IMG/VR virus record: IMGVR_UViG_3300045988_181536 | Location: 96,001-160,000 of that record | From: a virus | Reading direction: 5' to 3' (one strand) | Length of the DNA stretch: 64,000 nucleotides | In this document: in pieces, positions 1 through 64,000 of the stretch | Numbering within the stretch: the stretch's first letter is position 1 | Layout: each line of letters opens with the position of its first letter | Program-made: the position numbers and the translations under genes | The notes under the pieces: generated by a model | The model's input: the letters and a program-made list of their open reading frames with translations, nothing else | Told to the model about the DNA's origin: nothing | The model's database searches: none

Positions 1-790
1 TGAAGTTATTGTTGGGATTACAGCGTATTCTCGAAAAGAGATCATAGAACAGTTGGCTGAGGCTCCGCAAAATGCAACCATTATTCTGATGCATACGAGA
101 TGCAAAGAATTTATTCAATACAATGACAAAACTACAAATTATTGGAGCATAGAAGAAGATTTTAATTTTGATAGATTTCCCAATCTAAAATTAGTCGTTA
201 TAGGCGATACGCATGTTACAGAAACTAAAGCTGTAAACGGCGTAACTTTTATTTCTCCTGGTTCAATAGAACTGGTTAAGGCAAATGAAGATATAAAAAA
301 ATATTTCTTTGTTTTTGATACCGATAAACGTATGTATGATCCTGTAGAAATATTCTGCGATTATGTACGCATTAGATCTGAACTTATTTGCAACGAACAA
401 GACCTTGATAATCTAATCGCTACCTTAACCCGATACGGTGTAAATCAAAAGGGTACTAGGGCATTTATAATTGTATATTATAAACCTGAAGTGGAAAACG
501 TGTTATCAAGAATCAACGATTTAATTGTAGAAAATAAAGAAAACGTTATTTTGCAAAGCATTGTAAAAACCAAAAAGATTACATTTTCCGAAGAAGATGT
601 AAAAGATGTTGCAAAAGAACAAGTTGAAAATTTAGACAATATTTTATCCTTGCCCGATTTTGTAAGTAAAAGCCTAAATGATATGCAAAATCTGCGTTTA
701 GGATTGACGGAAAAAGGCGCCGAGTTATTGCAATCTTTAGTAGATAAAAACAACAATTCTGAAGAAGCTATAAACAAATACTTAAACTAA
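1..790 (+). CDS. sbcD: SbcD/Mre11-like metallophosphoesterase nuclease, C-terminal part (gene begins upstream of the window)
   Basis: 'LVVIGDTHVTE...GVTFISPGS' resembles the last phosphoesterase motif (GHxH) and the conserved 'YxGSP' of SbcD/Mre11. An SbcC/Rad50-like gene lies 2.3 kb downstream. The reading frame is open back to the window edge. Confidence 0.5.
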   Translation, partial: EVIVGITAYSRKEIIEQLAEAPQNATIILMHTRCKEFIQYNDKTTNYWSIEEDFNFDRFPNLKLVVIGDTHVTETKAVNGVTFISPGSIELVKANEDIKKYFFVFDTDKRMYDPVEIFCDYVRIRSELICNEQDLDNLIATLTRYGVNQKGTRAFIIVYYKPEVENVLSRINDLIVENKENVILQSIVKTKKITFSEEDVKDVAKEQVENLDNILSLPDFVSKSLNDMQNLRLGLTEKGAELLQSLVDKNNNSEEAINKYLN

Positions 791-797
791 CTTTACC

Positions 798-1709
798 ATG
801 CTAAAAATTTATCAAAACAAACCTGTTGATTTAGAACTGGCTACAGATTTTCTAAGATCTGTCGTACTTAAAATTAAAACAGCGCCGGACTTTAAACGTT
901 GTTTGCCCTTTAATGAAAATAACGTGGCAGTGGGCAACCTAAAAGACCCTGAAAAGATTGCCGCGAAAATTGCAGCAGCAAAAGAGAGTTACGCTTCAGA
1001 AGGTGCACTACTTGGCGTTACAGGAAGAATAGCCAGTATAACAGTAATGTGCACGTACTGCGGCGGGGCTGTTACATTTAAGTCTTTTGTAACGGACAAT
1101 GTGGGAATTGCTGGAAACGAAGAGGAGTTGGATAATCAAGAAAGGATTATGTTAACCAAGTTTTTTGACATATGCAAAAGACTTGGCGACGAGGCGATTA
1201 ACTCAAATGTGCCGGTAAATCTGATTTCTTGGGGCGGTTCTTCTTTTGATATTCCGTTTTTATTGCAAAGAAGTTGCATATTGAAAGTATATGATGTTTA
1301 TAAGCAAACATTTATACCTAATATGGAACAATTTTACTATTTAGGTAAAAACCGTGGGGTAGAAGGTAATGTCCGTCAAATCGACTTAATGGACTTTTGG
1401 AATTGCAGCAAATATTACAGCCCGCTTAAAAAGACAACATTGCAACAATTAGCTTATTCGTTCGGATATCTGGAAAATGCTGTGTTGCCTGAAGTTATTG
1501 GACGTAGTGAAATGAGGATAGGTGAAGGTGAGACCGCAATGGATAATATTATTTCTGAAAAAACGTATAAAGATTTTTGTGAAGACTTTAAAAACGGTAT
1601 TGACCAAATCGAATTATCAAAAAGTATTGTACAAGGTGAGAGCCTTAAACAACTTTATCCTCTTCTTGAAACTTACATAATTCAACAACTTGCGGACCAA
1701 ATAATCTAA
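798..1709 (+). CDS. hypothetical protein; possible DnaQ-like (DEDD) 3'-5' exonuclease
   Basis: 'PVDLELATD' could be the Exo I D-x-E motif. 'SWGGSSFDIPFLL' resembles the Exo II 'N-x2-FD-x2-FL' motif. No clear Exo III motif was found. Confidence 0.3.
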   Translation: MLKIYQNKPVDLELATDFLRSVVLKIKTAPDFKRCLPFNENNVAVGNLKDPEKIAAKIAAAKESYASEGALLGVTGRIASITVMCTYCGGAVTFKSFVTDNVGIAGNEEELDNQERIMLTKFFDICKRLGDEAINSNVPVNLISWGGSSFDIPFLLQRSCILKVYDVYKQTFIPNMEQFYYLGKNRGVEGNVRQIDLMDFWNCSKYYSPLKKTTLQQLAYSFGYLENAVLPEVIGRSEMRIGEGETAMDNIISEKTYKDFCEDFKNGIDQIELSKSIVQGESLKQLYPLLETYIIQQLADQII

Positions 1710-1711
1710 AT

Positions 1712-2320
1712 ATGTCACGTCCCAAAGGTTCAAAAAATAAACCCAAATTAAAAAATATTATTGCTGAAGAAATACTTCAGGATACCACAGGGCGCAAGAA
1801 ACGCGGACGTAAATCATCTCGTGAAAAGATTGCGATTCCTGTGGTAAATACTAATACTGCTGCGATTAAGTTAAATGTGACATCCAAGGTTCAAGCCTTA
1901 AAAGAGGATTCGGAAAAGCCCAAGCGCAAGCGTCGCACAAAAGCGGAAATGCAGCAAGCCAGGCAGCTTCAAGAATCTTCCGAAGTAATCACAGATAAAC
2001 AAAAATCGCAGCAGTCACTAAAGAAGGTTTTGCCGAAACTTGAAATCGGCAAACCTTTATTTTATTTTGATCAATATTTGCTTACAAAATTTGACAACAA
2101 CAATTTTGCGCTTTGGTTAACTAATAAAAAAGATCGCCAAGTATTTTTAGGATATTATTCCTTGGATATCATCGGATTTAAACAAGCTGTAACCAATATC
2201 GCAACTAGATTGCTGACAAAAGTTGATGACGATTCATACAAATCCCTATTAAGCGCCAATAGCGTATTAAAAGCTTTAGATTTGTTTAGGGTATTTTTAG
2301 ACACAAACTTTAAATCATAA
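1712..2320 (+). CDS. basic DNA-binding protein with AT-hook-like motifs
   Basis: The N-terminus is 'RPKGSKNKPKLK...GRKKRGRKSSREK...KPKRKRRTKAE'. These are GRP/RGRK-type basic hooks. Confidence 0.4.
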   Translation: MSRPKGSKNKPKLKNIIAEEILQDTTGRKKRGRKSSREKIAIPVVNTNTAAIKLNVTSKVQALKEDSEKPKRKRRTKAEMQQARQLQESSEVITDKQKSQQSLKKVLPKLEIGKPLFYFDQYLLTKFDNNNFALWLTNKKDRQVFLGYYSLDIIGFKQAVTNIATRLLTKVDDDSYKSLLSANSVLKALDLFRVFLDTNFKS

Positions 2321-2331
2321 ATATATGTATA

Positions 2332-2598
2332 ATGGACACTTATGATTTAATAGATAACCTTAGTGTCTATAGACATCTGCAATTTCCAAGAGAGATAATT
2401 AAAAATCCCAAAGTAATTATAAAAGTTAAAAATAAATTAACAAATGCTATATATTTTTTTGGATGTGCTACAATGCCATTAAAAAAAGAACTTGAAGAAT
2501 TTTTTCTGCCCATAGCACTTTGGGAGGAAGAACGTTATAACTCTTTGGAATTTGAAATGAAAAACTACCAATATCAAGTTTTAACTATCAACAAATAA
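2332..2598 (+). CDS. hypothetical protein
   Basis: ORF with an A-rich leader, no recognisable motif. Confidence 0.3.
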   Translation: MDTYDLIDNLSVYRHLQFPREIIKNPKVIIKVKNKLTNAIYFFGCATMPLKKELEEFFLPIALWEEERYNSLEFEMKNYQYQVLTINK

Positions 2599-2618
2599 CA
2601 ACCAGCACCAAAATTTTT

Positions 2619-3125
2619 ATGACTAAAAAATTAAAATTGGCCTTTTGGCTAACAGATAAAACCCTAGCTATGAAAATAGAGGAACAAGCCGGTTTGCCCC
2701 ATTTTAAAGAAACAGGGTTTGTGAGAATTAAAAGTTCACCTTATCTTGAAGATTGGGGGATTTACCTAAGGGGCAATTACTGGGCTGCTGATAATCAAGT
2801 TGTATCAAAATGTTTTATCAGCAACGAAGAGCGCGACGCCTATTTGCATAAGGTTATTAATGCAATCACGGACGAGCTTTTCACGGGCGAAGGAGAATTG
2901 AAAGTTGGTGAGATGTGCGAGGTGAAAGATGGGGAAGTTGGCGATTGGGAAAAAAGGAAGCTCATAGCAGTTCTTCCAGCGCAATACAGAGAGCGATTCA
3001 TTGTTGAATGGGAGGATTGCCCTACTGAGCACGCTTCTTGGACTTACGCCCGCCCAATAGCTAAGCACACAGAACCCACCGTTGAGGAGTGCGGAAACGT
3101 AGTCACCTACATTTGGGAAAAATAA
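2619..3125 (+). CDS. hypothetical protein
   Basis: ORF, no recognisable motif. Confidence 0.3.
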   Translation: MTKKLKLAFWLTDKTLAMKIEEQAGLPHFKETGFVRIKSSPYLEDWGIYLRGNYWAADNQVVSKCFISNEERDAYLHKVINAITDELFTGEGELKVGEMCEVKDGEVGDWEKRKLIAVLPAQYRERFIVEWEDCPTEHASWTYARPIAKHTEPTVEECGNVVTYIWEK

Positions 3126-5722
3126 ATATGATAATAAAATCTTTACATTTAAAAAACTTCGGACAACATTCCGATTTATTTTTGGATATTAAAGGTCCTG
3201 TAATAGGCATAGTGGGGCGTAATGGATCTGGTAAATCGACTATTGTTTCTGCTTTGCAATATGCATTTACCGGAGAAACTACCAATAATATTCAAACGTA
3301 TATTAAAAAAGGCGAAACTTCCGCCGAAGTAGAAGTTATATTTGAGAAAAACGGTAAAACAGGCGTTATTAGACGTGGCATTAATACCAGAACTACTACC
3401 AGAAGTCTGACCTATGGTGATCTTATTCAAAAGCCTATTACTAAAGCTAAAGAATTTGACGCCATGATGGATCAAATTTTGGGAGTAGATAAACAAAATA
3501 TCTTAAGCGCTATATTTATTGCGCAAGGAGAAATTGCCAATATTCTTAGTCCGAGACTTTCGGAACGACTGGGCTTGTTTGCCAAATTGTTAAATTTAAA
3601 TTTCTTGTCCAAAAGATCTTACGTAGTTGACCAGACTTTAAATAAACTGAGATCTTCCGTTACAGATGTTGGCAGTTTAAAAAATAATTTGGAAGTTAAA
3701 ATTGAAAATTTAAAATCCAAAAACGAAGCCTGGGAATCTGCAGTTCAGGAAGCAAATGCGAAATATGTTAGCGCAACCTTTGTCAAAGATATATGGGAAT
3801 CCGCATCAAATTATATTCATGCTCAAAATGAGCATACACGATGGGAAACTAAATATCAAGAAGCATTAGCAACTCTTGTTGAACAAAAAAATAAGCTAAC
3901 CTCTGTAGCTGCAATTGCAGGGGTAGATGAATCTACGCTTATTCCTAGTATTACGACACAAATCGAAAGCTTAGAAAGTCAATTTAACGAAATAAGCGCA
4001 TTTTTAAAAAATCAACAGCTGATTATTGACGCTTGGAATAATTTAGTTTCAGCCAGAGAAGAAAATAAAATATTTAACCAGCTAAAGACCACGGTGTTTG
4101 CTGACGTACCACCTGACGTTGTGGAAACGACTGTGAGTGAATTTGACGAGTATCAAAACAACACAACCAAATTTGAAGATTGTTGCCTAAAATCCGAAAA
4201 GTGGAAAAACAAACTGTCTGAACTTGAGCAAGATATAAACAAAGCAACTTCCAAGATACAACAGGCAGAGGCCGCTATTCCTCGATTGGATCAACAAAGA
4301 AATAACTTGTGTTCAGTTGTGGCACAGCTAGAAACGCTGGCGAAAACCAAGCAGAAGCTAAAAGACAAGGTTAACAAAGATACTGCCAGCTGTCCTGTAT
4401 GCGGTCTAAAACTGATGCTTGGACAAGAGGTTTGTGATGGAGATATTGAAAGCATAAAACAAAATATTCAAACGCTTCAAACATCCCAGATTCAGCCCTT
4501 GGAAATACAGTTAAAAGAGGCAACTTCTCTAAAAGTAAACAATGGAGCTATCTTAAGAGTTTCAGAGCAAGAATTTAAGCGTATAAAAGCGGACTATGAT
4601 GAGTGCCAAACGCTTATGGTAGAACTGAAGTCTAAAATAGATGCTTATAAAAACGACTGGCCGAAAATTACACAAACTATTTACACAGTAAAAGAAAAGT
4701 TGCCTGAATATAAAGTGTTGTGGGAAAAAAATCAACGCAACACTTTGCAGGATATGATTGATCAAGTAACCAAAACCTTACAATCATTTAATCTTGATGA
4801 AAACAACATAGATGTCGTCAAATTAAAAGAAATTGTCAGCGCAAAAGAACAAGAACTGTCTAAGCTAAGGTCTGAAATATCTAATAAAAAAGATTTGTTA
4901 AGTAGGGCCACTACGATTACAGGGTCTATTTCTGCGCAGGAACAAGAAATATCTAAAACTCAAGAGACTATATCGCAGCTTAATCAAAATCTAAAAAATC
5001 ATAAGCTAAAACAAATACGCGATACACTTGAGCAAGATATAAAAAATGCCTATATTCTGGAAACGTTTAACCACTTCGTAATGATTCCTGAGGTGCAAAC
5101 AATTGCATCTGCAGCTGTGGATGTATATAATCAGCTAAATGCTGAAAAACAAGTCATTGATAATTTGCAGCAGCAGATTGACAATGATAAAAACTTGATC
5201 AATAAACTAGAAGCTGAGAATGCCAAGGTTTATGGTGAAGTTGAAGAATTGGCACGCATAAAGCAACTCTTGCAACCTCAAGACGGCGTAATTAAAAACT
5301 ATATCAATTATTTGTTTAAGTCGATTTCCGGATATATCAGCGAGTATTTGGCGTATATGAATGCCAACTTTATCATTCAAATTGAAGATAGAGCGACTGA
5401 AGAAGACTTGTCATTTAAGTTCCAAAGAATCGATAAGCCTAACGACAAATATTGGTACCCAATGTATCAATTGTCAGGTGGTCAAAAGATTAAGTTGTCC
5501 ATAGCGTTTCAATTAGCTATTCAGAAAATTATTTGCCCTGATTTAGGATTCTTGGTTTTAGATGAACCTACTACTCATTTAGATGAAGAATCCATAAAAG
5601 CGCTTAGCGAACTCTTGGAAAATGTCGGAAATATGTTAACCGGACAAAACGGTCAAGTATGGATCATTGATCATAACCATATCATAGACAAAGCATTTAC
5701 GACTGCAATTAACCTAGATTAG
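3089..5722 (+). CDS. sbcC: SbcC/Rad50-family ATPase (T4 gp46-like)
   Basis: N-terminal Walker A 'GRNGSGKST'. Long coiled-coil middle with a zinc hook 'CPVCG'. C-terminal ABC signature 'LSGGQK' and Walker B 'LVLDEPTTHLD'. The true start is probably ATG 3128 ('MIIKSLHLKNF'). Confidence 0.85.
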   Translation: MRKRSHLHLGKINMIIKSLHLKNFGQHSDLFLDIKGPVIGIVGRNGSGKSTIVSALQYAFTGETTNNIQTYIKKGETSAEVEVIFEKNGKTGVIRRGINTRTTTRSLTYGDLIQKPITKAKEFDAMMDQILGVDKQNILSAIFIAQGEIANILSPRLSERLGLFAKLLNLNFLSKRSYVVDQTLNKLRSSVTDVGSLKNNLEVKIENLKSKNEAWESAVQEANAKYVSATFVKDIWESASNYIHAQNEHTRWETKYQEALATLVEQKNKLTSVAAIAGVDESTLIPSITTQIESLESQFNEISAFLKNQQLIIDAWNNLVSAREENKIFNQLKTTVFADVPPDVVETTVSEFDEYQNNTTKFEDCCLKSEKWKNKLSELEQDINKATSKIQQAEAAIPRLDQQRNNLCSVVAQLETLAKTKQKLKDKVNKDTASCPVCGLKLMLGQEVCDGDIESIKQNIQTLQTSQIQPLEIQLKEATSLKVNNGAILRVSEQEFKRIKADYDECQTLMVELKSKIDAYKNDWPKITQTIYTVKEKLPEYKVLWEKNQRNTLQDMIDQVTKTLQSFNLDENNIDVVKLKEIVSAKEQELSKLRSEISNKKDLLSRATTITGSISAQEQEISKTQETISQLNQNLKNHKLKQIRDTLEQDIKNAYILETFNHFVMIPEVQTIASAAVDVYNQLNAEKQVIDNLQQQIDNDKNLINKLEAENAKVYGEVEELARIKQLLQPQDGVIKNYINYLFKSISGYISEYLAYMNANFIIQIEDRATEEDLSFKFQRIDKPNDKYWYPMYQLSGGQKIKLSIAFQLAIQKIICPDLGFLVLDEPTTHLDEESIKALSELLENVGNMLTGQNGQVWIIDHNHIIDKAFTTAINLD

Positions 5723-5726
5723 CGAA

Positions 5727-6179
5727 ATGAAAACCGTACTGCAAGAAATTCGGCTTATTTCTCCATTCTTGGGTAGCGGTAAACCGGATGAAAACGGATT
5801 AAGGCGAATCTTGTTAAATAATGTCAAGAAAAACGAAGTTAAGTTATTCTTAACTTCGTTTCTTAATAATTTTAAAAAGCTTACTAATGTAACAATAGAT
5901 AAAAATTTTCAAATTTATCCTGGAATGGTTCCTTCTGATAGAAATGTTCCAGTATTGTTTGAACGAAAACAGATATATATTGACGGAAAAGAACAGTTGT
6001 TTGAAAGCTTACCTGTAGGTTATACCGGATACCTAAAAATCCAATATAACCCTAAAGTTTGGGATGAAACATATCTGTTAAACGGAATTAAAACTATTGC
6101 TAACCATAACGGCATTACGCAATTTGGTGCTAAGCAAGGTTATGGAAAATTCATATTCACCAACAAAAAATCACATTAA
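5727..6179 (+). CDS. hypothetical protein
   Basis: ORF only. Confidence 0.3.
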   Translation: MKTVLQEIRLISPFLGSGKPDENGLRRILLNNVKKNEVKLFLTSFLNNFKKLTNVTIDKNFQIYPGMVPSDRNVPVLFERKQIYIDGKEQLFESLPVGYTGYLKIQYNPKVWDETYLLNGIKTIANHNGITQFGAKQGYGKFIFTNKKSH

Positions 6180-6401
6180 ATATATGCCTAACATAAAAAT
6201 TCGTGTTAACAAATCTCAACCGCATTTTGATCTGAAACAAATGAGACGAGATCAATACATGCAATTTAAAGTGCAAGAAACTGTAAAGAATACTTGTAGG
6301 AGGCTTGCAAAGCAAGCTAATGTTAATCCTTTTACGGACAACTATGTCAATCAACCAAAGGTTACGATTAGCTTTGATCTCACAATATCACCATTTCAAA
6401 A

Positions 6402-7832
6402 ATGCATGCAGAAATTTATTGGACAAATAACGATTTAATTGTTCGGTTGCCGAAAAGATGCAGAGAATTGGAATCGAGTTTAAAATATACTAAAAAAGAA
6501 TTGGTATTTAGTCCTGCACAGCGCAAGCGAATAACTAAAAAAACGACTAAGCATATTTTTAACATCATTCCTTCTTTGCAAGACAATATGGTCACGTATC
6601 AAACATTCCAAGGAATGTTTGATACGGTCGTTGATATAGTGCGTAAAAGTTATCCTGATGCCAAGGTGATTGATAAACGCTTGGCATTTCCGTTGCCTTT
6701 GTATGATAAACTTGGAGGTTTGAGATTTAACCAAGAGGAAGTATTGCGCAAGGGATTGGATAAAAACCGTAGCGGGTTGTTTAAATGTCCTACTCGTTAT
6801 GGTAAGACGCGACTTATTACCAACACCATTAATGTTTATCCCAATTTGCCAACTGTAGTTTTAGCCCCTGGCATTGACCTTTTACCTCAAACCATGGATA
6901 CAATTAAACAATGTTGTCCTGGACGTGAGGTAAAAGGTTTATTTACCGGAAGTAAAGACAGATATCCATCTGAGGACATTACTGTGTGTTCTTTGGATTC
7001 AATGCATAAATTGGATTTTGAGAATACCAAACTGGTGTTGGTGGACGAACCTCATTCAGCTGTAACAGAAAGCCGTGCACCGTATTTCCCAAGATTCTCC
7101 AATGCTCGAATCCTTGGGTTCGGGGCCACAACAGACGGAAGATGGGGAGGTGAAGATATTCTTATAACAGGACTTATGGGTCCGGTTCTTTCTCAGACAA
7201 CTTATACAGAATGTGTTAAGTTAGGCGCTTTGTGCCCGATTCATGTGTATATGATAAAGGTATCTTTTACGCCTAAGAATTATGTAAGAAGAGATTTAGC
7301 GTATAAATATCTGGTTCAACAGAATGCTGCATTTAATGCGCTTGTTGGTCATATCTGTAACAATATAATTCCCAAAGATTTTCAAACTTTGGTATTTATT
7401 GAAAACTCCAGTCAAGCCGAGGTGTTGTCGCAACAAGTAAATGATAGCATCATTGCCATGGATAAATTAATGAAAAACAAAAAAGAGCGGCAAGAGTTAT
7501 TTGCTAAAATGAAAGCAAATGAAATAAAACGCTGTATTTGTTCCAATATTTATTCCACTGGTGTTACTATCGACGAATTGCGATGTGAAATTAATTGTTG
7601 TGGGGGAGGCGCCGGTATTATGGCCACTCAAAAACCAGGAAGGCTCGCGGAAGTAAAACCCAACAAACCTGAGGGTATAATGATAGATTTTCTATTTATG
7701 CCTTCTGCTCACTGCAATCCGGCAAGCGGAGATGCAATGATTATGCGAGATTCCTATCTGCGTCTCAATGCCTACAGGGAACTAGGATATACAGTTGATA
7801 TTTTGGAAAACATTGAACAACTAAAAATTTAA
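6402..7832 (+). CDS. superfamily-2 (DExH-like) helicase
   Basis: Walker A 'CPTRYGKTRL', Walker B/DExH 'LVLVDEPHS', motif III-like 'FGATT', motif VI-like 'QKPGRLAE'. Confidence 0.55.
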   Translation: MHAEIYWTNNDLIVRLPKRCRELESSLKYTKKELVFSPAQRKRITKKTTKHIFNIIPSLQDNMVTYQTFQGMFDTVVDIVRKSYPDAKVIDKRLAFPLPLYDKLGGLRFNQEEVLRKGLDKNRSGLFKCPTRYGKTRLITNTINVYPNLPTVVLAPGIDLLPQTMDTIKQCCPGREVKGLFTGSKDRYPSEDITVCSLDSMHKLDFENTKLVLVDEPHSAVTESRAPYFPRFSNARILGFGATTDGRWGGEDILITGLMGPVLSQTTYTECVKLGALCPIHVYMIKVSFTPKNYVRRDLAYKYLVQQNAAFNALVGHICNNIIPKDFQTLVFIENSSQAEVLSQQVNDSIIAMDKLMKNKKERQELFAKMKANEIKRCICSNIYSTGVTIDELRCEINCCGGGAGIMATQKPGRLAEVKPNKPEGIMIDFLFMPSAHCNPASGDAMIMRDSYLRLNAYRELGYTVDILENIEQLKI

Positions 7833-7834
7833 TT

Positions 7835-8272
7835 ATGGCAACATCAAATACTTCTAAAAAACATACAAGATATTTTGTCGCAGTTATAAAACAATTTATC
7901 AATAGCACTTACGACGAGTATGCGGAAGATGAGGAAGAAACGGATGACGTAGATTCTGATACGCAAGTAAGTAATTTGGCTGCATTGCAAGAACTGAATG
8001 CAGTGGAACTTTTTTCAGTAGGCAAACAACTCTTGTTTCTGGAAACTGATGAGCTGGAAGAGGGTGATTTGACGAGTGAAGAAGCTGAAGAAATATTCAT
8101 AGATTGGCTAGAGAACTATGCTAATGGATGGGATTATCTTTCCATGAATCCAATAACGGTAGACGGCAAAAAAATGTATCAAGTGGACGAATCTCCCTTT
8201 GTTTTTAAATTTGTTAACATAAAAGAAATAACCAAAGAAATCTTTAACATATCTAAATATTTCGAACTTTAA
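7835..8272 (+). CDS. acidic hypothetical protein
   Basis: Glu/Asp-rich with no Cys, so it is not an E2. Confidence 0.3.
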   Translation: MATSNTSKKHTRYFVAVIKQFINSTYDEYAEDEEETDDVDSDTQVSNLAALQELNAVELFSVGKQLLFLETDELEEGDLTSEEAEEIFIDWLENYANGWDYLSMNPITVDGKKMYQVDESPFVFKFVNIKEITKEIFNISKYFEL

Positions 8273-8276
8273 AAAA

Positions 8277-8864
8277 ATGGACAACAACCACAATATCACC
8301 GTTAAATACCAAGCACTTCCCGGAGTTAAAGCTCCTGAAATCAAATCGGAGGGGGCGCATTGTGCAGATATTTATGCCAAACAAATGGTAAAGATTTATC
8401 CTGGAGAAATAGTTATCGCTAAAACAAAGCTATTTACAGAAATTCCTCAAGGATACGGGGCGCGTATATTGGAACGTAGCTCTATGCCTGTAAAACATAG
8501 GGTAACCGTAAAAGCTGGAACCATTGACAGCGATTATCGCAACGAATGGGGAGTAGTATTGTATAAAATGCCAGGACTAACGTTGCGGAATGCCCTGCGT
8601 ATCAATATAAAAAAATATAATGAAGACGTAGAAAATGAAGAAGTTAATAATAAAGGACTTCTCTCCAAACTGAGAAATTGGGCAGGGGTACTAAGCGATA
8701 CGGTGGAAGATTATATTTCCAGCAATAGGCCTACTGTATATCTGGAAGGTGATCGTATAGCCCAAGTTAAATTTGAGCCGACGGTCACGGCTAAATTTCA
8801 AGCTTCTGATAATCTTAGCAAAACTGAACGCAATATGGGCGGCTTTGGCAGCTCTGGAAAATAA
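8277..8864 (+). CDS. dut: dUTPase (trimeric dUTP pyrophosphatase family) with a long insertion between motifs IV and V
   Basis: Motif I-like 'SEGAHCADIY', motif III 'ERSSMP', motif IV 'GTIDSDYRNEWGVVL', motif V 'RNMGGFGSSGK'. About 75 aa are inserted between motifs IV and V. Confidence 0.85.
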   Translation: MDNNHNITVKYQALPGVKAPEIKSEGAHCADIYAKQMVKIYPGEIVIAKTKLFTEIPQGYGARILERSSMPVKHRVTVKAGTIDSDYRNEWGVVLYKMPGLTLRNALRINIKKYNEDVENEEVNNKGLLSKLRNWAGVLSDTVEDYISSNRPTVYLEGDRIAQVKFEPTVTAKFQASDNLSKTERNMGGFGSSGK

Positions 8865-8869
8865 AAATT

Positions 8870-9667
8870 ATGGAAATCGAAATTATAGATATTTCTAAAG
8901 CAAATGTGCCGAATGTGCGCTTTGACATAACTGCTTGGGAAAAAATTCAATTTATTGTGGACCATGAATCAAGGGAAATCGGATGGTTTGGAACAGTTGA
9001 TCATGATCCTAAAAGTAACACATATGTCGTAACAGACATATTTATTACCGAACAAAAACGTGATGGTGCTACATGCGACCAATCCGCAAAAGGAATAAAC
9101 GAACTGACTTCCGAAATTATTCGTGATCGATCATTAAGCTCCGAAGAAAAGCGGGATCGTTTAAACAAATTCAATTTTTGGGGACATTCTCATGTTAATA
9201 TGGGAGTAAGTCCTAGTAGTGAAGATATTGCCAATGCAAAAAGATTTGCCGGTAAGGACTTTTTGATTACCGGGATATTTAATAAAAAAGGAGACGTTCG
9301 CTTAGATTTTTGGGATTTTAAAAATAATCTACACTATGTGGAACTTCCTGTAAGAAAACGTTGGCATTTGTCTGATGAAACGGTTACAAAGATAATATCC
9401 GATATAAATACCAAAGTTAAAGAAATTACATTTGAGTCGTCTTATAGTTACGGTTCACCGCAACATTTACGTTCCGGCAGGGCTTTATTTGGAAGCCCAG
9501 CATCTGTTTGGAACAGCGAAAAACCATCTGTAAGTAACGAATGGATTGACCTTGACGGCGCTATACGCAGTAGCAATGCAAGTAGCAATAAGCTCGTAGA
9601 AAAAGTAGATAATAACGATTTCTTTTCTAAAACTCAAATCTCTCAAAAATCATGGATGCAGCATTAA
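8870..9667 (+). CDS. JAB/MPN (JAMM) metalloprotease-domain protein with a C-terminal extension
   Basis: Canonical JAMM motif 'HSHVNMGVSPSSED' (HxH-x7-S-x2-D) with upstream Glu residues. It overlaps the next gene by 16 nt, which suggests translational coupling. Confidence 0.75.
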   Translation: MEIEIIDISKANVPNVRFDITAWEKIQFIVDHESREIGWFGTVDHDPKSNTYVVTDIFITEQKRDGATCDQSAKGINELTSEIIRDRSLSSEEKRDRLNKFNFWGHSHVNMGVSPSSEDIANAKRFAGKDFLITGIFNKKGDVRLDFWDFKNNLHYVELPVRKRWHLSDETVTKIISDINTKVKEITFESSYSYGSPQHLRSGRALFGSPASVWNSEKPSVSNEWIDLDGAIRSSNASSNKLVEKVDNNDFFSKTQISQKSWMQH

Positions 9668-10368
9668 TTGATTTTGAACGGCAACATGCTTTCTTGGATC
9701 CAGCGAATTTTAACCAAAAAAATTATCGCATAGATATTATAGGAGCTGGAGCAACAGGATCTTATGTTGCATTTCAGTTAGCTAAAATGGGCATCCAAGG
9801 CATGCATATTTGGGATGCTGATGTCGTAGAAAGCCATAACCTTCCCAATCAGCTTTATGGACTTGAGGATGTTGGCAAACTTAAAGTAGAAGCCTTATCA
9901 GAGTATCTAAAAGAAATTGCAGGTATTGAAGTTGCAACACATAATGAATTTGTAAATTCGGAAACTGGAATGTTAGGGGATATTGTGTTTTTACTTACAG
10001 ACACAATGTCTTCTCGAAAAGAAATTTACGAATCGTGTTTAAAGTATTACGCAACGCAATTGTGTATTGAGACCAGACTCTCAGCAACCCAAGGAAGAGT
10101 TTATGCTTTTAACCCGACTGATCTAACGGATCAGATGCGGTGGGAAAAAACTTTATATTCCGATGAAGTCGCTGAAAAAAGCGAGTGTGGCACATCCATT
10201 ATGATGGGTGCTTCTTCTTCAATGATTGCGTCGATGGCCGTATGGCAATTTATAAAGTGGGTCACAAAACGTGACGATACCATTGATGAAAAATATCGAC
10301 TTGCAAATCCCGAATTTGAAGTGCTATTTTCCGTTTATCCGAATTATAACTTTCTTTTTAATCTTTAA
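9652..10368 (+). CDS. E1-like (ThiF/MoeB-family) adenylyltransferase
   Basis: Rossmann 'IDIIGAGATGSYVAFQLAKMG', followed by 'DADVVESHNLPNQLY' (ThiF 'D-D-V-x-x-SNL-RQ' equivalent) and a downstream conserved Cys. Confidence 0.75.
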   Translation: MDAALIDFERQHAFLDPANFNQKNYRIDIIGAGATGSYVAFQLAKMGIQGMHIWDADVVESHNLPNQLYGLEDVGKLKVEALSEYLKEIAGIEVATHNEFVNSETGMLGDIVFLLTDTMSSRKEIYESCLKYYATQLCIETRLSATQGRVYAFNPTDLTDQMRWEKTLYSDEVAEKSECGTSIMMGASSSMIASMAVWQFIKWVTKRDDTIDEKYRLANPEFEVLFSVYPNYNFLFNL

Positions 10369-10408
10369 CCCAACCTACCTAACTCAAAAACAAAAAAACT
10401 AAAATAAT

Positions 10409-10912
10409 ATGACAAAACAAGAAATTATCGAAAAAATTGCTGAAGCTGTTGACTTTAACGCTACACGTGTTCTGAGGGACACTGTAATTCGTGGCGCAGA
10501 TAAAATTATCTCGGAAGCGACCATGTTTGAATATTGGAACAACTTTGGCGAACTAAAACGCGATGTTATCGATTATATTGAAGAACATGAAGTTGAGGAG
10601 ACCCGTGAAATCGAAGAAGATGAACAAGAGGCTCCTTGTGACCATGTGCCTCAGGAATCCGAGGATCCAAACGCTACCAAATCTGTAACCATTGTACCGT
10701 TCCAGGCTATGTGCCGTGAAGTGCGTATTCCGGCATCCTGGACGTTGAAACAGATTTTGGATGCGTATCCAGATCTGAAAATTGACGTAGAAACCGGCAT
10801 GTGGGATATTCGCATAAATGGCGGTGGAGATGACGTTGCGCCTGATGCAGAATTATGCGTGCCCAAGGACGGAGACTTTATTCAGATTGCCACCCATTCT
10901 AAAGGCAACTAA
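10409..10912 (+). CDS. acidic N-domain fused to a ThiS/MoaD-like beta-grasp (ubiquitin-like) C-terminal domain; the C-terminus is ...SKGN, not GG
   Basis: The C-terminal ~75 aa 'VTIVPF...IRINGGGDDVAPDAELCVPKDGDFIQIATHSKGN' follows the ThiS/MoaD pattern (NG...V...L.DGD.I.I). It sits directly after the JAB and E1 genes. Confidence 0.45.
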   Translation: MTKQEIIEKIAEAVDFNATRVLRDTVIRGADKIISEATMFEYWNNFGELKRDVIDYIEEHEVEETREIEEDEQEAPCDHVPQESEDPNATKSVTIVPFQAMCREVRIPASWTLKQILDAYPDLKIDVETGMWDIRINGGGDDVAPDAELCVPKDGDFIQIATHSKGN

Positions 10913-10936
10913 CCTTTTTTAATTCGCTGTATATCA

Positions 10937-10977
10937 TGGCTCCCGATACGCAAATTGTCGGGAGCCATTTCTTTTTT
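10937..10977 (+). terminator. rho-independent terminator closing the dut-JAB-E1-Ubl operon
   Basis: 10-bp GC-rich stem 'tggctcccga/tcgggagcca' followed by 'tttcttttttc'. Confidence 0.7.
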
Positions 10978-11001
10978 CAAACTTTCACACACTAAAAAAA
11001 A

Positions 11002-14000
11002 ATGAAATCTTTAGAAACAATTCTCGCAAAACAAAATTTCGACGATTTACAAGTACAGTTTTATTCTCCTGGGAAACAAACTGTGTTACTTGAAGCATCA
11101 AAAGCTACTGTAGATTATTTGGTTAACTTTAGTAAGTCGGCACTGCCCTGCAAATGGATTACGGGAATTTTTTCTACTTATGAAGAAATAAAATCAGACG
11201 TATCACATGAATCTATTGGGCTTTTCTTTAAAAAGTACGACATAATAACAAATGCCAATTTACTTGAAATAAATCTTCGCAGTTTAACACACGGAAAGAC
11301 TTATTTAAATGAATTTGAGGTAGATTTGTGTTTCAATTATAATAAGCCTTATTGTTTGTTTCCTGAATTTGGGCGTCTAATATATGCATGTTTTACGCAA
11401 ACCATACAAATAAAACGTGACATTATAAATTATCTATTAAATCATTGTTATATAAAACTGCATAGTGTATGTAGATCAAATGCTTTAGAACGTCAGGATG
11501 CTTTGTTTTGTCAAGATTGGTTTGGAAGTAAACGTTTGCAAGAGAGGAATGCATTAACTCCCTTTCAAGGATTAAAAATTTGGCCTAAACTTGATAAGTA
11601 TTATTATAAATTTAATTATCATAAAGCTAAAAATTTTTCTCCTTATATTATAACTAAAATTTACAGTGAACACTTTGATCTTGAAATTGAAGTTGATAAA
11701 ATAGCTTCTTTTATTATAAATGTAGACCCTTCGACCAACAATGTGGAAACATTTCGTGAGTCTGCAGGAAATAAGATAAGTAATTTACTTCAAGAAATAT
11801 CCGATAAGTTTTCAAAAAAACTATTTGAGAACAAAAAATATATTAAACTCTTTAAAAAAGCAGAAAAACATCTCATTTTTGTTCCTAATTTTACTTCTAA
11901 ACACTTATTAAATAATACAGAACACACTAAAGAAGAAATTTTAAATTTTATTTTATTCGGCCTTACAAACAGCTGGAATGAACTAAATTCTTATGGAGTA
12001 CCCAGTGTAAGTTTACGTAATTATCAAAGTCTTGCGGAACCTATAAGATTTAAAGAAGACTATGTTCGCAATTTAATAAAAGTTATTTGTGAGTTTATAT
12101 CGTTACTTTCCGACATGTACAGTAGTGTTAGAAGTATCACAAAGGCTCTGCAGTGTTTTGATTGTGTAAAAAGTTATCTTGATTTTATTGACCATATACT
12201 AAACAGTTATAATAACAAGTTAAACCGTTTTAAAGGTATAAGTTTAAATTGCAAAATCTTTTACGCTATTCCTGACAGTAAATCAGATATCTTCTATGCA
12301 GAATGGTTACAAGGCATTGATCAAAACAAAGAAACTTATACAAAAAAGTATAATTTTAACATTTTCTCCAATTTATTTGATGTTACAGCTTTTGTACCAA
12401 AATATATTGATTCAAGTTTACAAGAATTTAAGATAAAAAATCTTGCGGAAGTATTAAGCATCAATACTGTCACTCGCCAAACGCTAAATACCTATATGGA
12501 AAGCAATCTTCCTATATGGGGAACCTTGTCTGAAAATATATTTCTCTCACCTCCACTTAGTTCAACTGTATCTCTGAACTTAAAACGCTCGTACAGTATT
12601 TCAAATCTGATATGCAACACTTTGTCTAATCCTGATGACCGTGTTTATTCAGAGTATGCAAGAAACTTGTTATTTTCAGAGACAACGAATAATAGTTTCT
12701 TTACGCTTACTACAAAAGAACATAGAAGTCTTGCAACTTATATTAAACCGCACGATGTAGAGCAATATTCAGTGTCTCCGATATTTAATTGGGATAAAAT
12801 AATATATTCACAAACTAAATATCAAGTTTCTACTTCACCAAATTTTTACTGTATAAATGCTAATCCAAATGAAGATCATATTAGTTGCGAATTGCCATTA
12901 TACAATGATACACTTACTGAATGTTATGGAAAATTTTATCCTATTATAAATCAAATCGACATTCCGGTATGGTATATACCAGGAAAAGTCATTCATAATC
13001 TTACTCGTTATTGCGACAATGGTATTGGATCAACATTTTTTACAAATGTTAGAAATCTGGTTATTAAATATTTGTGCGATGGATCAAATATCATAGATCA
13101 ATTATTTTATTTGGCTGTGAATCGAGAGGAGAGTGTGCTTACATCCTCTTTTGAAGATTACGTAATCGAACAAGCGCTGACCCATCCGTTGGTTCAAAGA
13201 CCATGGAATGAGTTTTTTGCAAAAAAACTCCGCAATAAAAAACCCAGTCCTCCAAATATTGTAAAGATTAATACAATTGTCAGCATTAATGGAAACTCTG
13301 TAACATCAAATGATGAGATCTTGGATTTTATTGAATCTAAAAATTTAGCACAATATTTTGAATTATATCGTAAAAATATTCAAAAAAATTGCCAAGATTT
13401 AGATGATTTAATTGAGAAAAAAAATAACTTATTGCTTAAAGTAGCTAAATATCAAACAGATATTCTTAATAAAATTAATCAAAATAATGGAATTGATTTG
13501 TTTAAATCCTGCGACGAAACGCTGAAAGCTTCTTGGATGAAACAAATCAATTTGTTGCAGCAAAACAAACGTATTATAAGCATTAATTTTGATCTGGTTA
13601 ATAAGCGTTTGGAAGTGGTTTTTAAACCGAAAAACATTGTAGATCCACGTACGGACATTGAATATGATATAGGTACAATTGCTGTATCTTGGCCTTTAGA
13701 TATAAATTTTAATGGTTGTATTAATCCTATATTGAATGTACACAATCAACTTAAAGTTTACTCTAAAAATATTAATCTGGAGGAATTTGGAAGTCTTTGT
13801 AGTCAAATTACTTCTTTAGATAATACGGAAATTGTTAACTTAGTGGATCAGTTATTTGAACCTGTGCACATTAAAGAAGCAAAGAATGTATTGTCAAGGA
13901 ATACACCAACAACGAATTTAACAATTTACGGAGAAAAAGCTGTACCTCATAGTTATCCGGAAGGGTCAGGAAGCGTATGTTTTGGAAACTACTCTTCAGC

Positions 14001-14919
14001 AATCAATAAAGCTGCAGAAGAAGTCAATCTCATGAATTTGGCAGGATTGACAATGTTAAATGCTGAATCTGCAAATTTAAAAGACACTTGGGGTAAAAGC
14101 TTACCCATGTTTCAAATCGCTGCGGGAAAATATTCAACCTTAGATCTTGCACAAAAAACATTTGAAAGGAAATTATTACGTAATAAAAAATACATTATTC
14201 CGGAATTAGGTAATCCTGATACCTATGTGCCGCATGGTCTTGATGCCATACAAGCTATGTTAGTAGCATGCACCAATAATACATGGCCTAAATTCTATAC
14301 CATTTGGGAAATTAATAGTAATGCTTACATGATAATACAATTTTTAAGCAACCTGTATAAAAGGATAGAACCTTACAGGGCTAATGCACGTGAGCTTGTA
14401 AGAAAGTTGTTTAAGGAAATTTGTGCGCGTATATATAAACCATTTACAGATCAAGAGCTTGAAGATTTAAATGCAAAAACTAAATTTAAATTTCAAGACT
14501 CCTCTATATGGAGATATATAACACGTGAAAATACAGATATTGACGTAGATAAGTGTAAACTATTTACAACAGATTATTCTTTAGAAGAATATTTTAATAA
14601 GTATACATTTAACTATAGTAGCTATGAATATTTAAACAGTTTGAAAGATTATGTAGATCTTGATCCTGAGAAAATGGAGCAAGTATTTGAAGAAAGTATT
14701 GAATGTGTTGTAAGAAATTGTTTATTCTATAAAGGTGATTATGAAGTGAAAAGATTTATGCCAAGACAGATTTTAGAATTTGAAGATCTAATTTTTGGCA
14801 AAGATTTTTACTTAATTGAAACAAACGATAAACATTATAATTTCTTGCTAAGAATTTGTAATAACTATTCATATAAAAGTATTACTGTAGAAGTTTTAAA
14901 GTTATTTAAAAAATCTTAA
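11002..14919 (+). CDS. giant hypothetical protein (1305 aa), compositionally atypical (very AT-rich, N/K/Y/I/F-rich)
   Basis: Uninterrupted 3.9-kb ORF. No catalytic motifs recognised. GC is markedly lower than in the flanking genes. Confidence 0.5.
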   Translation: MKSLETILAKQNFDDLQVQFYSPGKQTVLLEASKATVDYLVNFSKSALPCKWITGIFSTYEEIKSDVSHESIGLFFKKYDIITNANLLEINLRSLTHGKTYLNEFEVDLCFNYNKPYCLFPEFGRLIYACFTQTIQIKRDIINYLLNHCYIKLHSVCRSNALERQDALFCQDWFGSKRLQERNALTPFQGLKIWPKLDKYYYKFNYHKAKNFSPYIITKIYSEHFDLEIEVDKIASFIINVDPSTNNVETFRESAGNKISNLLQEISDKFSKKLFENKKYIKLFKKAEKHLIFVPNFTSKHLLNNTEHTKEEILNFILFGLTNSWNELNSYGVPSVSLRNYQSLAEPIRFKEDYVRNLIKVICEFISLLSDMYSSVRSITKALQCFDCVKSYLDFIDHILNSYNNKLNRFKGISLNCKIFYAIPDSKSDIFYAEWLQGIDQNKETYTKKYNFNIFSNLFDVTAFVPKYIDSSLQEFKIKNLAEVLSINTVTRQTLNTYMESNLPIWGTLSENIFLSPPLSSTVSLNLKRSYSISNLICNTLSNPDDRVYSEYARNLLFSETTNNSFFTLTTKEHRSLATYIKPHDVEQYSVSPIFNWDKIIYSQTKYQVSTSPNFYCINANPNEDHISCELPLYNDTLTECYGKFYPIINQIDIPVWYIPGKVIHNLTRYCDNGIGSTFFTNVRNLVIKYLCDGSNIIDQLFYLAVNREESVLTSSFEDYVIEQALTHPLVQRPWNEFFAKKLRNKKPSPPNIVKINTIVSINGNSVTSNDEILDFIESKNLAQYFELYRKNIQKNCQDLDDLIEKKNNLLLKVAKYQTDILNKINQNNGIDLFKSCDETLKASWMKQINLLQQNKRIISINFDLVNKRLEVVFKPKNIVDPRTDIEYDIGTIAVSWPLDINFNGCINPILNVHNQLKVYSKNINLEEFGSLCSQITSLDNTEIVNLVDQLFEPVHIKEAKNVLSRNTPTTNLTIYGEKAVPHSYPEGSGSVCFGNYSSAINKAAEEVNLMNLAGLTMLNAESANLKDTWGKSLPMFQIAAGKYSTLDLAQKTFERKLLRNKKYIIPELGNPDTYVPHGLDAIQAMLVACTNNTWPKFYTIWEINSNAYMIIQFLSNLYKRIEPYRANARELVRKLFKEICARIYKPFTDQELEDLNAKTKFKFQDSSIWRYITRENTDIDVDKCKLFTTDYSLEEYFNKYTFNYSSYEYLNSLKDYVDLDPEKMEQVFEESIECVVRNCLFYKGDYEVKRFMPRQILEFEDLIFGKDFYLIETNDKHYNFLLRICNNYSYKSITVEVLKLFKKS

Positions 14920-14984
14920 TTTTAAAAATTGACAAGTCTAAGCTATTTCTAAAGAAATATTTAAATTTTAAAAATAGCTTAAAA

Positions 14985-15332
14985 GTGAAAAAGATTGATA
15001 TTTTAAAAAAAATTAAACAACAAACATCTAATGCTAATATACAAAAGCAAGGTGTAGTCGATAATTTACATACGCAAATCCGATTTAATCCATCTCAAAT
15101 TAAATCCAAGACCGTAACTGTAGAAGAAATTAAAAATACCCCTTTGTTAAAGGCGTATTATCAAGATACACTTGGACTTGATACAGATGACCAAATCATA
15201 GACATTGATATCTTTAAAGTCAAAAATGGTCGAACAATCATTTACTTCGGAATCAATTCCGAATTTTTGGACAAAAAAGGTATTAATGTGTTGACAACCC
15301 CAATCGGGGATGCTGTATTGATCGACACTTAA
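14985..15332 (+). CDS. hypothetical protein (AT-rich island)
   Basis: ORF with the same composition as the preceding giant ORF. Confidence 0.3.
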   Translation: MKKIDILKKIKQQTSNANIQKQGVVDNLHTQIRFNPSQIKSKTVTVEEIKNTPLLKAYYQDTLGLDTDDQIIDIDIFKVKNGRTIIYFGINSEFLDKKGINVLTTPIGDAVLIDT

Positions 15333-15335
15333 TAA

Positions 15336-15407
15336 TCCCAGGTAGCTCAGCGGTAGAGCGGACGACTGTTAATCGTTTGGTCGATGGTTCAATCCCATCT
15401 CTGGGAG
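15336..15407 (+). tRNA. tRNA-Asn (anticodon GTT)
   Basis: Cloverleaf read by hand. Acceptor 'TCCCAGG/TCTGGGA', D-arm 'GCTC-AGCGGTA-GAGC', anticodon stem 'GACGA/TCGTT' with loop 'CTGTTAA' (GTT), T-arm 'GATGG-TTCAATC-CCATC'. CCA is not encoded. Confidence 0.85.
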
Positions 15408-15409
15408 TA

Positions 15410-15722
15410 GATTTTTGTTCTTTTGCAATTTCTCGGACAATGGGCGTTTTAGGGATAGCGACCCTACCCCTGCCTATAGGGGAATGATAATAACTATCAG
15501 TGAAAACGCGAGTAGCTATCGTAGGAGGGACGTATGAATGTTCCCTTGAAATATGAAACTGATGCCCGATACCGGCGAGTCATGGCTTATCGATAGCGCC
15601 TTGGCTTCGTTTTGCGGTTGAGAATAGGCGTCCGAGCCCTTTTTTAGATCGACATAATTGTTTCCAAAAGTTGAGAGTTCTGATTCCCATAGCGCATAGA
15701 GTGTCTATGCGCTATTTTATTG
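15410..15722 (+). ncRNA. candidate structured non-coding RNA immediately 3' of the tRNA, ending in a terminator
   Basis: ~300 nt with no ORF and locally higher GC. Multiple hairpins: 'cccctgcctatagggg', 'gatagc...gctatc', 'ggcgagtcatggcttatcgatagcgcc'. It ends in a perfect 12-bp stem terminator. Confidence 0.3.
15689..15722 (+). terminator. intrinsic terminator (12-bp perfect stem 'atagcgcataga/tctatgcgctat' plus T-tract)
   Basis: Perfect inverted repeat with a 3-nt loop followed by 'ttttattg'. Confidence 0.6.
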
Positions 15723-15848
15723 TCCAAAAACAAGTTAAGATTCAAGGTTTAAAAGTCCTTTTCATTAAGGACTCCTTGAATCGCCTTGTTTTTACTTTAA
15801 TATTTATTCTTATTTTTTTTAGATATAACATTTAAACCCTTAGAAATT

Positions 15849-16073
15849 ATGTATAAAAGCTCACCATTTATCTTGAACCTTCAAGCCACATTAATTGATC
15901 CCTCTTTTTCCAAAGAAGCAAATATTGGAGAGTGTATCCGAATAATTGTAAACAAATGTAAAGAAAATGAAGAAATTGCTGAAGCTTGGGACTTTCTCCA
16001 AGATTATGCTAAAGCATTTAAAAAAGATAACCCTAACGCAAGTATTATGCTGGGAGATATATTTGAAATCTAA
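15849..16073 (+). CDS. hypothetical protein
   Basis: ORF only. Confidence 0.3.
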   Translation: MYKSSPFILNLQATLIDPSFSKEANIGECIRIIVNKCKENEEIAEAWDFLQDYAKAFKKDNPNASIMLGDIFEI

Positions 16074-16088
16074 AAATAATCTACCACA

Positions 16089-16640
16089 ATGTCGGCAAGT
16101 TTAGAAGATATCAGACAATATTTTATTAAACGTCAACGTGAGCGCAATAAATTTTACAAATTATTGCCTAAGTTTGATCAAATAGAAGTTTGGCAAAAAC
16201 TTGCCGATAATTGCAAAAAACTGGATGTAACGGAAAAGTTTTATATAGATTTTGTTTTTGATGAACTTGCTAATGCAAGACAAACGATTTTTCCAAAAAC
16301 ACTTTTAAATTCAAAAATCATTGGAAAAATTAAAATTTATCAAGAAACCATCGGAAAACAAATACAACTAACCGCAAAAGAATATGTTGATCAAGAATTT
16401 CAAAAAGCTTTTTCGGCTATTAAAAATTTTCTGCAAACGCATCCAGGATCATCACATTTAACGGTCTTACGCATGGCGGGATTTCAAATTCCTGCATGGC
16501 TAAGACTATCTTTAGCTCCTACAGACCCTAAAGTATACACGCATTATATAGCGGAAGCGAGAAAAGAGCTTGCAAATATCAAAGGTCTAAAGGAAGCTAT
16601 CGAAGCTACAAAGGGATTATTAAACACCTCATGGATTTAA
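16089..16640 (+). CDS. hypothetical protein (directly upstream of the helicase; a helicase loader is possible but unsupported)
   Basis: ORF only. Confidence 0.3.
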   Translation: MSASLEDIRQYFIKRQRERNKFYKLLPKFDQIEVWQKLADNCKKLDVTEKFYIDFVFDELANARQTIFPKTLLNSKIIGKIKIYQETIGKQIQLTAKEYVDQEFQKAFSAIKNFLQTHPGSSHLTVLRMAGFQIPAWLRLSLAPTDPKVYTHYIAEARKELANIKGLKEAIEATKGLLNTSWI

Positions 16641-18199
16641 ACTCCCCAAAACCACAGCCAACTGAAACAAATGATGCAATTGCCGTTACAGAAAATCCGG
16701 CAATTAAAAGTTTGGTGCGTAGTAATACCAGAATGTTTGAGCAGTATTTAATGGCTGCAATGATTTTAAGTTATGATTTTTGGAGAGTTTACTGTAAGGA
16801 CAGAATTAACGCTAGAATAAGCTCCCACAGATCATACGAAGATTTTAGTAAAAGCGTATATAACAATATTTATGACGGAATTTGCACGTTTTATAACACT
16901 TTATCCGACAAAAACGACCCAAATAGTTCTTCAATTACCCAAGTCGATGTAAGCTTTGTTAATAGTCTTTTAAAAGACCAGATGTATCTGGGACAAATAA
17001 GTATTGAAGACACGAAATTTGCCGAAGAAAGTTTAAATGAAATTGTCCAGTTAATTAACAATTCTGCCGGAAACAATGATGTTATTTTTAATTTTGCCAA
17101 ATCCGGTTTTGCATTTTGGCTGGAATTAAGACGAGTATCCCAGATAACTGAAAAGTCGTTTAATACAAAAATAACGGCTGATGAATTAATTAATAAACTT
17201 AAATCAGCTACAGATGGATTAGATGTAGATGATTCTACGTTTATGTCGTTTAATGACGCCGTGGACTTTGAAGACGTAGATAATGGCGGTTATCGTATGC
17301 CCGTGGCTACATTGCCTATTTTTACAAGAGTATTAGCCGGAGGATTAAAGAAAGGCGAAACTGGCATTGTTGCGTCACTGCCTTCGGGAGGAAAAACAGT
17401 TTTTGCATGTCAGCTTGCCGTTGGGTTGGCCTTAAATGCTTTTAAGGTATTATTTATTTCAACTGAGCAACATGCTGTTAATCTCGTGCCGAGATGTGTT
17501 AGTCTTAGCACAAATATACCTTTTAGTTTAATAAATGATGGCATTAAACATGCTGTTAAAAATAGCAAATTAAATGACCAACAAATAACCGAAATAAAGG
17601 AGTTTACACAGTTAGTGCAACCTTATCTTTATTTTGAAAATTGGGGATTAAAGGGTAATAAGATAACAAGCAGTTTAGAACATGCCATTGAAAAATTTAT
17701 AGAAGTTAATGGCAGTTTGGATGTTGTTATTATTGACTGGATAGGCGGTGGCATTGAAAAACCTCCGGAAGATCGCGCCAAAAAGCACGAGTATTATGAC
17801 TATACCATGAAATACATTTGCAAGGTTATGAAACAAAAACATCTTGCAGGAGTGGTTATGGCACAGGTTAATCCTAAACAAGCGGAAAATGTCGCAATGA
17901 TTACCATTAACGAACTGGCCGATTGTAAAACACTAGACCAAGATGCTTCTTGGGCATTGGGTATCTCGCGTTTAGAGAATCCTAAAACTCGTGTATCAAA
18001 TCAAATCCAAGCTTCGTATAAAACGCAACAAACGTTTAACTTTTGGAAAAACCGATTGTCTCCGCCGTATCATTATCCCGTGCTTCGTGATTTTGCTTAT
18101 CAAAGATTTGCGGAAAAAGAACAAGCAAGTCCTATGACAAATGTGGCGACCAAGGTTGAACTTGGCAGTATGGATACATTAAACATTAAGCCAATTTAA
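16631..18199 (+). CDS. DnaB-family replicative helicase (RecA-fold ATPase)
   Basis: H1/Walker A 'LPSGGKTVFACQLAVGLAL', H2/Walker B 'VVIIDWIGG', H3 'VVMAQVNPKQAE' (conserved Gln), H4-like 'ELADCKTLDQDASWALGISR'. Confidence 0.65.
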   Translation: MDLNSPKPQPTETNDAIAVTENPAIKSLVRSNTRMFEQYLMAAMILSYDFWRVYCKDRINARISSHRSYEDFSKSVYNNIYDGICTFYNTLSDKNDPNSSSITQVDVSFVNSLLKDQMYLGQISIEDTKFAEESLNEIVQLINNSAGNNDVIFNFAKSGFAFWLELRRVSQITEKSFNTKITADELINKLKSATDGLDVDDSTFMSFNDAVDFEDVDNGGYRMPVATLPIFTRVLAGGLKKGETGIVASLPSGGKTVFACQLAVGLALNAFKVLFISTEQHAVNLVPRCVSLSTNIPFSLINDGIKHAVKNSKLNDQQITEIKEFTQLVQPYLYFENWGLKGNKITSSLEHAIEKFIEVNGSLDVVIIDWIGGGIEKPPEDRAKKHEYYDYTMKYICKVMKQKHLAGVVMAQVNPKQAENVAMITINELADCKTLDQDASWALGISRLENPKTRVSNQIQASYKTQQTFNFWKNRLSPPYHYPVLRDFAYQRFAEKEQASPMTNVATKVELGSMDTLNIKPI

Positions 18200-18222
18200 G
18201 TATACAATATTTTAAGGATTAT

Positions 18223-18256
18223 TAACCGCTCACCATATAAACTGGTGAGCGGTTTT
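18223..18256. terminator. bidirectional intrinsic terminator between convergent genes
   Basis: 12-bp stem 'aaccgctcacca/tggtgagcggtt' with a 7-nt loop, flanked by T/A tracts on both sides. Confidence 0.6.
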
Positions 18257-18268
18257 AACTTAAAAATC

Positions 18269-20584
18269 TCAGAATACAAAGGCTTTCCTTATTTCATCCA
18301 TCAAGTTATTATGGTTTTCCCTAATGGTATTTGCGCATACCTGAAGATAAGCGGGATACCACTTAATGTTGGATGTGCCCTTTGATACAACATTTTTCAT
18401 CCAAGAAGTAAAGTATCCTATAAAAGATACGTGGTCAATTGCATTCTTGAAATCCTTAAAGCAATCGGCATATAAGCTGCCTTTTCCGGTGCCGAAGGTT
18501 TTATGTACAGCCAAAGCTACAGCTTCAAAGATTTGTTGAATATAGGGCGTTTTGTCACAATGACCTTCAGCCATTTCAGTAAACAATATTTGCAGAATAT
18601 TTGACAAATGGTCATAAATCGCAGCTTTATCTTTGCAACGGAAACCTAAGAAACGGGTATTTATAGGTCCTTGATAAAGCGGATGACCTTGATAATCCGG
18701 CAGATCATTCTCTACAGGCATATTGTTAATATACTCCACAACCTTTGGAGGCAGCTGATCTAAATTTCGCAGAAGACGCAGTGACTGCATGCTGTGAATT
18801 AAGCGCTTGGGGAACAACGCCCTGCTTTCATGACCGAATAAGTCGCAAATCCTAAGTTTCTCTTCCATAGGAATGCTGTTATATTTTTCATGTCTGCAAA
18901 GATAAGAGCACATGCTCCTATGCCACCAGTTAGGCATAACATCCGCCTTTACATTCGGATTTTTATTTAACTGATCCGCGTGTAAAATCTTTTGATAATC
19001 ATTTATAAATTCATCCAACAAAGACTTAGGTTCAGGAATAGATCCAGGGAACAAAGCGTCCTCTGCCATAATAACTTCAAGCGTAGGACGGAAACGCTGT
19101 ACTTTGCCTATGCTGCGAACATTTTTCCGAAGTTCTTTAAGTTCTTCAATGGCCTCATTTAAATCTATTTCATATTCGCTTTTATTTATTCCAGTCCAAG
19201 CATTTCCTGGCTGAATAGGAAATACCTTTTCAGGTTCTTGATTTAACCTTGCGGCCTTTTCTGCAATTGCCTTCTGCCTTTGTTCGAAAATGGTTATGCT
19301 GTAATCTATTGCTTCCTGAATGTCTTTAATATGGTTGCTGCGACGTTCCAGAGATTTAAAAAACCTAAACGGAGCCAAATAAACCGCATGCAAAGATTCG
19401 CTTAAAAATCTATAACTCATCACTGAAGAGAATTGTTTTTCAGGACGAATATATTTTCCAAGATAACGCTTGCTTATGGACTTAAGATCCTTTTGAAATC
19501 TTTCCCATTTGCGGCATTTATCCGCTTGAATTGTATCCTCTAAAGATTCTGTGCCCTGGGGCTTGGCTGGAGGAGACCATTTGAGGGCTTTTCTGTCCAC
19601 CTCCATATAGTCTATTATGGTTTTATTGGAATCATTTCCTGTATGTGCGCTGCAAGCAACTCTAAGTTCATTCAACATCTTCCAATAGCTTTTTTTGCAG
19701 AATCTGCCACCCATAGAATTGATAAGATTCTTAAGATAAAGAATATTGGGAAGATGATGCTGTATATCACCTTCTCGCTTACGTTCTAAATCAAGATAAA
19801 GCGAATGATAAAACTTGGTTCCGTGAAGCTTATTGGATATGAACTTGAAATTCATCATTACCGCCATATTCGGATTTGACGGGCAATAATCCAAAGACAT
19901 GTCTAAGAGATGAAGCGCATGTGTATCTGCCAAGGAGCAATGATTGTAATTGGCATATTGTATGCGCTTTAATTGAGGATTATAACCTGCAAAAAACTTA
20001 ACAGACTTAAGCCCCCTTTCTGGAACATTGCAACGACGATCAGATAAAGTCCAGCCGTAACCGTTGGTGGCTTTAGGGTTTTTTTCAGCCCATTCCTTCT
20101 CAAGCTGTGCTCTTTTCTGAGCACGTTCCTTTGCCTGTTGCTCCTTTTTTAAGGCTGCTTCTTTTTCCAGCTTTTCCTTTTTTAAAGCCTCTTCCTTGGC
20201 CTTTCTTCTCTCTGCAAGCATCTGTTGATAGATTGCTCTGCCTTTTGCAATAGCTTGTCTTCTACGCTCTCTGTCTTCTTCGGAGATATTTAAAGGCTTA
20301 GTGACTTTGTAACCCTTGGGGCGTCGAAAACGATATTTGTCCAACTTGGCTTTAGCTAATTCTAAAACTTTTTCTGAAACCGTATATTTCCTCTTGCCAG
20401 TTTTCGTGGCTCTATCTGCAGCCACTAAATTCATGCAACATTGTACTAAAGTTTTTTGATTTGCTTTAAGCTTATCTTGATCCAAACGTCCAGTTCCACC
20501 CCCGCGAGCTCTGTGCACCTTCTCGTTCAGGATGCTCTTAGACATATCGCAGTATTCTTCTGTATTACCAATAGTTGTTGCCAT
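18269..20584 (-). CDS. hypothetical 771-aa protein with a Lys/Glu coiled-coil segment; the only large minus-strand gene besides tnpB
   Basis: 'KAKEEALKKEKLEKEAALKKEQQAKERAQKRAQLEKE' coiled coil. No catalytic motif recognised. It is transcribed divergently from the 1.2-kb non-coding hub. Confidence 0.5.
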   Translation of the reverse strand: MATTIGNTEEYCDMSKSILNEKVHRARGGGTGRLDQDKLKANQKTLVQCCMNLVAADRATKTGKRKYTVSEKVLELAKAKLDKYRFRRPKGYKVTKPLNISEEDRERRRQAIAKGRAIYQQMLAERRKAKEEALKKEKLEKEAALKKEQQAKERAQKRAQLEKEWAEKNPKATNGYGWTLSDRRCNVPERGLKSVKFFAGYNPQLKRIQYANYNHCSLADTHALHLLDMSLDYCPSNPNMAVMMNFKFISNKLHGTKFYHSLYLDLERKREGDIQHHLPNILYLKNLINSMGGRFCKKSYWKMLNELRVACSAHTGNDSNKTIIDYMEVDRKALKWSPPAKPQGTESLEDTIQADKCRKWERFQKDLKSISKRYLGKYIRPEKQFSSVMSYRFLSESLHAVYLAPFRFFKSLERRSNHIKDIQEAIDYSITIFEQRQKAIAEKAARLNQEPEKVFPIQPGNAWTGINKSEYEIDLNEAIEELKELRKNVRSIGKVQRFRPTLEVIMAEDALFPGSIPEPKSLLDEFINDYQKILHADQLNKNPNVKADVMPNWWHRSMCSYLCRHEKYNSIPMEEKLRICDLFGHESRALFPKRLIHSMQSLRLLRNLDQLPPKVVEYINNMPVENDLPDYQGHPLYQGPINTRFLGFRCKDKAAIYDHLSNILQILFTEMAEGHCDKTPYIQQIFEAVALAVHKTFGTGKGSLYADCFKDFKNAIDHVSFIGYFTSWMKNVVSKGTSNIKWYPAYLQVCANTIRENHNNLMDEIRKAFVF

Positions 20585-20763
20585 AATCGTTGTTTTAAAT
20601 TTTTCGTTATCTTTTCAAATTTTTATTATCCAATCAAGAAAAATTTTCTTAAAACCTGTAAAATTTTTAATAAGTATATAAAAATTAATGAGTTAAAGTT
20701 AAAATTTTTCTGATTCATGGTTGTTTATGTTGAATTTTAGGATTAGTGTGCCTTATTGGAAGA

Positions 20764-20786
20764 ACCTATTACTATTTCTGAATAGC
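20764..20786 (+). repeat. 23-bp direct repeat copy 1 'acctattactatttctgaatagc' (internally palindromic ctatt...aatag)
   Basis: Exact 23-nt match with 21548-21570. Confidence 0.9.
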
Positions 20787-20791
20787 TAATC

Positions 20792-20912
20792 GGCCAACTT
20801 TTTGGTTAACATGGCGAGAGCGTAGCCCTCGCCTACACTCTGCATGTTAAATGTTAAAGATGCTTTAATGTTACAAATTAAAAGTCAAACATTAAAGATA
20901 AAAAAGTTGGCC
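20792..20912 (+). promoter_or_regulatory. structured element with a 12-bp long-range inverted repeat 'ggccaacttttt...aaaaagttggcc' enclosing nested palindromes (ttaacatg/catgttaa; ctttaatgtt/aacattaaag) and a GC hairpin 'ggcgagagcgtagccctcgcc'
   Basis: Read directly from the sequence. No ORF. Confidence 0.5.
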
Positions 20913-21547
20913 TTTACGAACCTCTCATGTTCATGCCATCGGTCAACGCCCGATGTCACTTTTTCCGTTACTAAGATCTTGCGCCCCTACGGGGCGCTGG
21001 CGGAACCCCTGTAACTCCGCAATTTTTACGAAAATTGGCGCGAAAAACTGTTTAAATTCTCCAAAATTACATAGGAAAAAATGTGTCATTGCTAAAAATT
21101 GCAGTGCATTTGCCCGCTGTAAATAGACTAAAAAATAGCCAAATGATCAAAACGGAAATCTGGAACAATAGCTATATGCAGGAAAAAATGGGCTTAGAAT
21201 CTTTTTTAAATTTAAAGGTATATAAATATATAGCCTAAAAGCTAAAAATCATTTTTAAGGGCGTTTATTCGCGTTTTTTAATTTTATCGCTGGGTCAGAA
21301 CTAAATCCCTAAAAGCTGTATTAAGGGAGATTGCGTTATATCAAAAGTCGCCATGATAGCTATTATAAAAACGCTAAGTCTATTATACTGTGAAAATAAG
21401 CCCTAATTTCCCTTCCCCTGCACCCCTACCTTTGAATGAATATATTTTTATCTTCGAATTAACATTCTCGATAAAAAGCTTTTTATATTCTATCTGCATA
21501 AATGCATCTAGCATATAAAAAGAAAAATTATTAACATAATTTTTTCT

Positions 21548-21570
21548 ACCTATTACTATTTCTGAATAGC
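21548..21570 (+). repeat. 23-bp direct repeat copy 2
   Basis: Exact match with 20764-20786. Confidence 0.9.
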
Positions 21571-21572
21571 AA

Positions 21573-21628
21573 AATAGTATTACCTTCGGAACTGCGTTCC
21601 TGCGGTAATACTATTTATTTTCTTTTTT
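21573..21628 (+). terminator. strong intrinsic terminator or 3' end of a long non-coding RNA
   Basis: 12-bp perfect stem 'aatagtattacc/ggtaatactatt' with an inner 'ggaac/gttcc' helix, followed by 'tattttctttttt'. Confidence 0.65.
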
Positions 21629-21811
21629 AAAGGTGTTAAAATTTAAAGAGAAGAATCTTAAAAGAATTAGAGAAAAAATAACCAAAATTTAAAATGACAA
21701 TAAAACACCATACAATAATCCTAAATTAAAAAGCGATTATTGCATATCCATTAAGTAAAATTTTTTAAATAAAAAAAAAACAAACCATGTGTAAGTGTCA
21801 ATAGAAATTTC

Positions 21812-23182
21812 TTGATTAGTAAATCAATCCCATGCTTCAATCTATATCCCACAATGAGCACAGCTAAAACCTACATACTTGATGACAGATTATTAAAAAT
21901 AGATCTGTCCGCTTTGGAAAAAACATGCACAGCATTGAATTTTAAGTTAAGTCAACAAATACAAAGATTAGTTACGCGATTGCTTACAGTACATTTTACA
22001 GGCAAGTTGCATGTCATAGATCATAACCATTTGGAATTATCATTGCCTGATCCAGAATTATTGCAGGATGATGGTCCTAAAGAGTTAATGTCCAAGCATC
22101 TTTATGTAAACTTATCAAAATTTGCAGCAGAGGGTCATAATTGCGCTGCACGCTGTGTTAAAACCAATCGGTTTTATAATATAAAGGATTTGTTGGAAAT
22201 GCGTCCCATAGGATTAAGACATAAAGACAAGTCTTATAAATGGTATATAACTTGGGATCCGGATAAATTTTTAAAGAATTATAAAAATAAAGATTTATTG
22301 ACCTCTTCTTTAGTATTTAATTCCGAAGATGCTTTAGAGAATAAATGGATTTCTCCCGGCACATGCATTCCACTAAATAAATTGCCTGTATCCCATCCTG
22401 CAGTCTCTTATTTAAATGACAGGGGTTATACAGATATGGATGCTCTTGTCCGCCAGTTTAACGCTTCGTTTTGCACTGAGGAAAACCCGCAACTTAAACA
22501 TCTAAAATTCGGTAAGGATACTGAAGGCTATATAATTGACCCTTTTAAATTCTTTACCCCTCAAGGGTGTATTATTTTTACCGCTTTTCAATTAGGCCAG
22601 CCTAAATTATGGCAAGCAAGAATTTTAGATAAAAAATTAGGCAATGATAAATTGCATTATATGCATTTTGTCAATGACCCATTTAAAAGAATAAGCGGGT
22701 ATTATAAAGTAGCCGAAAAAGACGCTACAGGTAAATACATACCTTTACAGGGTGTGTCTGATTCCATTATAAAAAGAAAATATTATTTATCTCCAGGTTC
22801 TAAGGCCGGTAATGTTTTGATGGGTTATGATGCCGCGAGAGAATTTAATTTATCCCGTCCGTCAGGGAAGAAAGTTATAGGGCTTTGTGAAGGCGTTTTA
22901 GATGCTGCCAGAATGGGGCCGCCGTTTTGCGCTTATTTGGGAGGCGCTTTGTCCGTAGGACAGCTAAAATTAATTAGCAATGGCATGTTTGATAAAATAA
23001 TTCTTGCCGTAGACCATGATAAAGTCGGAAGCACTACGGCAGCTAAGTTGAGGCGTAGCATTTCTATGCTGGGAGGAATTGATATAGATGAATTAGACTA
23101 TCCTTTGAAGTTTAAAGATTTAGGAGAAATAACCGACAATAACCTGATTTTAGACTTAAAAAAACAATACGATTTATCTTGA
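21812..23182 (+). CDS. DnaG-like DNA primase (Toprim domain)
   Basis: Toprim 'CEGVLDAARMG' (E-G-x-x-D) and 'ILAVDHDKVG' (DxD). It lies between the helicase and the polymerase genes. Confidence 0.6.
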   Translation: MISKSIPCFNLYPTMSTAKTYILDDRLLKIDLSALEKTCTALNFKLSQQIQRLVTRLLTVHFTGKLHVIDHNHLELSLPDPELLQDDGPKELMSKHLYVNLSKFAAEGHNCAARCVKTNRFYNIKDLLEMRPIGLRHKDKSYKWYITWDPDKFLKNYKNKDLLTSSLVFNSEDALENKWISPGTCIPLNKLPVSHPAVSYLNDRGYTDMDALVRQFNASFCTEENPQLKHLKFGKDTEGYIIDPFKFFTPQGCIIFTAFQLGQPKLWQARILDKKLGNDKLHYMHFVNDPFKRISGYYKVAEKDATGKYIPLQGVSDSIIKRKYYLSPGSKAGNVLMGYDAAREFNLSRPSGKKVIGLCEGVLDAARMGPPFCAYLGGALSVGQLKLISNGMFDKIILAVDHDKVGSTTAAKLRRSISMLGGIDIDELDYPLKFKDLGEITDNNLILDLKKQYDLS

Positions 23183-23217
23183 AAGTTAATTAAATATAAA
23201 GAATCTAAACCAACACT

Positions 23218-26200
23218 ATGGAAGAACAAGTAAAAACAAAAACCACGGATAATCCGGATCCGTTTACGAATGAGTTTTCCCGACAGATTTGGGAAGTAAC
23301 CTATAAAACGCAAAATGAAAAGAGTATTACAGATACGTGGAAACGTGTGGCAAATGCTGTAGCCAATGTAGAAAAGGATGAAGAATCCAAAAGATTTTAT
23401 GCTGAGGCTTTTTATGAGATTTTAAAAGATTTTAAGTTTATACCCGGAGGTCGTATATTGGCCAATGCAGGGGGTAGTTGTAAGAATGTCTCTCTCGTCA
23501 ACTGTTATCTCTCACCTGCTCCCAAATACGACATGGATTCCGTTGAAGGAATTATGGAGGTATTAAAGAACCAGGTTTTAACTTTAAAATCTGAAGGAGG
23601 CTGGGGTTTAAATTGTAGTTTTATTCGTCCCAGAGGTTCTTATATAGAAGGCATAGGTGCCAGAACCCCCGGTGCTGTAAAGTATTTGGAGCTGTTTGAT
23701 AAAAGTTCCGAAATTATTACGGAAGGTCCAGGAGAGTATTACATAGAGAATAAAGAAAAAACGCCTAAGAATGAAAAGAAGAAAATTCGCAAGGGTGCAA
23801 TGATGCTTTGTTTAAGCTGCTGGCATCCTGATATATACGAATTTATTACTGCCAAACAAAAGCCGTTTCATCTAACTAAAATGAATATGTCCGTAAATGT
23901 TACCAATGCTTTTATGGATATTTTAAATAGAGTTAACGAGCTTGTTAAAAACAATGCTTCGCAGGAAGAAATCGATGCTGTTGATTTTTGGCAATTGAGA
24001 TTTCCTGATACGGCTTTTGAAAAGTATAAATCCGAATGGGATGGAGACTTGGATAAATGGGAGAAAAAAGGTTATCCTGTAAAAGTTTATCGTACAGTAA
24101 GGGCTACTGATCTATGGGAAGCCTTAATGCAGTCTACCAGCAATCGTTCGGAGCCTGGAGTTTTATTTCTCGATAGGGCAAATGAGACACATTGCGCAAA
24201 TTATATCCCTGAGTTGCAATTAGTTGGGACAAATCCTTGTCTTACTGGAGATACCAAAGTTGCTGTTGCTGACGGGCGTACAAATGTGACTATTAAAGAG
24301 TTGGCCGAAGCTGGCAGAGATGTTCCGGTGTTAGCTTGTGATAATGCTGGCAATATTGTTACAAAGTTAATGCGTAATCCTCGTATTACAGGCTATAATA
24401 AAGATATTTATCGAGTGACTTTAGATGATGGTAATCATATTGATTGCACGTCTAATCATAAGTTTAGATTGTCTGATGGAACATATAAAGAGGTAAAAGA
24501 TTTATCAACAGGTGTAGCTTTGCACACAAATACGTTAAGTGTAGAAGAGTATAAACGTTATTTAGTGCAGGAAGTTTTAAATACGGAAATTACCCCTAAT
24601 CTTCAGCTTGATTCCGTACAACAACTGTGTGAAGAAGCAAAGTCTCAGGGTTATGAGGTAAAAATAGATAATAACATAGTTTTGGTTAAGAGGGTTTGTG
24701 AGGAATGTGGAAAAGAACATTTTGTTCCATTTACTCATCGCGAAATTGCGTTTTGTTCTCTGGAATGTTTAAATACCCATTTGAATAAAGAAAAAATCGC
24801 TGCCAAAACCACAAATACTGATTTAGATGTAATATCTGCTGAGGATTGGCCTGTAAGGTTTGTTTCGTCTATTGAATATATAGGCAAACAAGATGTCTAT
24901 ACCGGTACAGTTGATGATGTGCATAATTATTGCGTTGGGATGTTTGAAACTGTGAATGAACATGGACATCCAAAATTTTATATACTTAATAATCAGCAGT
25001 GCGGAGAGCAGGTTTTATACAGCGGAGGATGCTGCAACTTAGGATCCATCAATCTTACGGCATTTATAGAGTACGATGAAACTAAACATGCCGCCGTTTT
25101 TAACTTTCAGAAGTTCTCTGATATTGTTCCTTATTGCGTAAGATTCTTGGATAATGTCATAGACATTGCCAATCTGCCTTTGGAAGAATATAAATATATG
25201 GCTGAAAGTTATCGAAGAATCGGGCTTGGTATTACAGGCATAGGCTCTGCTTTAATGATGTTGGGTCTAAAATACGATTCTAAGGAAGCTAAAGACTTTT
25301 TAACTAAAGTTTTTGATGTTTATAATTTCTTAGGGATAAGGGCAAGTATCGCTTTAGCTAAATGTAAAGGTGCGTTTAAAGGATGCAATCCTGCAAAACA
25401 TGCTGATAATATAAAATATACGTTTAGACATTTACCGAAGTATATATTGGATGCTTTGCAAAAAGAATTGTTAGAAACTAACGGCATCCGCAATTCAGCC
25501 TTGTTCTCAGTCCAACCGACAGGCAATACAGGGTGTCTAGCCAATAATATTTCAGGCGGTGTGGAACCTGTGTTTCAGTTAGAATACTACAGAATTGTTG
25601 GAGTGCCGATTGTTCCTGAAAGCATAAAAGATAAATGTCCTAGGTTCTGGGAGGGGGATTTTACTCCGAACAATTATTTCAAAGAAGTTAAATACGCAGA
25701 TTTTACTTACTTGTCTTACGTAACTGAAGCTGGCCAAGAATATCAGATACATAAAGATAGAGGTCTGTGTGAAAAAGTAAAAATTCGAGATTATGCTTAC
25801 CAATGGATCTTGGATCATAATTTAGAATATCCACAGGAAGTTTTTACAACAGCTATGCAACTACCTGTTGAATCTCATTTGGAAATTCTGAAATTAGTAT
25901 CTGCACATTTGGATTCCGCTGTAAGTAAAACGATAAATGTTGGCAAGGATTACCCTTATGAACAGTTTAAGAATGTTTATTTAGATGCATATAATAGCGG
26001 AGTAATAAAAGGAGTTACGACTTATCGTGAGGGTTCTATGAGTGCAGTATTGCAAACTACGGATTCGAAAGATGACGTAAATCCTACATCTACATCGATT
26101 ATTCATCCTACTATTACTGCTGAGAAACGTCCTGATATATTGCCGTGTAGAGTATTTTTTAGAACGGTAAAAGGAATATCTTATTACTTTATTGTAAGTT

Positions 26201-26664
26201 TCTTGGAAAATAGTCCGTTTGAGATGTTTATTGACATAAATGAAGATAACATTTTTGACGAGGATGGAGAATGGGTTGAGCGCCGTCGCATTATACCCAA
26301 GACTGTAAAGGAAGGAACTTTAAAGAAGTTGGGTAAGGCTACGTTCGAGTTTGTATCTAAAGATGAGAAATTTATATTTAAAATTGTAAAAGCCAATGAG
26401 TCTTCAGATAAAGCCACATTAACAGCCCTTGCTCGTTTGGTGGCTTTGAATTTGCAGTCCGGTGTATCAGTGAAAGAGATAATACATCAGCTATCTAAAA
26501 CCGAAGGGGATTTTACTTCAATTGTGAAAGCAATTAACAAAGTATTGTCTCAGTGTGCTGGTAAAGTTGATCTTGGAGAAACATGCCCTGTTTGCGGAGG
26601 TAAAGTGTTACGTGAAGAGGGATGTAAAAAATGCTATGCATGTGGATGGTCTGCATGCGGCTAA
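23218..26664 (+). CDS. ribonucleotide reductase catalytic subunit, probably class II (NrdJ-like, monomeric) with a C-terminal zinc ribbon, interrupted by an intein at the NPC active-site motif
   Basis: 'SEGGWGLNCSFIRPRGSYIEG' loop. 'EPGVLFLDRAN...VGTNP|C' then an intein. The extein resumes 'CGEQVLYSGGCCNLGSINL'. C-terminal 'CPVCGG...CKKCYACGWSACG'. No NrdB is adjacent. Confidence 0.8.
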   Translation: MEEQVKTKTTDNPDPFTNEFSRQIWEVTYKTQNEKSITDTWKRVANAVANVEKDEESKRFYAEAFYEILKDFKFIPGGRILANAGGSCKNVSLVNCYLSPAPKYDMDSVEGIMEVLKNQVLTLKSEGGWGLNCSFIRPRGSYIEGIGARTPGAVKYLELFDKSSEIITEGPGEYYIENKEKTPKNEKKKIRKGAMMLCLSCWHPDIYEFITAKQKPFHLTKMNMSVNVTNAFMDILNRVNELVKNNASQEEIDAVDFWQLRFPDTAFEKYKSEWDGDLDKWEKKGYPVKVYRTVRATDLWEALMQSTSNRSEPGVLFLDRANETHCANYIPELQLVGTNPCLTGDTKVAVADGRTNVTIKELAEAGRDVPVLACDNAGNIVTKLMRNPRITGYNKDIYRVTLDDGNHIDCTSNHKFRLSDGTYKEVKDLSTGVALHTNTLSVEEYKRYLVQEVLNTEITPNLQLDSVQQLCEEAKSQGYEVKIDNNIVLVKRVCEECGKEHFVPFTHREIAFCSLECLNTHLNKEKIAAKTTNTDLDVISAEDWPVRFVSSIEYIGKQDVYTGTVDDVHNYCVGMFETVNEHGHPKFYILNNQQCGEQVLYSGGCCNLGSINLTAFIEYDETKHAAVFNFQKFSDIVPYCVRFLDNVIDIANLPLEEYKYMAESYRRIGLGITGIGSALMMLGLKYDSKEAKDFLTKVFDVYNFLGIRASIALAKCKGAFKGCNPAKHADNIKYTFRHLPKYILDALQKELLETNGIRNSALFSVQPTGNTGCLANNISGGVEPVFQLEYYRIVGVPIVPESIKDKCPRFWEGDFTPNNYFKEVKYADFTYLSYVTEAGQEYQIHKDRGLCEKVKIRDYAYQWILDHNLEYPQEVFTTAMQLPVESHLEILKLVSAHLDSAVSKTINVGKDYPYEQFKNVYLDAYNSGVIKGVTTYREGSMSAVLQTTDSKDDVNPTSTSIIHPTITAEKRPDILPCRVFFRTVKGISYYFIVSFLENSPFEMFIDINEDNIFDEDGEWVERRRIIPKTVKEGTLKKLGKATFEFVSKDEKFIFKIVKANESSDKATLTALARLVALNLQSGVSVKEIIHQLSKTEGDFTSIVKAINKVLSQCAGKVDLGETCPVCGGKVLREEGCKKCYACGWSACG
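24238..24999 (+). mobile_element. intein (~254 aa) inserted in the RNR NPC|GE motif; contains a Cys-rich insert, possibly a degenerate endonuclease
   Basis: N-terminal splice block A 'CLTGDTKVAV', block B 'TSNH', block F 'VYTGTVDDVHNY'. The apparent C-terminal junction is '...ILNNQQ|CGEQ', where the terminal Gln is unusual. The insert is 'VCEECGKEHFVPFTHREIAFCSLEC'. Confidence 0.65.
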
Positions 26665-26717
26665 TTTAAACTTAACAAACGACGGGCAAGACTTCCTGCC
26701 CGTCGTTTTTAAAAACC

Positions 26718-29700
26718 ATGAGAGAAAGCGAAATTAATTTACCCCCCGTGAATATGGATTTGCCATGTCCTAAATTGGCAGATTTTTGCGGAGATTTATC
26801 GTATAAACGTTGTAAGGATGACTTAACTCCCGAAAACGATAATGTAGTATTTTTAAATGGTGTAGGCAGGTTAAATGCGGATATAATGTTTTTAACTGCG
26901 GCGCCATTAAAAGAGGATGTGGATGCGAGATATTCTACACCTATGCATTTAAAATCGGGTGCCGGTGAAATGTTTCGCGCAATATGTTTGCAAAATGGCA
27001 TTGATATTGATGACTGTTATTTTACGTCATTAATAAAGTACGGAATAAAACAAAAGAATTTAAAAGGTTGTAAAAAGGATATAGATTATTGTTTGCCTTT
27101 GCTTCTGGAAGAATTTCAGTATTGTCACCCAAAAATTATAGTTTGCGTCGGTACGGAAGCGTGTGACTTTATTTTAAATTATAAAATAAGCGTATCAAAA
27201 TTGGAAGAGGCGTGGTTTTTTAGTCAAGAACACAACGCTCATGTGTTTGTAATTAGCAGTATTTATAATGCCTATTATAAGCCTGAATTGTACGATAAAT
27301 TAGATAAAGAGATAGGCATGTTGGCTGACTTTTATGATCATTTTCTACAAGGCAAGCCAATCGAGCAGATAAAGTGTGACTATCAATGTATTTCAACTTA
27401 TTCACAGTTATCCAATTTGTTAAATCAGCTTAAGTCTGAAGGTTATAAATTATTTGGAGTTGACTGCGAGTGGGGTAAACAATGTTTTGTAGACGGATAT
27501 CTTAGATCAATACAATTTGCATGGGCTCCAGGCAAGGCAGCTTATATAAACTTTAATAATGAACAAGCCGAATGGGTCTTTGATGCATCAAAAGAATCGG
27601 TATGTAAATTATTGCAAGATTTTTTTAATGACCCTGAAGTGCATTTTGTAGGGCATAACGGAGCGGCTGATGCTCAATGGATGTCAACACATTTGGGACT
27701 AAATGTGTATGACGGCAAGTTTATTTTTGACACCATGTTTGGTATTCAGACAGCTGATGAATATGCTGATCAAAAGTTGGAAAAATTAGCTGCCAAATAC
27801 ACAGATAAAGGCAGATATGATATTGATCTGATCTTATGGAAGAAAAATAATAAAGGCGTATCCTTTGATGAAGATGAAGGATATGGACAAGTTCCTTTGG
27901 AAATTCTTTACCCATATGGTTGTTCGGATGCCGATGTAACTTTAAGATTGTATCCGATTATTAAAGACATGTTAATTAAAGACGGCACTTATGATTATTT
28001 CATGAATATTAAGTTGCCGTTTGTTATTGATGGATTTACCTCCATGTCTATTGCGGGTGTGCCTTTTTGCACTGAGGATGCCAATAAAGCGCGAATAGCT
28101 TATCTGGCCGCAGGCGTAGTCATGCAAAAGTTGTTTATGCAAATGCTTAAAAAAGAGGCATATGATTTGTTTTATACGGAAGTGTCAAAAATTCCGCAGG
28201 AAACGCCTGTAGCGAATATTGCAGAAATTCAAAAGTTTTTTGATGATGAAAGATCTTTTGAAGATATTTTTAATCTGTTAAAAAAACTTTATGGGCGCAA
28301 AGCATTGCCTTTATTGCCGTTTGCTGAACATTATTACTATGTGGATGCCTTTAATCCCAATTCTGCAGAGCATAAAAAGAAATGGTTGTTTGACGTAAAG
28401 AAATACACGCCTATTAAAACAACTAAGCCGGAAGAGGGTAATGCAATACCCTGGGAAAGAGTATTAAAAATGTCCCCCGCTAAGCAGAAAAATTATAAGC
28501 CTGCTGTGGATAAAGATACTCTTAAAATATTTGCGGATAAAGGAGATGATTTATGTCTGCATTTATTGCAAATGAATGCAATTAATCAGATAACCAAGAA
28601 TTTTCTAAAAGGTGAAGAAGGCGGGCTGCAAAAGTTTTTAACTTCAGATGGAAGGCTGCATTCCAACTTCGTTATGACCGAAAGCTCACGGCCACGATCG
28701 TTTAAGCCTAACATCTTAAACATACCAAGATATGTTACAGATTACATAGACAAGGGTTTCACGAAAGTATTAAAGTATTTTAATATTACAGATAAATCTG
28801 ATTTGTCGGAGTTTAATGAAGATAATTTTAATGAAATCGTAAATTCTTTACGTGAAACTTACGGCATTACCGAAAATATAACGATAAAAGATATGGTGCC
28901 TGCACCGTTGCGCTGGTGCTTTAAAGCGCCTGAAGGGTATTGTTTTGTCGATGCAGACTATGCCACAGCTGAAGTATGGTCGATTGCATATTTGGCAAAT
29001 GATAAAAAGTTAATTTCCACTTTGAATGATCCGGATCCGCAATTTGCATTTAAAAAGATGCCTGATGGTTCGGAAAAACAAGTGCGTATAGCATATTGTG
29101 ATGACATTGTTGAATTTACTGAAGATGCAAAAGATCCTGCACTACTTGTAGATCCTAATGATCCGGATTTGGTGAGAAATAATGACGGGTCTCTAAAGCA
29201 TCCGAAACAAGATGTTCACTGGGTTGCAGTGGAAAATAAATTTATGCTTAACACACCCCGAGAAAAGTTAAACAAGAAGAAGACGAGAGATGCTGCGGGA
29301 AAGGTAGCTAATTTTTGTTCTGGCAAAGAAAATTACGTTTATACTTTAGAGGGTTATAAAAAAGCAAAGTTAATAAAACAAGGAGATATTTTAAAATCAA
29401 TATCCGGTTTTACAAAAACTTTATCTGTTACTGCTTTAAATGAGAGAGACTGCATTAAGATCAGATTAAGTTCCGGATTAGTGGCTACTTATCATAAATA
29501 TCATAAGCTTAGATGCTTTAATGGTACGGAAATGGTCTGGGTAAGAGTTAAAGATATCGATCCAAAAAGGCATAAAGTAGTTACCTTCAATCCGAGTTTT
29601 ACTGAAGTTATAGGCACTTTTAATGTTCCAAAAGATTCTTATACGGATTTTTATACAGAATTGAAATGTCGTGAAGGTGATAATACCTATCGCTTGCCTG

Positions 29701-30677
29701 AGTGGATATTCTCTTTAAGTCGTGCTGAGATTTGGAGTATATTGCAACGCTTTTTAGAATTAAACCCCCGAGTCACCGATGCGGTGTGTTATCATTTTCC
29801 GTTAAAATTTTGGAAAAATAATTTAGAATTTATTTCCGATATTGCTTTATTGTTGAATTTTATAGGTTTTCAAACCAAGCTTTCGTTGGAACAAGGCGAG
29901 GATGTTTTAGTGGCTTCGGCTGCTATCGAACCTAATGGGCCTTTGCAAAATATTTATTTTAGTGAAGTTGTTTCTTTGGAACATGTGAAAGAAGATATTG
30001 TGGCAATTGAATGTGAATCCCATGAATATATAGACACTTCAATGAATAGCCATAATTCGATTCCTTATGGTGCAAGTCCTTCTTTGCTGGAACGTAACAT
30101 TGAAATAGCTTCAGGTGAAAAACCTGAACCTGGTACGGGACAAAAACTTATTGACGCCTATATGAACACCAAACCGCAAGTTGCAGAATTTTTGGAATGG
30201 TGTAAGTCTCTGCCTGACGGACAAGGGTATTACCAATCGCCTTCGGGATTTAAAAGACATTTTAAAATACCGCCTTTGGATGCTCAAATGTCGGATGATC
30301 TTAGAGAAAGTATCATAAGTAAACTTCGTCGAGAAGCTTGCAATATAGGATTGCAATCTTTGGTTGCTGACTCTTTAGCAAGGGCCATACCTCCACTAAA
30401 TGCCAGTTTTAGAAAGATGAATATGAAGAGCAGAGTAGTAATTCCTTTGTATGACGCTATTTATATTTTATCTCCTTACAACGAAGTCGATTTGGCTGTA
30501 AGTATGTTGAAGTTTTTTATGTCTGAGAATAATTATTGGGACCTAAAAGGCGGTCGCTTGCGTTACAGTATTGATGTCGAAGTTACAAAACGGTGGGGTA
30601 CAGAACTTTCTGAAGAAGAACACAAAGAACTAACTGAAGGATTAAAAAACGCTTGCCAGACGTTCAAGCTTGCGTAG
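26718..30677 (+). CDS. family-A DNA polymerase with a 3'-5' exonuclease domain, interrupted by an intein in motif B
   Basis: Exo I 'VDCEW', Exo II 'VGHNGAADAQWM', Exo III 'YPYGCSDADV'. Pol motif A 'DADYATAEVWSIAY'. Motif B 'RDAAGKVANF|[intein]|SIPYGAS'. Motif C-like 'PLYDAIYIL'. The likely true start is ATG 26754 ('MDLPCPK'). Confidence 0.8.
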   Translation: MRESEINLPPVNMDLPCPKLADFCGDLSYKRCKDDLTPENDNVVFLNGVGRLNADIMFLTAAPLKEDVDARYSTPMHLKSGAGEMFRAICLQNGIDIDDCYFTSLIKYGIKQKNLKGCKKDIDYCLPLLLEEFQYCHPKIIVCVGTEACDFILNYKISVSKLEEAWFFSQEHNAHVFVISSIYNAYYKPELYDKLDKEIGMLADFYDHFLQGKPIEQIKCDYQCISTYSQLSNLLNQLKSEGYKLFGVDCEWGKQCFVDGYLRSIQFAWAPGKAAYINFNNEQAEWVFDASKESVCKLLQDFFNDPEVHFVGHNGAADAQWMSTHLGLNVYDGKFIFDTMFGIQTADEYADQKLEKLAAKYTDKGRYDIDLILWKKNNKGVSFDEDEGYGQVPLEILYPYGCSDADVTLRLYPIIKDMLIKDGTYDYFMNIKLPFVIDGFTSMSIAGVPFCTEDANKARIAYLAAGVVMQKLFMQMLKKEAYDLFYTEVSKIPQETPVANIAEIQKFFDDERSFEDIFNLLKKLYGRKALPLLPFAEHYYYVDAFNPNSAEHKKKWLFDVKKYTPIKTTKPEEGNAIPWERVLKMSPAKQKNYKPAVDKDTLKIFADKGDDLCLHLLQMNAINQITKNFLKGEEGGLQKFLTSDGRLHSNFVMTESSRPRSFKPNILNIPRYVTDYIDKGFTKVLKYFNITDKSDLSEFNEDNFNEIVNSLRETYGITENITIKDMVPAPLRWCFKAPEGYCFVDADYATAEVWSIAYLANDKKLISTLNDPDPQFAFKKMPDGSEKQVRIAYCDDIVEFTEDAKDPALLVDPNDPDLVRNNDGSLKHPKQDVHWVAVENKFMLNTPREKLNKKKTRDAAGKVANFCSGKENYVYTLEGYKKAKLIKQGDILKSISGFTKTLSVTALNERDCIKIRLSSGLVATYHKYHKLRCFNGTEMVWVRVKDIDPKRHKVVTFNPSFTEVIGTFNVPKDSYTDFYTELKCREGDNTYRLPEWIFSLSRAEIWSILQRFLELNPRVTDAVCYHFPLKFWKNNLEFISDIALLLNFIGFQTKLSLEQGEDVLVASAAIEPNGPLQNIYFSEVVSLEHVKEDIVAIECESHEYIDTSMNSHNSIPYGASPSLLERNIEIASGEKPEPGTGQKLIDAYMNTKPQVAEFLEWCKSLPDGQGYYQSPSGFKRHFKIPPLDAQMSDDLRESIISKLRREACNIGLQSLVADSLARAIPPLNASFRKMNMKSRVVIPLYDAIYILSPYNEVDLAVSMLKFFMSENNYWDLKGGRLRYSIDVEVTKRWGTELSEEEHKELTEGLKNACQTFKLA
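29316..30056 (+). mobile_element. intein (~247 aa) in DNA polymerase motif B
   Basis: Begins 'CSGKENYVY' directly after 'ANF'. Block B 'ATYH'. Ends '...ECESHEYIDTSMNSHN' followed by +1 Ser ('SIPYGAS'), which restores the motif-B consensus NF-xxPYG-xS. Confidence 0.7.
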
Positions 30678-30717
30678 CGTTGGCAGGTATACAAACACAA
30701 GAATATACACATAAAAT

Positions 30718-32268
30718 ATGGCTTATTTGAATCTATCACAATCATCTATGAATAATACAAAACAAAATTCAGTTTTATCTTCGTTTTTTCGGAATAATAT
30801 TCCGTGGGTTAGGCTAGCTCCTCCTCGTGAAAACGAACCGAATATGGTTGTCCGAATACTTCCGGGCATGGATTTTTCATTTCAGAATAACACAGAAGCT
30901 CTACTAAGTTCTACAGAACCTTTTAAAACAGCATCCGGACAATATACATCTTGGGCGCAGTTTGTAAAAGGTTATATGTTTTTTGGCAGTTTTAAGATGC
31001 ATTTGTTATCGCCTGATACTTTGGATATGACTTCACATACGTATCCAAGAAGAGGCGCAGATGCATTTTGCGATTTAAGGAGTTTTATCTTCTTTAACAC
31101 AGGAAAATATGCGACAACAAATCCTCTTACAGGACAGCCTACAATTACACCTGAAGAGGAAGAACTGATTAAGTATAGACCATATTCGCCTAATAATACT
31201 GCTGCAAATTTTGAATCGGTTAAGCTACCGAGCAAACCTCGTACATTTGTTTTGTCGAATGTTTTGCATCGCAATCCTCAAACTGAACAAATGGAGCAGA
31301 AGATAGGCGTATATAGTGAGCAAATGTTCCAGACGCTTGTGCAAATTGTAAAACAGCAAATTGCTGCCAATTCCGGTTTGTCTTCAGTGTCGGCAAATTA
31401 TCCTGAACTGTTGTTCGGAGACGTAACTGATCAGGAAACGGGATGTTTGCTTGAAGTGAGGTATTGTCATAATACTTTAACAAACAATAGAATACTCACT
31501 CTTACTCCTTCGAAAGATCCAAATAATGAAACACGTTTGGGCTATTCACAATATCCCGTTTCGGATGATATTTTGAAGAAAAGGTATATATTGTGTGATC
31601 CTGAAAATGTTTTAGAGATCTGGACTTATCAACAGCAGCTCGATTTGCTGTGTAAGGATCCTATGTTCCCGATCGACTTGTTGAAAAAGGCTAAGGATAA
31701 TGGAGTCTTTAAAGACGCAGAATTGCATTTGGAATTGCGCGAAGAAGGTTTGGAAATGCTGGCAAGGCGTGAATCGTTTAAGCGAAATGCTGCTGAAGGC
31801 ATTTATACGCCGCAACCTGGCGTTGCCAAAGCTGCTATAGGAAATCGCCCAATTCCAACAATACAAAAACCTGTGATTCCGATTCCAGCAACAGATAAAG
31901 CTGCAGCAAATCTTCCTCCAGTGAATGTTGAAGCTTTGCATACAGCTTCTATATCTGCCAAACCCGTAACGGAACTAGATTTAATTGTAGAAGATTATCA
32001 TGAGGATGCACAAAATAGTGCACCGGTTGTTGAAGAGGTTAAACCTGCGGAAACTGTCAAACGCTCAGTTCAGGGGGAGCCTTATACTCCAACATCAAAT
32101 ACAGATATTCCGGAGGATAATGCGACATTAAGTCGTGCTAAAGCTTCACTATCTGCAGAAGATTATGAAAAGTTTCGTACATTGCATATGGCAATGATAA
32201 CGAATCCTCAAAAAATGACTCCTCAAACAATGATGGAGTATTTTCAACTTAACGCTAAAATACATTAA
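30718..32268 (+). CDS. hypothetical protein (between polymerase and recombinase; an ssDNA-binding role is possible but unsupported)
   Basis: ORF only. Confidence 0.3.
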   Translation: MAYLNLSQSSMNNTKQNSVLSSFFRNNIPWVRLAPPRENEPNMVVRILPGMDFSFQNNTEALLSSTEPFKTASGQYTSWAQFVKGYMFFGSFKMHLLSPDTLDMTSHTYPRRGADAFCDLRSFIFFNTGKYATTNPLTGQPTITPEEEELIKYRPYSPNNTAANFESVKLPSKPRTFVLSNVLHRNPQTEQMEQKIGVYSEQMFQTLVQIVKQQIAANSGLSSVSANYPELLFGDVTDQETGCLLEVRYCHNTLTNNRILTLTPSKDPNNETRLGYSQYPVSDDILKKRYILCDPENVLEIWTYQQQLDLLCKDPMFPIDLLKKAKDNGVFKDAELHLELREEGLEMLARRESFKRNAAEGIYTPQPGVAKAAIGNRPIPTIQKPVIPIPATDKAAANLPPVNVEALHTASISAKPVTELDLIVEDYHEDAQNSAPVVEEVKPAETVKRSVQGEPYTPTSNTDIPEDNATLSRAKASLSAEDYEKFRTLHMAMITNPQKMTPQTMMEYFQLNAKIH

Positions 32269-32274
32269 TTTTAA

Positions 32275-33771
32275 ATGCCTAGAATTAAAAAAGATCAATC
32301 AACAGCGGAGGTTAAACCCTCCGCTGTTGTAAGAGATGTTTTAGACGACTCTGGTATTTCTTTAAGGGCCATGGGCACAACCAAGAAAGCCAGTTTAGCC
32401 GGTTTAAGTTTGAGCCAGTTTTTAGAAGAAGAAGCTGTGCCTGCTTTGCCGTTTGAATCGCCTTTGTTACAATATACGTTTGCAAGTACAGGTATCAATA
32501 CGGGTACTGCATTGGAAATTATTGGAGAAGATGGTATTGGTAAAACCACTATGGCTTTGTCTTTAGTTGGTATGGGATTGAGAAATCATCCGTATGCAGT
32601 TGCTTTATATTTAAATTCAGAGGGTAAAAATAAATTATTTAGCGAAGATCGCATTGCTTCTTGTTTAAGTCTTAATAAGCAGGAAGCAAAAGATATGATT
32701 GCTAATCGCGTGCGTTGGAGTGAAGTTGCGACGTTAAATCATGCATTGGAATCCATTCTGAATTTTGGGCGTGTAGTACGAGAAAATCTAGATAAACGAG
32801 GAATTAGCAGAAACGATTCCCCAATTTTTGTGGTTTTGGATACCTTGTCTAAATTGATGCCGAAAAACGAAGCGGCGTTGCTTGGTTTAGGGGACAAATC
32901 CAGTAATCCTGCAATTAATTCTTTGGAAGATACCTCAAATCTTGAATTTGCCAGAACATTGCAGCGTTGGTCAAGGGCTATGGCTTATAGCCTTGAGGAG
33001 TATGGTATTTGTTTAATTTTGGTGTCCCATCAAAATACTAAAATTGAGATGAATACTTTTGCTGCAAGATTTTTATCTCAGGCTGCCTTGAAAGAAGATA
33101 ACCGAACAAAAATCGGAGGAAATGCTTTAAATCAAAGTGTAACTTTGCAGTTTACCTTAACTAAGGGAAAAATTTTAACGAGGGAAACTTCGACAAGTAA
33201 AACTCCCATAGGTCAAATTGTGAAGTTAAAGGTGGTAAAAAATTCCCTCTCGATTCCGCATCGCGATTGTCTGTATGTATTAAATATAGATCATAGTTTT
33301 GATACGGAGGAAGAATGGGATCAGCCGTTAAAGTTTGATTACGGCTTGCCGGAAATGTTTATTAAAGAACGCTTGTATGGACTAAAAGTAGCTTCAGTTC
33401 AAAAAGATACATTTACGTCTAAAGCTTTGAATATAGATAATGCTCCTCGGCAGGATGTAATATCAGTACTTAAACCTTTAATATCTGATGTTTTAGATGA
33501 GTTAAATATACGCGGGCATGATCGTATACAAGACATACAAGATGTGGATATCGAGGGAGATCAGGTGTTGGAGGGTGATGAATCTGAAGTAAATACTCCT
33601 GAGGGTTCTCAAGAAACTGAAGAAACATTTGATGATATTTCAGATGCAATAGGACCTTCTTTTGATGAAGAACCTGCGGAAGAGATTACATTAAATGCGG
33701 AAGTTACTCCGAAAAAACGAGGTCGAAAACCTAAAGTAAAAAAAGATAAGGATGACGAAAGGGATCTCTAA
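32275..33771 (+). CDS. RecA/UvsX-family recombinase with an acidic C-terminal tail ending in a basic 'KKRGRKPKVKK' patch
   Basis: Walker A 'EIIGEDGIGKTTMALSL' (RecA: EIYGPESSGKTTLTL). 'FVVLDTLSKLMPKNE' (RecA: IVVDSVAALTPKAE). Confidence 0.65.
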   Translation: MPRIKKDQSTAEVKPSAVVRDVLDDSGISLRAMGTTKKASLAGLSLSQFLEEEAVPALPFESPLLQYTFASTGINTGTALEIIGEDGIGKTTMALSLVGMGLRNHPYAVALYLNSEGKNKLFSEDRIASCLSLNKQEAKDMIANRVRWSEVATLNHALESILNFGRVVRENLDKRGISRNDSPIFVVLDTLSKLMPKNEAALLGLGDKSSNPAINSLEDTSNLEFARTLQRWSRAMAYSLEEYGICLILVSHQNTKIEMNTFAARFLSQAALKEDNRTKIGGNALNQSVTLQFTLTKGKILTRETSTSKTPIGQIVKLKVVKNSLSIPHRDCLYVLNIDHSFDTEEEWDQPLKFDYGLPEMFIKERLYGLKVASVQKDTFTSKALNIDNAPRQDVISVLKPLISDVLDELNIRGHDRIQDIQDVDIEGDQVLEGDESEVNTPEGSQETEETFDDISDAIGPSFDEEPAEEITLNAEVTPKKRGRKPKVKKDKDDERDL

Positions 33772-34267
33772 CTTTTTATTGTATTCCGATCATAATTATC
33801 TTCAATCGTTAAAAAAATTAACTGGCGTTAGGCTTCCTCCTGAGATTCAAACAATGGAGGAAGCTTTATTTTATCACGTAAGTCAGGTAGGTGACCTAAA
33901 TTTGCCTTTAGATGAAGATAATTTAATTGTTGTTTATGAGAGTATTAATCCTGTTTTGGCATTTGTTAATTCTGCAGTTACGGGTAAGTTAAATACTAAA
34001 ATGTTTAATTTATTGGACTCTATTTCAACAGATCCAAACATGATTATGGTTTTGGCGGATACAAGCTTTATGCCACCAAATAATCTTTTTGTATATTCTC
34101 CTAGCACCAAACTCAGGAAACATGTTACGTCTAATACGGACGCTGCTGTATTCACAATGACTTCTGCAGATTATACTTTGGAAAAATATAATTCCAAAGA
34201 AGATCTGGAATTTATCCCTGAATGCAGGCAGTTGATTTCTTTGAAATCCTTTTTAATACAACTTTAA
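33752..34267 (+). CDS. hypothetical protein
   Basis: ORF only. Confidence 0.3.
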   Translation: MTKGISNFLLYSDHNYLQSLKKLTGVRLPPEIQTMEEALFYHVSQVGDLNLPLDEDNLIVVYESINPVLAFVNSAVTGKLNTKMFNLLDSISTDPNMIMVLADTSFMPPNNLFVYSPSTKLRKHVTSNTDAAVFTMTSADYTLEKYNSKEDLEFIPECRQLISLKSFLIQL

Positions 34268-34338
34268 AGAATGTTGCTTAACTTACTGAAATTTACAAGT
34301 AAAGTTTAGTTTATAATCACTAACTTTTAATAAACTAT

Positions 34339-34653
34339 ATGCTTCGTATTTGTCCATGTGATGGCATAATCATAATGGATAAGGCTTTATTAGAGTTAGT
34401 GAAACAAAAAAAGCTTACTTATCATAAGGCATTGACGGACGAAAAATATAGGAAATATGTCTATTGGTATGAGGTATATTCTCTATCAACAGATGAAGAT
34501 AGCCAATCAGACTGTGCTCGAGAATCGAGATTTGACAATTTAAAATCAAAATTTGCTCGACGAAAGCTGTCACGGTTATATCAAGCTATAGAATTTCGAC
34601 GACGAACGCGCAAACCTTGTGATCAAAATAAATCTTCAAAGCGTACATCATAA
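34339..34653 (+). CDS. hypothetical basic protein; its 3' end overlaps the first tandem-repeat copy
   Basis: ORF only. Confidence 0.3.
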   Translation: MLRICPCDGIIIMDKALLELVKQKKLTYHKALTDEKYRKYVYWYEVYSLSTDEDSQSDCARESRFDNLKSKFARRKLSRLYQAIEFRRRTRKPCDQNKSSKRTS

Positions 34654-34865
34654 TCGGCACAAGACAAATACCACCTATCTCTTCAGGTAGGTGCCCTCAC
34701 TAAAAAACCAGAACTTGACATTCTTGGACATCGGGAGGCCACGCCACTAATAACGTACATCATAATCGGCACAAGACAAATACCACCTATCTCTTCAGGT
34801 AGATGCCCTCACTAAAAAACCAGAACTTGACATTCTTGGACATCGGGAGGCCACGCCACTAATAA
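34642..34865 (+). repeat. perfect tandem duplication, 2 x 112 bp (one mismatch: ggtaggtg versus ggtagatg)
   Basis: Unit 'cgtacatcataatcggcacaagacaaataccacctatctcttcaggtaggtgccctcactaaaaaaccagaacttgacattcttggacatcgggaggccacgccactaataa' at 34642-34753 and 34754-34865. It contains a hairpin 'cacctat...taggtg' and a TTGACA hexamer. Confidence 0.9.
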
Positions 34866-34892
34866 CGAAAGGTTTATATACAGCAAAAATAC

Positions 34893-36668
34893 ATGAATGA
34901 AACTATAACTGAAACACATAAAACCTTATCGAATCCGCCACCTTCGACAAATGGTAAAACTTCGATTTTTGAGAAGAGACGAATCTTGGCATCTCTAGAT
35001 AAAACGCATCGCGATTTTAATACCTATATGCGTAATCTGCAGAAGGTATTGGAGGTGTTTGAGTATCCTTCGTTAAGGCCTAATCAAGTTGAACCTGTAA
35101 TCCATTTGTTAAAAGGTCAAGATTTGCTGCTTGTATCTAGTACATCTTCTGGCAAATCTTTTTGCTATATTGCCCCATCCTTAGCGATGGGGTATAAAAC
35201 CATAGTGTTTTTTCCTTTGGTAGCGTTAATTCAAGACCAATGGAAAGAGTTGATGCAGAGAGGAGTGCGTGTAGGCGTAGTATCTTCGGGAGTATCATTA
35301 ACAGAAGCGAATAAAGCCATGGCCGAATGGGAGCAGGGTGCTTTGGACTTTTTGTTTGTGGCTCCGGAAAGATTGCAAAATAAAAAATTTTTAGAGCTAA
35401 TGGATAGAGTTCCCCCTGATTTTGTTGTGGTGGATGAAATTCATTGCGCTTATGAGCAGGCTACCTCGTTTCGATCTTCGTATAAAAAGATAGCGCCATT
35501 TGTGGAGCGGGTTTGTCCAAAACTTTTTCTTGGTCAAACAGCTACGATGTCGGATGATGTAGAAAAGGCTGTTAGAGAAATTTATAATCTAAAGGACACA
35601 CCTAAGTTAGTTAAGTCTTATCCAAGACCGAATTTGCATTTTCGTTCAATAAAAATTGAATCGGACAAGGCTGATGATTGGGTATTTCGGGAACTTAATA
35701 AATCTCCATTGGTTCCTAGTATCGTTTATTGTTCTACAGTTAATATGGTATCCGATCTTTACAGGATTTATGGTCCTGCAATTGTTGGGGGTTCCATGAT
35801 GTACACAGGACAAATGTCTCCATCCCAACGTAAAGCCAATCAAACGAATTTTCTTAACGGTAATATTCGTGTGGCTTTTGCTACCAATGCTTTTGGAATG
35901 GGCATTAACAAACCTGATATTGGCAGAATTATTTTACGCTCGTTTCCAGGAAGCCTGGAGGAATTAATTCAAGAGTTTGGAAGAGGAGGTCGCAACGGTT
36001 GTGACTGTGATTGTGTTTTGTTGGCGGATTATCGTACATTAAATACGCAAAACTTTTTTATCGATACAGCATTTCCTGACATTCGTTATTACTATAAATT
36101 TTTTGACGCTTTAAAACAATTTCAAAATCCCAGTACGCACATGGTTACTGCTACATTAAAAGAGTTGGCAGACAAGATTGGTATTCATCCTATGTGTATT
36201 GGGGGCATCAGTGAGGCGTTGAAAGGTTTTAAGATAATTGATCGCGCTGAACCTACTACAGAGACTCGAATTAGATTTCTTGATTGTCCTGACGATACGT
36301 CTTCGGGTGTAGGTAAAAAATTTGCATTGTATAAAGAGAAAATTGATTTAATAGGTATTGATAATACTGATCTTTCTTGCTTTGAAGTTGATTTAGAATA
36401 TCTTGCAGAAGAAGTTGGAGCATCTAATGTAAATACGATTAAAACTAATTTAACTAAATTTCAAAATTTAGGCTGGATAGATGTAAAAATGCCTTCTCGT
36501 AGTCAACCAATTAAGATTATTGGAGATATGTCATTATTTAGTGAAGAAAAAATTAAGCAAGAGCGTGAAAAAAAGAAATTAAAGCTTGAAGAGGTAAAAA
36601 ATTTTGTTGATATTCCTGATCCATATAAGGCAGAGTATCTAGATAAATACTTTGAAACACATAGCTAA
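34893..36668 (+). CDS. RecQ-family DNA helicase
   Basis: 'SGKSFCYIAPSL' (RecQ GKSLCYQ[IL]PAL), 'FFPLVALIQDQ', 'FLFVAPERL' (RecQ LLYVAPERL), DExH 'VVVDEIHCAYEQATSFRSSY', 'FATNAFGMGINKPDI'. Confidence 0.8.
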   Translation: MNETITETHKTLSNPPPSTNGKTSIFEKRRILASLDKTHRDFNTYMRNLQKVLEVFEYPSLRPNQVEPVIHLLKGQDLLLVSSTSSGKSFCYIAPSLAMGYKTIVFFPLVALIQDQWKELMQRGVRVGVVSSGVSLTEANKAMAEWEQGALDFLFVAPERLQNKKFLELMDRVPPDFVVVDEIHCAYEQATSFRSSYKKIAPFVERVCPKLFLGQTATMSDDVEKAVREIYNLKDTPKLVKSYPRPNLHFRSIKIESDKADDWVFRELNKSPLVPSIVYCSTVNMVSDLYRIYGPAIVGGSMMYTGQMSPSQRKANQTNFLNGNIRVAFATNAFGMGINKPDIGRIILRSFPGSLEELIQEFGRGGRNGCDCDCVLLADYRTLNTQNFFIDTAFPDIRYYYKFFDALKQFQNPSTHMVTATLKELADKIGIHPMCIGGISEALKGFKIIDRAEPTTETRIRFLDCPDDTSSGVGKKFALYKEKIDLIGIDNTDLSCFEVDLEYLAEEVGASNVNTIKTNLTKFQNLGWIDVKMPSRSQPIKIIGDMSLFSEEKIKQEREKKKLKLEEVKNFVDIPDPYKAEYLDKYFETHS

Positions 36669-36670
36669 AA

Positions 36671-37189
36671 ATGGAAAATATCGAACAAGATAAACTTTTG
36701 GGAGCTTTAAATAAGGCTTCTGAAGGTTTACAAAATCTAATTTCAAGCGTTAAGACGCAAGACGAAGCGGTTAAGTTATTTGGCGCTGAGAACGTTCAAG
36801 AAGGCTCATATCAGTGCAAAGTTTGCGGAAAATTGGTAAGTTATTCAAAATTAATTATTTTTGATACCCCAGTAGTCAAAGGAGTCACAGCTTATATTTG
36901 TCCTGATTGTTGGAAACTTGTAAATGAAAATAAATTATGGAAGTTAGTTTGTGTAGGGTGTAAAGAATTTAAACAGGCCATGGAGCCTGGAATTAACCCT
37001 AAGAACGGTTTTGAATTTAAACCTGGAAAATGTTATCATCTGTTACAATGTCCATCTTGTCACCCTGAACATTTTGACTTGACCAATAAAAAGCAAGGTG
37101 AGGTAATTGCACTGCCTTTAATTGAAGAGATATTATACGATCAAAAGCTAAAAGAAAGATTTGCTAAACCCTTTAATCCTGAAAAATAA
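36671..37189 (+). CDS. zinc-ribbon protein (four CxxC pairs)
   Basis: 'CKVCGK...CPDCWK...CVGCKEF...CPSCHP'. Confidence 0.4.
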   Translation: MENIEQDKLLGALNKASEGLQNLISSVKTQDEAVKLFGAENVQEGSYQCKVCGKLVSYSKLIIFDTPVVKGVTAYICPDCWKLVNENKLWKLVCVGCKEFKQAMEPGINPKNGFEFKPGKCYHLLQCPSCHPEHFDLTNKKQGEVIALPLIEEILYDQKLKERFAKPFNPEK

Positions 37190-37191
37190 TA

Positions 37192-37668
37192 ATGAAAAAA
37201 GAAACTAAAGAATCTAAAAAAGACACAACACTTCGCGACATATATAAAATGTACAACAGCGATAAGAGAAAGTTCATAGATACGATTATAAATAGCGGAG
37301 AACAATGCATTCTTCGTGCAGGAAGTTTGACTGTTCCAGTTTACATGGAAGAGTACATAGAAGAGGAATCTCCAGACGAAAAGTTTTACTTCTTCACAGT
37401 TACGCCAGAAGTACTAGAGGAAGATATTGTAGATCTGAAAATTTTTAACGAGTTTATCAGTGATATGTTATTTTCTGTATCGGATTTTAGCGTATCTGTT
37501 AATTCTGAAAATTTAATTGAAATTGTTTTGGATCCTAAACATTGGAAAGAGTTGTTAACTGAACTAATTGAGGACGTTAGGGAACGTCAGATATTATATG
37601 CGAATGTTTGCGAATTGACACTTAATCCTTTTCGCCAATTTAATTTTAATACGATAGAAGTAGAGTAA
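37192..37668 (+). CDS. hypothetical acidic protein
   Basis: ORF only. Confidence 0.3.
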   Translation: MKKETKESKKDTTLRDIYKMYNSDKRKFIDTIINSGEQCILRAGSLTVPVYMEEYIEEESPDEKFYFFTVTPEVLEEDIVDLKIFNEFISDMLFSVSDFSVSVNSENLIEIVLDPKHWKELLTELIEDVRERQILYANVCELTLNPFRQFNFNTIEVE

Positions 37669-37686
37669 AACACTAAAGGAGTCTAC

Positions 37687-38478
37687 ATGAACGAAATAAA
37701 TCAAGAATATAATAGTCAAATAGATAAGCGTTTAAGTGGTATAGATACAATGCCTTGTTATACGAATTTTAAAAGCAAGGAGGTAACAATTGTTCGCTTA
37801 GGACATCCCATAGGGATAACAGAGATGTTGGAGAATAAGAATGGTTCTGTCTTTGGAGGAGCTGTTTATATTCCAAAGGTACTTCGTCGAATTGGTATTC
37901 CCATTGTTGTTAGAACAAATGACAATAGTACCCTGGAAGTCACAGTGCCTGCTACAGATGAACTTTGGGATGCGATTGTGGAAACTCAGTTATTTATGGC
38001 TACTAATCCTATGAGGGTTAAGTTTGATGTTAACGGCATTGCTTATGATATTGTTGTGGATAAAGTTGTGCACAATATGGATAGTCCTGAATATCGTGGT
38101 TATGCCAATATTAAATGGCCAGAAGATCAAGAAGATCCAGATATTCTACGTACTCAACGTGTTTTGTCAAAAGATTTTGGATCTTATAAGACACTGATGG
38201 AATATGTGCACAAAGATTCTTCACTTACTGCAGATATCGGAAATGTGAAGGATTCAGCAACAAGAGATCTTGTGATTCTTTCCTTTGATGGTGACAAAAA
38301 AGATTTTTCGATTGAGTTCCGTGATTCTTCGGTAAGTGTTTACGATGCTGAAGCTATTAGGGCTAAATTGTCGTCACTCTCTAAAAAGACACCAATCAAA
38401 ACGATGGATTATATAAAAGATCCTAAAGCTATTGTGTCCGATATTCGTAAGGGAATGTATTATGTGAAAAAGCTTTAA
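37687..38478 (+). CDS. hypothetical protein
   Basis: ORF preceded by the SD-like 'aaggag'. Confidence 0.35.
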   Translation: MNEINQEYNSQIDKRLSGIDTMPCYTNFKSKEVTIVRLGHPIGITEMLENKNGSVFGGAVYIPKVLRRIGIPIVVRTNDNSTLEVTVPATDELWDAIVETQLFMATNPMRVKFDVNGIAYDIVVDKVVHNMDSPEYRGYANIKWPEDQEDPDILRTQRVLSKDFGSYKTLMEYVHKDSSLTADIGNVKDSATRDLVILSFDGDKKDFSIEFRDSSVSVYDAEAIRAKLSSLSKKTPIKTMDYIKDPKAIVSDIRKGMYYVKKL

Positions 38479-38535
38479 AAGTTTAAAATGCTTTAGTTAA
38501 TAATTTAAGGGCGCCAATTAAGACGCCCTTAAATT

Positions 38536-38583
38536 ATGTTTGCATTTCAATAGAAAATTTGCCTTAATGTTTGCAGTTCAATA
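38536..38583 (+). promoter_or_regulatory. two 17-bp direct repeats 'atgtttgca(t/g)ttcaata' 31 bp apart, immediately upstream of the RNA polymerase beta fragment gene
   Basis: 38536-38552 and 38567-38583 differ at one base. A hairpin 'aagggcg...cgccctt' lies just upstream at ~38508-38530. Confidence 0.35.
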
Positions 38584-38589
38584 ATTATT

Positions 38590-39369
38590 ATGATTCCTGA
38601 TGAGGACAAATATACGTTAAATAAAGAGACATACGCTGTTGATGATAGTGATTATGTAAGATCATCTTTGGAAAATAAGGTTCAGGCTGCTTTAAAGGAA
38701 AGTTTTCCATTGGAATACGGTGGTGTACGTTTAGAAGTAAAGAATATAAATATTCCAAAGCTTAAGAGATACACCTTAGGCGAACAGAAAAAGGCTTTAC
38801 TGCAAAATAAATATTTAGCCAATAGTGTTAGAGGAGATTTGTATCTTTATGATGCAAAAACTGGTGAACTCTTAGATGTAGCTCCAGAAAGAACTTTAAT
38901 GAGAGTTCCGTATTATACTGAACGTGGCACATTTATTCATAATGGTAACGAGTACAACACTTTAAGACAAATGAGGCTGCGTCCTGGAGTGTATTCTCGG
39001 AGAAAATCAAATGGCGAATTAGAATCACAGTTTAATGTGGAGAGAGGTACAGGCAACGGATTCAGGGTATCTTTAGACCCGTCATCTGGTATTTATAAAT
39101 TAAATGTAGGGCAATCTAGCTCAAATCTTTACTCAATACTACATGACCTTGGTATACCTGATGAAGAACTAGAATCAGCCTGGGGGCCGGATATTTTAGC
39201 ACGTAATAAACGTAGATATGACCCAAGAGCTTTATCCAAAGTTCACAGTAAATTGGTACCGAAGCGCATTTCAAAAGCGACAAACAGGGATGAAATGATT
39301 GCTGAATTAAAAGAGGCATTTGATAATCAGCAAATTGATGAAGAAATTAAATTAAGAAATTTAGGATAA
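38590..39369 (+). CDS. rpoB: multisubunit RNA polymerase beta subunit, N-terminal fragment
   Basis: 'RVPYYTERGTFIHNGNEYNTLRQMRLRPGVYS' matches bacterial RpoB '[33 protein letters not shown]'. 'RVSLDPSSGIYKLNVGQ...LYSILHDLGIPDEEL' matches 'LDFEFDPKDNLFVRIDRR...IILRALNYTTEQIL'. Confidence 0.7.
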   Translation: MIPDEDKYTLNKETYAVDDSDYVRSSLENKVQAALKESFPLEYGGVRLEVKNINIPKLKRYTLGEQKKALLQNKYLANSVRGDLYLYDAKTGELLDVAPERTLMRVPYYTERGTFIHNGNEYNTLRQMRLRPGVYSRRKSNGELESQFNVERGTGNGFRVSLDPSSGIYKLNVGQSSSNLYSILHDLGIPDEELESAWGPDILARNKRRYDPRALSKVHSKLVPKRISKATNRDEMIAELKEAFDNQQIDEEIKLRNLG

Positions 39370-39376
39370 TTTATAC

Positions 39377-40519
39377 ATGTCGTTTAACATTAGTAATTTT
39401 AAAAAATTTGCGGATTACGCTCCAATCTACATTCCAAAGAACACCGTCACCAAAGATGAAGCAAATGTTTGGGCTCAAGATCCAAATAATGCTAAAATTG
39501 TACGAGAATTTCAGCAAAACGTAGATAATTTGGCAAAAGAAAATTACCTTTCAAATGCTGTCAAAGATAATGAGCTTTTAAAAGTTAATAAAAAGGATAA
39601 TGGCCTGGTGCGAATGGGGAAAAATGTTATTAATTCCTCTGCAAATTTTGCTACAGACTTGTATTATAATGCTCCTAAAGCTTTGAAATATGTGTCTCCA
39701 ATTGGCGCTATTACCTCTAAAGTTATGCAATGGAATAAACCTGATTCGCATGCAAAAGTGCAGCAAATGATGAAGGAACATCCGGAGTTGCGTTATTTTT
39801 CATCAGGTCTTAATGCCTATAAAGGTTATTACGATCCCAATACTATGGCTCGCAATGCAGCGCAAGATGCAAATAACCTTAAAAATGAAATTGATAACAA
39901 CGCTCTTAGCGCAGGACTTACTGCTGCAGCAACTGCAGCTACCTTACCTGTAGGTGGCGCGGGCGGTTTAGTTGCACGAGGTGGTAGTTTAGCCGCTTCC
40001 AGAATTGCCGCTCGAACAGGAAGTAAGGGCTTAGGGAAAACTGTAGATTGGGTTTCTAGAAATCTTTTAGAACCTGGCATTCAATATTCAGTTAACCCTA
40101 TGGCGGCTGTGGGAGGTGTGGCTAAATCATTAGTCCCAGGAGGCGCACGTTCTTTATCAAGTCGAGCAGTAGAGGGTGCTTTAGGGGCTTCCATATTGCC
40201 ATGGGGAAATAATTCTGTAGATAATGCGTATAAGACGGATTTTAATTTTAAAACTTTCTTAAAAAATAATCCTGAATTTGCGAATTTATCTGATGATGAT
40301 CAGGGGCGATTATATCAATATTTGCAAGACTTTGGATTTGAAAACTATATACGCAATAATCCAGAATTGTTAAAACGTATTGAAAATACTCCTGAACAGG
40401 ATCGAGCGAAGCTACTTAACGAGTTACGTGCAAATTATAAAGGAGGGATTCCAAATATAAAGGAGCATGCTGCAGAATATAATGAGTTGCGTAATGCTCT
40501 TTTAAATGCCAATAGGTAG
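39377..40519 (+). CDS. hypothetical Gly/Ala-rich protein encoded between the two beta-subunit fragments
   Basis: 'AAATAATLPVGGAGGLVARGGSLAASRIAARTGSKGLGKTV'. No similarity to the beta lobe was recognised by eye. Confidence 0.35.
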   Translation: MSFNISNFKKFADYAPIYIPKNTVTKDEANVWAQDPNNAKIVREFQQNVDNLAKENYLSNAVKDNELLKVNKKDNGLVRMGKNVINSSANFATDLYYNAPKALKYVSPIGAITSKVMQWNKPDSHAKVQQMMKEHPELRYFSSGLNAYKGYYDPNTMARNAAQDANNLKNEIDNNALSAGLTAAATAATLPVGGAGGLVARGGSLAASRIAARTGSKGLGKTVDWVSRNLLEPGIQYSVNPMAAVGGVAKSLVPGGARSLSSRAVEGALGASILPWGNNSVDNAYKTDFNFKTFLKNNPEFANLSDDDQGRLYQYLQDFGFENYIRNNPELLKRIENTPEQDRAKLLNELRANYKGGIPNIKEHAAEYNELRNALLNANR

Positions 40520-40527
40520 TAAGCAGA

Positions 40528-41685
40528 TTGGTTAATATTATGTTTAAGTTTAACACCCATAAAAAAGCATCTACTTCACCATTTCCGAAAATTCAAGTGG
40601 CGGAAATGGACAAAAATACCCCAAGAGCTTCAGTAGGATTGGATTCGGTTATCAAAGCTACAAAAAAACTTTTAGCGATAAATCGCGGAGATACGGATTC
40701 TGACGAAAGAGATTCTTTAAGATTTAAAAAGATTTTAGGGCCTGATGATTTAATTGCTGAACGGGTCAGATTGGATGCTGGAAAATTGCGCAATGCTTTA
40801 ATGTTTAAGCTAAGCAAGAATCGCAGTTTAAAATTCTTCCCGTCCGGAGCTTTTGATTCTTATGCCACTGGACATATTATAGGTAATCCTTTGTCTTTGC
40901 CATCAGAAGAAATTAATCCGGTTTATAATCTTGATCAACAATCACGAGTGACGGTTTTTGGCCCCGGTGGAGTTTCATCAGCTGATTTAGTATCTGAAGA
41001 GGCGCAAAATGTGCACCCAAGTCAGTTTGGAGTGATTGATGCCGTGGTGGGCCCTGAATGTTTGGTGTTTAATCCGAGATATGAGATTTTAACTGAGACT
41101 GGATTTAAATCTATAAAGGATATAACTTTAAAAGATAAAATTGGTTATTGGAAGCGTGACGATAGAATCATAGGTTTTACAGAACCGGATAAGATCATAT
41201 TGCAAGAATACGAAGGGAATATTGTTGGCATTGACAATGGAGTAATTTTTCAGGAAACAACACCTGATCACCGTGTTTTAATAACGAATCCGGATTTGGC
41301 AAAGGATTTGCAATATGAGATTGTTGAAGCAAAAGATCTCATAGAAAATCCTTTAAAAGATATTTATTTATTTTCTGTACAGCAGGATTTATGTAAACAA
41401 TCTTTAAAAATTGTGCCTGACAATTGTTATGTAAAACATTTTCATGGTCAAATTTGGTGCTTGAAAATTTCCGGTGGTATGTTTGTTATACGTTATGGTT
41501 CAGAAGGAATACCTTATTGGACTGGTAACTCAGAGAAAATAGGAGTTGACGTTAGGCTAGCTTCTATGACAAGAATTGGTAAAAACGGAAAATTATATAC
41601 TTTATTAAGGGATCGAAAAACCGGTAAAAAGGTTTGGATGACACCTGATGAAATAGAGGACAACATTGTAAGTTTTCCGGTTTAA
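40528..41685 (+). CDS. rpoB: multisubunit RNA polymerase beta subunit, middle fragment, with a mini-intein; the ORF ends where bacterial beta continues
   Basis: 'RGDTDSDERDSLRFKKIL' matches RpoB 'NGKGEVDDIDHLGNRRIR'. 'SRVTVFGPGGVS...QNVHPSQFGVIDAVVGPE|C' matches '[37 protein letters not shown]|PN'. After the intein, 'SEKIGVDVRLAS...GKLYTLLRDRK' matches 'NIGLINSLS...GFLETPYRK'. The likely start is ATG 40540. Confidence 0.7.
   Translation: MVNIMFKFNTHKKASTSPFPKIQVAEMDKNTPRASVGLDSVIKATKKLLAINRGDTDSDERDSLRFKKILGPDDLIAERVRLDAGKLRNALMFKLSKNRSLKFFPSGAFDSYATGHIIGNPLSLPSEEINPVYNLDQQSRVTVFGPGGVSSADLVSEEAQNVHPSQFGVIDAVVGPECLVFNPRYEILTETGFKSIKDITLKDKIGYWKRDDRIIGFTEPDKIILQEYEGNIVGIDNGVIFQETTPDHRVLITNPDLAKDLQYEIVEAKDLIENPLKDIYLFSVQQDLCKQSLKIVPDNCYVKHFHGQIWCLKISGGMFVIRYGSEGIPYWTGNSEKIGVDVRLASMTRIGKNGKLYTLLRDRKTGKKVWMTPDEIEDNIVSFPV
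41059..41529 (+). mobile_element. mini-intein (~157 aa, no endonuclease domain) in the beta subunit between GPE and IG(L/V)
   Basis: Block A 'CLVFNPRYEILTETGFKSIKDI', block B 'TPDH'. Ends '...IPYWTGN' followed by +1 Ser. The penultimate residue is Gly, not His. Confidence 0.55.
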
Positions 41686-41710
41686 TTAAAGAATAATATT
41701 AAAATAAAAA

Positions 41711-43321
41711 ATGACACAAAAAGAAATTATAGAAAAGGTTATAGACTCTTTAAGAAATGTTTTAAATTCGGAAGAGGAGGTTATTGAGGTTGCAAAAGTT
41801 TTCACAAGGGATGGTTATAGGGAAGCCAGAAAGGCTGATTCTTCGTCATTTCCTTCTGATAAAATCATAGCAAAAGTCTTTGGCAGCTTTAAAGAATTTA
41901 AATTCCAACTTTTAGCTACATTGCAAGGGAGACGTACAGCGGATACTTCCGATTCTGATACCAAACATAGCACAGGTAATTCGGAATACATAGTAGAAGC
42001 TGACGGGGTTTTATATAATCCAAATACTGAAGATTATGTATTTGATTTCACCAATGTTGCAAATATAGCTAATGTTATAACTATTAAGAAAACTCAACTT
42101 TTAGCGATTTTGCAGGATTATTCGAATTTTGATAATGATCCTCAAACGGTTTCGGCAATTGCTTTAAAACATAAGATTCCTACATTCATATTAGAGAAGA
42201 TTTTACACAAGCTCAGATTTAGGCATAATTCCTTGCCTGTTACATCGTCTTATCTGACTGAAGTAAATGATGATGAAAAGGTTGTTGAAGATTTGGCAGC
42301 AATTCGTAAATTTCGTGTAGCTGAAAAATACAATCACCTGCAGTGGAAAGAGATACAGCTAAATGCGAATAAGTGGATTCAGTTTGAGCAATGCATCTAT
42401 AATCCTATAAAGGATGTGCTTTCGACGTTTAAACTTCCCAGAGTTACTCAGGATTGTTTGCCTAAATCAATAAATATAGGGAAAAATTCTTGTAAATTTG
42501 CAAAGGATAAATCATTTGTTGTTACTTTATCTGATCTTCACTTTGGAGTTTTTACAGATAAAAATAATGTGTTTTATTCTGATAAGGATTGGACTATAGA
42601 AAGTACTAAACGTGCCGTTGATAATTATATTAAACAAATTGTCGATGAACTTTCAAATATGCGCGTTATACCGAAGGAATGTATTATTATTTCCCTTGGG
42701 GATATTTTACATTCAATTACAGGATTTACAGACAAAGGCACTCAATTAATTGTAAATCCTAGAGGTGTGACTCAATTTAAATATGCCTTGGAATCAATTT
42801 CTTATTTCCTACAGCAACTTGCGGCAATTTGGAAGGGTATTTCACGGATAAAGGTTTTAGCTGTGAGTGGGAATCATGATTCATTTGGAGATTGGGTATT
42901 GTTTACTTGCCTTGAACAAATGTTTAAGGATGTTATGGATTTTGAAATCGGCTCATCTCGCTGGTTGATTTTCCAATATGGAGCGAATGCTTGTGTATTG
43001 GAACATGGTGCAGCTGCAAAATATCATAGTAAGGTGCCAAGTGATGATAAATCCAAAGAAAATTATGTGCAAAAATTACTCTTAGAAAAGATAGCCCAAT
43101 TTAAATCTCCAGTTTTAAATCGCTATTTCTTTATGGGAGACAGGCACCATTACAATCAAAAAGAGATGTCGTCTTTTGAATTTATTCAATTGCCTACTTT
43201 AGTGCCATCGGATGATTATGCGGATAACTTAAACTTAAGTAGCCGTGCTCGTCAGATTTGTTTTGTAATGGATGCGCAAAAAGGTATTATTAAAACAATA
43301 AACTTTTTTATTGACGTTTAA
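41711..43321 (+). CDS. calcineurin-like metallophosphoesterase with a ~250-aa N-terminal extra domain
   Basis: Motifs 'VVTLSDLHFG', 'ISLGDILH', 'AVSGNHDSF', 'VLEHGAAAKYH', 'MGDRHHY'. Confidence 0.7.
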   Translation: MTQKEIIEKVIDSLRNVLNSEEEVIEVAKVFTRDGYREARKADSSSFPSDKIIAKVFGSFKEFKFQLLATLQGRRTADTSDSDTKHSTGNSEYIVEADGVLYNPNTEDYVFDFTNVANIANVITIKKTQLLAILQDYSNFDNDPQTVSAIALKHKIPTFILEKILHKLRFRHNSLPVTSSYLTEVNDDEKVVEDLAAIRKFRVAEKYNHLQWKEIQLNANKWIQFEQCIYNPIKDVLSTFKLPRVTQDCLPKSINIGKNSCKFAKDKSFVVTLSDLHFGVFTDKNNVFYSDKDWTIESTKRAVDNYIKQIVDELSNMRVIPKECIIISLGDILHSITGFTDKGTQLIVNPRGVTQFKYALESISYFLQQLAAIWKGISRIKVLAVSGNHDSFGDWVLFTCLEQMFKDVMDFEIGSSRWLIFQYGANACVLEHGAAAKYHSKVPSDDKSKENYVQKLLLEKIAQFKSPVLNRYFFMGDRHHYNQKEMSSFEFIQLPTLVPSDDYADNLNLSSRARQICFVMDAQKGIIKTINFFIDV

Positions 43322-43356
43322 GAAATAATTTTGCTTAATTATTCTATAATAATTCT

Positions 43357-43572
43357 ATGGATAAGAAATTTCAAAAGATGCAGCAACAAATAAAGCAAGC
43401 TTATGTGCTTGGATTTAAAAATCAGTGCAAGATTCTCGGCGCTTCAAAAGAACAAGTGCCTGAGTTAACAAAAATTGCATCGGCACATTTTGACAAGGTT
43501 GGCAATCGTTATACTCAAAAGGTTGCCAGCTGCAAGGATGCTATTAGAGAAGCTCTAGCTTCTTTAAAGTAG
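43357..43572 (+). CDS. hypothetical small protein
   Basis: ORF only. Confidence 0.3.
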   Translation: MDKKFQKMQQQIKQAYVLGFKNQCKILGASKEQVPELTKIASAHFDKVGNRYTQKVASCKDAIREALASLK

Positions 43573-43604
43573 TTTTTGCTTTTGTTGCATAGGTTCCTTT
43601 TTAA

Positions 43605-43645
43605 GCACACACTGCTTGAAATGTCTTGCAGTGTGTGCATTTTTG
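43605..43645 (+). terminator. intrinsic terminator (11-bp stem 'gcacacactgc/gcagtgtgtgc' plus T-tract)
   Basis: Perfect inverted repeat followed by 'atttttgtg'. It overlaps the annotated start of ORF 43626, so that start is probably wrong. Confidence 0.65.
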
Positions 43646-44285
43646 TGTTCCTATCTTGGACATGTTGGTAGATTTAAAGAAGTTAGATGAAGCTTTAAAA
43701 TTTGTTGCACGTGCTAATAACCTAACCTTAAAAGGGTTTCTAACAGGAAAAGGTCTTCAGCGCGGTATTATTTATTATCTCAAAAAGGTATGCGATACTC
43801 CATCTTTGTATACCTTAGAGAAAGTTTTTAATGCTGCAGGATTAAATCCTACAAGTTTTATATTTACACCTTCTTCCAAAACCGTGCCGTTTAACCCTGT
43901 GTCTGATCTGTTATGTCCGGAAAAAATAGTCACCCGAGATAATTTAAAGTTATTTTTTAAATCATTGATTTACAATTATGGTGATTATCTAATGAGTTTA
44001 AGTTTTATCCATAAATTTTTATCTAATGAATTTCCGGATATTCGTATGGATTTGCTTATTTATGGGGATAAAAAACATGCGTGTTTAACTATAAATTTAT
44101 CTGACGATAAAGTTATATACATTTATTTTAGATTGTGGCATAACAAAATTTATAGCTGCTTGGCAGACAGTACAATTCCTGCGGAGAATTTAAACAAGGT
44201 TGCGTATGATTCCTTGACAGCTACGATTATTTTAAAATATTTAAGAATAGTAGACTTAAATACAACTTTGATTAAAACAACATAA
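43626..44285 (+). CDS. hypothetical protein (the real start is probably the downstream ATG, 'MLVDLKK' at ~43662)
   Basis: The annotated start lies inside the terminator hairpin. Confidence 0.35.
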   Translation: MQCVHFCVPILDMLVDLKKLDEALKFVARANNLTLKGFLTGKGLQRGIIYYLKKVCDTPSLYTLEKVFNAAGLNPTSFIFTPSSKTVPFNPVSDLLCPEKIVTRDNLKLFFKSLIYNYGDYLMSLSFIHKFLSNEFPDIRMDLLIYGDKKHACLTINLSDDKVIYIYFRLWHNKIYSCLADSTIPAENLNKVAYDSLTATIILKYLRIVDLNTTLIKTT

Positions 44286-44289
44286 AATC

Positions 44290-44931
44290 ATGAGCATCAT
44301 AAAGGAGCCAAAATCTTCAGTGGACATGTTTGCTAATATTTCTAAAAGCATTCAACCTGTAGATGTAAAAAGCAGAGTAACTATCAAAAATTTTCCTGTT
44401 GTGTCAAACACTTCGTTGGAAGATAAAATCAATGTTAACCCAGTCCCTGTGGATACAGCGATTGAAGAAATAAAAAAATCTGAAGCATTTAAAAAGGAAT
44501 TGCCTGCAGAGGATGCAACAATTGTAGAAAGGTTAAATGCCATTCATAGGGATATTTTTGAAGTAAAAAATTTATTAACAAAAGTATCTTTAACTCCTGA
44601 AGTTAATAATTATCCAGCTATAACTTCCACAGAACCTTTAGATAAATCAGAGGGCATTTTTGTTATTCCGAATGTTATAAATTATAACTTTAAGTTTATT
44701 AAGTTTCAACAGGATGGCAATCTATGCAGTTTAATTGTTGATCCAAAAGATTTTACTTTAGAGGTAAACCCTGGAACAGAGGCAGTAATTAAACTACCTC
44801 AGAAGGGTGAACCCGATATTTATATGGAATTTAATTTACGGGTTTTGTCTTCAAAAATTTTAGTCGATTTAGGTAATGTAGAATATAATATATTTCTTTT
44901 CTATATTCCACAGCATACAACAAAAGCTTGA
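44290..44931 (+). CDS. hypothetical protein
   Basis: ORF only. Confidence 0.3.
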   Translation: MSIIKEPKSSVDMFANISKSIQPVDVKSRVTIKNFPVVSNTSLEDKINVNPVPVDTAIEEIKKSEAFKKELPAEDATIVERLNAIHRDIFEVKNLLTKVSLTPEVNNYPAITSTEPLDKSEGIFVIPNVINYNFKFIKFQQDGNLCSLIVDPKDFTLEVNPGTEAVIKLPQKGEPDIYMEFNLRVLSSKILVDLGNVEYNIFLFYIPQHTTKA

Positions 44932-45134
44932 CTGTGGTTATACTTTTGAGCAAAATTGTACTTAATATGATAAAAAAAGGCGTAGTAGTCAAAGATGAAT
45001 CTTCTCAGCAAGAGGTATCAGAAGAAGAACTTTTAAAAGACAAGAAAGAGAATATTTCTGATAATTGTCCAGATTTTGCGAGTATTATAGCTGAATTGCC
45101 TCTTTCCAAGCCTGAAAATCAAGATGTCCGATAG
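44928..45134 (+). CDS. hypothetical small acidic protein
   Basis: ORF with start/stop overlaps to its neighbours. Confidence 0.25.
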   Translation: MTVVILLSKIVLNMIKKGVVVKDESSQQEVSEEELLKDKKENISDNCPDFASIIAELPLSKPENQDVR

Positions 45135-46911
45135 GCCCATTATATCCGATTTTTTCTCTCCCTATGCTTCAAAGTTTAGGGATCCTGTTTTCATGCCTTC
45201 ATCGGCATGGTTTCCGAGAACTCTAAGCGAAGGGTTTGAACTATGTCAGTGGCTGTATGCCAATGTTCCGATTTTTCGTCAAGTAGTTCGTAGACTTACA
45301 TCGTTTTTTATATCGGATTTTGAATTTAAGAATTGCGATGAAGCTACGCAAAAATCTTTAAGAGCATTTTTTAATGATATTCTTGATATAAAACAGGTTA
45401 TGCAGAATATTGGGGATGAATGGGGGTGTTATGGGAATGCCTTTATAAGGTTATATGTACCATTTCGTCGAATTTTAATTGATCCCCGTCCGCAATTCAG
45501 CGGTAAATTTTATACCTTTACGGATTTTCGTGATAATATTAGTTTAGTTAAATATAATTCAAAAGATTTAACTTTTACAGTTCCTGATCCTCAAAATAAT
45601 TTTCAAGGCACAATTACTTGTCAGTTTATAGATAAGATCGATAAGCGTAAAGAAAACTTTCGCTTAATGCTTATTGACCCTCGTTATATTAGGATCATTC
45701 ATAGTAGAATTAACGGGGAAAATACTTATATTTGGAAGTTTGATCAAGACATAAGAGAGCAAGTGGAACGAGGAGTACTTGACGTAATTAACACGATTCC
45801 GCGTTCTATGCTGGAAGCTTTGAATAAAAATCAGGATTTTAAATTTAATAAAGGTGAATTATTTCATTTTAGAGGTCCTGTAATTTCTGGGTTGTCACGT
45901 GACGGCTGGGGTATTTCAGAGTTCTTGTTAAACTTTCGTGTAATCTATAAATTGCTACTTTATTCAAAGGCTGACGAAATGTTGGCTTTGGATTACGTAA
46001 CACCGCTTCGAGTTATATCTTTGGATCCTCACGCATTACAAGGAGGTAACGACAGCATTGCTCAGTCTTTTGACGCAGTAATGTTCAGGGATCAAATGAC
46101 TCGTATGGTTGCCAATTATAGGGCTGACCCAACAACTTGGCAAGTAGCGCCTTTTGCGTTGAGCTATCAAGAGCTGGGAGGCACGGGCAAACAGTATATT
46201 AGTAAAGACATAATAAATGCGGAAAAAGAAGAATTGCTTAATGGTGCAGGCTTTCCGTCGCGTTTGTATGATTTGTCTTTAGACTTGCAGGTTTTACCTA
46301 CATCTTTAAAGGTTTTACAAAATAATTTTTGGTATATTTATAATCAATTTAATAAATTGGGCAAATGGGTCTTAAAAAAGACGCAAAAGATATTTAATGA
46401 AAAGCCTGTCGAAGTTGAGTTGCCACAACCGAGGATTATTGATGACATTGAAACACAAGCTGCCAAGATGAATCTCGGTATGCAAGGGTTACTTCCGTAT
46501 AAAACCTTTATGGAATCGTTGGGCATTACCGATCCAATCAGTTCCATCACTCAAAGACAGCGTGAAGACGCCCAGATACAAGTTGAGCAACAGAAAGTTC
46601 AAGAAGAAATTCAAAAGGAGCAAGAAGCACGCCAGAATCTTGAAGCCGAACTTCAAGATAACTCTATGGCTGCAGGTGGTGCTGCTCCAAGCACTTCCGT
46701 GCTGACAATGGAACAAAGGGCCATGGGCATAGCACAACAGCTGTTAGCGATGCCAGTAGGCCAATCGAGACAGCAACTACAACAGCTTGAACAATCTGAC
46801 TTTACCTTGTATTCATTGGTGAGGTCTTATATGAATAAAGAACGAGATCAAATGAGGAATCAAGGCTATGCCCTAATGAAAGAACAGAATGGATATAACT
46901 TAAATGGCTAA
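45124..46911 (+). CDS. hypothetical 595-aa protein with a Gln/Glu-rich C-terminal coiled coil (a portal or structural role is possible but unproven)
   Basis: The size and C-terminal coiled coil are the only clues. No motif recognised. Confidence 0.3.
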   Translation: MSDRPIISDFFSPYASKFRDPVFMPSSAWFPRTLSEGFELCQWLYANVPIFRQVVRRLTSFFISDFEFKNCDEATQKSLRAFFNDILDIKQVMQNIGDEWGCYGNAFIRLYVPFRRILIDPRPQFSGKFYTFTDFRDNISLVKYNSKDLTFTVPDPQNNFQGTITCQFIDKIDKRKENFRLMLIDPRYIRIIHSRINGENTYIWKFDQDIREQVERGVLDVINTIPRSMLEALNKNQDFKFNKGELFHFRGPVISGLSRDGWGISEFLLNFRVIYKLLLYSKADEMLALDYVTPLRVISLDPHALQGGNDSIAQSFDAVMFRDQMTRMVANYRADPTTWQVAPFALSYQELGGTGKQYISKDIINAEKEELLNGAGFPSRLYDLSLDLQVLPTSLKVLQNNFWYIYNQFNKLGKWVLKKTQKIFNEKPVEVELPQPRIIDDIETQAAKMNLGMQGLLPYKTFMESLGITDPISSITQRQREDAQIQVEQQKVQEEIQKEQEARQNLEAELQDNSMAAGGAAPSTSVLTMEQRAMGIAQQLLAMPVGQSRQQLQQLEQSDFTLYSLVRSYMNKERDQMRNQGYALMKEQNGYNLNG

Positions 46912-47644
46912 TTCAAATACACAAGCAGCATTTGATATTTTTTCTTCTTTATTTAAAGACCTTAGCTTAGGTAAAACTACAAAGCTAAGAACTGACACTG
47001 CAGATAGTGTTAAAGTAAAAGATGGAGATACAGATGTAGAATTTGGGGTGAATGATAATTCGCGTCAAATTAATAGTCTGCCAAAAGTTAGTGATTTTAA
47101 GTTAAAATTCGATTTAGGCAATCGCTTTCCACAAAATACCATGGACTCAGGTTCAAGCATTCAATTTCCGCCGAATTTTTACACATACGAATACTCTAAT
47201 GTCAGCACTGGTACAGGTGCAGGGCAAGAAATATTTCCACGTTCTATGGTCAAATCTTCTGCTGTTGATTGGAAAAATATTCCCGAGGTTAAGCCTGGTA
47301 CACAATTTGTGTATAATCCATCGAAATTCGAAGAGTTTAGAGACGCTGCACTTGATATTACGAAACCCATTAATCCTTTATATATTACAGGACAATCTGC
47401 AAAGGGCGGTGCAATACAAGGTGCATTGGGAGGTGCTTTAAGTTTTGGGGCATTAGGAGCATTAGCAAATGCTGGATATCGTTGGTGGAGAAATAGAGGA
47501 TTACCTCCTGAATATCGAGATCCTGAAGATACACTATCACGGTCTCTGTTAAAAGGGGCTTTAGCAGTAGGCGGTGCTGGCGCCTTATTAGGTGCGTTGT
47601 TAGGTTCTGAACAAAAAGGGGAGAAATCTACATGGGAGGCTTAG
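46904..47644 (+). CDS. hypothetical protein with a C-terminal glycine-zipper segment
   Basis: 'GGAIQGALGGALSFGALGALANAG' and 'GALAVGGAGALLGALLG'. Confidence 0.35.
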   Translation: MANSNTQAAFDIFSSLFKDLSLGKTTKLRTDTADSVKVKDGDTDVEFGVNDNSRQINSLPKVSDFKLKFDLGNRFPQNTMDSGSSIQFPPNFYTYEYSNVSTGTGAGQEIFPRSMVKSSAVDWKNIPEVKPGTQFVYNPSKFEEFRDAALDITKPINPLYITGQSAKGGAIQGALGGALSFGALGALANAGYRWWRNRGLPPEYRDPEDTLSRSLLKGALAVGGAGALLGALLGSEQKGEKSTWEA

Positions 47645-47952
47645 AGCAAAGGTTACTACAGGATTATACATTACCTTATAATCAACGTATGGCTTTAATT
47701 GGTTATGTACAAACATTACCTTACAGCATTCAATCTCAATTAAATGCAGCCACATCTACAGCAATGGGTGCAGGTTTAGGTGCAGTGGTAGCCAAATTGT
47801 TGTTTAACATGGGGTTAAAGGGTTCTATTATTATGTCTATATTAGGTGGACTTATGGGAAGAACAATGGGCATAAATAATTCTTTGACACCCCCGGCATT
47901 TAATCCTTTACAAAATTCTGGATTTAGAGATACTTTTGGAAGGCTGCTTTAA
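47632..47952 (+). CDS. small glycine-zipper membrane protein
   Basis: 'AMGAGLGAVVAKLLFNMGLKGSIIMSILGGLMG'. Confidence 0.35.
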   Translation: MGGLEQRLLQDYTLPYNQRMALIGYVQTLPYSIQSQLNAATSTAMGAGLGAVVAKLLFNMGLKGSIIMSILGGLMGRTMGINNSLTPPAFNPLQNSGFRDTFGRLL

Positions 47953-48568
47953 AATATTTATAGAAATGTCTGATAATACTTTTAAAAAATTTGGTACTAC
48001 TTTGGAATTATTTTCTTACGGAGTAACTCCGAAAAATATTTCTTCTGAAGTAATTGAACAATATAATAATGCAGATAAAGCTGCTGAGCCTGATTTGGTA
48101 GATCATGTATACACCAAACTCGCTGCTTCGTTTGCTGATCTACTTAGGGTTACAGATAATTATGAGTATACTCCGGAAATTTTGGTGCTTACTAAGGTTG
48201 CATCTGCAAACAGTGACCAATGGAATAGTTATTATCATAATGTAGTAAAAACTTGCATTAATGCTTCTATTGATTCCGTTAGTGGTATGCATAAACATGC
48301 AAGCAATCCTGCTCTTGGAGCTGCAGCAAAAGCATTACCTGGCGTTGTGGGAGGTTTGCCAGGTCTGGCATTAGCAGCAATTCCAATTATCGGAGCATTA
48401 TTATCCGGATCCGCGTACTTTGCAGAAAAAAGTGTCAATGAAGACTCTGCAGATGTAGAAAAACAAAAAGCCAAGAATATAGCCTATAGGACTTTAGCTG
48501 CAGACGTTGTTCGTAGATTACGGGATGAAGGACTGTCCATAGGTCCTGAATATGAATATGAGTCTTAA
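47936..48568 (+). CDS. hypothetical protein with a Gly/Ala hydrophobic segment
   Basis: 'ALPGVVGGLPGLALAAIPIIGALLSGS'. Confidence 0.3.
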   Translation: MEGCFKIFIEMSDNTFKKFGTTLELFSYGVTPKNISSEVIEQYNNADKAAEPDLVDHVYTKLAASFADLLRVTDNYEYTPEILVLTKVASANSDQWNSYYHNVVKTCINASIDSVSGMHKHASNPALGAAAKALPGVVGGLPGLALAAIPIIGALLSGSAYFAEKSVNEDSADVEKQKAKNIAYRTLAADVVRRLRDEGLSIGPEYEYES

Positions 48569-49082
48569 TGGCATATCTAAAGAAGATCTATCCAAACTTG
48601 AAGATTTAGAGTCTCCAGGTGAAGGGATAGGAGAACTTGCCCAAGTATCTAATGCCTTATCTGCTTCAGATGTGATACTAGATGCTTCACGGACTGTATC
48701 TGATGAGGATTTATCCAGTCAGGCAAAATCTGTAGAATTAATTGATTATACAAAAGATTTAATTAATAATGATGAGAACAACATAGCTGCAAAAGCTACT
48801 TCAGACACTGTGCCAGTTTATCCTGAATGGAATAAAATGCCGGTAATTAAAAACCAACTGGAACAGTATCCAAATTTATGTGAGAGAGTTAAAACTTGTG
48901 TATCAGTTTTAGACTTTAAAAATTCGGAAGATGTAGAACAATATCAATCACTTTTAAACCAAGCGCAAGGAGAATCTGCTTGCATAAAGCTACGCAATAG
49001 TATCATAAAATTTTCTGAACAAACTGGTAATTTTATTGCTTTAGTAATCTTTGACACATTTAAATTTAAAAGGCCTTTATAA
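48552..49082 (+). CDS. hypothetical acidic protein
   Basis: ORF only. Confidence 0.3.
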   Translation: MNMSLNGISKEDLSKLEDLESPGEGIGELAQVSNALSASDVILDASRTVSDEDLSSQAKSVELIDYTKDLINNDENNIAAKATSDTVPVYPEWNKMPVIKNQLEQYPNLCERVKTCVSVLDFKNSEDVEQYQSLLNQAQGESACIKLRNSIIKFSEQTGNFIALVIFDTFKFKRPL

Positions 49083-49084
49083 AC

Positions 49085-50383
49085 ATGAATATCTCAGATT
49101 ATAACATTTTGTCCACAATCCTTACGGCTGCAGCTGCAGGCGGAGGAACCAGTCTTTTACTTAATACCATTTCTGAACTACGTGATTTACAACGAAAACG
49201 TAATTTAGAAAAACGTATAACAAAGCGAGTAACAGGAACAACAGCAGATACCACAGATGAAGATTTAAAAAATCTTTTAATAAAAGATGCTTTAGAGGAT
49301 AATAATGTCAAACACGCTGCGGAAGAAGATCGCCATGGAGATGCCTATACTACAATGGCAAACGTGTTGGGAAGTATTCTCGCATTAGGAGCTTCTTATT
49401 ATGGTGCAAATAAGCTATATAATTCCGTAAAAAAGAGACTATTACAGGATGAAGGGGCTGATATTACAAAAGATTATTATGACCAGTTATTTCTTTTGAA
49501 GAAGTTACAAGATCAAAATATTGTAACTGGACGTACGAGAAAATACGGCTCTTTTGCAGGCGCTTTAGGAGGTTTAGGTGGTATTTTACTCTTAGGGGGG
49601 TTGGCTTCGGCAATTATGACGCGCCAAATTTTAAAGGATAAATATCCATTATTAAATACTTCTAACGCATACGATGAGGCTTTAAAAATTGTCCCACAGC
49701 CTGCATTAGAATTTGCAGATGATCGTAAGTTAAGGGAACAGAATGAACTTGATAAGAAAGAACTTTTACGAAATTTGGTTGAAGAAACTTCGGAAGACAA
49801 TGAGGGAGCTTCTTTAAAGTTAGCTTCTACTGTTAAAGATTTACTAGCTGATGAAGTAAATGAGAATATTCTAAAATTAGCTTACTACTCAGAAAATGAA
49901 TGTGCAGACAATCTTGGAATACAAAATATTGTACATAGTGTAGCTAACGGACATAGAAATTTACTAAAACAAGCTAATACTATCGAAGAACTTTTTGAGA
50001 TTGCAGATAAATGTGCTTTGACTAAGTTTGCTTCTGCAGAACCTTTGAAAATTCAGTTGGCTTTTACAGCAATCGCTAAAGATCCAATGCTGAAAGAAAC
50101 AGTTATTCCTGCAGCAGGTATACAGGTGTTACATGCGTATCCACTACAAAATAAATTAGCTTCTTTAATATCTGAGGAAGTGGATAATGATTTTGCAAGA
50201 TCTGATATGTCTGTTATTTGTGCTGTTAATAATTTGTTAAGCAGGGCGCACGCTTTTGCACCATTCCGTAAAGAAGCAGCTGAAAAGTTAAAGCAGGAAG
50301 ACAAACTTGATAAAATTTTTGATTATCCTTTTGATAACGGCTTGACAACCTTTACTCAAATCTGCAGATTTTTGGATAGTTAA
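49085..50383 (+). CDS. hypothetical protein with a glycine-zipper TM segment
   Basis: 'FAGALGGLGGILLLGGLASAIMT'. Confidence 0.3.
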   Translation: MNISDYNILSTILTAAAAGGGTSLLLNTISELRDLQRKRNLEKRITKRVTGTTADTTDEDLKNLLIKDALEDNNVKHAAEEDRHGDAYTTMANVLGSILALGASYYGANKLYNSVKKRLLQDEGADITKDYYDQLFLLKKLQDQNIVTGRTRKYGSFAGALGGLGGILLLGGLASAIMTRQILKDKYPLLNTSNAYDEALKIVPQPALEFADDRKLREQNELDKKELLRNLVEETSEDNEGASLKLASTVKDLLADEVNENILKLAYYSENECADNLGIQNIVHSVANGHRNLLKQANTIEELFEIADKCALTKFASAEPLKIQLAFTAIAKDPMLKETVIPAAGIQVLHAYPLQNKLASLISEEVDNDFARSDMSVICAVNNLLSRAHAFAPFRKEAAEKLKQEDKLDKIFDYPFDNGLTTFTQICRFLDS

Positions 50384-50391
50384 TCTGCAGG

Positions 50392-51030
50392 ATGAAGAGA
50401 AAAAAGGACAAACTAATTTTTGAAGGGATCACATTTGATTCTGAAGAAGAAATTCAGTTTTACATTTTTCTACGTGATGCAAAAAGACTTGGGTTAATTG
50501 TAGATTTTCAATATCAACCCGAGTCTTTCTTGTTAGTTCCTAAAGCTACAGAGGATATAATAGTTAATTTAAAGTCAGGTAAGCAAAAAGTTAAAACAAA
50601 GGTTCTTTATCGAGAGCATAGCTATACTGCGGATTTTTGGGTTAAAGTAAACCCTGAAAAGTTTTATAATTCAGTAATTCTTAATAGTTCAAAAATACGA
50701 TTGATAGATGATGAATTTTATGTCGATGTAAAAGGTGATTATAATCGTCATGGGGGAGATAGAATTTTTCCAATTCATCAAAAGTTAGTTTTTTGGAAGT
50801 ATCATAAACATGTAAATAAGATTGTACCTGACGAGTTTTTTAAGTCTATAGGGTTTATTCCTGAAGAATTACGTTGGATAAAAAGAAGAAAAGTAAAAAC
50901 TTTAAGACCTAAATATTTAAATTTAAGGTCTTTAGAAACAATTTTTGAAAATAACCAAACACAAACCAACATAGGATTTTTGCCTACTGTTGAAACTTTT
51001 ACCGCTAATGTCAGAAAAAATTGTTGTTAA
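50392..51030 (+). CDS. hypothetical protein; possible PD-(D/E)XK-fold nuclease
   Basis: 'YTADFWVK ... DDEFYVDVKG' (D ... D/E-x-K arrangement). Weak. Confidence 0.25.
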   Translation: MKRKKDKLIFEGITFDSEEEIQFYIFLRDAKRLGLIVDFQYQPESFLLVPKATEDIIVNLKSGKQKVKTKVLYREHSYTADFWVKVNPEKFYNSVILNSSKIRLIDDEFYVDVKGDYNRHGGDRIFPIHQKLVFWKYHKHVNKIVPDEFFKSIGFIPEELRWIKRRKVKTLRPKYLNLRSLETIFENNQTQTNIGFLPTVETFTANVRKNCC

Positions 51031-51448
51031 AAAACAGATTTTAAAAGATTTTAAACCTACTTTTAAATCCAATGGTAGGGTAATGGTTTTAAAAGATAAA
51101 GTTACTGAAAGTGGAGATATAATAACAGATTTATTTAACTCTTTCGGCAATCTTTCAATTAAAAACGATACTCCTGTAACAGGTGTTGTAGTATATATCC
51201 CAGATAATGTAAATAAACAAAGTTTAGGTATTGAAGTAGGAGACAGAATTTTATCTGTTCATAATAAAGTTATTTATATTTCTGACCAAGAACAGGAATT
51301 GTTTTTAGTGTTAGAAGATGATATCTTAGCAAAGATTCCTATTGATTTAGAGTTGGATTTTGTAAATATGAAGAAGATGGATGTAGGATCTGATGATGAT
51401 TACTACGGATTTAATCAAAAGAAACATAGAGATCAATTTGAAGACTAA
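50990..51448 (+). CDS. hypothetical protein
   Basis: ORF only. Confidence 0.3.
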   Translation: MKLLPLMSEKIVVKKQILKDFKPTFKSNGRVMVLKDKVTESGDIITDLFNSFGNLSIKNDTPVTGVVVYIPDNVNKQSLGIEVGDRILSVHNKVIYISDQEQELFLVLEDDILAKIPIDLELDFVNMKKMDVGSDDDYYGFNQKKHRDQFED

Positions 51449-51767
51449 ACCACATATGACAAAAGTATCAGCAAAGGAAGAACAGAAAAATTATTATAAG
51501 AATGTAATGTTGCCAATTTTAAACGGTTATTGGCAAACCGTTAAAGGATTGCCGTATTATAATTATCCCCCTGCAATTACGGCGGAAAATATCGGAGCTT
51601 TATATTTCCCAAGATTGTTTTTAAAAGATAGGGATAGCGATTTGGGAAAGGTGTTTATTTCCGTGTTGAAAAAAGACGGAGATAGAATCCCTGATACTCC
51701 TTTGCATAGTTATCCGATTGTGCAAATAAAAGAATTTGTTAAGTTTTTAGCTAAAAAATCAGCTTAA
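51393..51767 (+). CDS. hypothetical protein
   Basis: ORF only. Confidence 0.3.
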   Translation: MMITTDLIKRNIEINLKTKPHMTKVSAKEEQKNYYKNVMLPILNGYWQTVKGLPYYNYPPAITAENIGALYFPRLFLKDRDSDLGKVFISVLKKDGDRIPDTPLHSYPIVQIKEFVKFLAKKSA

Positions 51768-51824
51768 AATTTAAAACTTGCGGATACAGAAGATTTAATG
51801 TTATATTTTTAGACAAGTAAAATT

Positions 51825-52289
51825 ATGTCCCAAAATTTTGTTAAAGATACAGCAAAAGATCTTCTGTATTCCGCATTGTTAAAGTGCGGTTATAAAAAGT
51901 ATGCAGATTCAAAAAGCCCTTCAATTAAATCTCAAGGGTTAAGAATTGATCGTTTTAATTCCATGGTGGCAGAGTGGAAACAAAAACGGGCGGATGAAGC
52001 AGCAAAAGCAGAGCAGGCTGCACTTGAGGAGCAAAAAGCTAAAATGGAAAATAGTGCTCCACCTCCACAAGATCAAGCTCCTCAAACGCCTGCAGATCAA
52101 TGGAAACAAAACGTATCAAATTTTGCCAATACGTCACAAAACCTAGGCACTAATACGAATCCAGCTCCGGCTAATTCCCCTCAAGATGCAGGTTTACCTA
52201 CACCTCCGAGTACACAGTTGCCGCCTAAAACGTCGCCAAATATGAAAGTTGCTAGCCAAAATGTAACCTTTAAGTGGAAAGTTAATTAA
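51825..52289 (+). CDS. hypothetical Pro/Gln/Ala-rich protein
   Basis: Low-complexity 'APPPQDQAPQTPADQ...PAPANSPQDAGLPTPPSTQLPPKTSP'. Confidence 0.3.
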   Translation: MSQNFVKDTAKDLLYSALLKCGYKKYADSKSPSIKSQGLRIDRFNSMVAEWKQKRADEAAKAEQAALEEQKAKMENSAPPPQDQAPQTPADQWKQNVSNFANTSQNLGTNTNPAPANSPQDAGLPTPPSTQLPPKTSPNMKVASQNVTFKWKVN

Positions 52290-52293
52290 AAAT

Positions 52294-53436
52294 ATGAGTG
52301 TCGCAGTATTATCAAAGATTTTTCGTAAGGTACCGTCTTTGTTAGGGTTAGGTTTAGGTGGTTACGCGGGCCACAATATGGCTCAATGGGAAAATGCGCA
52401 TTTATATTCTAATGATACCACTAAATCCTTGGCTGATTTAACCGGTACAGGAGTTGGCGCGTTAGGTACGGCTGCATTGTTTAGCCCCGCCCATCGTGCT
52501 ACTGGTTTAAAGCTTTTGGGAAGTTTAATGGGTCCTAAACAGCTTGGCTTATACGGAATTGATAAATTTACCCAAGGTATTAATGCGGTAGAGGACTACA
52601 CGGATATTCAGAATGAATTGGCGAATAAAAATGTAGAAATTACAAAAAATCAGTTAGAGACCGCCAAACAAAATAAAGAAATTGCAGATATATCCAATGA
52701 GACATCTAAAAAATGGTTGGATTTAGCAAATAAAGGTTTGCCGTACATTGGAGGTTTAGCAGCTTTGATTACAGCTTTATATGCCTATAATTCCTTTAAG
52801 AAAAATAAGGGCAATGGAAATGTAGCGTTTCAAATTCCTGAAGAAAAATTATCGCCTCAGTTTTACAGTAGATTAGGTAGAGAAATTTTATTTAAGGATC
52901 GTGATGAGAACGGTAGAATTATAAAGAGGAAGTATATCAAACAAAATGATATAGAGGATTATACATTACCGGAATATAATGAAGCTGTGGAGAAGATTGC
53001 TTCGGTTTTAAATATAAAGCGAGCAGCAAATCTTACTAAAGATACAAGACAATTGGTAAATAATGTTAATGATTTAGCTAAAGACAATAGAGTTCCAGAA
53101 GCAAAGGCAGAGACTATAGGGCAAGTTATTGAGAAGCATCCTTCCAATAAAACATGGGGAGGATTTGTGGCTAACAAATTAAATAAATATGGTCCGTTTG
53201 CCTTGGAGTACTTTGGATTAATTACACCTTCTGCACAAATTAGACAAGATGTAAGCTTTATTGATCAAAATGGGCGTTCCCGTGCTGCTCCTTCTTTAAC
53301 CGCAAGTTCTATGTACTCGGATCCGAGTGCAGTGGGTAGGTTATATGAATATGCGCGTAATCGTATGGCAAAAGCAGGCAACCCATATTTCACACATAGT
53401 TTAAGTTATCCGAATTTTGGATCTTATTTCTTTTAA
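52294..53436 (+). CDS. hypothetical membrane-anchored protein (glycine zipper N-terminus, coiled-coil middle)
   Basis: 'LLGLGLGGYAGHNMAQW' and 'GTGVGALGTAALFSPAHRATGLKLLGSLMG'. Confidence 0.3.
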   Translation: MSVAVLSKIFRKVPSLLGLGLGGYAGHNMAQWENAHLYSNDTTKSLADLTGTGVGALGTAALFSPAHRATGLKLLGSLMGPKQLGLYGIDKFTQGINAVEDYTDIQNELANKNVEITKNQLETAKQNKEIADISNETSKKWLDLANKGLPYIGGLAALITALYAYNSFKKNKGNGNVAFQIPEEKLSPQFYSRLGREILFKDRDENGRIIKRKYIKQNDIEDYTLPEYNEAVEKIASVLNIKRAANLTKDTRQLVNNVNDLAKDNRVPEAKAETIGQVIEKHPSNKTWGGFVANKLNKYGPFALEYFGLITPSAQIRQDVSFIDQNGRSRAAPSLTASSMYSDPSAVGRLYEYARNRMAKAGNPYFTHSLSYPNFGSYFF

Positions 53437-53451
53437 ACGTAAAAAATTCTC

Positions 53452-53500
53452 TTGACGTAAGCGCAGATTTTTTAGAATCTGCGCTTAACTTTTTAATACT
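53452..53500 (+). promoter_or_regulatory. sigma70-like promoter candidate (TTGACG, 15-nt spacer, TAGAAT) overlapping a GC hairpin 'gcgcagatt...aatctgcgc' plus T-tract
   Basis: Read from the sequence. The hairpin plus 'ttaactttttaat' could equally be a terminator for the upstream gene. Confidence 0.35.
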
Positions 53501-53842
53501 ATGATTAAAGAACTCGAACTAAAAGCTCCGAAAGGAAAAATTATTGTTAGGCAGCTGCAAGCTGCGGAGATGGAACGTGAAGGGATTATTATCCCAGCAG
53601 GTAAAACTTTTTATAATAAAGAGGCTTTAGTGATTTCCATAGGAGATATGGATAATGGTGAATTTAAAGATATAAATTGTAATAATAAAAAACGTAAAAA
53701 TATTTTAAAAGTTGGAGATCATGTATTGTTAAGCTTTATGCCTGTTGACAGATATGAAGCTTTAGGTCCTGACAATAAGCGATATTTTTATGCTACTATT
53801 AATCCCTGCCAAGTCCTTTTAATAGGACAAAACTTTGCTTAA
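53501..53842 (+). CDS. GroES-like co-chaperonin (T4 gp31-like candidate)
   Basis: The 113-aa size and the pattern 'LKAPKGKIIVRQL...EREGIIIPAG......LKVGDHVLLSFMPVD' match the GroES 'L.PL.DRVLVK...E.KT.GGI.LP......VG.GD.V.F..Y.G' beta-barrel signature. Confidence 0.4.
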   Translation: MIKELELKAPKGKIIVRQLQAAEMEREGIIIPAGKTFYNKEALVISIGDMDNGEFKDINCNNKKRKNILKVGDHVLLSFMPVDRYEALGPDNKRYFYATINPCQVLLIGQNFA

Positions 53843-53876
53843 GAATTTAATTTTCACTTAAATCAGAAAGGAAAAC

Positions 53877-54404
53877 ATGAAAACAATAATTCTAAACGAA
53901 CAAACACGCATTACCGATCCTTGCTATAATAAAAATGTTTCTTTTACTGCAATAATCCCAACCCTTCCAGGGGAATATCGTGTCGTGGGATTAAATACAT
54001 TCGAGGATACTACATTGGATGTACAATTATTGCGCAGCGCGGTGATTTATCATCAGTCTCTACTAAAGCAAGACCAGTTTGCAGATACATTGGATATGAG
54101 AGAAATTGAATATGGCATAGCAGTCGATAGTGGAGAATGTGGTGTGTACCAGGATGACAAGTATCCTGCGGAAGGTCTAAAATTGAAAAATCTTGATGGC
54201 GTCAAAGGAGATTCTAGAGTTCCTGATGGTAATTGGGGCGTTACGTTTAATCACTTTGGAGGAGATATATGTCCGCGAATTTATGGGCATCAAAATCAAG
54301 ACGGTGTATATGATGCTATTTATTTAGATTGGAATTTTTGTAATAGAAAGATGGACAAGGTAATATCGGAGTTAGTATCGGCTATTATTAAAGTAAATTT
54401 TTAA
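53877..54404 (+). CDS. hypothetical protein
   Basis: ORF preceded by the SD-like 'gaaaggaaaac'. Confidence 0.3.
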   Translation: MKTIILNEQTRITDPCYNKNVSFTAIIPTLPGEYRVVGLNTFEDTTLDVQLLRSAVIYHQSLLKQDQFADTLDMREIEYGIAVDSGECGVYQDDKYPAEGLKLKNLDGVKGDSRVPDGNWGVTFNHFGGDICPRIYGHQNQDGVYDAIYLDWNFCNRKMDKVISELVSAIIKVNF

Positions 54405-54418
54405 GTAAAATAAATTTA

Positions 54419-55786
54419 ATGGAGCAGCAAACAATCAAAAAGAGAGGGCGTCCCGCTGGCTATAGAAAGCAAGCAGACGGTACTTGGGTTAGGGTTATAA
54501 CGACTGAACCCAAACAGTCACAATCATCTAAACCAAAGCCCGTGCAGCCGGAACATGCGTCTACACCTAAAAAACGAGGTCGCCCCGCAGGTTATAGAAA
54601 AATGCCTGATGGTACTTGGGTAAAGCAAGCACCTGAAATAATGCATACAAAAACGAATGTGTCTGTTAATAAACGTGGTAAAAAGTCTAAACTGAAAAAT
54701 TCGGATGCAGACTTATTGATAGAATCAGATTTAGCTATATCCCCTACAGCTGCAGATTTAAAATCTTCAAAAGATCATGCCTCAAATGTTTTTTCGTTTG
54801 TCAATATTGTTGTAGATATAAGTTTAAAAGATAAAGGAATATCTGACGAAGGTTTCATTCATAATGATTCCGTATTTAAGCTATTTGCTCAGAAATATAA
54901 TTCTGAAACTCCTATAGAATTTTATTTAGATGATCCTTATAATAGTTTAACTGAAGAAGAGTATTCCAATTTTTATGATTGGTTAGAAATTGAAGGGTAT
55001 TTTAAGCGAAATAATGTAAGCATTACTTCTTCCGCAAATGGATCTTCAGCTAAAAGGTTGTTTACTTTAGTTTTAAAAGGGGGCATACCTTTCTTTATTT
55101 TATGTCCTGTAGTTTGTCATCAAGACGGTTCTTATAATATTAAAATTGGAGGCATTGTACAGAATCAGATAGCTAATTCAAAAGCCACATCCCTATCAGG
55201 AATTTGGGGGATATTTCCCTCAAAACATTTAAAAACTTTATCTTCTGAATCTAAAGCTTTGATTTCGGATCTAAGGTTTACGCCTGTGGGTTTTTACGCT
55301 TCAACTCCTTCATTTAATAATGATCAATTTGAAGTGTTTTTTGATGGATTGGTAGTTGAACTTGGTTCAAAGGCACACTCGAAAACTTTAGTAAGTTTGG
55401 AAATAGATGACATGGTTCCTGCAAATGTTGAATCAACAGCAGTGCCACATACTGTTTCGACATTGCTTGCAGAGTCTCATGAATTTGAGGATTCAGATGA
55501 GCAAGAAAAGGTTTCCAACGAAGAATATGCTGATGATTACGATTTAGACGATTATAAGTTAAAAATATCGCATAAAAAAGTTAACGATTTCGTTTTAGAG
55601 GAAGACGGTGTTTATAGGCGTCGTTTTAAGGATAGAGCCAGTAACTATGTTCCTGCAAACCATAATGATATTTATTATGATGATACGAACATAGAAAGAG
55701 ACAACTATCAAGAAATCGGAGAAGGTCATTATAGAAGTGTTAATCATCAACTAAGTGATGATATAGATTTTGATTATTGGGATTAA
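54419..55786 (+). CDS. AT-hook protein: tandem duplicated 'KKRGRPAGYRK-x-DGTWV' motifs at the N-terminus and an acidic C-terminal half
   Basis: 'IKKRGRPAGYRKQADGTWVRV' and 'PKKRGRPAGYRKMPDGTWVKQ' lie 40 aa apart. The C-terminus is rich in D/E/Y. Confidence 0.45.
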   Translation: MEQQTIKKRGRPAGYRKQADGTWVRVITTEPKQSQSSKPKPVQPEHASTPKKRGRPAGYRKMPDGTWVKQAPEIMHTKTNVSVNKRGKKSKLKNSDADLLIESDLAISPTAADLKSSKDHASNVFSFVNIVVDISLKDKGISDEGFIHNDSVFKLFAQKYNSETPIEFYLDDPYNSLTEEEYSNFYDWLEIEGYFKRNNVSITSSANGSSAKRLFTLVLKGGIPFFILCPVVCHQDGSYNIKIGGIVQNQIANSKATSLSGIWGIFPSKHLKTLSSESKALISDLRFTPVGFYASTPSFNNDQFEVFFDGLVVELGSKAHSKTLVSLEIDDMVPANVESTAVPHTVSTLLAESHEFEDSDEQEKVSNEEYADDYDLDDYKLKISHKKVNDFVLEEDGVYRRRFKDRASNYVPANHNDIYYDDTNIERDNYQEIGEGHYRSVNHQLSDDIDFDYWD

Positions 55787-55825
55787 TTTGCATAATTTTC
55801 AAACACAAAATTAAAAAGGAATAAA

Positions 55826-56068
55826 ATGCGCACTCTTAAAGTTTCACTAAGACGGAATAATTCTACTGTTGCAGTTTTTGATTATGAGGATGATAAAAAA
55901 TTAGTGTCAGATGCTGAGGTTGTTGGCTTGCTCGCAAAGGAATTGCTTAGGCATGTGCGAGACGAATCGCCGACGGCCTTACTGTTTGATGTTGATGATG
56001 CAGAAGAAGCAATCAATACGTATGCTAGTGGGGAGATGCCTTGTGCAATCGTTTTGAGTGATTATTAA
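55826..56068 (+). CDS. hypothetical small protein
   Basis: ORF only. Confidence 0.3.
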   Translation: MRTLKVSLRRNNSTVAVFDYEDDKKLVSDAEVVGLLAKELLRHVRDESPTALLFDVDDAEEAINTYASGEMPCAIVLSDY

Positions 56069-56111
56069 GACAAATCTTTAAGGAAATAATAGTTTAAAAA
56101 AACAATAAAAA

Positions 56112-56765
56112 ATGGAAACACAATTCGAAAAAGTTATTCAAGAAGTAAAAGCCTCAAACAAGGCATTTCCAAATGAAGCTTATAACAAATATAAGTTGCA
56201 GTTTTTAAATGCTTTAAGAAAGTATGGTGAAATTGTTTTACCTTCATTCCAAGATGATAATATGCAGCTTTGGAATATTGGAGATACCGAGGGTAATCAG
56301 GATATAATTATTAATGAAGATGGGTGTTTTAATTCTTATAACAACAACCTTTTACTTACGTGGGTAGTCAAGCCTGCTAATTTAGAATCAGCAAATTATT
56401 TGCAGCTTTGTTATTCTGATAAAGAAGAAGATAAATGGCCTTATACTGCATTTTTTATGCATTTGCATGGAGATGTGCGTGCAAATTATAGTCAGTGTAT
56501 TTTATTGCCATATAATAAAAAAATACTGTTTGATTTGTTATTCGATGATGACGATTTTCGTTATTATATAAAGAGTGACAAGTTTGATATCTACTATGAA
56601 CCCTTGAATGAACAATCTGTTTTAAGGGTTCAAGGGGAAGATGTGAATGATGAAATTTCCACTTATAAAACTAAGCAAGAATTGTTAGATGAAGATATTC
56701 CTGAAGAAGTCATAACCGCAATCCAAGAAGATCCATTATTTGGAGAGGACATCAGAGATGAATAA
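56112..56765 (+). CDS. hypothetical acidic protein
   Basis: ORF only. Confidence 0.3.
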   Translation: METQFEKVIQEVKASNKAFPNEAYNKYKLQFLNALRKYGEIVLPSFQDDNMQLWNIGDTEGNQDIIINEDGCFNSYNNNLLLTWVVKPANLESANYLQLCYSDKEEDKWPYTAFFMHLHGDVRANYSQCILLPYNKKILFDLLFDDDDFRYYIKSDKFDIYYEPLNEQSVLRVQGEDVNDEISTYKTKQELLDEDIPEEVITAIQEDPLFGEDIRDE

Positions 56766-57099
56766 GCGAAACAATAAACCTGAATTGATTATTAGAGAAC
56801 GAGAAGATCCTTTTAAAAAGGACCTTCTGGATAGCATTGGTGCTTTAAAGGAAGCAATTGGGCTTTTGACATCAGAGGTACAACAGTTGAGAGCTAGCAT
56901 ATTAATGAGTGGTTTAGATAGGATTTCAGATAAACAAAAAGATACTATTACGCAACCAACAACTCCTAGTAATCCTCTTTCGCCATATTATCCTCCAACC
57001 ACTCCTTATCCTTCAACCACTCCTTATCCTCAGCTTGACCCCAACTATGTTTGGACTTCTACAGCAGCAAGCTCGGATAATACTTCTGGCAAGGCATGA
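56740..57099 (+). CDS. hypothetical protein with a Pro/Thr/Tyr-rich C-terminus; its stop codon abuts the TnpB element
   Basis: 'PTTPSNPLSPYYPPTTPYPSTTPYPQLDPNY'. Confidence 0.3.
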   Translation: MERTSEMNKRNNKPELIIREREDPFKKDLLDSIGALKEAIGLLTSEVQQLRASILMSGLDRISDKQKDTITQPTTPSNPLSPYYPPTTPYPSTTPYPQLDPNYVWTSTAASSDNTSGKA

Positions 57100-58380
57100 A
57101 GAAATTCATATTCTATTTAGTCAACTACTAATCATACAAGCTGATTAGCTTGTAACTAGGTATTACTACCCGCTACAATAGGCTTGTTGACGGAAGCCCG
57201 AAAGTTATTTGCTATATTGATAGCTGCATTTAAATCTGCATTGCATTCAAATCCACATTTCTTACACTTGAAATGGGATTGTGTAGTTCGATTGCCTTTA
57301 ACGGTATACCCACATCTACTGCATTTTTGCGATGTATAACGAGCATCAACGTGTTGAACACTACAGCCCTTAGCTAATGCTTTGTATGTTAGGAATTGCT
57401 CTAGCTGGAAGAAACTCCACGAATTTACTTTAGCCCTTTCGGACTTTCGCAATTTGCTACTACGATCTCTAATACCATCTAGTTTTTCAAGAACTATAGT
57501 AGTACCGGGAACGCACATAGAAACAATATTCTTACTAATACAATGATTCATATCCGTAACGAAACGGTTCTCCTTCATACTTAATGTACGGAGGTGTCTT
57601 TTAGCGGATTTAGAACCCTTGGATTGTAGTTTGGATCTTAAAATAGCATAGCGTTTCTTTACTTGTAGAACATGTTCTCCAGAGAAGATAGTACCATCAG
57701 ATAGTGTAGCTATATTGACTATGCCTCGATCTATACCGAGTACATTATCATTGGAACATTGCACATCCTCAACCTCCTTCTCAAATATGATGTGTAGGAA
57801 TAATTTGCCTTTCTTTAATGAGAGTGTAGCACCTTTCCTACGCCACGAGAAGTATTGTTTAAAGTGGTCTGTTAGATTTACTTTAAATCGTAATCTACCA
57901 TTCAATGTTAGGATAGAAACCTCGAAACGATCGAACCATATATTAAAGGAGTTCTTAGTTAATCTTAAAGCCATTTGTTTGGATTTAGGACATTTGAATT
58001 TCTTATGTTTCTTTCGTTCTAGTTTCGTAGTGGCTTTGATGGCTTCCGCTGCCTGATCCCGAACTTGTGTAGCGAGATCAGCTGGTAGTGAGAATTGTGT
58101 TCTACAATAATCATAGGTTTGATCGTGAAGCTTTCGTTTATCAAAATTACGATCCTTGAAACCTATTTCACAAATATAGTTATACGCCTCAGTATAGGCT
58201 CGAAATGTAGGAAGTAAATCGGTAGGATTTACGTTCTCTAGCTTAAGCTTTACTGTGCGGAGTAATTTCATTTAATAGTTAATATATTCATATATTAATA
58301 TAATAATGTCAACAACAAATACTTCAAAACACTAAACAATAGAAAGGAGACTTCCGAAATTCCTTGCAATAGACAATCTA
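57100..58380 (-). mobile_element. solo IS200/IS605-family (IS1341-like) element encoding TnpB only; boundaries approximate
   Basis: A minus-strand tnpB lies in an otherwise plus-strand region. A hairpin 'caagctgattagcttg' (57138-57153) sits directly 3' of the tnpB stop. Nested hairpins 'ccgaaattccttgcaatagacaatctattgcgtatcctttcgg' (~58345-58390) sit on the 5' side. No tnpA is present. Confidence 0.55.
57156..58271 (-). CDS. tnpB: TnpB (OrfB) RuvC-like RNA-guided endonuclease family protein
   Basis: RuvC-I 'GIDRGIVNIATL', RuvC-II 'IVLEKLDGI', zinc finger 'CSRCG...CKKCG', RuvC-III 'NADLNAAINIA'. Confidence 0.85.
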   Translation of the reverse strand: MKLLRTVKLKLENVNPTDLLPTFRAYTEAYNYICEIGFKDRNFDKRKLHDQTYDYCRTQFSLPADLATQVRDQAAEAIKATTKLERKKHKKFKCPKSKQMALRLTKNSFNIWFDRFEVSILTLNGRLRFKVNLTDHFKQYFSWRRKGATLSLKKGKLFLHIIFEKEVEDVQCSNDNVLGIDRGIVNIATLSDGTIFSGEHVLQVKKRYAILRSKLQSKGSKSAKRHLRTLSMKENRFVTDMNHCISKNIVSMCVPGTTIVLEKLDGIRDRSSKLRKSERAKVNSWSFFQLEQFLTYKALAKGCSVQHVDARYTSQKCSRCGYTVKGNRTTQSHFKCKKCGFECNADLNAAINIANNFRASVNKPIVAGSNT

Positions 58381-58566
58381 TTGCGTATCCTTTCGGGACT
58401 AACAATGAGGTTTTTGCTTTATTTAATGAGATGGCAAATGTCATCTCTCATTCTTATACCAGTTATTGCCGCTATTGCTGACCCTGTGTGGTCAGCAATT
58501 ATTGGCAATTTAATTGGAGGTTGTGTATTTTTCCTTGTGGATAAAAAGATATTTAACTTAAAATAA
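58381..58566 (+). CDS. small hydrophobic membrane protein
   Basis: 61 aa with two predicted TM helices. Confidence 0.3.
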   Translation: MRILSGLTMRFLLYLMRWQMSSLILIPVIAAIADPVWSAIIGNLIGGCVFFLVDKKIFNLK

Positions 58567-58581
58567 TAGGATGCAATAAAT

Positions 58582-58851
58582 ATGGAGTATGTATTTATCG
58601 TAACATGCACTGTTGCTGCTGTAGTTGCAATTTTTCTACTATCACTGTGCTTTGTAGCTGTATTGCAAAGATTTATTTTTGCTGACACTGCGAGCGACCA
58701 TGGTTCTGATCACAAGCATTATTGGTCATTTTTGCGCAGTGAGTGCAACGTGTATAAGGATATCAATAATATTGAACATAAAAAAATAATTGTAGTCTAT
58801 AATTGCCTACATTGTGGAAAATTAAAAAAGGAAGAAATAATATTATACTAA
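58582..58851 (+). CDS. small membrane protein with a C-terminal CxxC
   Basis: N-terminal TM 'FIVTCTVAAVVAIFLLSLCFVAVL'; C-terminal 'CLHCG'. Confidence 0.3.
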   Translation: MEYVFIVTCTVAAVVAIFLLSLCFVAVLQRFIFADTASDHGSDHKHYWSFLRSECNVYKDINNIEHKKIIVVYNCLHCGKLKKEEIILY

Positions 58852-58855
58852 TAAA

Positions 58856-59593
58856 ATGAAAATAATAGATCCAAGTGTTAGTTTATTAGGACAAACCTAT
58901 GCATTGGATGACTTGAGTGACGAGTCTCCAATGAAGCTACTAGAGTTATGTATACGAAACTGTTATAAATCCGAAGACAAGATTACTGAAGATTCTTGGA
59001 AGTCTATAATAAAGCTTGTATTAGATAATGGACACACTTCAACTCTTGAGCATGTTTCGTTTACATTTAGAATAATAACATCAAGAGATGTATTGCAGGA
59101 ATATGCAAGACATAGAATCCAAAGTTTGTCTGTGGAAAGTACTAGGTACTGTAATTACGGGGATTCTAAGAAGGGACTAACCTTTGTAAAACCTCAATGG
59201 ATTACCTGGGAACAAATAGAAAAGGCAAACAATTTGTTACAATCCAGGGACGAATCTTCGGTATTGTATGAATTAAACAATCCAGATATTGATAAGGATA
59301 TAAAGTGCGTTTGTAATTGGATTGAAGATATAAAACGTGCTGAGTTTTCATATAATATGAAGTTGGACTTAGGTTGGAAACCCCAACAAGCTCGTGTGTC
59401 TTTGCCGGGGTGTTTAAAGACCGAGATCATATCTACTATGAATATAAGGTCATTGCTAAACTTTCTTGATCTTAGAACTTCACCAAGAGCTCACCCTGAT
59501 ATTCAAGTAATAGCTAAAAGTATGGAGGATATACTTAAAGAAAAGTATCCAGTTATATTTACTAACCCAAGTCAACAAGAAAAGGAGAGTTAA
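58856..59593 (+). CDS. thyX: flavin-dependent thymidylate synthase ThyX
   Basis: ThyX signature 'LEHVSFTFRIITSRDVLQEYARHRIQSLSVESTRY' (RHR-x7-S-x-R-Y). Confidence 0.8.
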   Translation: MKIIDPSVSLLGQTYALDDLSDESPMKLLELCIRNCYKSEDKITEDSWKSIIKLVLDNGHTSTLEHVSFTFRIITSRDVLQEYARHRIQSLSVESTRYCNYGDSKKGLTFVKPQWITWEQIEKANNLLQSRDESSVLYELNNPDIDKDIKCVCNWIEDIKRAEFSYNMKLDLGWKPQQARVSLPGCLKTEIISTMNIRSLLNFLDLRTSPRAHPDIQVIAKSMEDILKEKYPVIFTNPSQQEKES

Positions 59594-59603
59594 TATTGAT
59601 ATA

Positions 59604-60161
59604 ATGAAAAAGTATAACATTATTTACGCTGATCCTCCCTGGACATATCAAGATAAGAACTGTCAAGGTGCTTGTGCCCGGCATTATAAAACAATGACGG
59701 ATTCCGAATTACAGTCACTTCCAATTAAAGATATAGCTGCGGATGACTGTATATTGTTTATGTGGGCTACGTATCCCAAACTAAAAGAAGCCCTAGATGT
59801 GATTGATGCTTGGGGATTTAAATATAAAACCATAGCTTTTCAGTGGATAAAACAGAATAAATCTGGAGACGGATTATTCTTTGGATTAGGAAGGTGGACC
59901 AGAGGCAACAGTGAACCTTGTTTATTAGCAATTAAGGGTAGACCTAAAAGAATCAGCCCAAAGGTATCACAGATTGTGTTTAGTCCATTACGCAATCATT
60001 CGCAAAAACCTGATTGTGTAAGAGATAAAATTATAGAACTAGTAGGTGATTTGCCTAGAATAGAATTATTTGCTAGAAATAAAGCTGATGGTTGGGATAG
60101 TTGGGGAGACGAAATAGATTCTGATATCAGCTTTGACTTAAACGATAACAATAAGGAGTAA
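59604..60161 (+). CDS. MT-A70-family DNA N6-adenine methyltransferase
   Basis: 'IIYADPPW', 'ILFMWAT', 'WGF', 'GRWTRGNSEPCLLAIKG', 'HSQKPD', 'ELFAR...GWDSWGDE'. Confidence 0.85.
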   Translation: MKKYNIIYADPPWTYQDKNCQGACARHYKTMTDSELQSLPIKDIAADDCILFMWATYPKLKEALDVIDAWGFKYKTIAFQWIKQNKSGDGLFFGLGRWTRGNSEPCLLAIKGRPKRISPKVSQIVFSPLRNHSQKPDCVRDKIIELVGDLPRIELFARNKADGWDSWGDEIDSDISFDLNDNNKE

Positions 60162-60166
60162 AAAAT

Positions 60167-60391
60167 ATGCCTGATTCAGTTAAGAATAGTGTGTCCATAG
60201 GAAGATGCCCAAGGTGTCATTCTGAGAATGTAGTTTATGACAAAGAATTCGTAGATGATGATTTGTTAATATTTCCAGGTAGATGCCTGGATTGTGAATG
60301 TCAATTTAATGAGAGGTACTTCCTGGATTACCTCGATACGGAGTATATAGATACAGAAGACAACGAAGAATCTAACGCAATAAAAGAATAA
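60167..60391 (+). CDS. small zinc-ribbon protein
   Basis: 'CPRCHS ... CLDCEC'; SD 'aaggag' upstream. Confidence 0.35.
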   Translation: MPDSVKNSVSIGRCPRCHSENVVYDKEFVDDDLLIFPGRCLDCECQFNERYFLDYLDTEYIDTEDNEESNAIKE

Positions 60392-60412
60392 ATTAAACCT
60401 AATAGACAACTA

Positions 60413-60458
60413 ACGTAATAAAAAGGAGCCAAATAACGTAATAAAAAGGAGCCAAATA
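60413..60458 (+). repeat. 23-bp tandem repeat x2 (+8-nt partial) 'aacgtaataaaaaggagccaaat' that duplicates an SD-containing leader
   Basis: 60413-60435 and 60436-60458 are identical, and 'aacgtaat' follows before the ATG at 60466. Confidence 0.85.
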
Positions 60459-60465
60459 ACGTAAT

Positions 60466-61038
60466 ATGAAATCATTGAAGCTAGTGTTTTCTCGAGAAAG
60501 CCCAAAACATCTTTTAATACAGGTAAAATCAAGACATGGTAATTTTAAAAGTTCAGGAAGAATAATATTTGAGGACGATAGGGTATGCAGTATTCCGTTA
60601 ATAGATTACGCACCTATCATAGGCTGCAAAGATTCCTTAGTATGTATACCTACAGTCGATAGATACTATAGAAGAAAGTTAGAAAAAACTATAGTAGACT
60701 CAATAACCAAGGAACAATTTAGTAAAAAGATTGATGTGGCTGATGTCATACCAACGAAAAAGGATATTGGAACCTTATGTGAATTTAGTGATGACAATAA
60801 AGATTGGACTAACCCTTTGGAGCTTGTTGCTATATTACCACAGACAGATGTAGAAAGAAGATATATATGCTGTGGCAATTTTTTGAAGTCCGATAGTGGG
60901 CTTAAACCAGTAATGGCTTGGGCTTATGCTAAAAAGTTTAACAATTCTTCTAAAGATGATACAATAGAAATTAAACCTGAAGTGGTTAACAGTAAAAATA
61001 GACTATTGACGACGTACACTTGGAAGATGGAGGAATAA
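60466..61038 (+). CDS. hypothetical protein
   Basis: ORF only. Confidence 0.3.
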   Translation: MKSLKLVFSRESPKHLLIQVKSRHGNFKSSGRIIFEDDRVCSIPLIDYAPIIGCKDSLVCIPTVDRYYRRKLEKTIVDSITKEQFSKKIDVADVIPTKKDIGTLCEFSDDNKDWTNPLELVAILPQTDVERRYICCGNFLKSDSGLKPVMAWAYAKKFNNSSKDDTIEIKPEVVNSKNRLLTTYTWKMEE

Positions 61039-61085
61039 GCATATTTGTTTCGGAAACTAGATATTAACCAATAATCAATCTTACT

Positions 61086-61481
61086 TTGTTTATGAAAAGA
61101 GGAGTAAAAACAATAATTAATAAATATGTTAAGGGTAAGGGTATCCCTATAGTAAAGTTTGAGGTCCATTTGAGGGATAATAGAACTGAGGATAGCCCAA
61201 TAGTAAAGAAAGACGGATATCTTATAGACGGAAGGTTAGATTCTTCTGAGGTAAAATCATTAAATGAAGAGCTTAAATCAAAAGGGTTTAAAGGGTTTAA
61301 AGCTCTTGGCGTAATGCATAAAGACGAGGATTGGACTGCGCCAGATCTACTGTATGACAAACCAATAGGAGTTAATTATTTAGGTTTGTTGGTAATACCC
61401 ACAGATGGATTAACCTTTAAAAAGGATAAATATGGGTGTATTACCAATTTGGACATAGAAGATTATTATTATAATACTTAA
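61086..61481 (+). CDS. hypothetical protein
   Basis: ORF only. Confidence 0.3.
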   Translation: MFMKRGVKTIINKYVKGKGIPIVKFEVHLRDNRTEDSPIVKKDGYLIDGRLDSSEVKSLNEELKSKGFKGFKALGVMHKDEDWTAPDLLYDKPIGVNYLGLLVIPTDGLTFKKDKYGCITNLDIEDYYYNT

Positions 61482-61506
61482 TGAATAAATACGGAGGTAA
61501 AGAAAT

Positions 61507-61710
61507 ATGGATAACTTTCTAGATAAATTCATCGAGGCTTTAAAGATTTTTAGAACGTATACAAAGACTCCTTATCCTTGTTGGTGTAATATCGAAGAGT
61601 TTCATGTTGGAGTAGATCCCGAAACGATACCTGATGGAGATAAAGAAAGGCTTGAGGAATTAGGCTTTATCTATGATTCTGAGACAGAATCCTTTTATAT
61701 ATTTATTTAA
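61507..61710 (+). CDS. hypothetical small protein
   Basis: ORF only. Confidence 0.25.
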   Translation: MDNFLDKFIEALKIFRTYTKTPYPCWCNIEEFHVGVDPETIPDGDKERLEELGFIYDSETESFYIFI

Positions 61711-61972
61711 TGATAACTTAATAAATAAGGAAAAGATAGAGATGAAAAAACAAGACTACATTTTAGCCATATCACAATTTCAAGATGATATGGCTAATTT
61801 TAGCGGAGATGAAGAAGTACTCTTTGATTATATGAGCATTTTAGACCCTAATGATGACTCTTACATTTACGACGATATTGAAGTTTTAAAGACGATATGG
61901 GACGATTTGATGAGATTTTTAAAGCGAAACAAGAAAGAGCTTTTGGAAGGCGGCGTAAAGTTTAAATTTTAA
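61673..61972 (+). CDS. hypothetical small protein
   Basis: ORF only. Confidence 0.25.
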   Translation: MILRQNPFIYLFNDNLINKEKIEMKKQDYILAISQFQDDMANFSGDEEVLFDYMSILDPNDDSYIYDDIEVLKTIWDDLMRFLKRNKKELLEGGVKFKF

Positions 61973-61987
61973 TTAAGGAAAAGAAAC

Positions 61988-62224
61988 ATGAATACATATC
62001 AATTACGTTTTAATTGTACAGCTACGGAATTATATTCCGGAGATGCCACAGTAAGGGCTAACAGCTTGGAAGAAGCTAAAGGAAAGCTAGAAGAAGTATT
62101 ACTTGCAGGAGGTAGTGACTCCGAAGATGTCCAATGCGTGTATGATTGCTACGGAGAAACCTGTGAAGATACTTTTCAGGTTGATTATATTGACGAAGTG
62201 AAACCAGAGGAAGATAACCAATAA
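61988..62224 (+). CDS. small acidic protein, paralog of 63468-63680
   Basis: Shared pattern Y-x3-F-x7-G-x3-(V/I)RA-x-S-xEEA-x5-E between the two proteins. Confidence 0.4.
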   Translation: MNTYQLRFNCTATELYSGDATVRANSLEEAKGKLEEVLLAGGSDSEDVQCVYDCYGETCEDTFQVDYIDEVKPEEDNQ

Positions 62225-62260
62225 TTTAATATAAAACCCAAACAAAAGGAATAAAATATT

Positions 62261-63394
62261 ATGGAACAAAAATACTATAAAATTTTAACTTCAAAAAATA
62301 CCTCGTTTGAAAGAGGGTTTGATTACACCCCCTATCTCCCAGAGAATGGAAAGCCAGGAAAGGAAACACCATTTATTATGAACCCGATTCCCTGTAGTAG
62401 AGGGTATCATGTTACGCCTAATTGGTTAAAGTATTCAAGAGTACGAGATCTAGATAATATAAAAATATATGAGGTTGAGACTATCGGCGAGTCATTTGAT
62501 TTGCCATTTAATTTTGGAAAAGAACCTGCTTTTATAATTTCATGTAGTTCAATTCGTTTTTTGAAAGATGTCACGTCTGAATGTAAAACCTTATTGAAAC
62601 AATTCAAGGAAAAGAACCAAGGTTCATTTAACCTAGGCGAGAATAACACAGGAGACGCAAACGAAGGAGATTATAATACAGGATCCGCAAATACGGGTAA
62701 CCATAACACTGGAAATTTTAACTCAGGTTCATACAATTCTGGGTGTCATAATACGGGAAATAATAATACGGGAACTGCAAATCTTGGGAATTACAATGCA
62801 GGCACTGGCAATATAGGTGATAAAAATTGCGGAAGTTTTAATGTTGGTTCTTTTAATGTTGGGGACTTTAATATAGGAAATCGTCATGTTGGATATTTTA
62901 ATATAGGTGTCTCTAATATTAAAATGTTTAATAAAGAAATAGATATTCTTCCAGAAGACATACAGTTTCCGCGTTGGATAACTGTAGATGATCCGTTTTC
63001 ATTTATGTTTAGTAAGAGGGAATTAAGATCGCGATTTGAAAACGCAGATAGTGACGACATCTACCGTACAATTAATCTTCCTAACTTTAACTACGCTATC
63101 TTTGAGAAAATAACTGGTATCTCAAAGGAAGATATTGATAAGAAATTAAGTTGGGTTACTCTTAAGGAAAGTGCATTAAGTGAACATAAAAAAATTAAGG
63201 TAAATCTTAATGAAGACTTTACAGAGCTAAAGCCTTGTCCATTTTGTGGTAGCAAGAATATAGAATTAAGTGCTGAAGAATATTATGATAAAGACGTATT
63301 TTACATTGTTTCTTGTAATAACTGTGGGGCTAAGATCGAAGGCTCCGGCAGAAATAAAGAAGCTGCAGAAGCTTGGAATACAAGGTGTGAATAA
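62261..63394 (+). CDS. fusion protein with ~19 consecutive 5-residue (pentapeptide-like, N-x-G period) repeats and a C-terminal Lar-like restriction-alleviation zinc ribbon
   Basis: 'ANEGD YNTGS ANTGN HNTGN FNSGS YNSGC HNTGN NNTGT ANLGN YNAGT GNIGD KNCGS FNVGS FNVGD FNIGN RHVGY FNIGV'. C-terminus 'KPCPFCGSKNIEL...YIVSCNNCGAKIEGSGRNKEAAEAWNTRCE' resembles the Lar family 'CPFCG...C..CGA....EEAI.AWNRR'. Confidence 0.55.
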   Translation: MEQKYYKILTSKNTSFERGFDYTPYLPENGKPGKETPFIMNPIPCSRGYHVTPNWLKYSRVRDLDNIKIYEVETIGESFDLPFNFGKEPAFIISCSSIRFLKDVTSECKTLLKQFKEKNQGSFNLGENNTGDANEGDYNTGSANTGNHNTGNFNSGSYNSGCHNTGNNNTGTANLGNYNAGTGNIGDKNCGSFNVGSFNVGDFNIGNRHVGYFNIGVSNIKMFNKEIDILPEDIQFPRWITVDDPFSFMFSKRELRSRFENADSDDIYRTINLPNFNYAIFEKITGISKEDIDKKLSWVTLKESALSEHKKIKVNLNEDFTELKPCPFCGSKNIELSAEEYYDKDVFYIVSCNNCGAKIEGSGRNKEAAEAWNTRCE

Positions 63395-63467
63395 ATGTTA
63401 ATTTAGGTCTACACAAAACAACAGATTAATGCTCAAATTTTAAAACATAAGAAAGGAAAAATAAAAA

Positions 63468-63680
63468 ATGGAAAAGGATTATTTGGTTGAATTTCACTAT
63501 TCTCAGGAAGTTATTTGTACAGGACAGGTTGTTATACGTGCTAAGTCTAAAGAAGAAGCTGAACGTATTGCTTATGAGAAAGATTATGACTGCGAATTTG
63601 ATGACATAATTGATGATCCAGAAGTTGTAGCAAGTGATTTTGTTATTGAGAGCATCAGTCCTTTAAGCGATGACAAATAA
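63468..63680 (+). CDS. small acidic protein, paralog of 61988-62224
   Basis: See 61988-62224. Confidence 0.4.
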   Translation: MEKDYLVEFHYSQEVICTGQVVIRAKSKEEAERIAYEKDYDCEFDDIIDDPEVVASDFVIESISPLSDDK

Positions 63681-64000
63681 ACTAACTGAGGCCCAATTAA
63701 ATAAAGTTAAGTGTATCGTTGAGTCAAAGGCATATCAAGGAAGTTTAAGTTTTACTAAAAAAGGGGTTACACCTAAGGATAAAAGATTTAATAGATATGC
63801 GAAACAATTGTTAAAACGAGGGTTTGACGATTCAGAAACTTGGGACTTGGGATCAGCTATGGCAAGATGGTTAATTCCAAGGCTAAAAAGGTTTAAGAAG
63901 TTAAATGTGGGATACCCTGGCATATTTGCTAAGTATAAAGACGGGTATGAGAAATGGAATAAAATTATAGACGAAATTCTTTGGATGTTAGAAGAAAAAG
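63670..64000 (+). CDS. hypothetical protein, 5' partial CDS running off the window end (not in the ORF track because there is no stop)
   Basis: ATG at 63670 overlaps the upstream stop in another frame. The frame reads 'MTNKLTEAQLNKVKCIVESKAYQGSLSF...IIDEILWMLEEK' to the window end. The minus-strand ORF 63735-63923 is its shadow. Confidence 0.4.
   Translation, partial: MTNKLTEAQLNKVKCIVESKAYQGSLSFTKKGVTPKDKRFNRYAKQLLKRGFDDSETWDLGSAMARWLIPRLKRFKKLNVGYPGIFAKYKDGYEKWNKIIDEILWMLEEK

Follow-up and report, generated by a model that had tools for sequence, protein, structure and literature searches.

The window, i.e. a 64,000 nt stretch of the genome of an uncultured phage (IMGVR_UViG_3300045988_181536:96001-160000; genome around 165-177 kb), contains three genes with one in-frame insert each, encoding a ribonucleotide reductase (RNR), a family A DNA polymerase (PolA) and a fragment of an RNA polymerase (RNAP) beta subunit, which raises the question of whether these inserts are inteins and, if so, whether they still splice and move. 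The three host genes span positions 23218-41685, i.e. 18.5 kb, and all inserts are present at the residues claimed by a sequence-only reading of this DNA, which had counted three inteins within around 18 kb. The RNR and PolA inserts lie inside the interval 23218-30677 to which that reading had assigned them, whereas the beta insert lies outside, in the ORF at 40528-41685.

The RNR gene (23218..26664, plus strand) encodes a 1148 aa precursor with exteins of 894 aa and matches Ribonuc_red_lgN, Ribonuc_red_lgC and TSCPD. Sequence features and Pfam matches, i.e. the RNR barrel, its NPCGE loop and the TSCPD/Cys-rich tail at the C-terminus, point to a class II (B12-type) enzyme, and the source record of a cluster mate gives its name as adenosylcobalamin-dependent RNR. 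The intein of 254 aa (aa 341-594; 24238..24999, plus strand) is recognized by PF14890 (5e-12) and TIGR01445 (1.4e-12) and is bordered by LVGTNP↓CLTGDTKV...FYILNNQQ↓CGEQ (arrows mark junctions). Close relatives of 894, 891 and 871 aa carry TNPCGEQ uninterrupted (1148-894 = 254), the gene minus 762 nt and an intein-less allele are colinear, with no gap and 96.2 % nucleotide identity, the 30 bp on either side of the insertion point are identical to that allele, and the spliced sequence equals that of the intein-less alleles. Alleles without the insert thus confirm the proposed element of around 254 aa that starts with CLTGDTKV and ends with ILNNQQ↓C; the active-site motif is indeed interrupted, but the junction is NP↓C and not NPC↓GE as first read, which makes the catalytic Cys the +1 residue. 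Block B reads TSNH (aa 71-74) and block F, assigned by us from motif spacing, VYTGTVDDVHNY. The C-terminus is LNNQQ, followed by the Cys of NPCGE, and three assisting positions are off consensus, i.e. the terminal Gln, the penultimate Gln and a Thr in place of the usual block-F Asp. The gene also contains an empty site for a second intein, Asn95↓Cys96 (SLVN↓CYLSP; 23500..23505, plus strand), which is occupied in 98 %-identical alleles; there, a 395 aa LAGLIDADG intein (CFCKGA...IVTHN) is found in P0003 and relatives (1543 aa) and in P0032 and relatives (1289 aa).

The PolA gene (26718..30677, plus strand) encodes a UDG-3'-5' exonuclease-family A DNA polymerase precursor of 1319 aa (exteins 1072 aa) with matches to UDG, DNA_pol_A_exo1 and DNA_pol_A, the last broken into two stretches. 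Its intein of 247 aa (aa 867-1113; 29316..30056, plus strand) interrupts motif B (O-helix) at KVANF↓CSGKENYV...MNSHN↓SIPYGAS, and relatives of 1070-1078 aa reading GK(I/V)(S/A)NF↓SIPYG without insert set the junction where a split by an element of around 247 aa ending in SHN↓S had been proposed. The insert matched no Pfam or NCBIfam model. Residues C1, H63, H236, D240 and S245-H246-N247 are invariant, block B being represented by His63 alone, with no conserved Thr three residues upstream. An AlphaFold2 model of medium confidence (pLDDT 66.8, six-sequence alignment) was compared with the PDB by Foldseek, and nearly all matches listed were to inteins or to other domains of the HINT fold, with a probability of around 1.0. 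The best match (7qsu, 1e-4) was TliVMA, which the model matches over the HINT domain and also over the inserted one (TMq 0.57), although the host here is a family A polymerase and identity with inteins of solved structure amounts to 9-22 %.

The RNAP beta-like subunit is split. Its N-terminal fragment (259 aa; 38590..39369, plus strand) is 42 % identical to P0255 aa 1-247 (E 2e-66), and P0255 continues directly into a homologue of the fork-domain fragment encoded at 40528..41685 (plus strand; 385 aa precursor, exteins 228 aa), whose intein-less homologues contain PF04565 (RNA_pol_Rpb2_3). The insert of 157 aa (aa 178-334; 41059..41529, plus strand), bordered by VVGPE↓CLVFNP...YWTGN↓SEKIGV, is confirmed as the mini-intein suggested before by relatives of 222-265 aa reading GPE↓SEKIGVD without interruption. 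Since the insertion site is the fork-domain PE↓G/S motif lining the active-centre cleft, and not a catalytic-residue motif, the earlier wording that all three inteins sit in essential catalytic motifs holds for conserved functional motifs only. The mini-intein has block B TPDHR (aa 68-72), Cys134 in block F, the C-terminus WTGN and Ser at +1. It matched no Pfam or NCBIfam model; its profile matched 6zgq (AceL NrdHF) in the PDB at 1e-8, and its AlphaFold2 model (pLDDT 89.9) also had 6zgq as best Foldseek match (TM 0.71-0.73).

All three inserts start with Cys and are followed by Cys (RNR) or Ser (PolA and beta); without exception, the same-site RNR inteins listed also have Cys at +1, and the same-site inteins of PolA and beta have Ser there. 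The alignments of the insert families show no variation at Cys1, at the block-B His or at the terminal (H/G)N or xQ. Removing each insert restores the host motif exactly as found in empty-site alleles (NP↓CGEQ, NF↓SIPYG, GPE↓SEKIG), and extein alignments to intein-free homologues, the check proposed along with the first reading, fixed all three junctions to the residue. Native insertions without junction nucleophiles, which that reading had named as the finding that would speak against inteins, are not what these alignments contain: the nucleophiles are conserved and the empty-site alleles exact. Codon differences between relatives (synonymous:non-synonymous) are concentrated at synonymous positions in the splicing parts, i.e. 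29:7 and 13:4 for the N- and C-terminal HINT arms of the RNR intein compared with L002 (42:11 over 132 codons), 11:1 for the N-terminal HINT part of the PolA intein (10:10 in its centre), and 31:18 and 18:8 for the beta intein (15:23 in its centre). This purifying selection on the splicing arms is indirect support for splicing. Taken together, four lines of evidence support the reading that three inteins interrupt conserved functional motifs of RNR, PolA and RNAP beta: the empty-site alleles are exact, the nucleophiles at the junctions are conserved, HMM or fold matches indicate a HINT domain, and the splicing parts are under purifying selection.

With a probability of around 0.9, we consider that these three essential enzymes are made as precursors with one intein each, that the inteins remove themselves, most likely by the class 1 pathway, and that none of them encodes a working homing endonuclease. 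Both the occurrence of splicing and its chemistry are what we infer from sequence, models and population patterns. Splicing would start with a thioester between Cys1 and the N-extein, which would then move to the +1 residue, i.e. the Cys of the NPCGE loop in RNR and Ser in PolA and beta. Next, the last intein residue would cyclize, which is Gln in the RNR intein and Asn in the other two, and an acyl shift would restore the host motifs, i.e. NPCGE in RNR, KVANF-SIPYG (motif-B helix) in PolA and GPE-SEKIG (fork motif) in beta. The unspliced RNR, PolA and beta enzymes would be expected to be inactive.

Measured against the canonical C-terminal His-Asn pair, PolA ends in SHN, beta in TGN (His replaced by Gly) and RNR in QQ, with neither residue canonical. 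The terminal Gln had been called rare, which is true for inteins in general but not for this RNR site, where it is the majority state: 54 of the 73 same-site inteins end in Gln, 13 in Asn and six in Gly. It is also conserved across lineages, including those whose exteins are only 38-51 % identical. The closest precedent is the RIR1 intein of Chilo iridescent virus (CIV), likewise located in a viral ribonucleotide reductase and ending in Gln instead of Asn, in which the native Gln splices more efficiently than Asn (PMC4031507); other Gln-terminated inteins named alongside it are those of Pyrococcus abyssi and Methanoculleus marisnigri Pol II. The CIV intein differs in its eukaryotic-virus host, and its site is catalogued as RIR1-i (PMC1635734); its likeness to the NP↓C intein is one of description. 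Unlike CIV RIR1, the family of the RNR intein in the window also lacks the penultimate His, and its full-length form carries HNH and not LAGLIDADG. A missing penultimate His is common in phage inteins (PMC4031507; PMC5050341).

An intact HNH or two-motif LAGLIDADG domain is absent from all three inteins, which nevertheless differ in what remains. The RNR intein is an HNH-deleted form with a decaying zinc-finger cassette, the PolA intein retains half of a dead LAGLIDADG domain, and the beta mini-intein, at 157 aa, leaves no room for an endonuclease domain. In the RNR intein, the N-terminal HINT arm (aa 1-88; 24238..24501, plus strand) is 100 % identical to that of an HNH-bearing allele of the same lineage, and the C-terminal arm with its Gln-Gln end (aa 211-254; 24868..24999, plus strand) closes the element. 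Between them lies a central cassette (aa 89-210; 24502..24867, plus strand), i.e. an endonuclease-region remnant in which an HMM search found no HNH_3 domain, while P0026 contains one. The cassette includes a Cys4 finger, CEECGKEHFVPFTHREIAFCSLEC (CxxC-x15-CxxxC with an FCS motif; 24697..24768, plus strand), with only weak treble-clef matches in Pfam (VATC 0.011, zf_Tbcl_2 0.024); it corresponds to a module found downstream of HNH_3 in P0026, P0042 and P0053. Of the proposal that this Cys4/His-rich insert could be a degenerate HNH or zinc-finger endonuclease, the degenerate HNH is rejected, since in 486 aa sibling inteins (P0026) the CxxC...FCSxxC finger lies around 170 aa downstream of a true, separate HNH_3. 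The intein in the window has lost its HNH part and retained the finger. The PolA remnant (29694..29876, plus strand) corresponds to the second half of a LAGLIDADG domain, the first motif being deleted and the second degenerate (SILQRFLELNP, aligned with P0135, P0128 and P0134); only the full-length relative P0135 has two intact motifs, FAYLMGLYLGDGSL and LLAGLIDSDGSV. Compared with the LAGLIDADG-bearing TliVMA, PhoVMA and PI-SceI, the PolA intein has lost the first motif, and its second is without the acidic catalytic pattern.

The three inteins represent different phases of the intein life cycle. The RNR site is still polymorphic in the population, with empty, 254 aa mini and 486 aa HNH-bearing alleles in three phage lineages. 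The PolA site is occupied in all relatives above 60 % identity, by two alleles that are only 31 % identical within exteins of around 99 % identity, and the beta intein is fixed and inherited with its host gene. Empty sites in relatives, expected as a sign of homing, bear this out only in part: they are common among close relatives for RNR, but appear only at or below around 50 % identity for PolA and around 72 % extein identity for beta. Recent exchange between phages is clear: at the RNR site, the inteins are 87-91 % identical between lineages whose exteins are 51-77 % identical, the HINT arms of mini and HNH forms within one lineage are 98-100 % identical, and the nuclease-less centre (around 370 nt) is almost unchanged in all three lineages. 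Compared with L002, nucleotide identity is 94.3 % in the cassette, 84.5 % in the arms and 45-70 % in the exteins, with a sharp boundary. It is tempting to speculate, if only tentatively, that the nuclease-less mini-intein is a non-autonomous mobile element paired with the autonomous HNH form, the closest parallel being a miniature transposon relying on a full-length one. If so, the HINT arms would serve as recombination arms, and a nuclease-free cassette would sweep through divergent co-infecting phages, displacing its HNH-encoding sibling or riding on it.

Alternatively, the cassette might still work as a minimal nuclease or as a module for DNA targeting, and drive homing by itself. In some homing endonucleases, zinc fingers bind DNA or act as spacers. 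Three lineages that were sampled independently have all kept the cassette, which differs less between them than any other part of the intein, and the finger is retained in several HNH-less inteins of different size at this site (P0027, P0055). Nevertheless, we regard such a function as improbable: cassette codon differences compared with L002 are mostly non-synonymous (6:13), i.e. the Cys4 part evolves about neutrally, and its high identity therefore stems from recent sharing and not from constraint. Furthermore, a beta-beta-alpha-metal nuclease core would not fit into the 15 residues that separate the Cys pairs, the His of GKEH is replaced by Phe in P0026, the nuclease of full-length relatives is the separate HNH_3 domain, and no out-of-frame ORF within the intein exceeds 53 aa. 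That at least one intein no longer splices, its host gene being a decaying pseudogene or bypassed by another enzyme, is very improbable even for the RNR intein, the most plausible case given its lack of the canonical terminal Asn, penultimate His and block-F Asp and the circulation of intein-less alleles in the same population. The reading frames of the host genes are intact, the bias towards synonymous differences in the RNR arms and the retention of the terminal Gln across divergent lineages speak for function, RNR alleles with and without the intein have exteins that are 97-99 % identical as proteins at 96.2 % nucleotide identity, and the Gln-terminated intein of CIV splices (PMC4031507). 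It is barely credible that the inserts are lineage-specific domains that stay in the mature enzymes. Pfam and NCBIfam do not recognize two of them, and the PolA insert is kept throughout its closer relatives, but intein-less orthologues read straight through at exactly the points where the inserts cut the NPCGE loop (RNR), motif-B helix (PolA) and PE↓G/S fork motif (beta), and all inserts combine a Cys start, a following Cys or Ser and a HINT fold. The two dissimilar alleles at one PolA codon boundary likewise fit mobile inteins and not a structural domain.

Within the preferred reading of self-removing inteins, the beta mini-intein might take another first step, with Cys134 of block F instead of Cys1 as the starting residue and a branched intermediate of the class 3 type. 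Cys134 and Thr155 (block G) are invariant. In AceL NrdHF, for which a class 3 mechanism is proven, the catalytic Cys124 is the counterpart of Cys134 in the alignment, and this intein, also the best structural match, shares Cys F:4, Thr G:5 and a block B of the type PNHR (TPDHR in beta itself). Both lack the His at F:13 and G:6, i.e. the block-F and penultimate His, and in AceL NrdHF a Met replaces the Trp of the Trp(B:12)-Cys(F:4)-Thr(G:5) triplet. With class 3-like residues and a class 3 intein as closest solved relative, the first step may not be class 1. However, AceL NrdHF is a split intein with Ala at its start, located in an NrdHF protein, while the beta intein is contiguous, resides in an RNAP beta fragment and has a Cys1 that is invariant in 11/11 aligned family members, and class 3 inteins are defined by a missing N-terminal nucleophile (PMC5050341). 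Moreover, B:12 is Val, Ile or Phe and not Trp, Cys is the second most common F:4 residue among inteins generally (PMC4031507), and the published class 3 scheme moves the N-extein to Cys+1, whereas beta has Ser. A class 3 start appears rather unlikely.

In kind, the three inteins are ordinary; uncommon are the terminal Gln, the lost nucleases and the recent exchange between phages. Mycobacteriophage inteins (Kelley et al. 2016, PMC5050341), as described in the part of that paper available, likewise reside in essential phage genes, show signs of horizontal transfer and often lack the penultimate His (Gly, Lys or Ser instead). Their phage group and hosts differ (terminase, RDF, RecB and others), and the same part mentions no Gln-terminated RNR, PolA or RNAP beta case. 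The inteins of RPB2, RPA2, RPC2 and viral RPO sit at strongly conserved positions close to the active centre, and the fork domain holds two of them (PMC1635734); their hosts are eukaryotic nuclear or nucleocytoplasmic virus genes, in contrast to the split phage beta-like subunit. Several RPB2-type inteins end in Gly-Asn/TGN instead of His-Asn, as does the beta intein (PMC1635734).

The region is phage-like, with a G+C content of around 35 % and nearly every gene on the same strand. A megablast search of 50,697 phage records with the region as query gave no near-identical record, and the protein-level matches are distant, i.e. 23–38 % identity to huge uncultured, Bacteroides, crAss-like and Bacillus phages; judged by these comparisons, no cultured phage is closely related to this one. 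Three genes carry inserts, i.e. a class II-type ribonucleotide reductase (RNR; ORF 23218–26664) with an Intein_splicing match within the barrel domain, a UDG-exonuclease-family A polymerase (PolA; ORF 26718–30677) whose DNA_pol_A match is broken in two, and a beta-like RNA polymerase fragment (ORF 40528–41685). The latter has no Pfam match and reads ...NVHPSQFGVIDAVVGPE, then a 157 aa insert, then SEKIGVDVRLA, and its intein-less homologues match RNA_pol_Rpb2_3, the beta-subunit fork domain. The inserts occupy aa 341–594 (nt 24238–24999), aa 867–1113 (nt 29316–30056) and aa 178–334 (nt 41059–41529), respectively. The sequence-only reading had taken all three for inteins; the observation is confirmed and the reading was essentially right. 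Database relatives fix every junction. Its figure of about 18 kb also holds, the full set spanning 18.5 kb, but the beta insert lies outside the coordinates that it had given (23218–30677).

The NPCGE loop of RNR carries the catalytic Asn, Cys and Glu, with the Cys as thiyl radical carrier. Among database proteins 80–99 % identical to the query, we found an allele of 1148 aa with the intein as in the window, alleles of 894, 891 and 871 aa with no intein and a continuous TNPCGEQ, one of ~1380 aa with a bigger intein at the unchanged site, and alleles of 1543 and 1289 aa with an added 395 aa LAGLIDADG intein at LVN↓C near aa 96 (arrow, junction), with or without the first intein. The length gap between the 1148 and 894 aa alleles (254 aa) equals the insert. 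Likewise, the syntenic contig L001, which has an intein-less RNR, is colinear with the window gene minus 762 nt (96.2 % identity), and the 30 bp on each side of the site are identical in both. From the empty-site alleles and this colinearity, the intein therefore sits between Pro and Cys of NPCGE; the insert also matches the intein models PF14890 (5e-12) and TIGR01445 (1.4e-12). Relative to L001, the window has a higher density of mismatches within ~140 bp of this site and also around the unoccupied LAGLIDADG-intein site, which looks like co-conversion. The second site is vacant in the window (23500–23505, between Asn95 and Cys96), and the 395 aa intein occupies it in 98 %-identical alleles.

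The suggestion that the RNR insert holds a degenerate HNH endonuclease has to be abandoned. Its 486 aa siblings (P0026, P0042, P0052 and P0053) contain a separate HNH_3 domain, then the CxxC...FCSxxC finger, then more sequence, while in the window the HNH part is absent and the finger is kept; therefore, the finger is an accessory remnant. An out-of-frame endonuclease gene within the intein, an idea taken from a recent dnaX preprint, was not found either, with no ORF exceeding 53 aa.

Empty, mini (254 aa) and HNH alleles are all present in each of three phage lineages with exteins 51–77 % identical, i.e. lineage A (the window, P0026 and P0035), lineage B (P0030, P0042 and P0043) and lineage C (P0050, P0052 and P0057). 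Between lineages, the mini intein is 87–91 % identical. When compared with L002, a 244 kb contig with a gene order unrelated to that of the window, nucleotide identity is 45–70 % in the exteins and jumps to 90–97 % within the intein. Mini and HNH forms have HINT arms (aa 1–88 and 211–254 of the mini intein) that are 98–100 % identical inside one lineage and 82–93 % across lineages, and the centres (aa 89–210) are 87–93 % identical between lineages in the mini form vs 57–71 % in the HNH form. These comparisons are evidence that a nuclease-less intein cassette spread recently between divergent phages. The natural population shows every stage of the homing cycle plus phage-to-phage cassette exchange, readable from metagenomes.

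Among the best 120 matches, 73 were inteins at the same RNR site, ending in Gln (54), Asn (13) or Gly (6), and the residue preceding the terminal one was variable (Q, L, M, K or A). According to a review, Gln is able to cyclise instead of Asn, the native Gln of the Chilo iridescent virus RNR intein gives better splicing, and the penultimate His is missing from many working inteins (PMC4031507); phage inteins, too, frequently lack this His (PMC5050341). Going by the mechanism, a cut at an upstream Asn would not permit ligation, because the amine of the +1 Cys would remain blocked. Gly-ended inteins at NP↓C were seen in relatives only, in six clusters (P0056, P0059, P0069, P0072, P0073 and P0106), with termini ...NGFVQRG↓CGEQ or ...GYVQ(R/Q)G↓CGEQ and no final Asn, Gln or Asp, and comprise both mini (137 aa) and LAGLIDADG (~360 aa) forms. 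The RNR locus provides a big natural set of Gln-terminated inteins, useful for studies of Gln cyclisation.

The PolA and beta inserts, each searched alone, gave no Pfam or NCBIfam match. The PolA insertion site, which is motif B, the O-helix (K-x3-F-x3-YG), reads GK(I/V)(S/A)NF↓SIPYG in empty-site relatives (1070–1078 aa). In the alignment of the intein family, C1, H63 (block B), H236/D240 (block F) and S-H-N do not vary. When this alignment was searched as a profile against the PDB, the intein matches were only marginal (0.08–1.2), and structure prediction was therefore required. Nearly all PDB matches of the predicted structure (pLDDT 66.8) are inteins or other HINT-fold domains, the best being TliVMA, where the inserted domain was covered as well. 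In relatives, the PolA intein can be as long as 431 aa, with both LAGLIDADG motifs intact (P0135), or a degenerate form of 325–329 aa, and the 247 aa window intein has just a degenerate second LAGLIDADG half left. A second allele of 237 aa, only 31 % identical, lies at the same codon boundary (L004, a relative's contig, 5821–9714; window 29316–30056), with sharp DNA boundaries and exteins 99 % identical (91–100 % nucleotide identity); it also occurs in PolA proteins 66–69 % identical to that of the window (P0129).

The beta insertion site corresponds to the ...TPEG... fork motif, which lines the active-centre cleft, and reads GPE↓SEKIGVD or GPE↓G(I/M)(R/K) in empty-site relatives (222–265 aa). 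Invariant in the family alignment are C1, T-P-x-H-R, C134 and T-G-N. For the predicted structure (pLDDT 89.9), the best match is the AceL NrdHF intein (TM 0.71–0.73), a chain also found by the family profile (1e-8). As in class 3 inteins, there is a Cys at F:4, a Thr at G:5 and no His at F:13 or G:6; in contrast to these, the beta intein retains Cys1 and is therefore outside the class 3 definition. It gives an atypical class 3 intein a relative that is contiguous and has Cys1. The family comprises mini forms of 142–159 aa, such as that of the window, and LAGLIDADG forms of 342–355 aa, and its metagenomic members number 12,379 representative proteins at E≤1e-3, one of them a fused Rpb2-Rpb1-type polymerase. 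Beta intein identity declines alongside extein identity (98, 69, 58 and 38 %), consistent with vertical inheritance. Empty sites in related phages, which the sequence-only reading had proposed as a sign of homing, were present for RNR and, for beta, from ~72 % extein identity (the nearest case), whereas none was found for PolA among relatives >60 % identical.

The beta-like subunit is itself split, as ORFs 38590–39369 and 40528–41685 form a single continuous protein in the relative P0255. Between them lies an unrelated 380 aa Gly/Ala-rich ORF (39377–40519) with no Pfam or PHROG match; another relative, L005, keeps this arrangement with an intervening ORF of 388 aa. The remainder of beta is absent from adjacent genes.

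Synonymous and non-synonymous codon differences were counted pairwise against L002 (RNR), L001 (PolA) and L005 (beta). In the RNR intein, the HINT arms show 42 synonymous and 11 non-synonymous differences, the centre 6 and 13. The corresponding counts for the PolA intein are 11 and 1 (HINT-N), 1 and 0 (HINT-C) and 10 and 10 (centre), with 99 and 10 in the N-extein, and for the beta intein 31 and 18 (blocks A–B), 18 and 8 (blocks F–G) and 15 and 23 (middle). By these counts, there is constraint on the splicing parts and none on the centres of the three inteins, the pattern expected of inteins that need splicing and for which the nuclease is dispensable. Third-position G+C is 0.24–0.26 in all three inteins vs 0.28–0.33 in the exteins.

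In the literature, RNR ranks second among bacterial proteins by intein richness, and a pattern of inteins within essential genes is recognised in large phages; inteins are also on record for DNA polymerase I and for archaeal, plastid, eukaryotic and large-virus RNA polymerases (PMC1635734, among other sources). The three described here are additions to known types and leave the understanding of inteins unchanged. Less ordinary are three points: the active-site loop NPCGE of RNR hosts, just ahead of its conserved Cys, a large family of Gln-terminated inteins; curated HMM libraries miss the PolA and beta inteins; and there is the evidence, given above, for cassette spread between divergent phages. 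Because Pfam and NCBIfam do not recognise the PolA and beta inteins, automatic annotation will give their host proteins a wrong size in this phage group or leave them 'hypothetical'. After the predicted removal of the inteins, the product of each of the three genes is a normal enzyme.

HMMs built from the three families matched only their own genes among 121 window ORFs, and Pfam scans of 29 window ORFs revealed no further intein. Since Pfam missed two of the three known here, the window may hold an unrecognised fourth. Three inteins per 18.5 kb is dense, yet fits a genome that also has a TnpB element and in which a fourth intein site stands empty. The TnpB/IS605 OrfB-type protein (371 aa, 57156–58271, minus strand; Cas12f1-like_TNB 5.6e-23, OrfB_IS605 4.4e-12), a further mobile element of the region, has one of the only two large genes that the window carries on its minus strand. 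Two ORFs with no Pfam or PHROG match, 11002–14919 (1305 aa) and 18269–20584 (771 aa, minus strand), are both conserved in the syntenic L001. Other genes encode a ThiF-family protein (9652–10368; 1.6e-27) and a protein combining pentapeptide repeats (1.3e-22) with a Lar restriction-alleviation domain (3.9e-12; 62261–63394), for which an anti-restriction function is possible.

Follow-up and report, generated by a model that had tools for sequence, protein, structure and literature searches.

Layout of the Locus

The 64,000-nucleotide stretch of phage DNA analysed here (the window) carries three adjacent open reading frames, the first and third of which had been described from the sequence as fragments of a multisubunit RNA polymerase (RNAP) beta subunit. 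This raises the question of whether the separated pieces can still contribute to a working enzyme, what the gene between them is, and where the rest of the polymerase is encoded. All three frames lie on the plus strand, at 38590-39369 (ORF1), 39377-40519 (ORF2) and 40528-41685 (ORF3), as listed in the preliminary description. The coordinates of ORF3 hold for a frame of 385 aa opened by the TTG at 40528, but translation more probably begins at the ATG at 40540 (381 aa), which public gene calls use as well. The stop codon of ORF1 is separated from ORF2 by 7 nt, and the end of ORF2 from ORF3 by 8 nt if the TTG is used or by 20 nt if the ATG is used. ORF1 and ORF3 share a common reading frame, the 1158-nt gap between them being a multiple of 3, and ORF2 is read in a different one. 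Because ORF1 ends with TAA, ORF2 with TAG and then TAA, and ORF3 with TAA, and because ORF2 is in another frame, reassignment of a stop codon cannot fuse the three. No suppressor tRNA was found in the window.

A terminator-like hairpin, read from the sequence at 38504-38533 on the plus strand (10-bp stem TTTAAGGGCG/CGCCCTTAAA, 10-nt loop, T-rich tail), sits between the upstream gene and ORF1 and probably marks the start of an ORF1-ORF2-ORF3 transcription unit. A consensus terminator scan did not flag it, since its 10-nt loop exceeds 8 nt. ORF1 and ORF3 lie inside a block of replication genes, 27 kb from the remaining RNAP genes. Proteins that match ORF1 and ORF3 without a single difference are encoded on 10-14 contigs drawn from independent assemblies (ENA, Logan and JGI), and contig L125 shares 100% identity with the window across 11.7 kb; the structure of the locus is thus not an assembly artefact. 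Sister contigs are 164-176 kb long, and the phage is a human-gut phage with a genome of about 170 kb.

Two Consecutive Fragments of an RNA Polymerase Beta Subunit

ORF1 and ORF3 are consecutive fragments of an RNAP beta subunit. Their combined sequence is colinear with the Arash-type ("mReC") fused beta-beta' RNAP over its residues ~18-473, and with bacterial RpoB over the N-terminal ~450-600 residues. ORF1 (259 aa, stop TAA) spans positions 16-254 of the family HMM (E = 1e-60) and ends with the family-invariant TLG. It aligns with bacterial beta residues ~29-270, which form the N-terminal protrusion/lobe region, and is matched by the NCBIfam rpoB equivalog models at model positions 36-233 (E = 4e-7). 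The protein is 41-43% identical to its nearest uninterrupted relatives, has a dN/dS of 0.078 relative to contig L004, and is annotated as an RNAP beta subunit in public records.

ORF3 resumes the colinear beta sequence after a novel N-terminal extension of ~35 aa, and is matched by the family HMM with E = 8e-34 and by the NCBIfam models at positions 314-461 (E = 4e-6), in agreement with its earlier reading as a fork-region fragment that follows the N-terminal one. When the spliced sequence and its relatives were used as a profile against the PDB, bacterial beta residues 29-444 were matched (E = 6e-37), the second half matching E. coli beta residues 420-585. Pfam alone gave just a sub-threshold Rpb2_3 match (E = 0.04), but with the family HMM, NCBIfam and PDB profile results the resemblance to RpoB goes far beyond chance. 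Both fragments are closer to the Arash/mReC phage family than to cellular RpoB, as seen from the family HMM values, where the rpoB models of bacteria reach E ~ 1e-6.

The part of ORF3 upstream of its insert (N-extein, 40540-41058, plus strand) consists of the clade-specific extension with a conserved SPFPKI, followed by beta HMM positions 259-403 with the motifs RDSLRFK ... FGPGGV ... NVHPSQFGVID..GPE. The part downstream (C-extein, 41530-41682, plus strand, 51 aa, SEKIGVDVRLAS...VSFPV) covers HMM positions ~404-452 and terminates at VSFPV before a TAA, where relatives run on with FPDQYD. The dN/dS values are 0.007 for the N-extein and 0 for the C-extein.

The Insert in ORF3

A Hint-domain insert of 157 aa had been placed directly after GPE, with CLVFNP, TPDH and YWTGN/S as landmarks (the slash marks the junction). 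All of these are present, and the insert occupies exactly 41059-41529 on the plus strand, between the E and the S of the conserved GPE/S motif, with the flanks VVGPE and SEKIGVD. Its boundaries are fixed by relatives with an empty site and by others with an endonuclease-containing version at the same site. The empty-site alleles of L138, L009 and L010 read GPE/SEKIG, and deletion of the 157 aa restores the RNAP family consensus. Homologous versions of 335-356 aa with a LAGLIDADG domain occupy the same GPE/S site in L016, L077 and L106/107; the insert in ORF3 carries no endonuclease domain.

The canonical intein blocks A, B, F and G are present, including TTPDHR in block B, GQIWCLKISGG in block F and the WTGN terminus. 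The insert keeps Cys1, T68-x-x-H71 and N157, with a +1 Ser contributed by the native extein, and 13 members of the intein family show no variation at the T, H, G and N. Two residues that are frequent in inteins without being universal are replaced: the penultimate position has Gly in place of His, and block F has Cys in place of Asp; both features are family-wide and extend to the endonuclease-bearing members. A profile of the family matched solved inteins, namely AceL NrdHF (6zgq, E = 4.5e-7) and KlbA (2jmz, E = 2e-4), and gave weaker matches to RecA mini-inteins (~0.04) and to a bacterial intein-like domain in the PDB (E = 0.22). Hint/intein models stayed below threshold in a single-sequence Pfam search of the insert, hhalign found no match between it and the ribonucleotide reductase (RNR) intein of the window, and the AF2 single-sequence model, with a pLDDT of 34, was too poor to use. 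The dN/dS of the insert is 0.05. The empty-site alleles, the four blocks and the profile matches support the earlier proposal of a mini-intein, apparently of class-1 type, and it presumably splices autocatalytically.

ORF2 and the Exchangeable Cassette

ORF2 (39377-40519, plus strand, 380 aa) had been described as an unrelated, Gly/Ala-rich gene. The first part of this description is supported: ORF2 has no likeness to RNAP, no match in Pfam, PHROG or NCBIfam and no credible match in PADLOC, and it appears to be unrelated to the polymerase. The second part applies only to the central third (residues 171-290: A 17%, G 15%), between helical ends. ORF2 is a clade-restricted orphan with only 6 matches among 1.84 billion representative proteins, and its AF2 model, with a pLDDT of 44, was too poor to use.

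The slot between ORF1 and ORF3 is filled by ORF2 in every clade member. Most of the gene, together with the first codons of ORF3, belongs to a sharply bounded hypervariable cassette at 39547-40559. On both sides of it the DNA is ~97% identical to that of sister contig L008; inside, the two are unalignable except for one 60-nt patch (39763-39822). The allele types of ORF2 are 28-40% identical at the protein level and keep the motifs FKKFA.Y, near the N-terminus, and HPELRYFSSGL; its dN/dS is 0.2. Judged from these sequence comparisons, ORF2 is a fast-evolving orphan swapped between genomes as a cassette.

Origin of the Split and Location of the Missing Parts

Most of the ~120 related loci contain a single beta-beta' ORF of 1500-2100 aa, which indicates that the ancestral gene was fused and that its fragmentation is derived. 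The split sites are common to all clade members, at 43-99% identity (L003-L010, L138), and since the split is conserved down to 43% identity it predates the mini-intein. Every piece is under purifying selection, with dN/dS ranging from 0.007 to 0.2 (0 for the C-extein). Other lineages have in-frame insertions of 156-431 aa at the same beta position; in L010, ORF1 and the middle piece form one continuous frame.

No remainder of beta or beta' was found in the window, even at E <= 10 with filters off. The missing parts were located outside the window itself, in sister contigs that share 95-100% identity with it, which bears out the expectation that they lie elsewhere after ORF3 stops. Fragment 3 is a 1126-aa gene ~27 kb downstream with the motifs GWSMDDA, RSGNK and GADYDGD; it spans HMM positions 473-1400, matches Pfam Rpb2_6 and Rpb1_1/Rpb1_2, and comprises the beta C-part and the beta' N-part. 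Two more genes follow it, a small beta' piece (fragment 4, HMM 1398-1480) and the beta' C-part (fragment 5, HMM 1489-1991), so that fragments 3-5 lie 27-50 kb downstream. The catalytic beta DPBB region and the beta' DxDGD motif are thereby present in near-identical sister contigs, and fragments 4 and 5 complete beta'. Fragments 3 and 5 each have a mini-intein of their own (GDKM/C...SGN/S and GGL/C...SHN/S, respectively). In addition, an apparent split intein lies at the catalytic DxDGD motif, between fragments 3 and 4; its putative N-piece has 12 residues (DYDGD/CQWGHVFLLTKS, followed by a stop codon). The beta-beta' core of the clade is encoded in five genes, unlike the usual Arash/mReC arrangement with one gene for beta fused to beta' or to its N-part, and the clade is on this account a derived variant of that family.

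Proposed Assembly of the Polymerase and Its Alternatives

Of five genes for an Arash/mReC-type beta-beta' core, the window is likely to carry the first two; the mini-intein of ORF3 probably splices itself out, and the five products probably assemble non-covalently. On this model, an ancestral single beta-beta' gene would have been broken at an insertion-tolerant surface site (family HMM ~254-259), and the gap left by the break would have been taken by ORF2 as a cassette-exchanged orphan gene. ORF1 would be translated as a free 259-aa N-terminal beta subunit, and ORF3 as a 381-aa precursor from which the 157-aa mini-intein would excise itself, joining GPE to SEKIG. The ligated junction would carry '...VIDAVVGPESEK'. 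Splicing would restore the conserved TPE(G/S) motif by the Rif-pocket/fork region and leave a second beta subunit of ~224 aa, and both beta pieces would then assemble non-covalently with the products of the three genes 27-50 kb downstream. The assembled phage enzyme would be expected to perform DNA-dependent RNA synthesis.

Two other readings concern the fate of the beta pieces. ORF1 and ORF3 could be unused remnants without function, left when the insertion of ORF2 destroyed an RNAP gene, as is suggested by a gene broken relative to most relatives and by the distance of both ORFs from the rest of the enzyme. This is extremely improbable, given the dN/dS of 0.007-0.08 for the beta pieces, the same break points kept down to 43% identity, the intact catalytic residues of the intein and the presence, in the same genomes, of all remaining beta-beta' parts in intact form, with no second copy of the N-terminal beta region seen in the sequences examined. 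The two ORFs might also be rejoined, through an intron containing ORF2, translational bypassing or trans-splicing by a split intein. Their common frame across a gap that is a multiple of 3 would fit, although it arises by chance in one case out of three; the in-frame insertions at this position elsewhere, the fused middle piece of L010 and the abundance of introns and inteins in this and related gut phages (PMC7886860) point the same way. However, no Rfam intron or ribozyme was matched at E <= 1, and ORF2 is flanked by a mere 7 nt and 8-20 nt of non-coding DNA, is itself under purifying selection, and has no detected endonuclease, maturase or reverse transcriptase domain. An HMM of one intein family matches solely the internal insert of ORF3 within the window, with no blocks at the C-terminus of ORF1, which ends at the native TLG, or at the N-terminus of ORF3, which has its own conserved extension and start codon. 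Rejoining is accordingly very unlikely, being only marginally more credible than decay.

The remaining alternatives concern the insert and ORF2. The insert may be a Hint-like domain that no longer splices, either a permanent insertion or a cleavage-only (BIL-like) element. The lack of the penultimate His, the Cys in place of Asp in block F, the lack of an endonuclease, the sub-threshold Pfam result and the weak PDB match to a bacterial intein-like domain (E = 0.22) are in line with this. Against it, the insert interrupts one of the most conserved beta motifs by the active-site cleft, a place that would probably not accommodate a 157-aa domain, as judged from structural knowledge and from homologous RNAP sites (PMC1635734). 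The insert has kept Cys1, TxxH, its terminal Asn and the +1 Ser at a dN/dS of 0.05, and its unusual residues are shared by mobile members that carry an endonuclease, at 5 different sites. Loss of splicing is considered improbable, if slightly less so than rejoining. A role of ORF2 as a true polymerase component, a former insertion domain or accessory factor turned into a separate exchangeable subunit, is less remote than these and still unlikely. In its favour, the slot between the beta pieces always holds ORF2, tightly packed and probably co-transcribed with ORF1 and ORF3, this beta position has 156-431-aa in-frame insertions elsewhere and a fused extension in L010, and two motifs are kept across the alleles. 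Yet no similarity could be detected between ORF2 and those insertions, the middle pieces of L009 and L010 or any RNAP component; the very fast evolution and whole-allele replacement of ORF2 are more typical of host-interaction or anti-defence genes, and neither structure prediction nor family searches gave an assignment.

Comparison with Known Systems

Split beta and beta' genes had initially been taken as a hallmark of jumbo-phage RNAPs. This framing had to be abandoned: the nearest relatives are Arash/mReC-type phages of ~150-210 kb with an ancestrally fused beta-beta' of 1500-2100 aa, and a tblastn search of 50,697 phage records yielded Arash, three Vibrio phages and bacterial rpoB and nothing else, with no phiKZ-like matches. 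This result and the length of the sister contigs (164-176 kb) led to the rejection of a phiKZ-type identity. In the phiKZ/AR9 group beta and beta' are likewise made as several separate polypeptides assembling non-covalently, as is proposed here, with beta divided among 2-3 polypeptides, one of them N-terminal (PMC7824862); however, the genome of the present clade is ~170 kb rather than >200 kb, the split positions differ, and fragmentation is secondary to a fused ancestor and accompanied by inteins.

The closest sequence family is that of Arash gp206/gp216 and mReC, the multimeric-RNAP-encoding Caudovirales (PMC10585845, PMC7481178), phages of 150-210 kb with the same bacterial-type beta/beta' enzyme; ORF1 and ORF3 are ~30% identical to gp206. 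In Arash a single 1525-aa gene encodes beta together with the beta' N-part, and in many relatives one gene of ~2100 aa encodes beta-beta', whereas five genes with inteins are found here. Neither inteins nor such splits are mentioned in the mReC paper. Among the proteins detected in virion preparations, Arash gp206 ranks first in abundance; in the present phage the gene context is replicative and not structural.

Inteins in conserved cleft-lining motifs of beta homologs, including the fork domain, are known from RPB2, RPA2 and RPC2 of eukaryotes and giant viruses (PMC1635734) and from archaeal RpoA. Some of the RPB2 inteins are reported to end in TGN (PMC1635734) like the ORF3 mini-intein; the hosts are eukaryotic, NCLDV or archaeal, unlike the phage considered here. 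For phage RNAPs of the beta/beta' type, the literature searched did not describe any inteins. The closest solved structure is the AceL NrdHF-1-1 mini-intein (PDB 6zgq), for which the profile match covers nearly the full splicing domain; it sits in ribonucleotide reductase and has low sequence identity to the window family, whose members end in GN and have Cys in block F.

The clade may belong to the "Zeta" group of crAss-like gut phages (Yutin et al. 2021, PMC7886860), with which it shares a human-gut source, genome size (145-192 kb in that group), a very high intein density and genes of replication and nucleotide metabolism (RNR, Thy1, dUTPase, UDG), although a search for an accession common to both gave none. 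The RNAP ORFs of that group are 'drastically disrupted', including within DxDxD, and their protein boundaries vary among close relatives, which matches the clade; the disruption was ascribed to stop codons, frameshifts and 'yet unknown expression mechanisms' (PMC7886860), and the five-gene architecture with inteins resolved here is not described in that paper. A broader scheme can be put forward tentatively, as a possibility well short of likely: the RNAP core would be built post-translationally from five products, with three cis-splicing mini-inteins, ligation of fragments 3 and 4 by the split intein and non-covalent contacts at the other junctions; this would explain the fragmentation in the Zeta group, ORF2 being an exchangeable module at a permissive beta loop. 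If this is true, the active site would form only once separately encoded pieces meet, with the split intein lying exactly at the catalytic Asp triad, and assembly from five pieces and inteins would be the mechanism behind the RNAP fragmentation of the "Zeta" crAss-like phages.

Organisation of the Split Beta Gene

The preliminary description had placed two fragments of a multisubunit RNA polymerase (RNAP) beta subunit around an unrelated gene, and the three ORFs were found where it had put them when the junctions were read directly. ORF1 (38590-39369, 259 aa) ends with TAA. ORF2 (39377-40519, 380 aa), whose ATG lies 7 nt after the ORF1 stop, has the stop codon TAG with a TAA directly behind it and occupies a frame different from that of ORF1 and ORF3. 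ORF3, which also ends with TAA, is co-directional with the other two and extends over 40528-41685 (385 aa) from a TTG codon or from an ATG at 40540 (381 aa). The ATG is the most likely start; public gene calls contain the 381-aa product from it, and the 385-aa version was not found in a collection of 15 billion proteins. In public records, ORF1 is named "RNAP subunit beta" (e.g., DAF78896.1) and ORF3 "hypothetical". A terminator-like hairpin, read directly, is located 5' of ORF1 (38504-38533), and a terminator scan revealed no convincing terminator within the ORF1-ORF2-ORF3 block. Ahead of ORF2, ORF3 and the downstream exonuclease gene (window 39360-39380, 40515-40545 and 41680-41715) there is no Shine-Dalgarno-like motif. 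A Bacteroidota host would agree with this, with the 35% GC content and with the origin from the human gut, but is a guess only.

A tblastn search of 50,697 phage records mapped ORF1 and the N-terminal part of ORF3 adjacently onto one gene of Salmonella phage Arash, gp206, annotated as "RNAP subunit beta" (1525 aa), and likewise onto single genes of three Vibrio phages. Residues 18-259 of gp206 match ORF1, while residues 241-419 and 413-473 match the parts of ORF3 that precede and follow its insert; gp206 also carries the beta motifs GFNHEDG and HGNKG and then the beta' N-terminal motifs NRAPTL and AADYDGD. The family HMM, a profile of the fused beta-beta' RNAP of the Arash/mReC ("multimeric-RNAP-encoding Caudovirales") type built from 15 full-length relatives, matched ORF1 at positions 16-254 (E=1e-60) and ORF3 at positions 259-403 and 399-451 (E=8e-34). 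NCBIfam rpoB equivalog models recognised each ORF alone (ORF1, 36-233, E=4e-7; ORF3, 314-461, E=4e-6). A profile of the spliced ORF1+ORF3 with six relatives matched bacterial beta subunits in the PDB (E=6e-37), covering residues 29-444 of a cyanobacterial enzyme, with its second half corresponding to residues 420-585 of E. coli beta. Family profiles and NCBIfam were needed for the detection: Pfam gave no match for the raw ORF1 and a sub-threshold Rpb2_3 match for ORF3 (E=0.04), and PHROGs gave no beta match for either raw ORF.

In the alignment, the C-terminus of ORF1 falls exactly at the family-invariant "TLG", and ORF3 begins with a clade-specific extension of about 35 aa containing a conserved "SPFPKI", after which colinear beta sequence resumes; no beta sequence is lost between the two. 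The tblastn matches, the motifs and colinearity of gp206 and the HMM, NCBIfam and PDB profile matches are decisive in assigning ORF1 and ORF3 to RpoB as consecutive pieces, as had been proposed.

The Mini-Intein of ORF3

Direct translation of ORF3 places an insert of 157 codons (41059-41529) between VVGPE and SEKIGVD. Its removal yields "GPE/SEKIGVDVRLA" (a slash marks a boundary here and below), and the nearest uninterrupted relative reads "GPESFGIGIDVRAA". The site is empty at exactly the same point in three members of the window's clade (L009, L010 and L138); in L138, whose ORF1 is 76% identical to that of the window, the empty site reads "...VIDPITGPESEKIGVDVRLAS...". Two other members, L006 and L007, possess the insert, though they are about as distant as L138. 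Longer versions of 335-356 aa occur at the same site, or within one residue of it, in four other lineages (loci L016, L077, L106/107 and L044).

When aligned, the inserts form one family with block A "C...TEVLT..GWK", block B "VTPxHR", block F "G.VYCxTVP" and a terminal block G "SGN/S". The long members contain a LAGLIDADG-type middle domain, which the window copy does not have. The splicing-domain family profile matched the AceL NrdHF-1-1 intein (6zgq) over nearly its full length (E=4.5e-7) and the M. jannaschii KlbA intein (2jmz; E=2e-4), with RecA mini-inteins at about 0.04. Throughout the family the penultimate residue is Gly and not His, and block F has Cys where Asp is usual; "TGN" ends have been recorded for RPB2 inteins (PMC1635734). 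Searches with the single sequence were less informative: the Pfam matches of the insert were sub-threshold, a word-indexed protein search returned one fragment, and the single-sequence AF2 model had a pLDDT of 34. The dN/dS ratio of the intein (0.05) indicates purifying selection. The empty-site alleles, the intein blocks and the profile matches to solved inteins bear out the earlier reading of the Hint-like insert: it is a mini-intein, and it is predicted to splice. Splicing of ORF3 would give a ligated GPE-SEK junction peptide, "...FGVIDAVVGPESEK".

In locus L044 (L044:3556-9006), the intein-like insert lies one residue off the window's site and ends "HWSGN/MNIGID", with an apparent Met, not Ser/Thr/Cys, at +1; the boundary may be misjudged there, or the copy may be non-splicing. 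Another intein is found in the large subunit of ribonucleotide reductase (RNR) of the window (23218-26664, 1148 aa), at residues 349-573 (Pfam Intein_splicing). It belongs to a different family, and hhalign found no significant match between it and the ORF3 intein profile.

The Remaining Polymerase Fragments

The preliminary description had expected the remainder of beta, and beta', to lie elsewhere. The family HMM found no further match in the window besides ORF1 and ORF3. A search with a beta C-terminal alignment returned more than 517 family loci, and none of the 80 listed belonged to the window's clade; the patterns were ill-suited to the variant motifs of this clade. The missing parts were located beyond the window by walking outward from its end through contigs carrying an exact copy of its last gene.

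Fragment 3 (1126-1127 aa; L122:16259-19639 and L123:16471-19854, in sister contigs) lies about 4.5 kb past the right end of the window and about 27 kb downstream of ORF3. It covers HMM positions 473-1400 and has Pfam Rpb2_6 and Rpb1_1/Rpb1_2 matches, thus comprising the C-terminal part of beta and the N-terminal part of beta'. A mini-intein of 161 aa, from the family of the ORF3 one, is located in it at "GDKM/C...SGN/S", and the fragment terminates with "GADYDGD/CQWGHVFLLTKS" and a stop codon (L122:19600-19639). Fragment 4 (about 323 aa, HMM 1398-1480; L130:10452-11429, also in L131, L134, L136 and L139:6073-7050) is found 1-7 kb beyond fragment 3. It starts with about 239 aa ending in canonical intein blocks F and G, "GYDLTVPGYETFINYSGVVLSN/TMNVHVP", followed by beta' sequence. 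The genes between fragments 3 and 4 are variable, including a LAGLIDADG ORF in L123 and a DUF7487/Mom ORF in L122. The end of fragment 3 and the start of fragment 4 resemble the two halves of a natural split intein, whose N-piece would be 12 residues long and positioned exactly at the catalytic Asp triad; ligation by it would give the peptide "...GADYDGDTMNVHVPALPEAQAEIK". Fragment 5 (about 760 aa, HMM 1489-1991; L139:16824-19112, also in L140-L143), located about 10 kb beyond fragment 4, is the C-terminal part of beta' and includes a classical mini-intein, "GGL/CLYYKTEV...TCNH...LISHN/S". With fragments 3-5 located, the whole beta-beta' core is accounted for by five genes over about 51 kb.

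Age and Conservation of the Split

Most of about 120 related loci contain a single gene of 1500-2100 aa, which marks the fused state as ancestral. The clade of the window (L003-L010 and L138, 43-99% ORF1 identity) shares the order ORF1, middle ORF and ORF3, with breaks at HMM positions of about 254-259 and 452, and in every member except L010 the exonuclease gene comes next after ORF3. Since the intein-less members share the split, it is older than the intein. With L004 as the reference, dN/dS was 0.078 for ORF1, 0.007 for the N-extein of ORF3 (dS 0.39) and 0 for its C-extein.

Assemblies made independently (ENA, Logan and JGI) contain the exact ORF1 and ORF3 proteins on 10-14 contigs, and a human-gut metagenome contig (L125) is identical to the window across 11.7 kb (100%). 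Both an assembly artefact and a pseudogene can be excluded. Judging from these comparisons, the split is old, conserved and probably functional. Whether the two pieces are rejoined is a separate matter. ORF1 and ORF3 share a frame across the 1158-nt gap, as would be expected by chance in one case out of three, and reassignment of stop codons is known in related gut phages. A fusion of the ORFs by such reassignment was rejected on the stops themselves (TAA, TAG+TAA and TAA) and on ORF2 being out of frame; the sole tRNA of the window is tRNA-Asn, and a suppressor tRNA is absent. An intron containing ORF2 was rejected on the Rfam search, which found no family in the region at E<=1, and ORF2 has almost no non-coding DNA on either side. 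With the intein-family HMM, neither the C-terminus of ORF1 nor the N-terminus of ORF3 showed intein blocks. Thus, spacing, stops and the Rfam and intein searches give nothing to suggest that ORF1 and ORF3 are rejoined.

The Middle Gene ORF2

Pfam, PHROG and NCBIfam gave no match for ORF2, in agreement with its earlier description as unrelated to RNAP. A PADLOC match to Cmr5 (E=0.0036, 16 bits) was judged spurious, and a transmembrane protein is unsupported (maximum Kyte-Doolittle 19-residue window 1.33). Filter-free HMMER found only six matches among 1.84 billion representative proteins, and the remotest (P0024) is also encoded between homologs of ORF1 and ORF3. Word-indexed searches, first with ORF2 and then with a three-allele alignment, revealed only near-identical copies and one divergent allele. 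In the poor AF2 model (pLDDT 44), the ends are helical and confidence is low in the Gly/Ala-rich centre.

At least four allele types exist (window/L004, L006, L008 and L138), mutually 28-40% identical. The DNA of L008 is about 97% identical to the window in the flanks, and 39547-40559 is unalignable except for one 60-nt patch; ORF2 is therefore a sharply bounded, recombinationally exchanged cassette. Inside one allele type, its dN/dS of 0.2 indicates purifying selection. In L009 and L010 the slot holds sequence unrelated to ORF2, fused in frame to ORF1 in L010. At the same position of beta, insertions of 156-431 aa that are in frame and are not inteins occur in other lineages (HMM 254-256 in L065-L067, L071 and L084; HMM about 222-241 in L048, L068 and L069). 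The slot thus appears to be structurally permissive, and fission there was plausibly tolerated for this reason. A comparison of the ORF2 profile with all ORFs of 138 loci found ORF2 unrelated to these insertions and to the L009/L010 middle pieces. We read ORF2 as a fast-evolving passenger or accessory gene; a true polymerase-associated module is an unlikely alternative reading.

Inteins in Related Polymerase Genes

Mining of related loci (L011-L121) against the family HMM revealed intein-like inserts at no fewer than ten sites of the beta-beta' gene, i.e., at least at HMM positions of about 375, 403, 600, 787, 798, 828, 937, 1398, 1684 and 1827. At least two intein families are represented among them, one with terminal GN and one with terminal HN. 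The HMM-787 intein is 161 aa long in some and 378 aa long, with an endonuclease domain, in others of genomes that are 95-99% identical (L134-L136 versus L130-L133), and fragment 3 of L136 has an extra insert of about 407 aa at HMM 937. These sequence differences suggest recent gain, loss or size change of inteins in the population.

In L095 (2318-5818 and 5822-8875) and L079, a single stop splits the beta gene into two adjacent ORFs exactly at HMM 787-790, a recurrent intein site. The homolog of Vibrio phage D181 (L002; OZ196140.1, 144071-149585) is split into pieces of 514 and 1006 aa; the gap holds small ORFs as well as an annotated homing endonuclease, and all homolog pieces are annotated as hypothetical.

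Neighbouring Genes

Directly after ORF3 lies a gene for an Mre11/SbcD-like exonuclease (41711-43321; phrog_284, weak Metallophos match), and an SbcC/Rad50-like ATPase is encoded 36 kb upstream (3089-5722). The product of 26718-30677 (1319 aa) unites three activities by homology: N-terminal uracil-DNA-glycosylase, 3'-5' exonuclease and family A DNA polymerase. The last of these parts is oversized and matches in three stretches, and it may contain another insert. An IS605-type OrfB/TnpB (Cas12f-like) gene is located at 57156-58271 (minus strand), and also in sister contigs L125 and L122, there beside a Y1 transposase. In L123 and L124 there is no TnpB at this position and TnpB is found elsewhere, which indicates a polymorphic insertion. 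The protein encoded at 62261-63394 combines pentapeptide repeats with a Lar restriction-alleviation domain; with a Tad2-like (anti-Thoeris) gene downstream, outside the window (L122:14517-14846), this region looks like an anti-defence neighbourhood.

Relationship to Known Polymerases and Significance

Split RNA polymerases of phages and inteins are each well known. The main value here lies in the resolved five-gene, multi-intein architecture of an ancestrally single-gene bacterial-type beta-beta' enzyme. This polymerase is a member of the Arash/mReC family (PMC10585845, PMC7481178), whose literature reports gp206 as the most abundant protein detected in Arash virion preparations. Inteins and gene fission both go unmentioned in the mReC paper. 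In phiKZ-type jumbo phages, beta and beta' are also encoded in multiple pieces (PMC7824862), but the lineage is different, and no phiKZ-type RNAP was among the matches in the 50,697 phage records. The preliminary description is confirmed in its observation and supported in its interpretation, with one correction to its jumbo-phage framing: the enzyme is not phiKZ-like. It derives from the fused Arash/mReC polymerase, of which it is a hyper-fragmented variant.

Inteins in beta homologs are known from eukaryotes and giant viruses, the fork domain included (PMC1635734), and no report of inteins in a phage beta/beta'-type RNAP was found in the literature searched. The "Zeta-group" crAss-like gut phages (Yutin et al. 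2021, PMC7886860) have intein-rich genomes of 145-192 kb and RNAP ORFs disrupted even within DxDxD, for which "yet unknown expression mechanisms" were invoked. By description, the window genome fits this group closely. The supplementary tables of that study share no identifiers with it, and its primase has no crAss-like match among GenBank phages.

The mReC polymerase gene proves to be a major habitat of inteins, a point absent from its original description, and the orphan ORF2, which is hypervariable, marks a hotspot of recombination within an essential operon. For protein engineering, the mini-inteins of natural origin are of interest, as is a possible ultra-short split intein, and the "hypothetical" label of ORF3 is a matter for annotation. 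In these abundant human-gut phages the polymerase is spread over five genes across about 51 kb with several inteins, yet every piece is under strong purifying selection. This offers a specific explanation, open to testing, of how an enzyme can still arise from "shattered" polymerase genes, a puzzle raised by the Zeta crAss-like phages (PMC7886860).

Follow-up and report, generated by a model that had tools for sequence, protein, structure and literature searches.

The locus analyzed here poses the question of whether a solitary tnpB gene in the genome of a large human-gut phage belongs to a mobile element with genuine ends and a guide RNA of its own, and, if so, which DNA its nuclease would cut. 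The best explanation, which is considered highly probable in its entirety, i.e., including the identity of the element as well as its predicted RNA guidance, cleavage of the empty allele and homing, is that positions 57120 to 58404 (minus strand, 1285 bp) of the window, meaning the whole 64-kb stretch of DNA that was analyzed, constitute a non-autonomous, tnpB-only member of the IS200/IS605 family (IS1341 type). The element itself is ordinary, representing a very common family of RNA-guided-nuclease mobile genes of which the present copy is intact. The first-pass annotation had described it as a solo tnpB element without TnpA, and this description holds on both counts: a left end (LE) and a right end (RE) of the IS200/IS605 type are present, and a tblastn search with a Y1 transposase query returned no tnpA within the element or elsewhere in the 64-kb window.

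The ends of the element match those of two copies, L010 and L011, which are 94–95% identical to it, lie in unrelated flanks in sister gut phages, and share with the window only the region from 57118/9 to 58398/58415. All ten distinct insertion sites diverge directly after GTTGAC, and 20 nt separate the RE, which ends at 57120, from the stop codon (57097–57099) of the neighboring Pro-rich ORF, against which the element is not flush as had been proposed. On the left, the boundary can be placed to within 6 nt only, with the conserved core starting at 58398 and the TAM-adjacent boundary located at 58404. Placement of the boundary at 58398, which leaves incoherent flanks (GTTAG, TTAAA, AAAAA), was abandoned because empty sites and further copies position a TCAT-type motif 6–7 nt farther out.

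Terminal inverted repeats are absent, and both ends carry covarying subterminal hairpins of the family type, i.e., a two-tier hairpin at the LE and a hairpin at the RE, with one loop sequence, CTTGT, common to the LE and to RE hairpin H2 (described below). The LE (58340–58404, minus strand) comprises an outer stem (58398→58391 with 58359→58352) and an inner stem (58384→58378 with 58372→58366) with an AUUGU loop, in agreement with the nested hairpins that had been marked at this end; both stems covary across copies, with compensatory change in 11 of 16 pairs (six copies), and no variation is seen in the internal loops GGATAC and AGGAA. Three stem mismatches set the window element apart from its closest copies, i.e., two C:A mismatches in the LE and one mismatch in H2, which could weaken recognition by TnpA. 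A TTGACA motif (58307–58312, minus strand), spotted by eye upstream of tnpB in all copies, is a weak candidate for a −35 box; a consensus promoter scan gave nothing above shuffled expectation and did not pick it up.

The tnpB gene (57156–58271, minus strand) encodes 371 aa followed by a stop codon, and was assigned by Pfam, family alignment and AF2/Foldseek. Its product matches the Pfam entries OrfB_IS605 and Cas12f1-like_TNB (E=6e-23 for the latter) and, as originally annotated, possesses both a RuvC triad, i.e., D181 (GIDRG), E262 (VLEKL) and D346 (NADLNAA), and a CxxC...CxxC zinc finger (TNB) with cysteines C317, C320, C336 and C339. The triad and the four cysteines are invariant in a 43-sequence family alignment, and in PDB sequence matches to Cas12f and TnpB the triad lines up with the catalytic motifs of the Cas12f structures. 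The top Foldseek matches of the AF2 model (pLDDT 88.4) are AsCas12f, ISFba1 TnpB and ISDra2 TnpB, with full-length fold matches to solved TnpB and Cas12f structures (E down to 2e-20; TMq, the TM-score normalized to the query, 0.59–0.68; ~390–440 alignment columns). The dN/dS values of 0.09–0.39 between the window tnpB and other copies indicate that TnpB is under purifying selection. With its catalytic and zinc residues all present, the protein is an intact TnpB and is predicted to be capable of cleavage.

Among known systems, the best sequence and structure matches are to Type V-F Cas12f (AsCas12f 8j12/8dzj, CnCas12f1 8hr5, OsCas12f 9nzq; phmmer 1e-23 to 1e-20; Foldseek 2e-20, TMq up to 0.68). 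In contrast to Cas12f, which is 400–500 aa in size compared to 371 aa for the window TnpB, the window system has neither a CRISPR array nor a tracrRNA, and its guide is set by the insertion site. The TnpB proteins of ISDra2 and ISFba1 (PDB 8exa, 8h1j, 8iaz) exhibit the same fold (TMq 0.50–0.59) and RuvC triad, although sequence identity is 15–18%, and the window protein has a zinc-finger (TNB) domain.

The 3′ end of the element harbors the conserved 3′ module of the predicted omega-RNA scaffold (57120–57198, minus strand, 79 nt), which coincides with the RE and was defined by covariation and a covariance model. It consists of H0 (57198→57181), H1 (57177→57151; GUAA loop), whose span includes the stop codon of tnpB, H2 (57149→57127; loop CUUGU) and a pseudoknot in which GUCAAC (57191→57186) pairs with GUUGAC (57125→57120). 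In the phage alignment of the module, 98.4% of cells are paired and compensatory change occurs in 11 pairs, while in a 20-sequence alignment of phages, bacteria and archaea 97% are paired and 16 of 30 pairs are compensatory; covariation is present in H0, H1, H2 and the pseudoknot, G:U pairs are near-invariant, and GNRA loops are present. The compensatory changes seen in H1 entail different residues at the C terminus of TnpB (AGSNT / ASSNA / ANSNV), so that selection at H1 acts on the RNA. A covariance model built from bacterial and archaeal members only, with phages left out, matches 57120–57198 alone and at full length (64.8 bits, E=5e-14), such that this approach, which had been suggested for locating an omega-RNA, gave a positive result; 37 of the 62 genomic occurrences of the motif are at the 3′ end of a TnpB homologue. 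On this comparative evidence, the last 79 nt are a conserved structured RNA module that ends exactly at the element boundary. Upstream of the module, no conserved structure was detected in 170 nt (43 sequences) or in a 240-nt phage alignment. A permissive Rfam scan of positions 55500–60000 returned chance-level matches only, the module fitting no Rfam family, and a literature search for the motif sequence retrieved unrelated papers only.

The omega-RNA candidate originally placed at 57100–57160 was thus correct in that a structured RNA runs to the RE, but the module spans 57120–57198 and the predicted guide 57104–57119. Similarly, the 6-bp hairpin annotated 3′ of the stop codon exists as a palindrome (caagctgattagcttg, 57137–57152, 3 nt beyond the tnpB stop codon), but it is not the conserved structure: it shows no compensatory change, the observed variation only breaks its pairing, and it competes with two covarying helices. 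In layout, the module is comparable to the omega/reRNA of ISDra2 and ISFba1, where the scaffold shares sequence with the 3′ end of the gene, terminates at the RE and is continued by a guide taken from the flank; its pseudoknot adjoins the guide, as is reportedly also the case in ISDra2 according to structure papers from 2023.

The predicted 16-nt guide (TAAATAGAATATGAAT; 57104–57119, minus strand) is the flank just outside the RE, and reads UAAAUAGAAUAUGAAU in RNA letters. Two sister phages, L039 and L040, carry precisely CTCAT followed by TAAATAGAATATGAAT as their empty allele and read ...CATCTCAT|TAAATAGAATATGAATTTCTTCATGCC at the unoccupied site; within the window, there are no other matches to the guide with up to two mismatches. 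The putative TAM and transposase target motif, CTCAT (58405–58409, minus strand), was derived from the motifs of six copies and from two occupied/empty pairs, which fit the motif-based boundaries. The motifs at the six copies with an intact LE, on which the TAM call rests, are CTCAT, TTAAT, TTCAT, TTCAT, ATCAT and TTCAT, located 6–7 nt before the LE core and of TCAT type in five of the six cases, TTAAT being the exception. The first 6–7 nt of the LE differ among copies, those of L010 being identical to the first 6 nt of the target.

On the plus strand, the TAM of the window reads ATGAG and serves as start codon to a small membrane-protein gene, whose 5′ end, as judged by comparison with the empty alleles, is split by the insertion. 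The severed first eight codons (MKKFIFYL; 57096–57119, plus strand) are located on the RE side of the insertion, where their ATG overlaps the stop codon of the Pro-rich ORF, and the empty alleles read GGCATGAAGAAATTCATATTCTATTTA|ATGAGATGGCAAATG on the gene strand. In its present form (58405–58566, plus strand), the interrupted gene encodes a 53-aa small hydrophobic protein starting with MRFLLYLMRWQ. It was also observed that the LE repeatedly adjoins the start codon of a divergent small gene, a placement that may keep the latter gene expressed.

The window junctions are explicable without target duplication. Compared to the empty alleles, the window contains 21 extra nt (58405–58425, seven codons), and a single, clean insertion event in an L039-type allele therefore gives an incomplete account of its history. 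Repeats of the guide region occur upstream of the LE, and L110 has no TAM before its guide-region repeat. Cleavage by TnpA at another, upstream position, a three-repeat ancestor and later recombination with an L012-type allele were considered as possible sources of the 21 nt and of the repeats; a three-repeat allele was not found in the viral contigs.

With regard to distribution, the window TnpB, with identical protein and context, is present in 20 contigs from several samples, while L012 contains a truncated copy and L045 an RE-only remnant. The site that is occupied in the window is empty in L032, L039, L040 and L041, the kind of empty site that the first-pass annotation had suggested looking for in related phages; L039 and L040 are from the same metagenome as other carriers, and the flanks of occupied and empty sites are ~95% identical. 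L012 was rejected as a clean empty site, as the neighboring gene differs there and it represents an alternative allele only. Conversely, the site of the L010 copy is unoccupied in the window, at 14920|14921. Rather than the end-less, domesticated copy lacking a conserved RE or RNA structure that had been envisaged as the contrary outcome, the element has a conserved RE and RNA and occurs in at least three different flanks.

A candidate source of transposase is found in L020, L021 and L032, where a Y1 transposase (133 aa in L020 and L021; Pfam E=8e-32) is located beside a 363–365-aa TnpB with an RE as in the window; the TnpB of this partner element is only 36% identical to that of the window, although the RE is shared. 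The tnpA+tnpB element of L021 is on the same contig as the solo copy L010, a gene-less 154-bp derivative is found beside autonomous copies, and the window contains near-perfect targets for the sister element. In the related phages L112–L115, the LE hairpins are deleted while tnpB and the RE are intact, with a dN/dS of 0.15 for L115 versus the window. Among the INPHARED phages, megablast of the locus gave no match, indicating that there is no isolated relative, and tblastn returned distant tnpB genes only (<60% identity). The homologues retrieved in the analysis number roughly 1600.

The established mechanism of TnpB allows the following steps to be proposed. A transcript over the 3′ end of tnpB would be processed to the omega-RNA, the final 16 nt of which (UAAAUAGAAUAUGAAU) would be derived from the flank, and the complex of TnpB and omega-RNA would cut DNA in which CTCAT precedes the guide sequence, i.e., the uninterrupted allele of a sister phage. 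The occupied site would escape cutting because there the 16 nt are preceded by GTTGAC instead of the TAM. The break would arise either after excision of the element by TnpA acting in trans or in co-infection with an insertion-less phage, and its repair from the occupied copy would result in the element being retained or copied (homing). The ensuing inheritance bias, which we infer, gains support from the fact that the guide and adjacent TAM equal the empty allele of sister phages.

It could be argued that the element moves as DNA and that its 3′ structures are single-stranded DNA signals for TnpA only, with TnpB being idle or not cutting the empty site. H2 and the LE inner hairpin indeed have the CTTGT loop in common and resemble each other in their stems, a pattern that hairpins bound by a transposase would be expected to show, and the covariation of H2 could stem from TnpA recognition of single-stranded DNA rather than from RNA. 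However, H0, H1 and the pseudoknot covary yet have no LE counterpart, H1 has a GNRA tetraloop, keeps its G:U pairs and is subject to compensations that alter amino acids, the catalytic triad is invariant with a low dN/dS, and conservation of the module extends to the 3′ ends of bacterial and archaeal TnpB genes, rendering this interpretation very unlikely. A domesticated or stranded tnpB, immobile and kept for a phage function such as TldR-like transcriptional control or defence against rivals, is deemed highly improbable: fixation of the insertion in one phage lineage over many samples, the two mismatches in the window LE, and the intact tnpB and RE of L112–L115 despite their missing LE hairpins (under the low dN/dS of L115, 0.15) would be consistent with it, but the window copy retains both ends, near-identical copies occupy other flanks and the site varies between occupied and empty. 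TldR, a domesticated prophage TnpB, is likewise a relative of TnpB that is carried by phages and has a guide RNA, but it is directed at promoters and no longer possesses transposon ends or nuclease residues (PMC10705468), whereas the window copy keeps the triad and both ends and has a guide that matches its own empty site, and neither a promoter nor a foreign genome.

A further reading retains the same machinery and assigns the benefit to the phage, in that the nuclease would serve to kill or out-replicate co-infecting sister phages with the empty allele (marker exclusion) instead of copying the element. Such a role is regarded as rather unlikely; it is in line with the exact TAM and 16-nt target of L039 and L040, whose metagenome also contains other carriers, and with the reciprocal near-perfect targets in the window for the sister element, although with flanks that are ~95% identical, loss and homing repair templated by the occupied genome are equally likely, and the sequence data do not separate the two. 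Extending the preferred reading, i.e., homing of the element, it is tentatively suggested as a possibility that TnpB elements spread among co-infecting gut phages by RNA-guided cutting of empty alleles and recombinational repair, for which TnpA would not be needed. Such spread would fit the findings that occupied alleles exist alongside empty ones in sister phages whose sequence matches exactly, that the window in turn offers targets to the sister element, and that LE-less copies keep an intact tnpB and RNA module, with L115 under purifying selection.

The IS1341 group and the TnpA-bearing partners of the IS200/IS605 family (IS608, ISDra2) likewise possess subterminal hairpins at both ends and no terminal inverted repeats, insert 3′ of a short LE-side motif, as the window element probably also does, have a tnpB that reads toward the RE, and include tnpA-less copies and gene-less derivatives beside autonomous ones, as in the window clade; these family features are summarized in PMC13565253. 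The present element differs from those studied in its putative target motif, which is of TCAT type as opposed to TTAC, TTTAA/TTAAC or TTGAT, and in its carrier, a large lytic-looking gut phage. Its predicted outcome is the same as that of the homing endonucleases that T-even phages encode in free-standing form (SegF and SegB, among others), where the allele of a co-infecting relative is cut and repair copies the nuclease locus, yet recognition here would be by RNA and TAM rather than by protein, and self would be distinguished from non-self by the presence or absence of the insertion.

TnpB elements, their guide RNAs and their role in homing are already established, and tnpB is common in phages; ‘transposon non-restorative homing’ has been put forward on theoretical grounds for the IS605 elements of phages and plasmids (PMC13565253), and homing between viral genomes is treated as theoretical in that 2026 review. 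The locus supplies a compact 371-aa predicted nuclease and a well-defined 79-nt RNA module at the 3′ end, the conservation of which reaches from phages to archaea. It also represents a natural test case for viral homing, with occupied and empty sister phages, an empty allele that guide and TAM match base for base, and a population in which decayed copies and a gene-less miniature occur along with the autonomous partner.

The tnpB open reading frame (57156..58271, minus strand, 371 aa) belongs to a large uncultured gut phage, in the part of its genome devoted to replication and nucleotide metabolism: among the products of the window are SbcC-like, DnaB-like, primase, ribonucleotide reductase, helicase and exonuclease proteins, and genes for ThyX and an MT-A70 methylase adjoin the tnpB locus. 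No near match to the locus was found among deposited phages; an identical TnpB occurs in 20 human-gut metagenome contigs, with the same context in 20/20, and relatives of 62-96% identity are carried on contigs of 115-176 kb. The sole tRNA of the window is a tRNA-Asn (GTT; 15336-15407, +). A second, HTH-bearing TnpB type (Pfam HTH_OrfB_IS605; 399 and 419 aa) is situated beside the ThyX gene in two related contigs (L002, 90-1289; L012, 15625-16884), that of L012 interrupting the MT-A70 methylase gene, whose window counterpart is uninterrupted (59604-60161).

The 371-aa protein matches the Pfam families OrfB_IS605 (E=4e-12) and Cas12f1-like_TNB (E=6e-23), and a Pfam search of the ORFs flanking tnpB returned no match. 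In alignment, its GIDRG, IVLEKL and NADLNAA motifs pair with GIDLG, IQMEDL and NADYNAA of a solved Cas12f. The RuvC triad (D181, E262, D346) and zinc-finger cysteines (C317, C320, C336, C339), described as intact in the first-pass annotation, proved invariant at 7/7 residues among 43 relatives with identities down to 48%. An AlphaFold model built from the alignment of these relatives (mean pLDDT 88.4) resembles AsCas12f (E=2e-20, TMq, i.e., query-normalised TM-score, 0.64-0.68) and the TnpBs of ISFba1 and ISDra2 (TMq 0.59) along its length. Together with a dN/dS of 0.09-0.39 between the window gene and other copies, the invariant residues and fold match identify the gene as an intact tnpB under purifying selection.

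DNA 94-97% identical to the element was detected in three IMG/VR contigs. Two copies in other surroundings (L010 and L011) have only ~57118-58415 in common with the window, their flanks being unrelated. Every copy finishes with ...GATTAGTAGTTGAC and diverges directly thereafter, at ten distinct right-end junctions (metagenome scan included), and the right end is placed at 57120, since the plus-strand gtcaac begins there. The L010 insertion site is unoccupied in the window (14912-14935, +), where it reads CTTAAT/TTTAAAAATTGACAAG at 14920/14921 (slashes denote junctions), at the end of a 1305-aa ORF (11002-14919); the occupied version in L010 reads CTTAAT/TTTAAATCCCG...GTTGAC/TTTAAAAATTGACAAG. 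The empty site that had been proposed as a check in related phages was recovered for the window insertion in L039 and L040 (GGCAAGGCATGAAGAAATTCATATTCTATTTA/ATGAGATGGCAAATG), and in L041 and L032 with the same sequence apart from three substitutions, all four being mosaic relatives with flanks ~95% identical. Decayed copies are represented by L012, which is 5'-truncated, and L045, which retains the last 22 codons and right end only. These sequence comparisons indicate that the element is discrete and mobile.

The nested hairpins previously noted at the left end correspond to a two-tier structure, in which the invariant internal loops GGATAC and AGGAA lie between an outer stem and an inner stem of 7-8 bp, closed by a YTTRT loop, with compensatory change in 11/16 pairs across six copies. 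The inner hairpin is similar to the right-end hairpin H2, with which it has the loop CTTGT in common, a likeness that would be expected of Y1-transposase-bound ends given the described family features (PMC13565253). Six to seven variable bases ahead of the left-end core, the six copies carry CTCAT (window), TTAAT, TTCAT, TTCAT, ATCAT and TTCAT, and a boundary directly after this TCAT-type motif fits 2/2 occupied/empty pairs, target duplication being unnecessary. On this basis the left boundary is put at 58404, with an uncertainty of 6 nt, and the putative TAM (the short motif TnpB needs beside its target) at 58405-58409. Four related large gut-phage contigs (L112-L115) possess a full-length tnpB (370-376 aa) and the RNA module, with the left-end hairpins deleted; GTTGAT replaces the terminal GTTGAC in two of them, and dN/dS between the L115 and window tnpB is 0.15.

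Contrary to the earlier suggestion, the insertion does not directly adjoin the Pro-rich ORF: the first eight codons of a small hydrophobic protein gene (57096-57119) intervene. In empty alleles the Pro-rich ORF stop overlaps (ATGA) the start of this gene, MKKFIFYLMRWQMSS...; in the window these eight codons remain at the right-end side, and the gene continues past the left end from 58405 as ATGAGGTTTTTGCTTTATTTA ATGAGATGG (MRFLLYL MRWQ...). The 21 nt encoding MRFLLYL (58405-58425) are missing from empty alleles and match the N-terminus of the homologous L012 gene. In the window, L011 and L110 (a further copy), an ATG complementary to the TAM begins an ORF of 53-77 codons, which puts a start codon directly next to the left end. 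The right-end flank begins with bases that are repeated upstream of the left end over 6 nt in the window (58405-58425), 6 nt in L010, 10 nt in L110 (1312-1368) and 16 nt, with a 4-nt insert, in L115 (1394-1413); in the window and L110 the repeat-to-TAM stretch gives the divergent small gene an in-frame start codon and N-terminal codons.

RNAalifold analysis of ten phage sequences placed three predicted hairpins within the final 83 nt, with no structure upstream of these: H0 (GGCUU-CCGUCAAC-AAGCC), H1 (UGUAGCGGGU-AGUAA-UACCUAGUUACA), which contains the stop codon, and H2 (GCUAAUCAG-CUUGU-AUGAUUAGU), with a pseudoknot between the H0 loop GUCAAC and the complementary final six bases GUUGAC. Including the pseudoknot, 98.4% of cells in the phage alignment are paired, with 11 compensatory pairs (0-2 in slid controls). 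The H1 compensations alter residues at the C-terminus (AGSNT, ASSNA, ANSNV), a sign that it is the RNA, rather than the protein, that is selected here. The H0 motif was encountered in 61 bacterial and archaeal contigs from many phyla, at the 3' end of a TnpB homologue in 37/62 occurrences. In an alignment of 20 phage, bacterial and archaeal sequences, 97% of cells are paired and 16/30 pairs show compensatory change, a pseudoknot C:G pair being U:A in three sequences. The proposed covariance-model search for an omega-RNA (the TnpB guide RNA), using a model from 16 non-phage sequences, returned a single, full-length window site (57120-57198, minus, 64.8 bits, E=5e-14); an Rfam search returned no match for the module. 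The 6-bp hairpin originally favoured (57137-57152) was rejected, being mutually exclusive with H1 and H2, devoid of compensatory change and disrupted in several copies. A second, longer module variant (98 nt; L013, 17349-17446) is found at a distance of 6 kb from the first tnpB of a 327-kb viral contig, so that the clade is represented in that phage by two or more elements.

By the established TnpB mechanism, the guide is the flank past the right end (PMC8612924, PMC10055086), here predicted as TAAATAGAATATGAAT (57119→57104). The same 16-mer stands immediately 3' of CTCAT in L039 and L040, and the ribonucleoprotein is accordingly predicted to target the empty allele; where the element is inserted, the 16-mer is preceded by GTTGAC, and the window holds no other guide match with ≤2 mismatches. 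In L002 (3690-3720), where the insertion is as in the window and identical in sequence, a 24-bp deletion flush with the right end has removed the last right-end base and the entire guide, and the Pro-rich ORF consequently runs into the right end (119 aa).

No tnpA was found in the 64-kb window, in line with the first-pass annotation. Sister elements located by right-end scan (L019/L020) and protein search (L021) encode, in divergent orientation, a Y1 transposase of 133 aa (Pfam Y1_Tnp E=8e-32) and a TnpB of 365 aa, the latter just 36% identical to that of the window. The final 75 bp of the L020 element (5522-7134) are 97% identical to the window right end, and an H0 G:A mismatch is situated at the apparent junction (L020 compared with L021, both 7056-7134); given the 36% identity of the TnpBs, this suggests that the RNA/right-end module has been exchanged between lineages. 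The L021 element (about 5483-7134), on the same contig as L010, is ~70% identical to the window right end over 247 bp. Elements of this type have H2-like hairpins at both ends and TTTAT or ATTAT as TAM. Both ends of the tnpA+tnpB family, without genes, make up ~154 bp in L042 (ERZ857629 NODE-48; ending at the right-end match 1277-1312, -), a PATE/MITE-like miniature derivative. A third insertion (L032, 1430-2944; 363-aa TnpB and 133-aa Y1 transposase), at which ~35 bp of window sequence are lacking, separates the small membrane-protein gene from an 89-aa gene, in a short stretch that is an insertion hotspot. In the reverse case, the sister element has unoccupied targets in the window, both in minus sense: at 21814/21815 (21800-21830), ...GATTTACTAAT/CAAGAAATTTCTATTG matches the L020 guide at 16/16 nt, with CTAAT where the TAM is TTTAT, and at about 34337 (34330-34360), ...AGTTTAT/TAAAAGTTAGTGATTA matches the L021 guide at 15/16 nt, with TTTAT intact.

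The best-supported account is that of a non-autonomous IS1341-type element, which the sister TnpA could mobilise; TnpB and its omega-RNA would then cut the vacated or naive site, and recombination would restore or copy the element. Its structure, mobility and target identity are established at the level of sequence, and its transcription, processing, cleavage and homing are inferred from the established TnpB mechanism. That the 3' structures are DNA-only signals is unlikely, as H0, H1 and the pseudoknot speak against it. A domesticated tnpB, to which the retention of ORF and right end without left-end hairpins in L112-L115 lends support, does not fit the window copy. Under the non-autonomous account the pay-off may be exclusion of rivals instead of homing, the sequences fitting both; homing into co-infecting phages has been considered as a theoretical possibility (PMC13565253).

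TnpB, omega-RNA, IS1341-type elements and phage tnpB genes are already known. The present locus adds one phage population in which occupied, empty, autonomous, miniature and decayed copies occur together in nature, and a clearly delimited RNA module.
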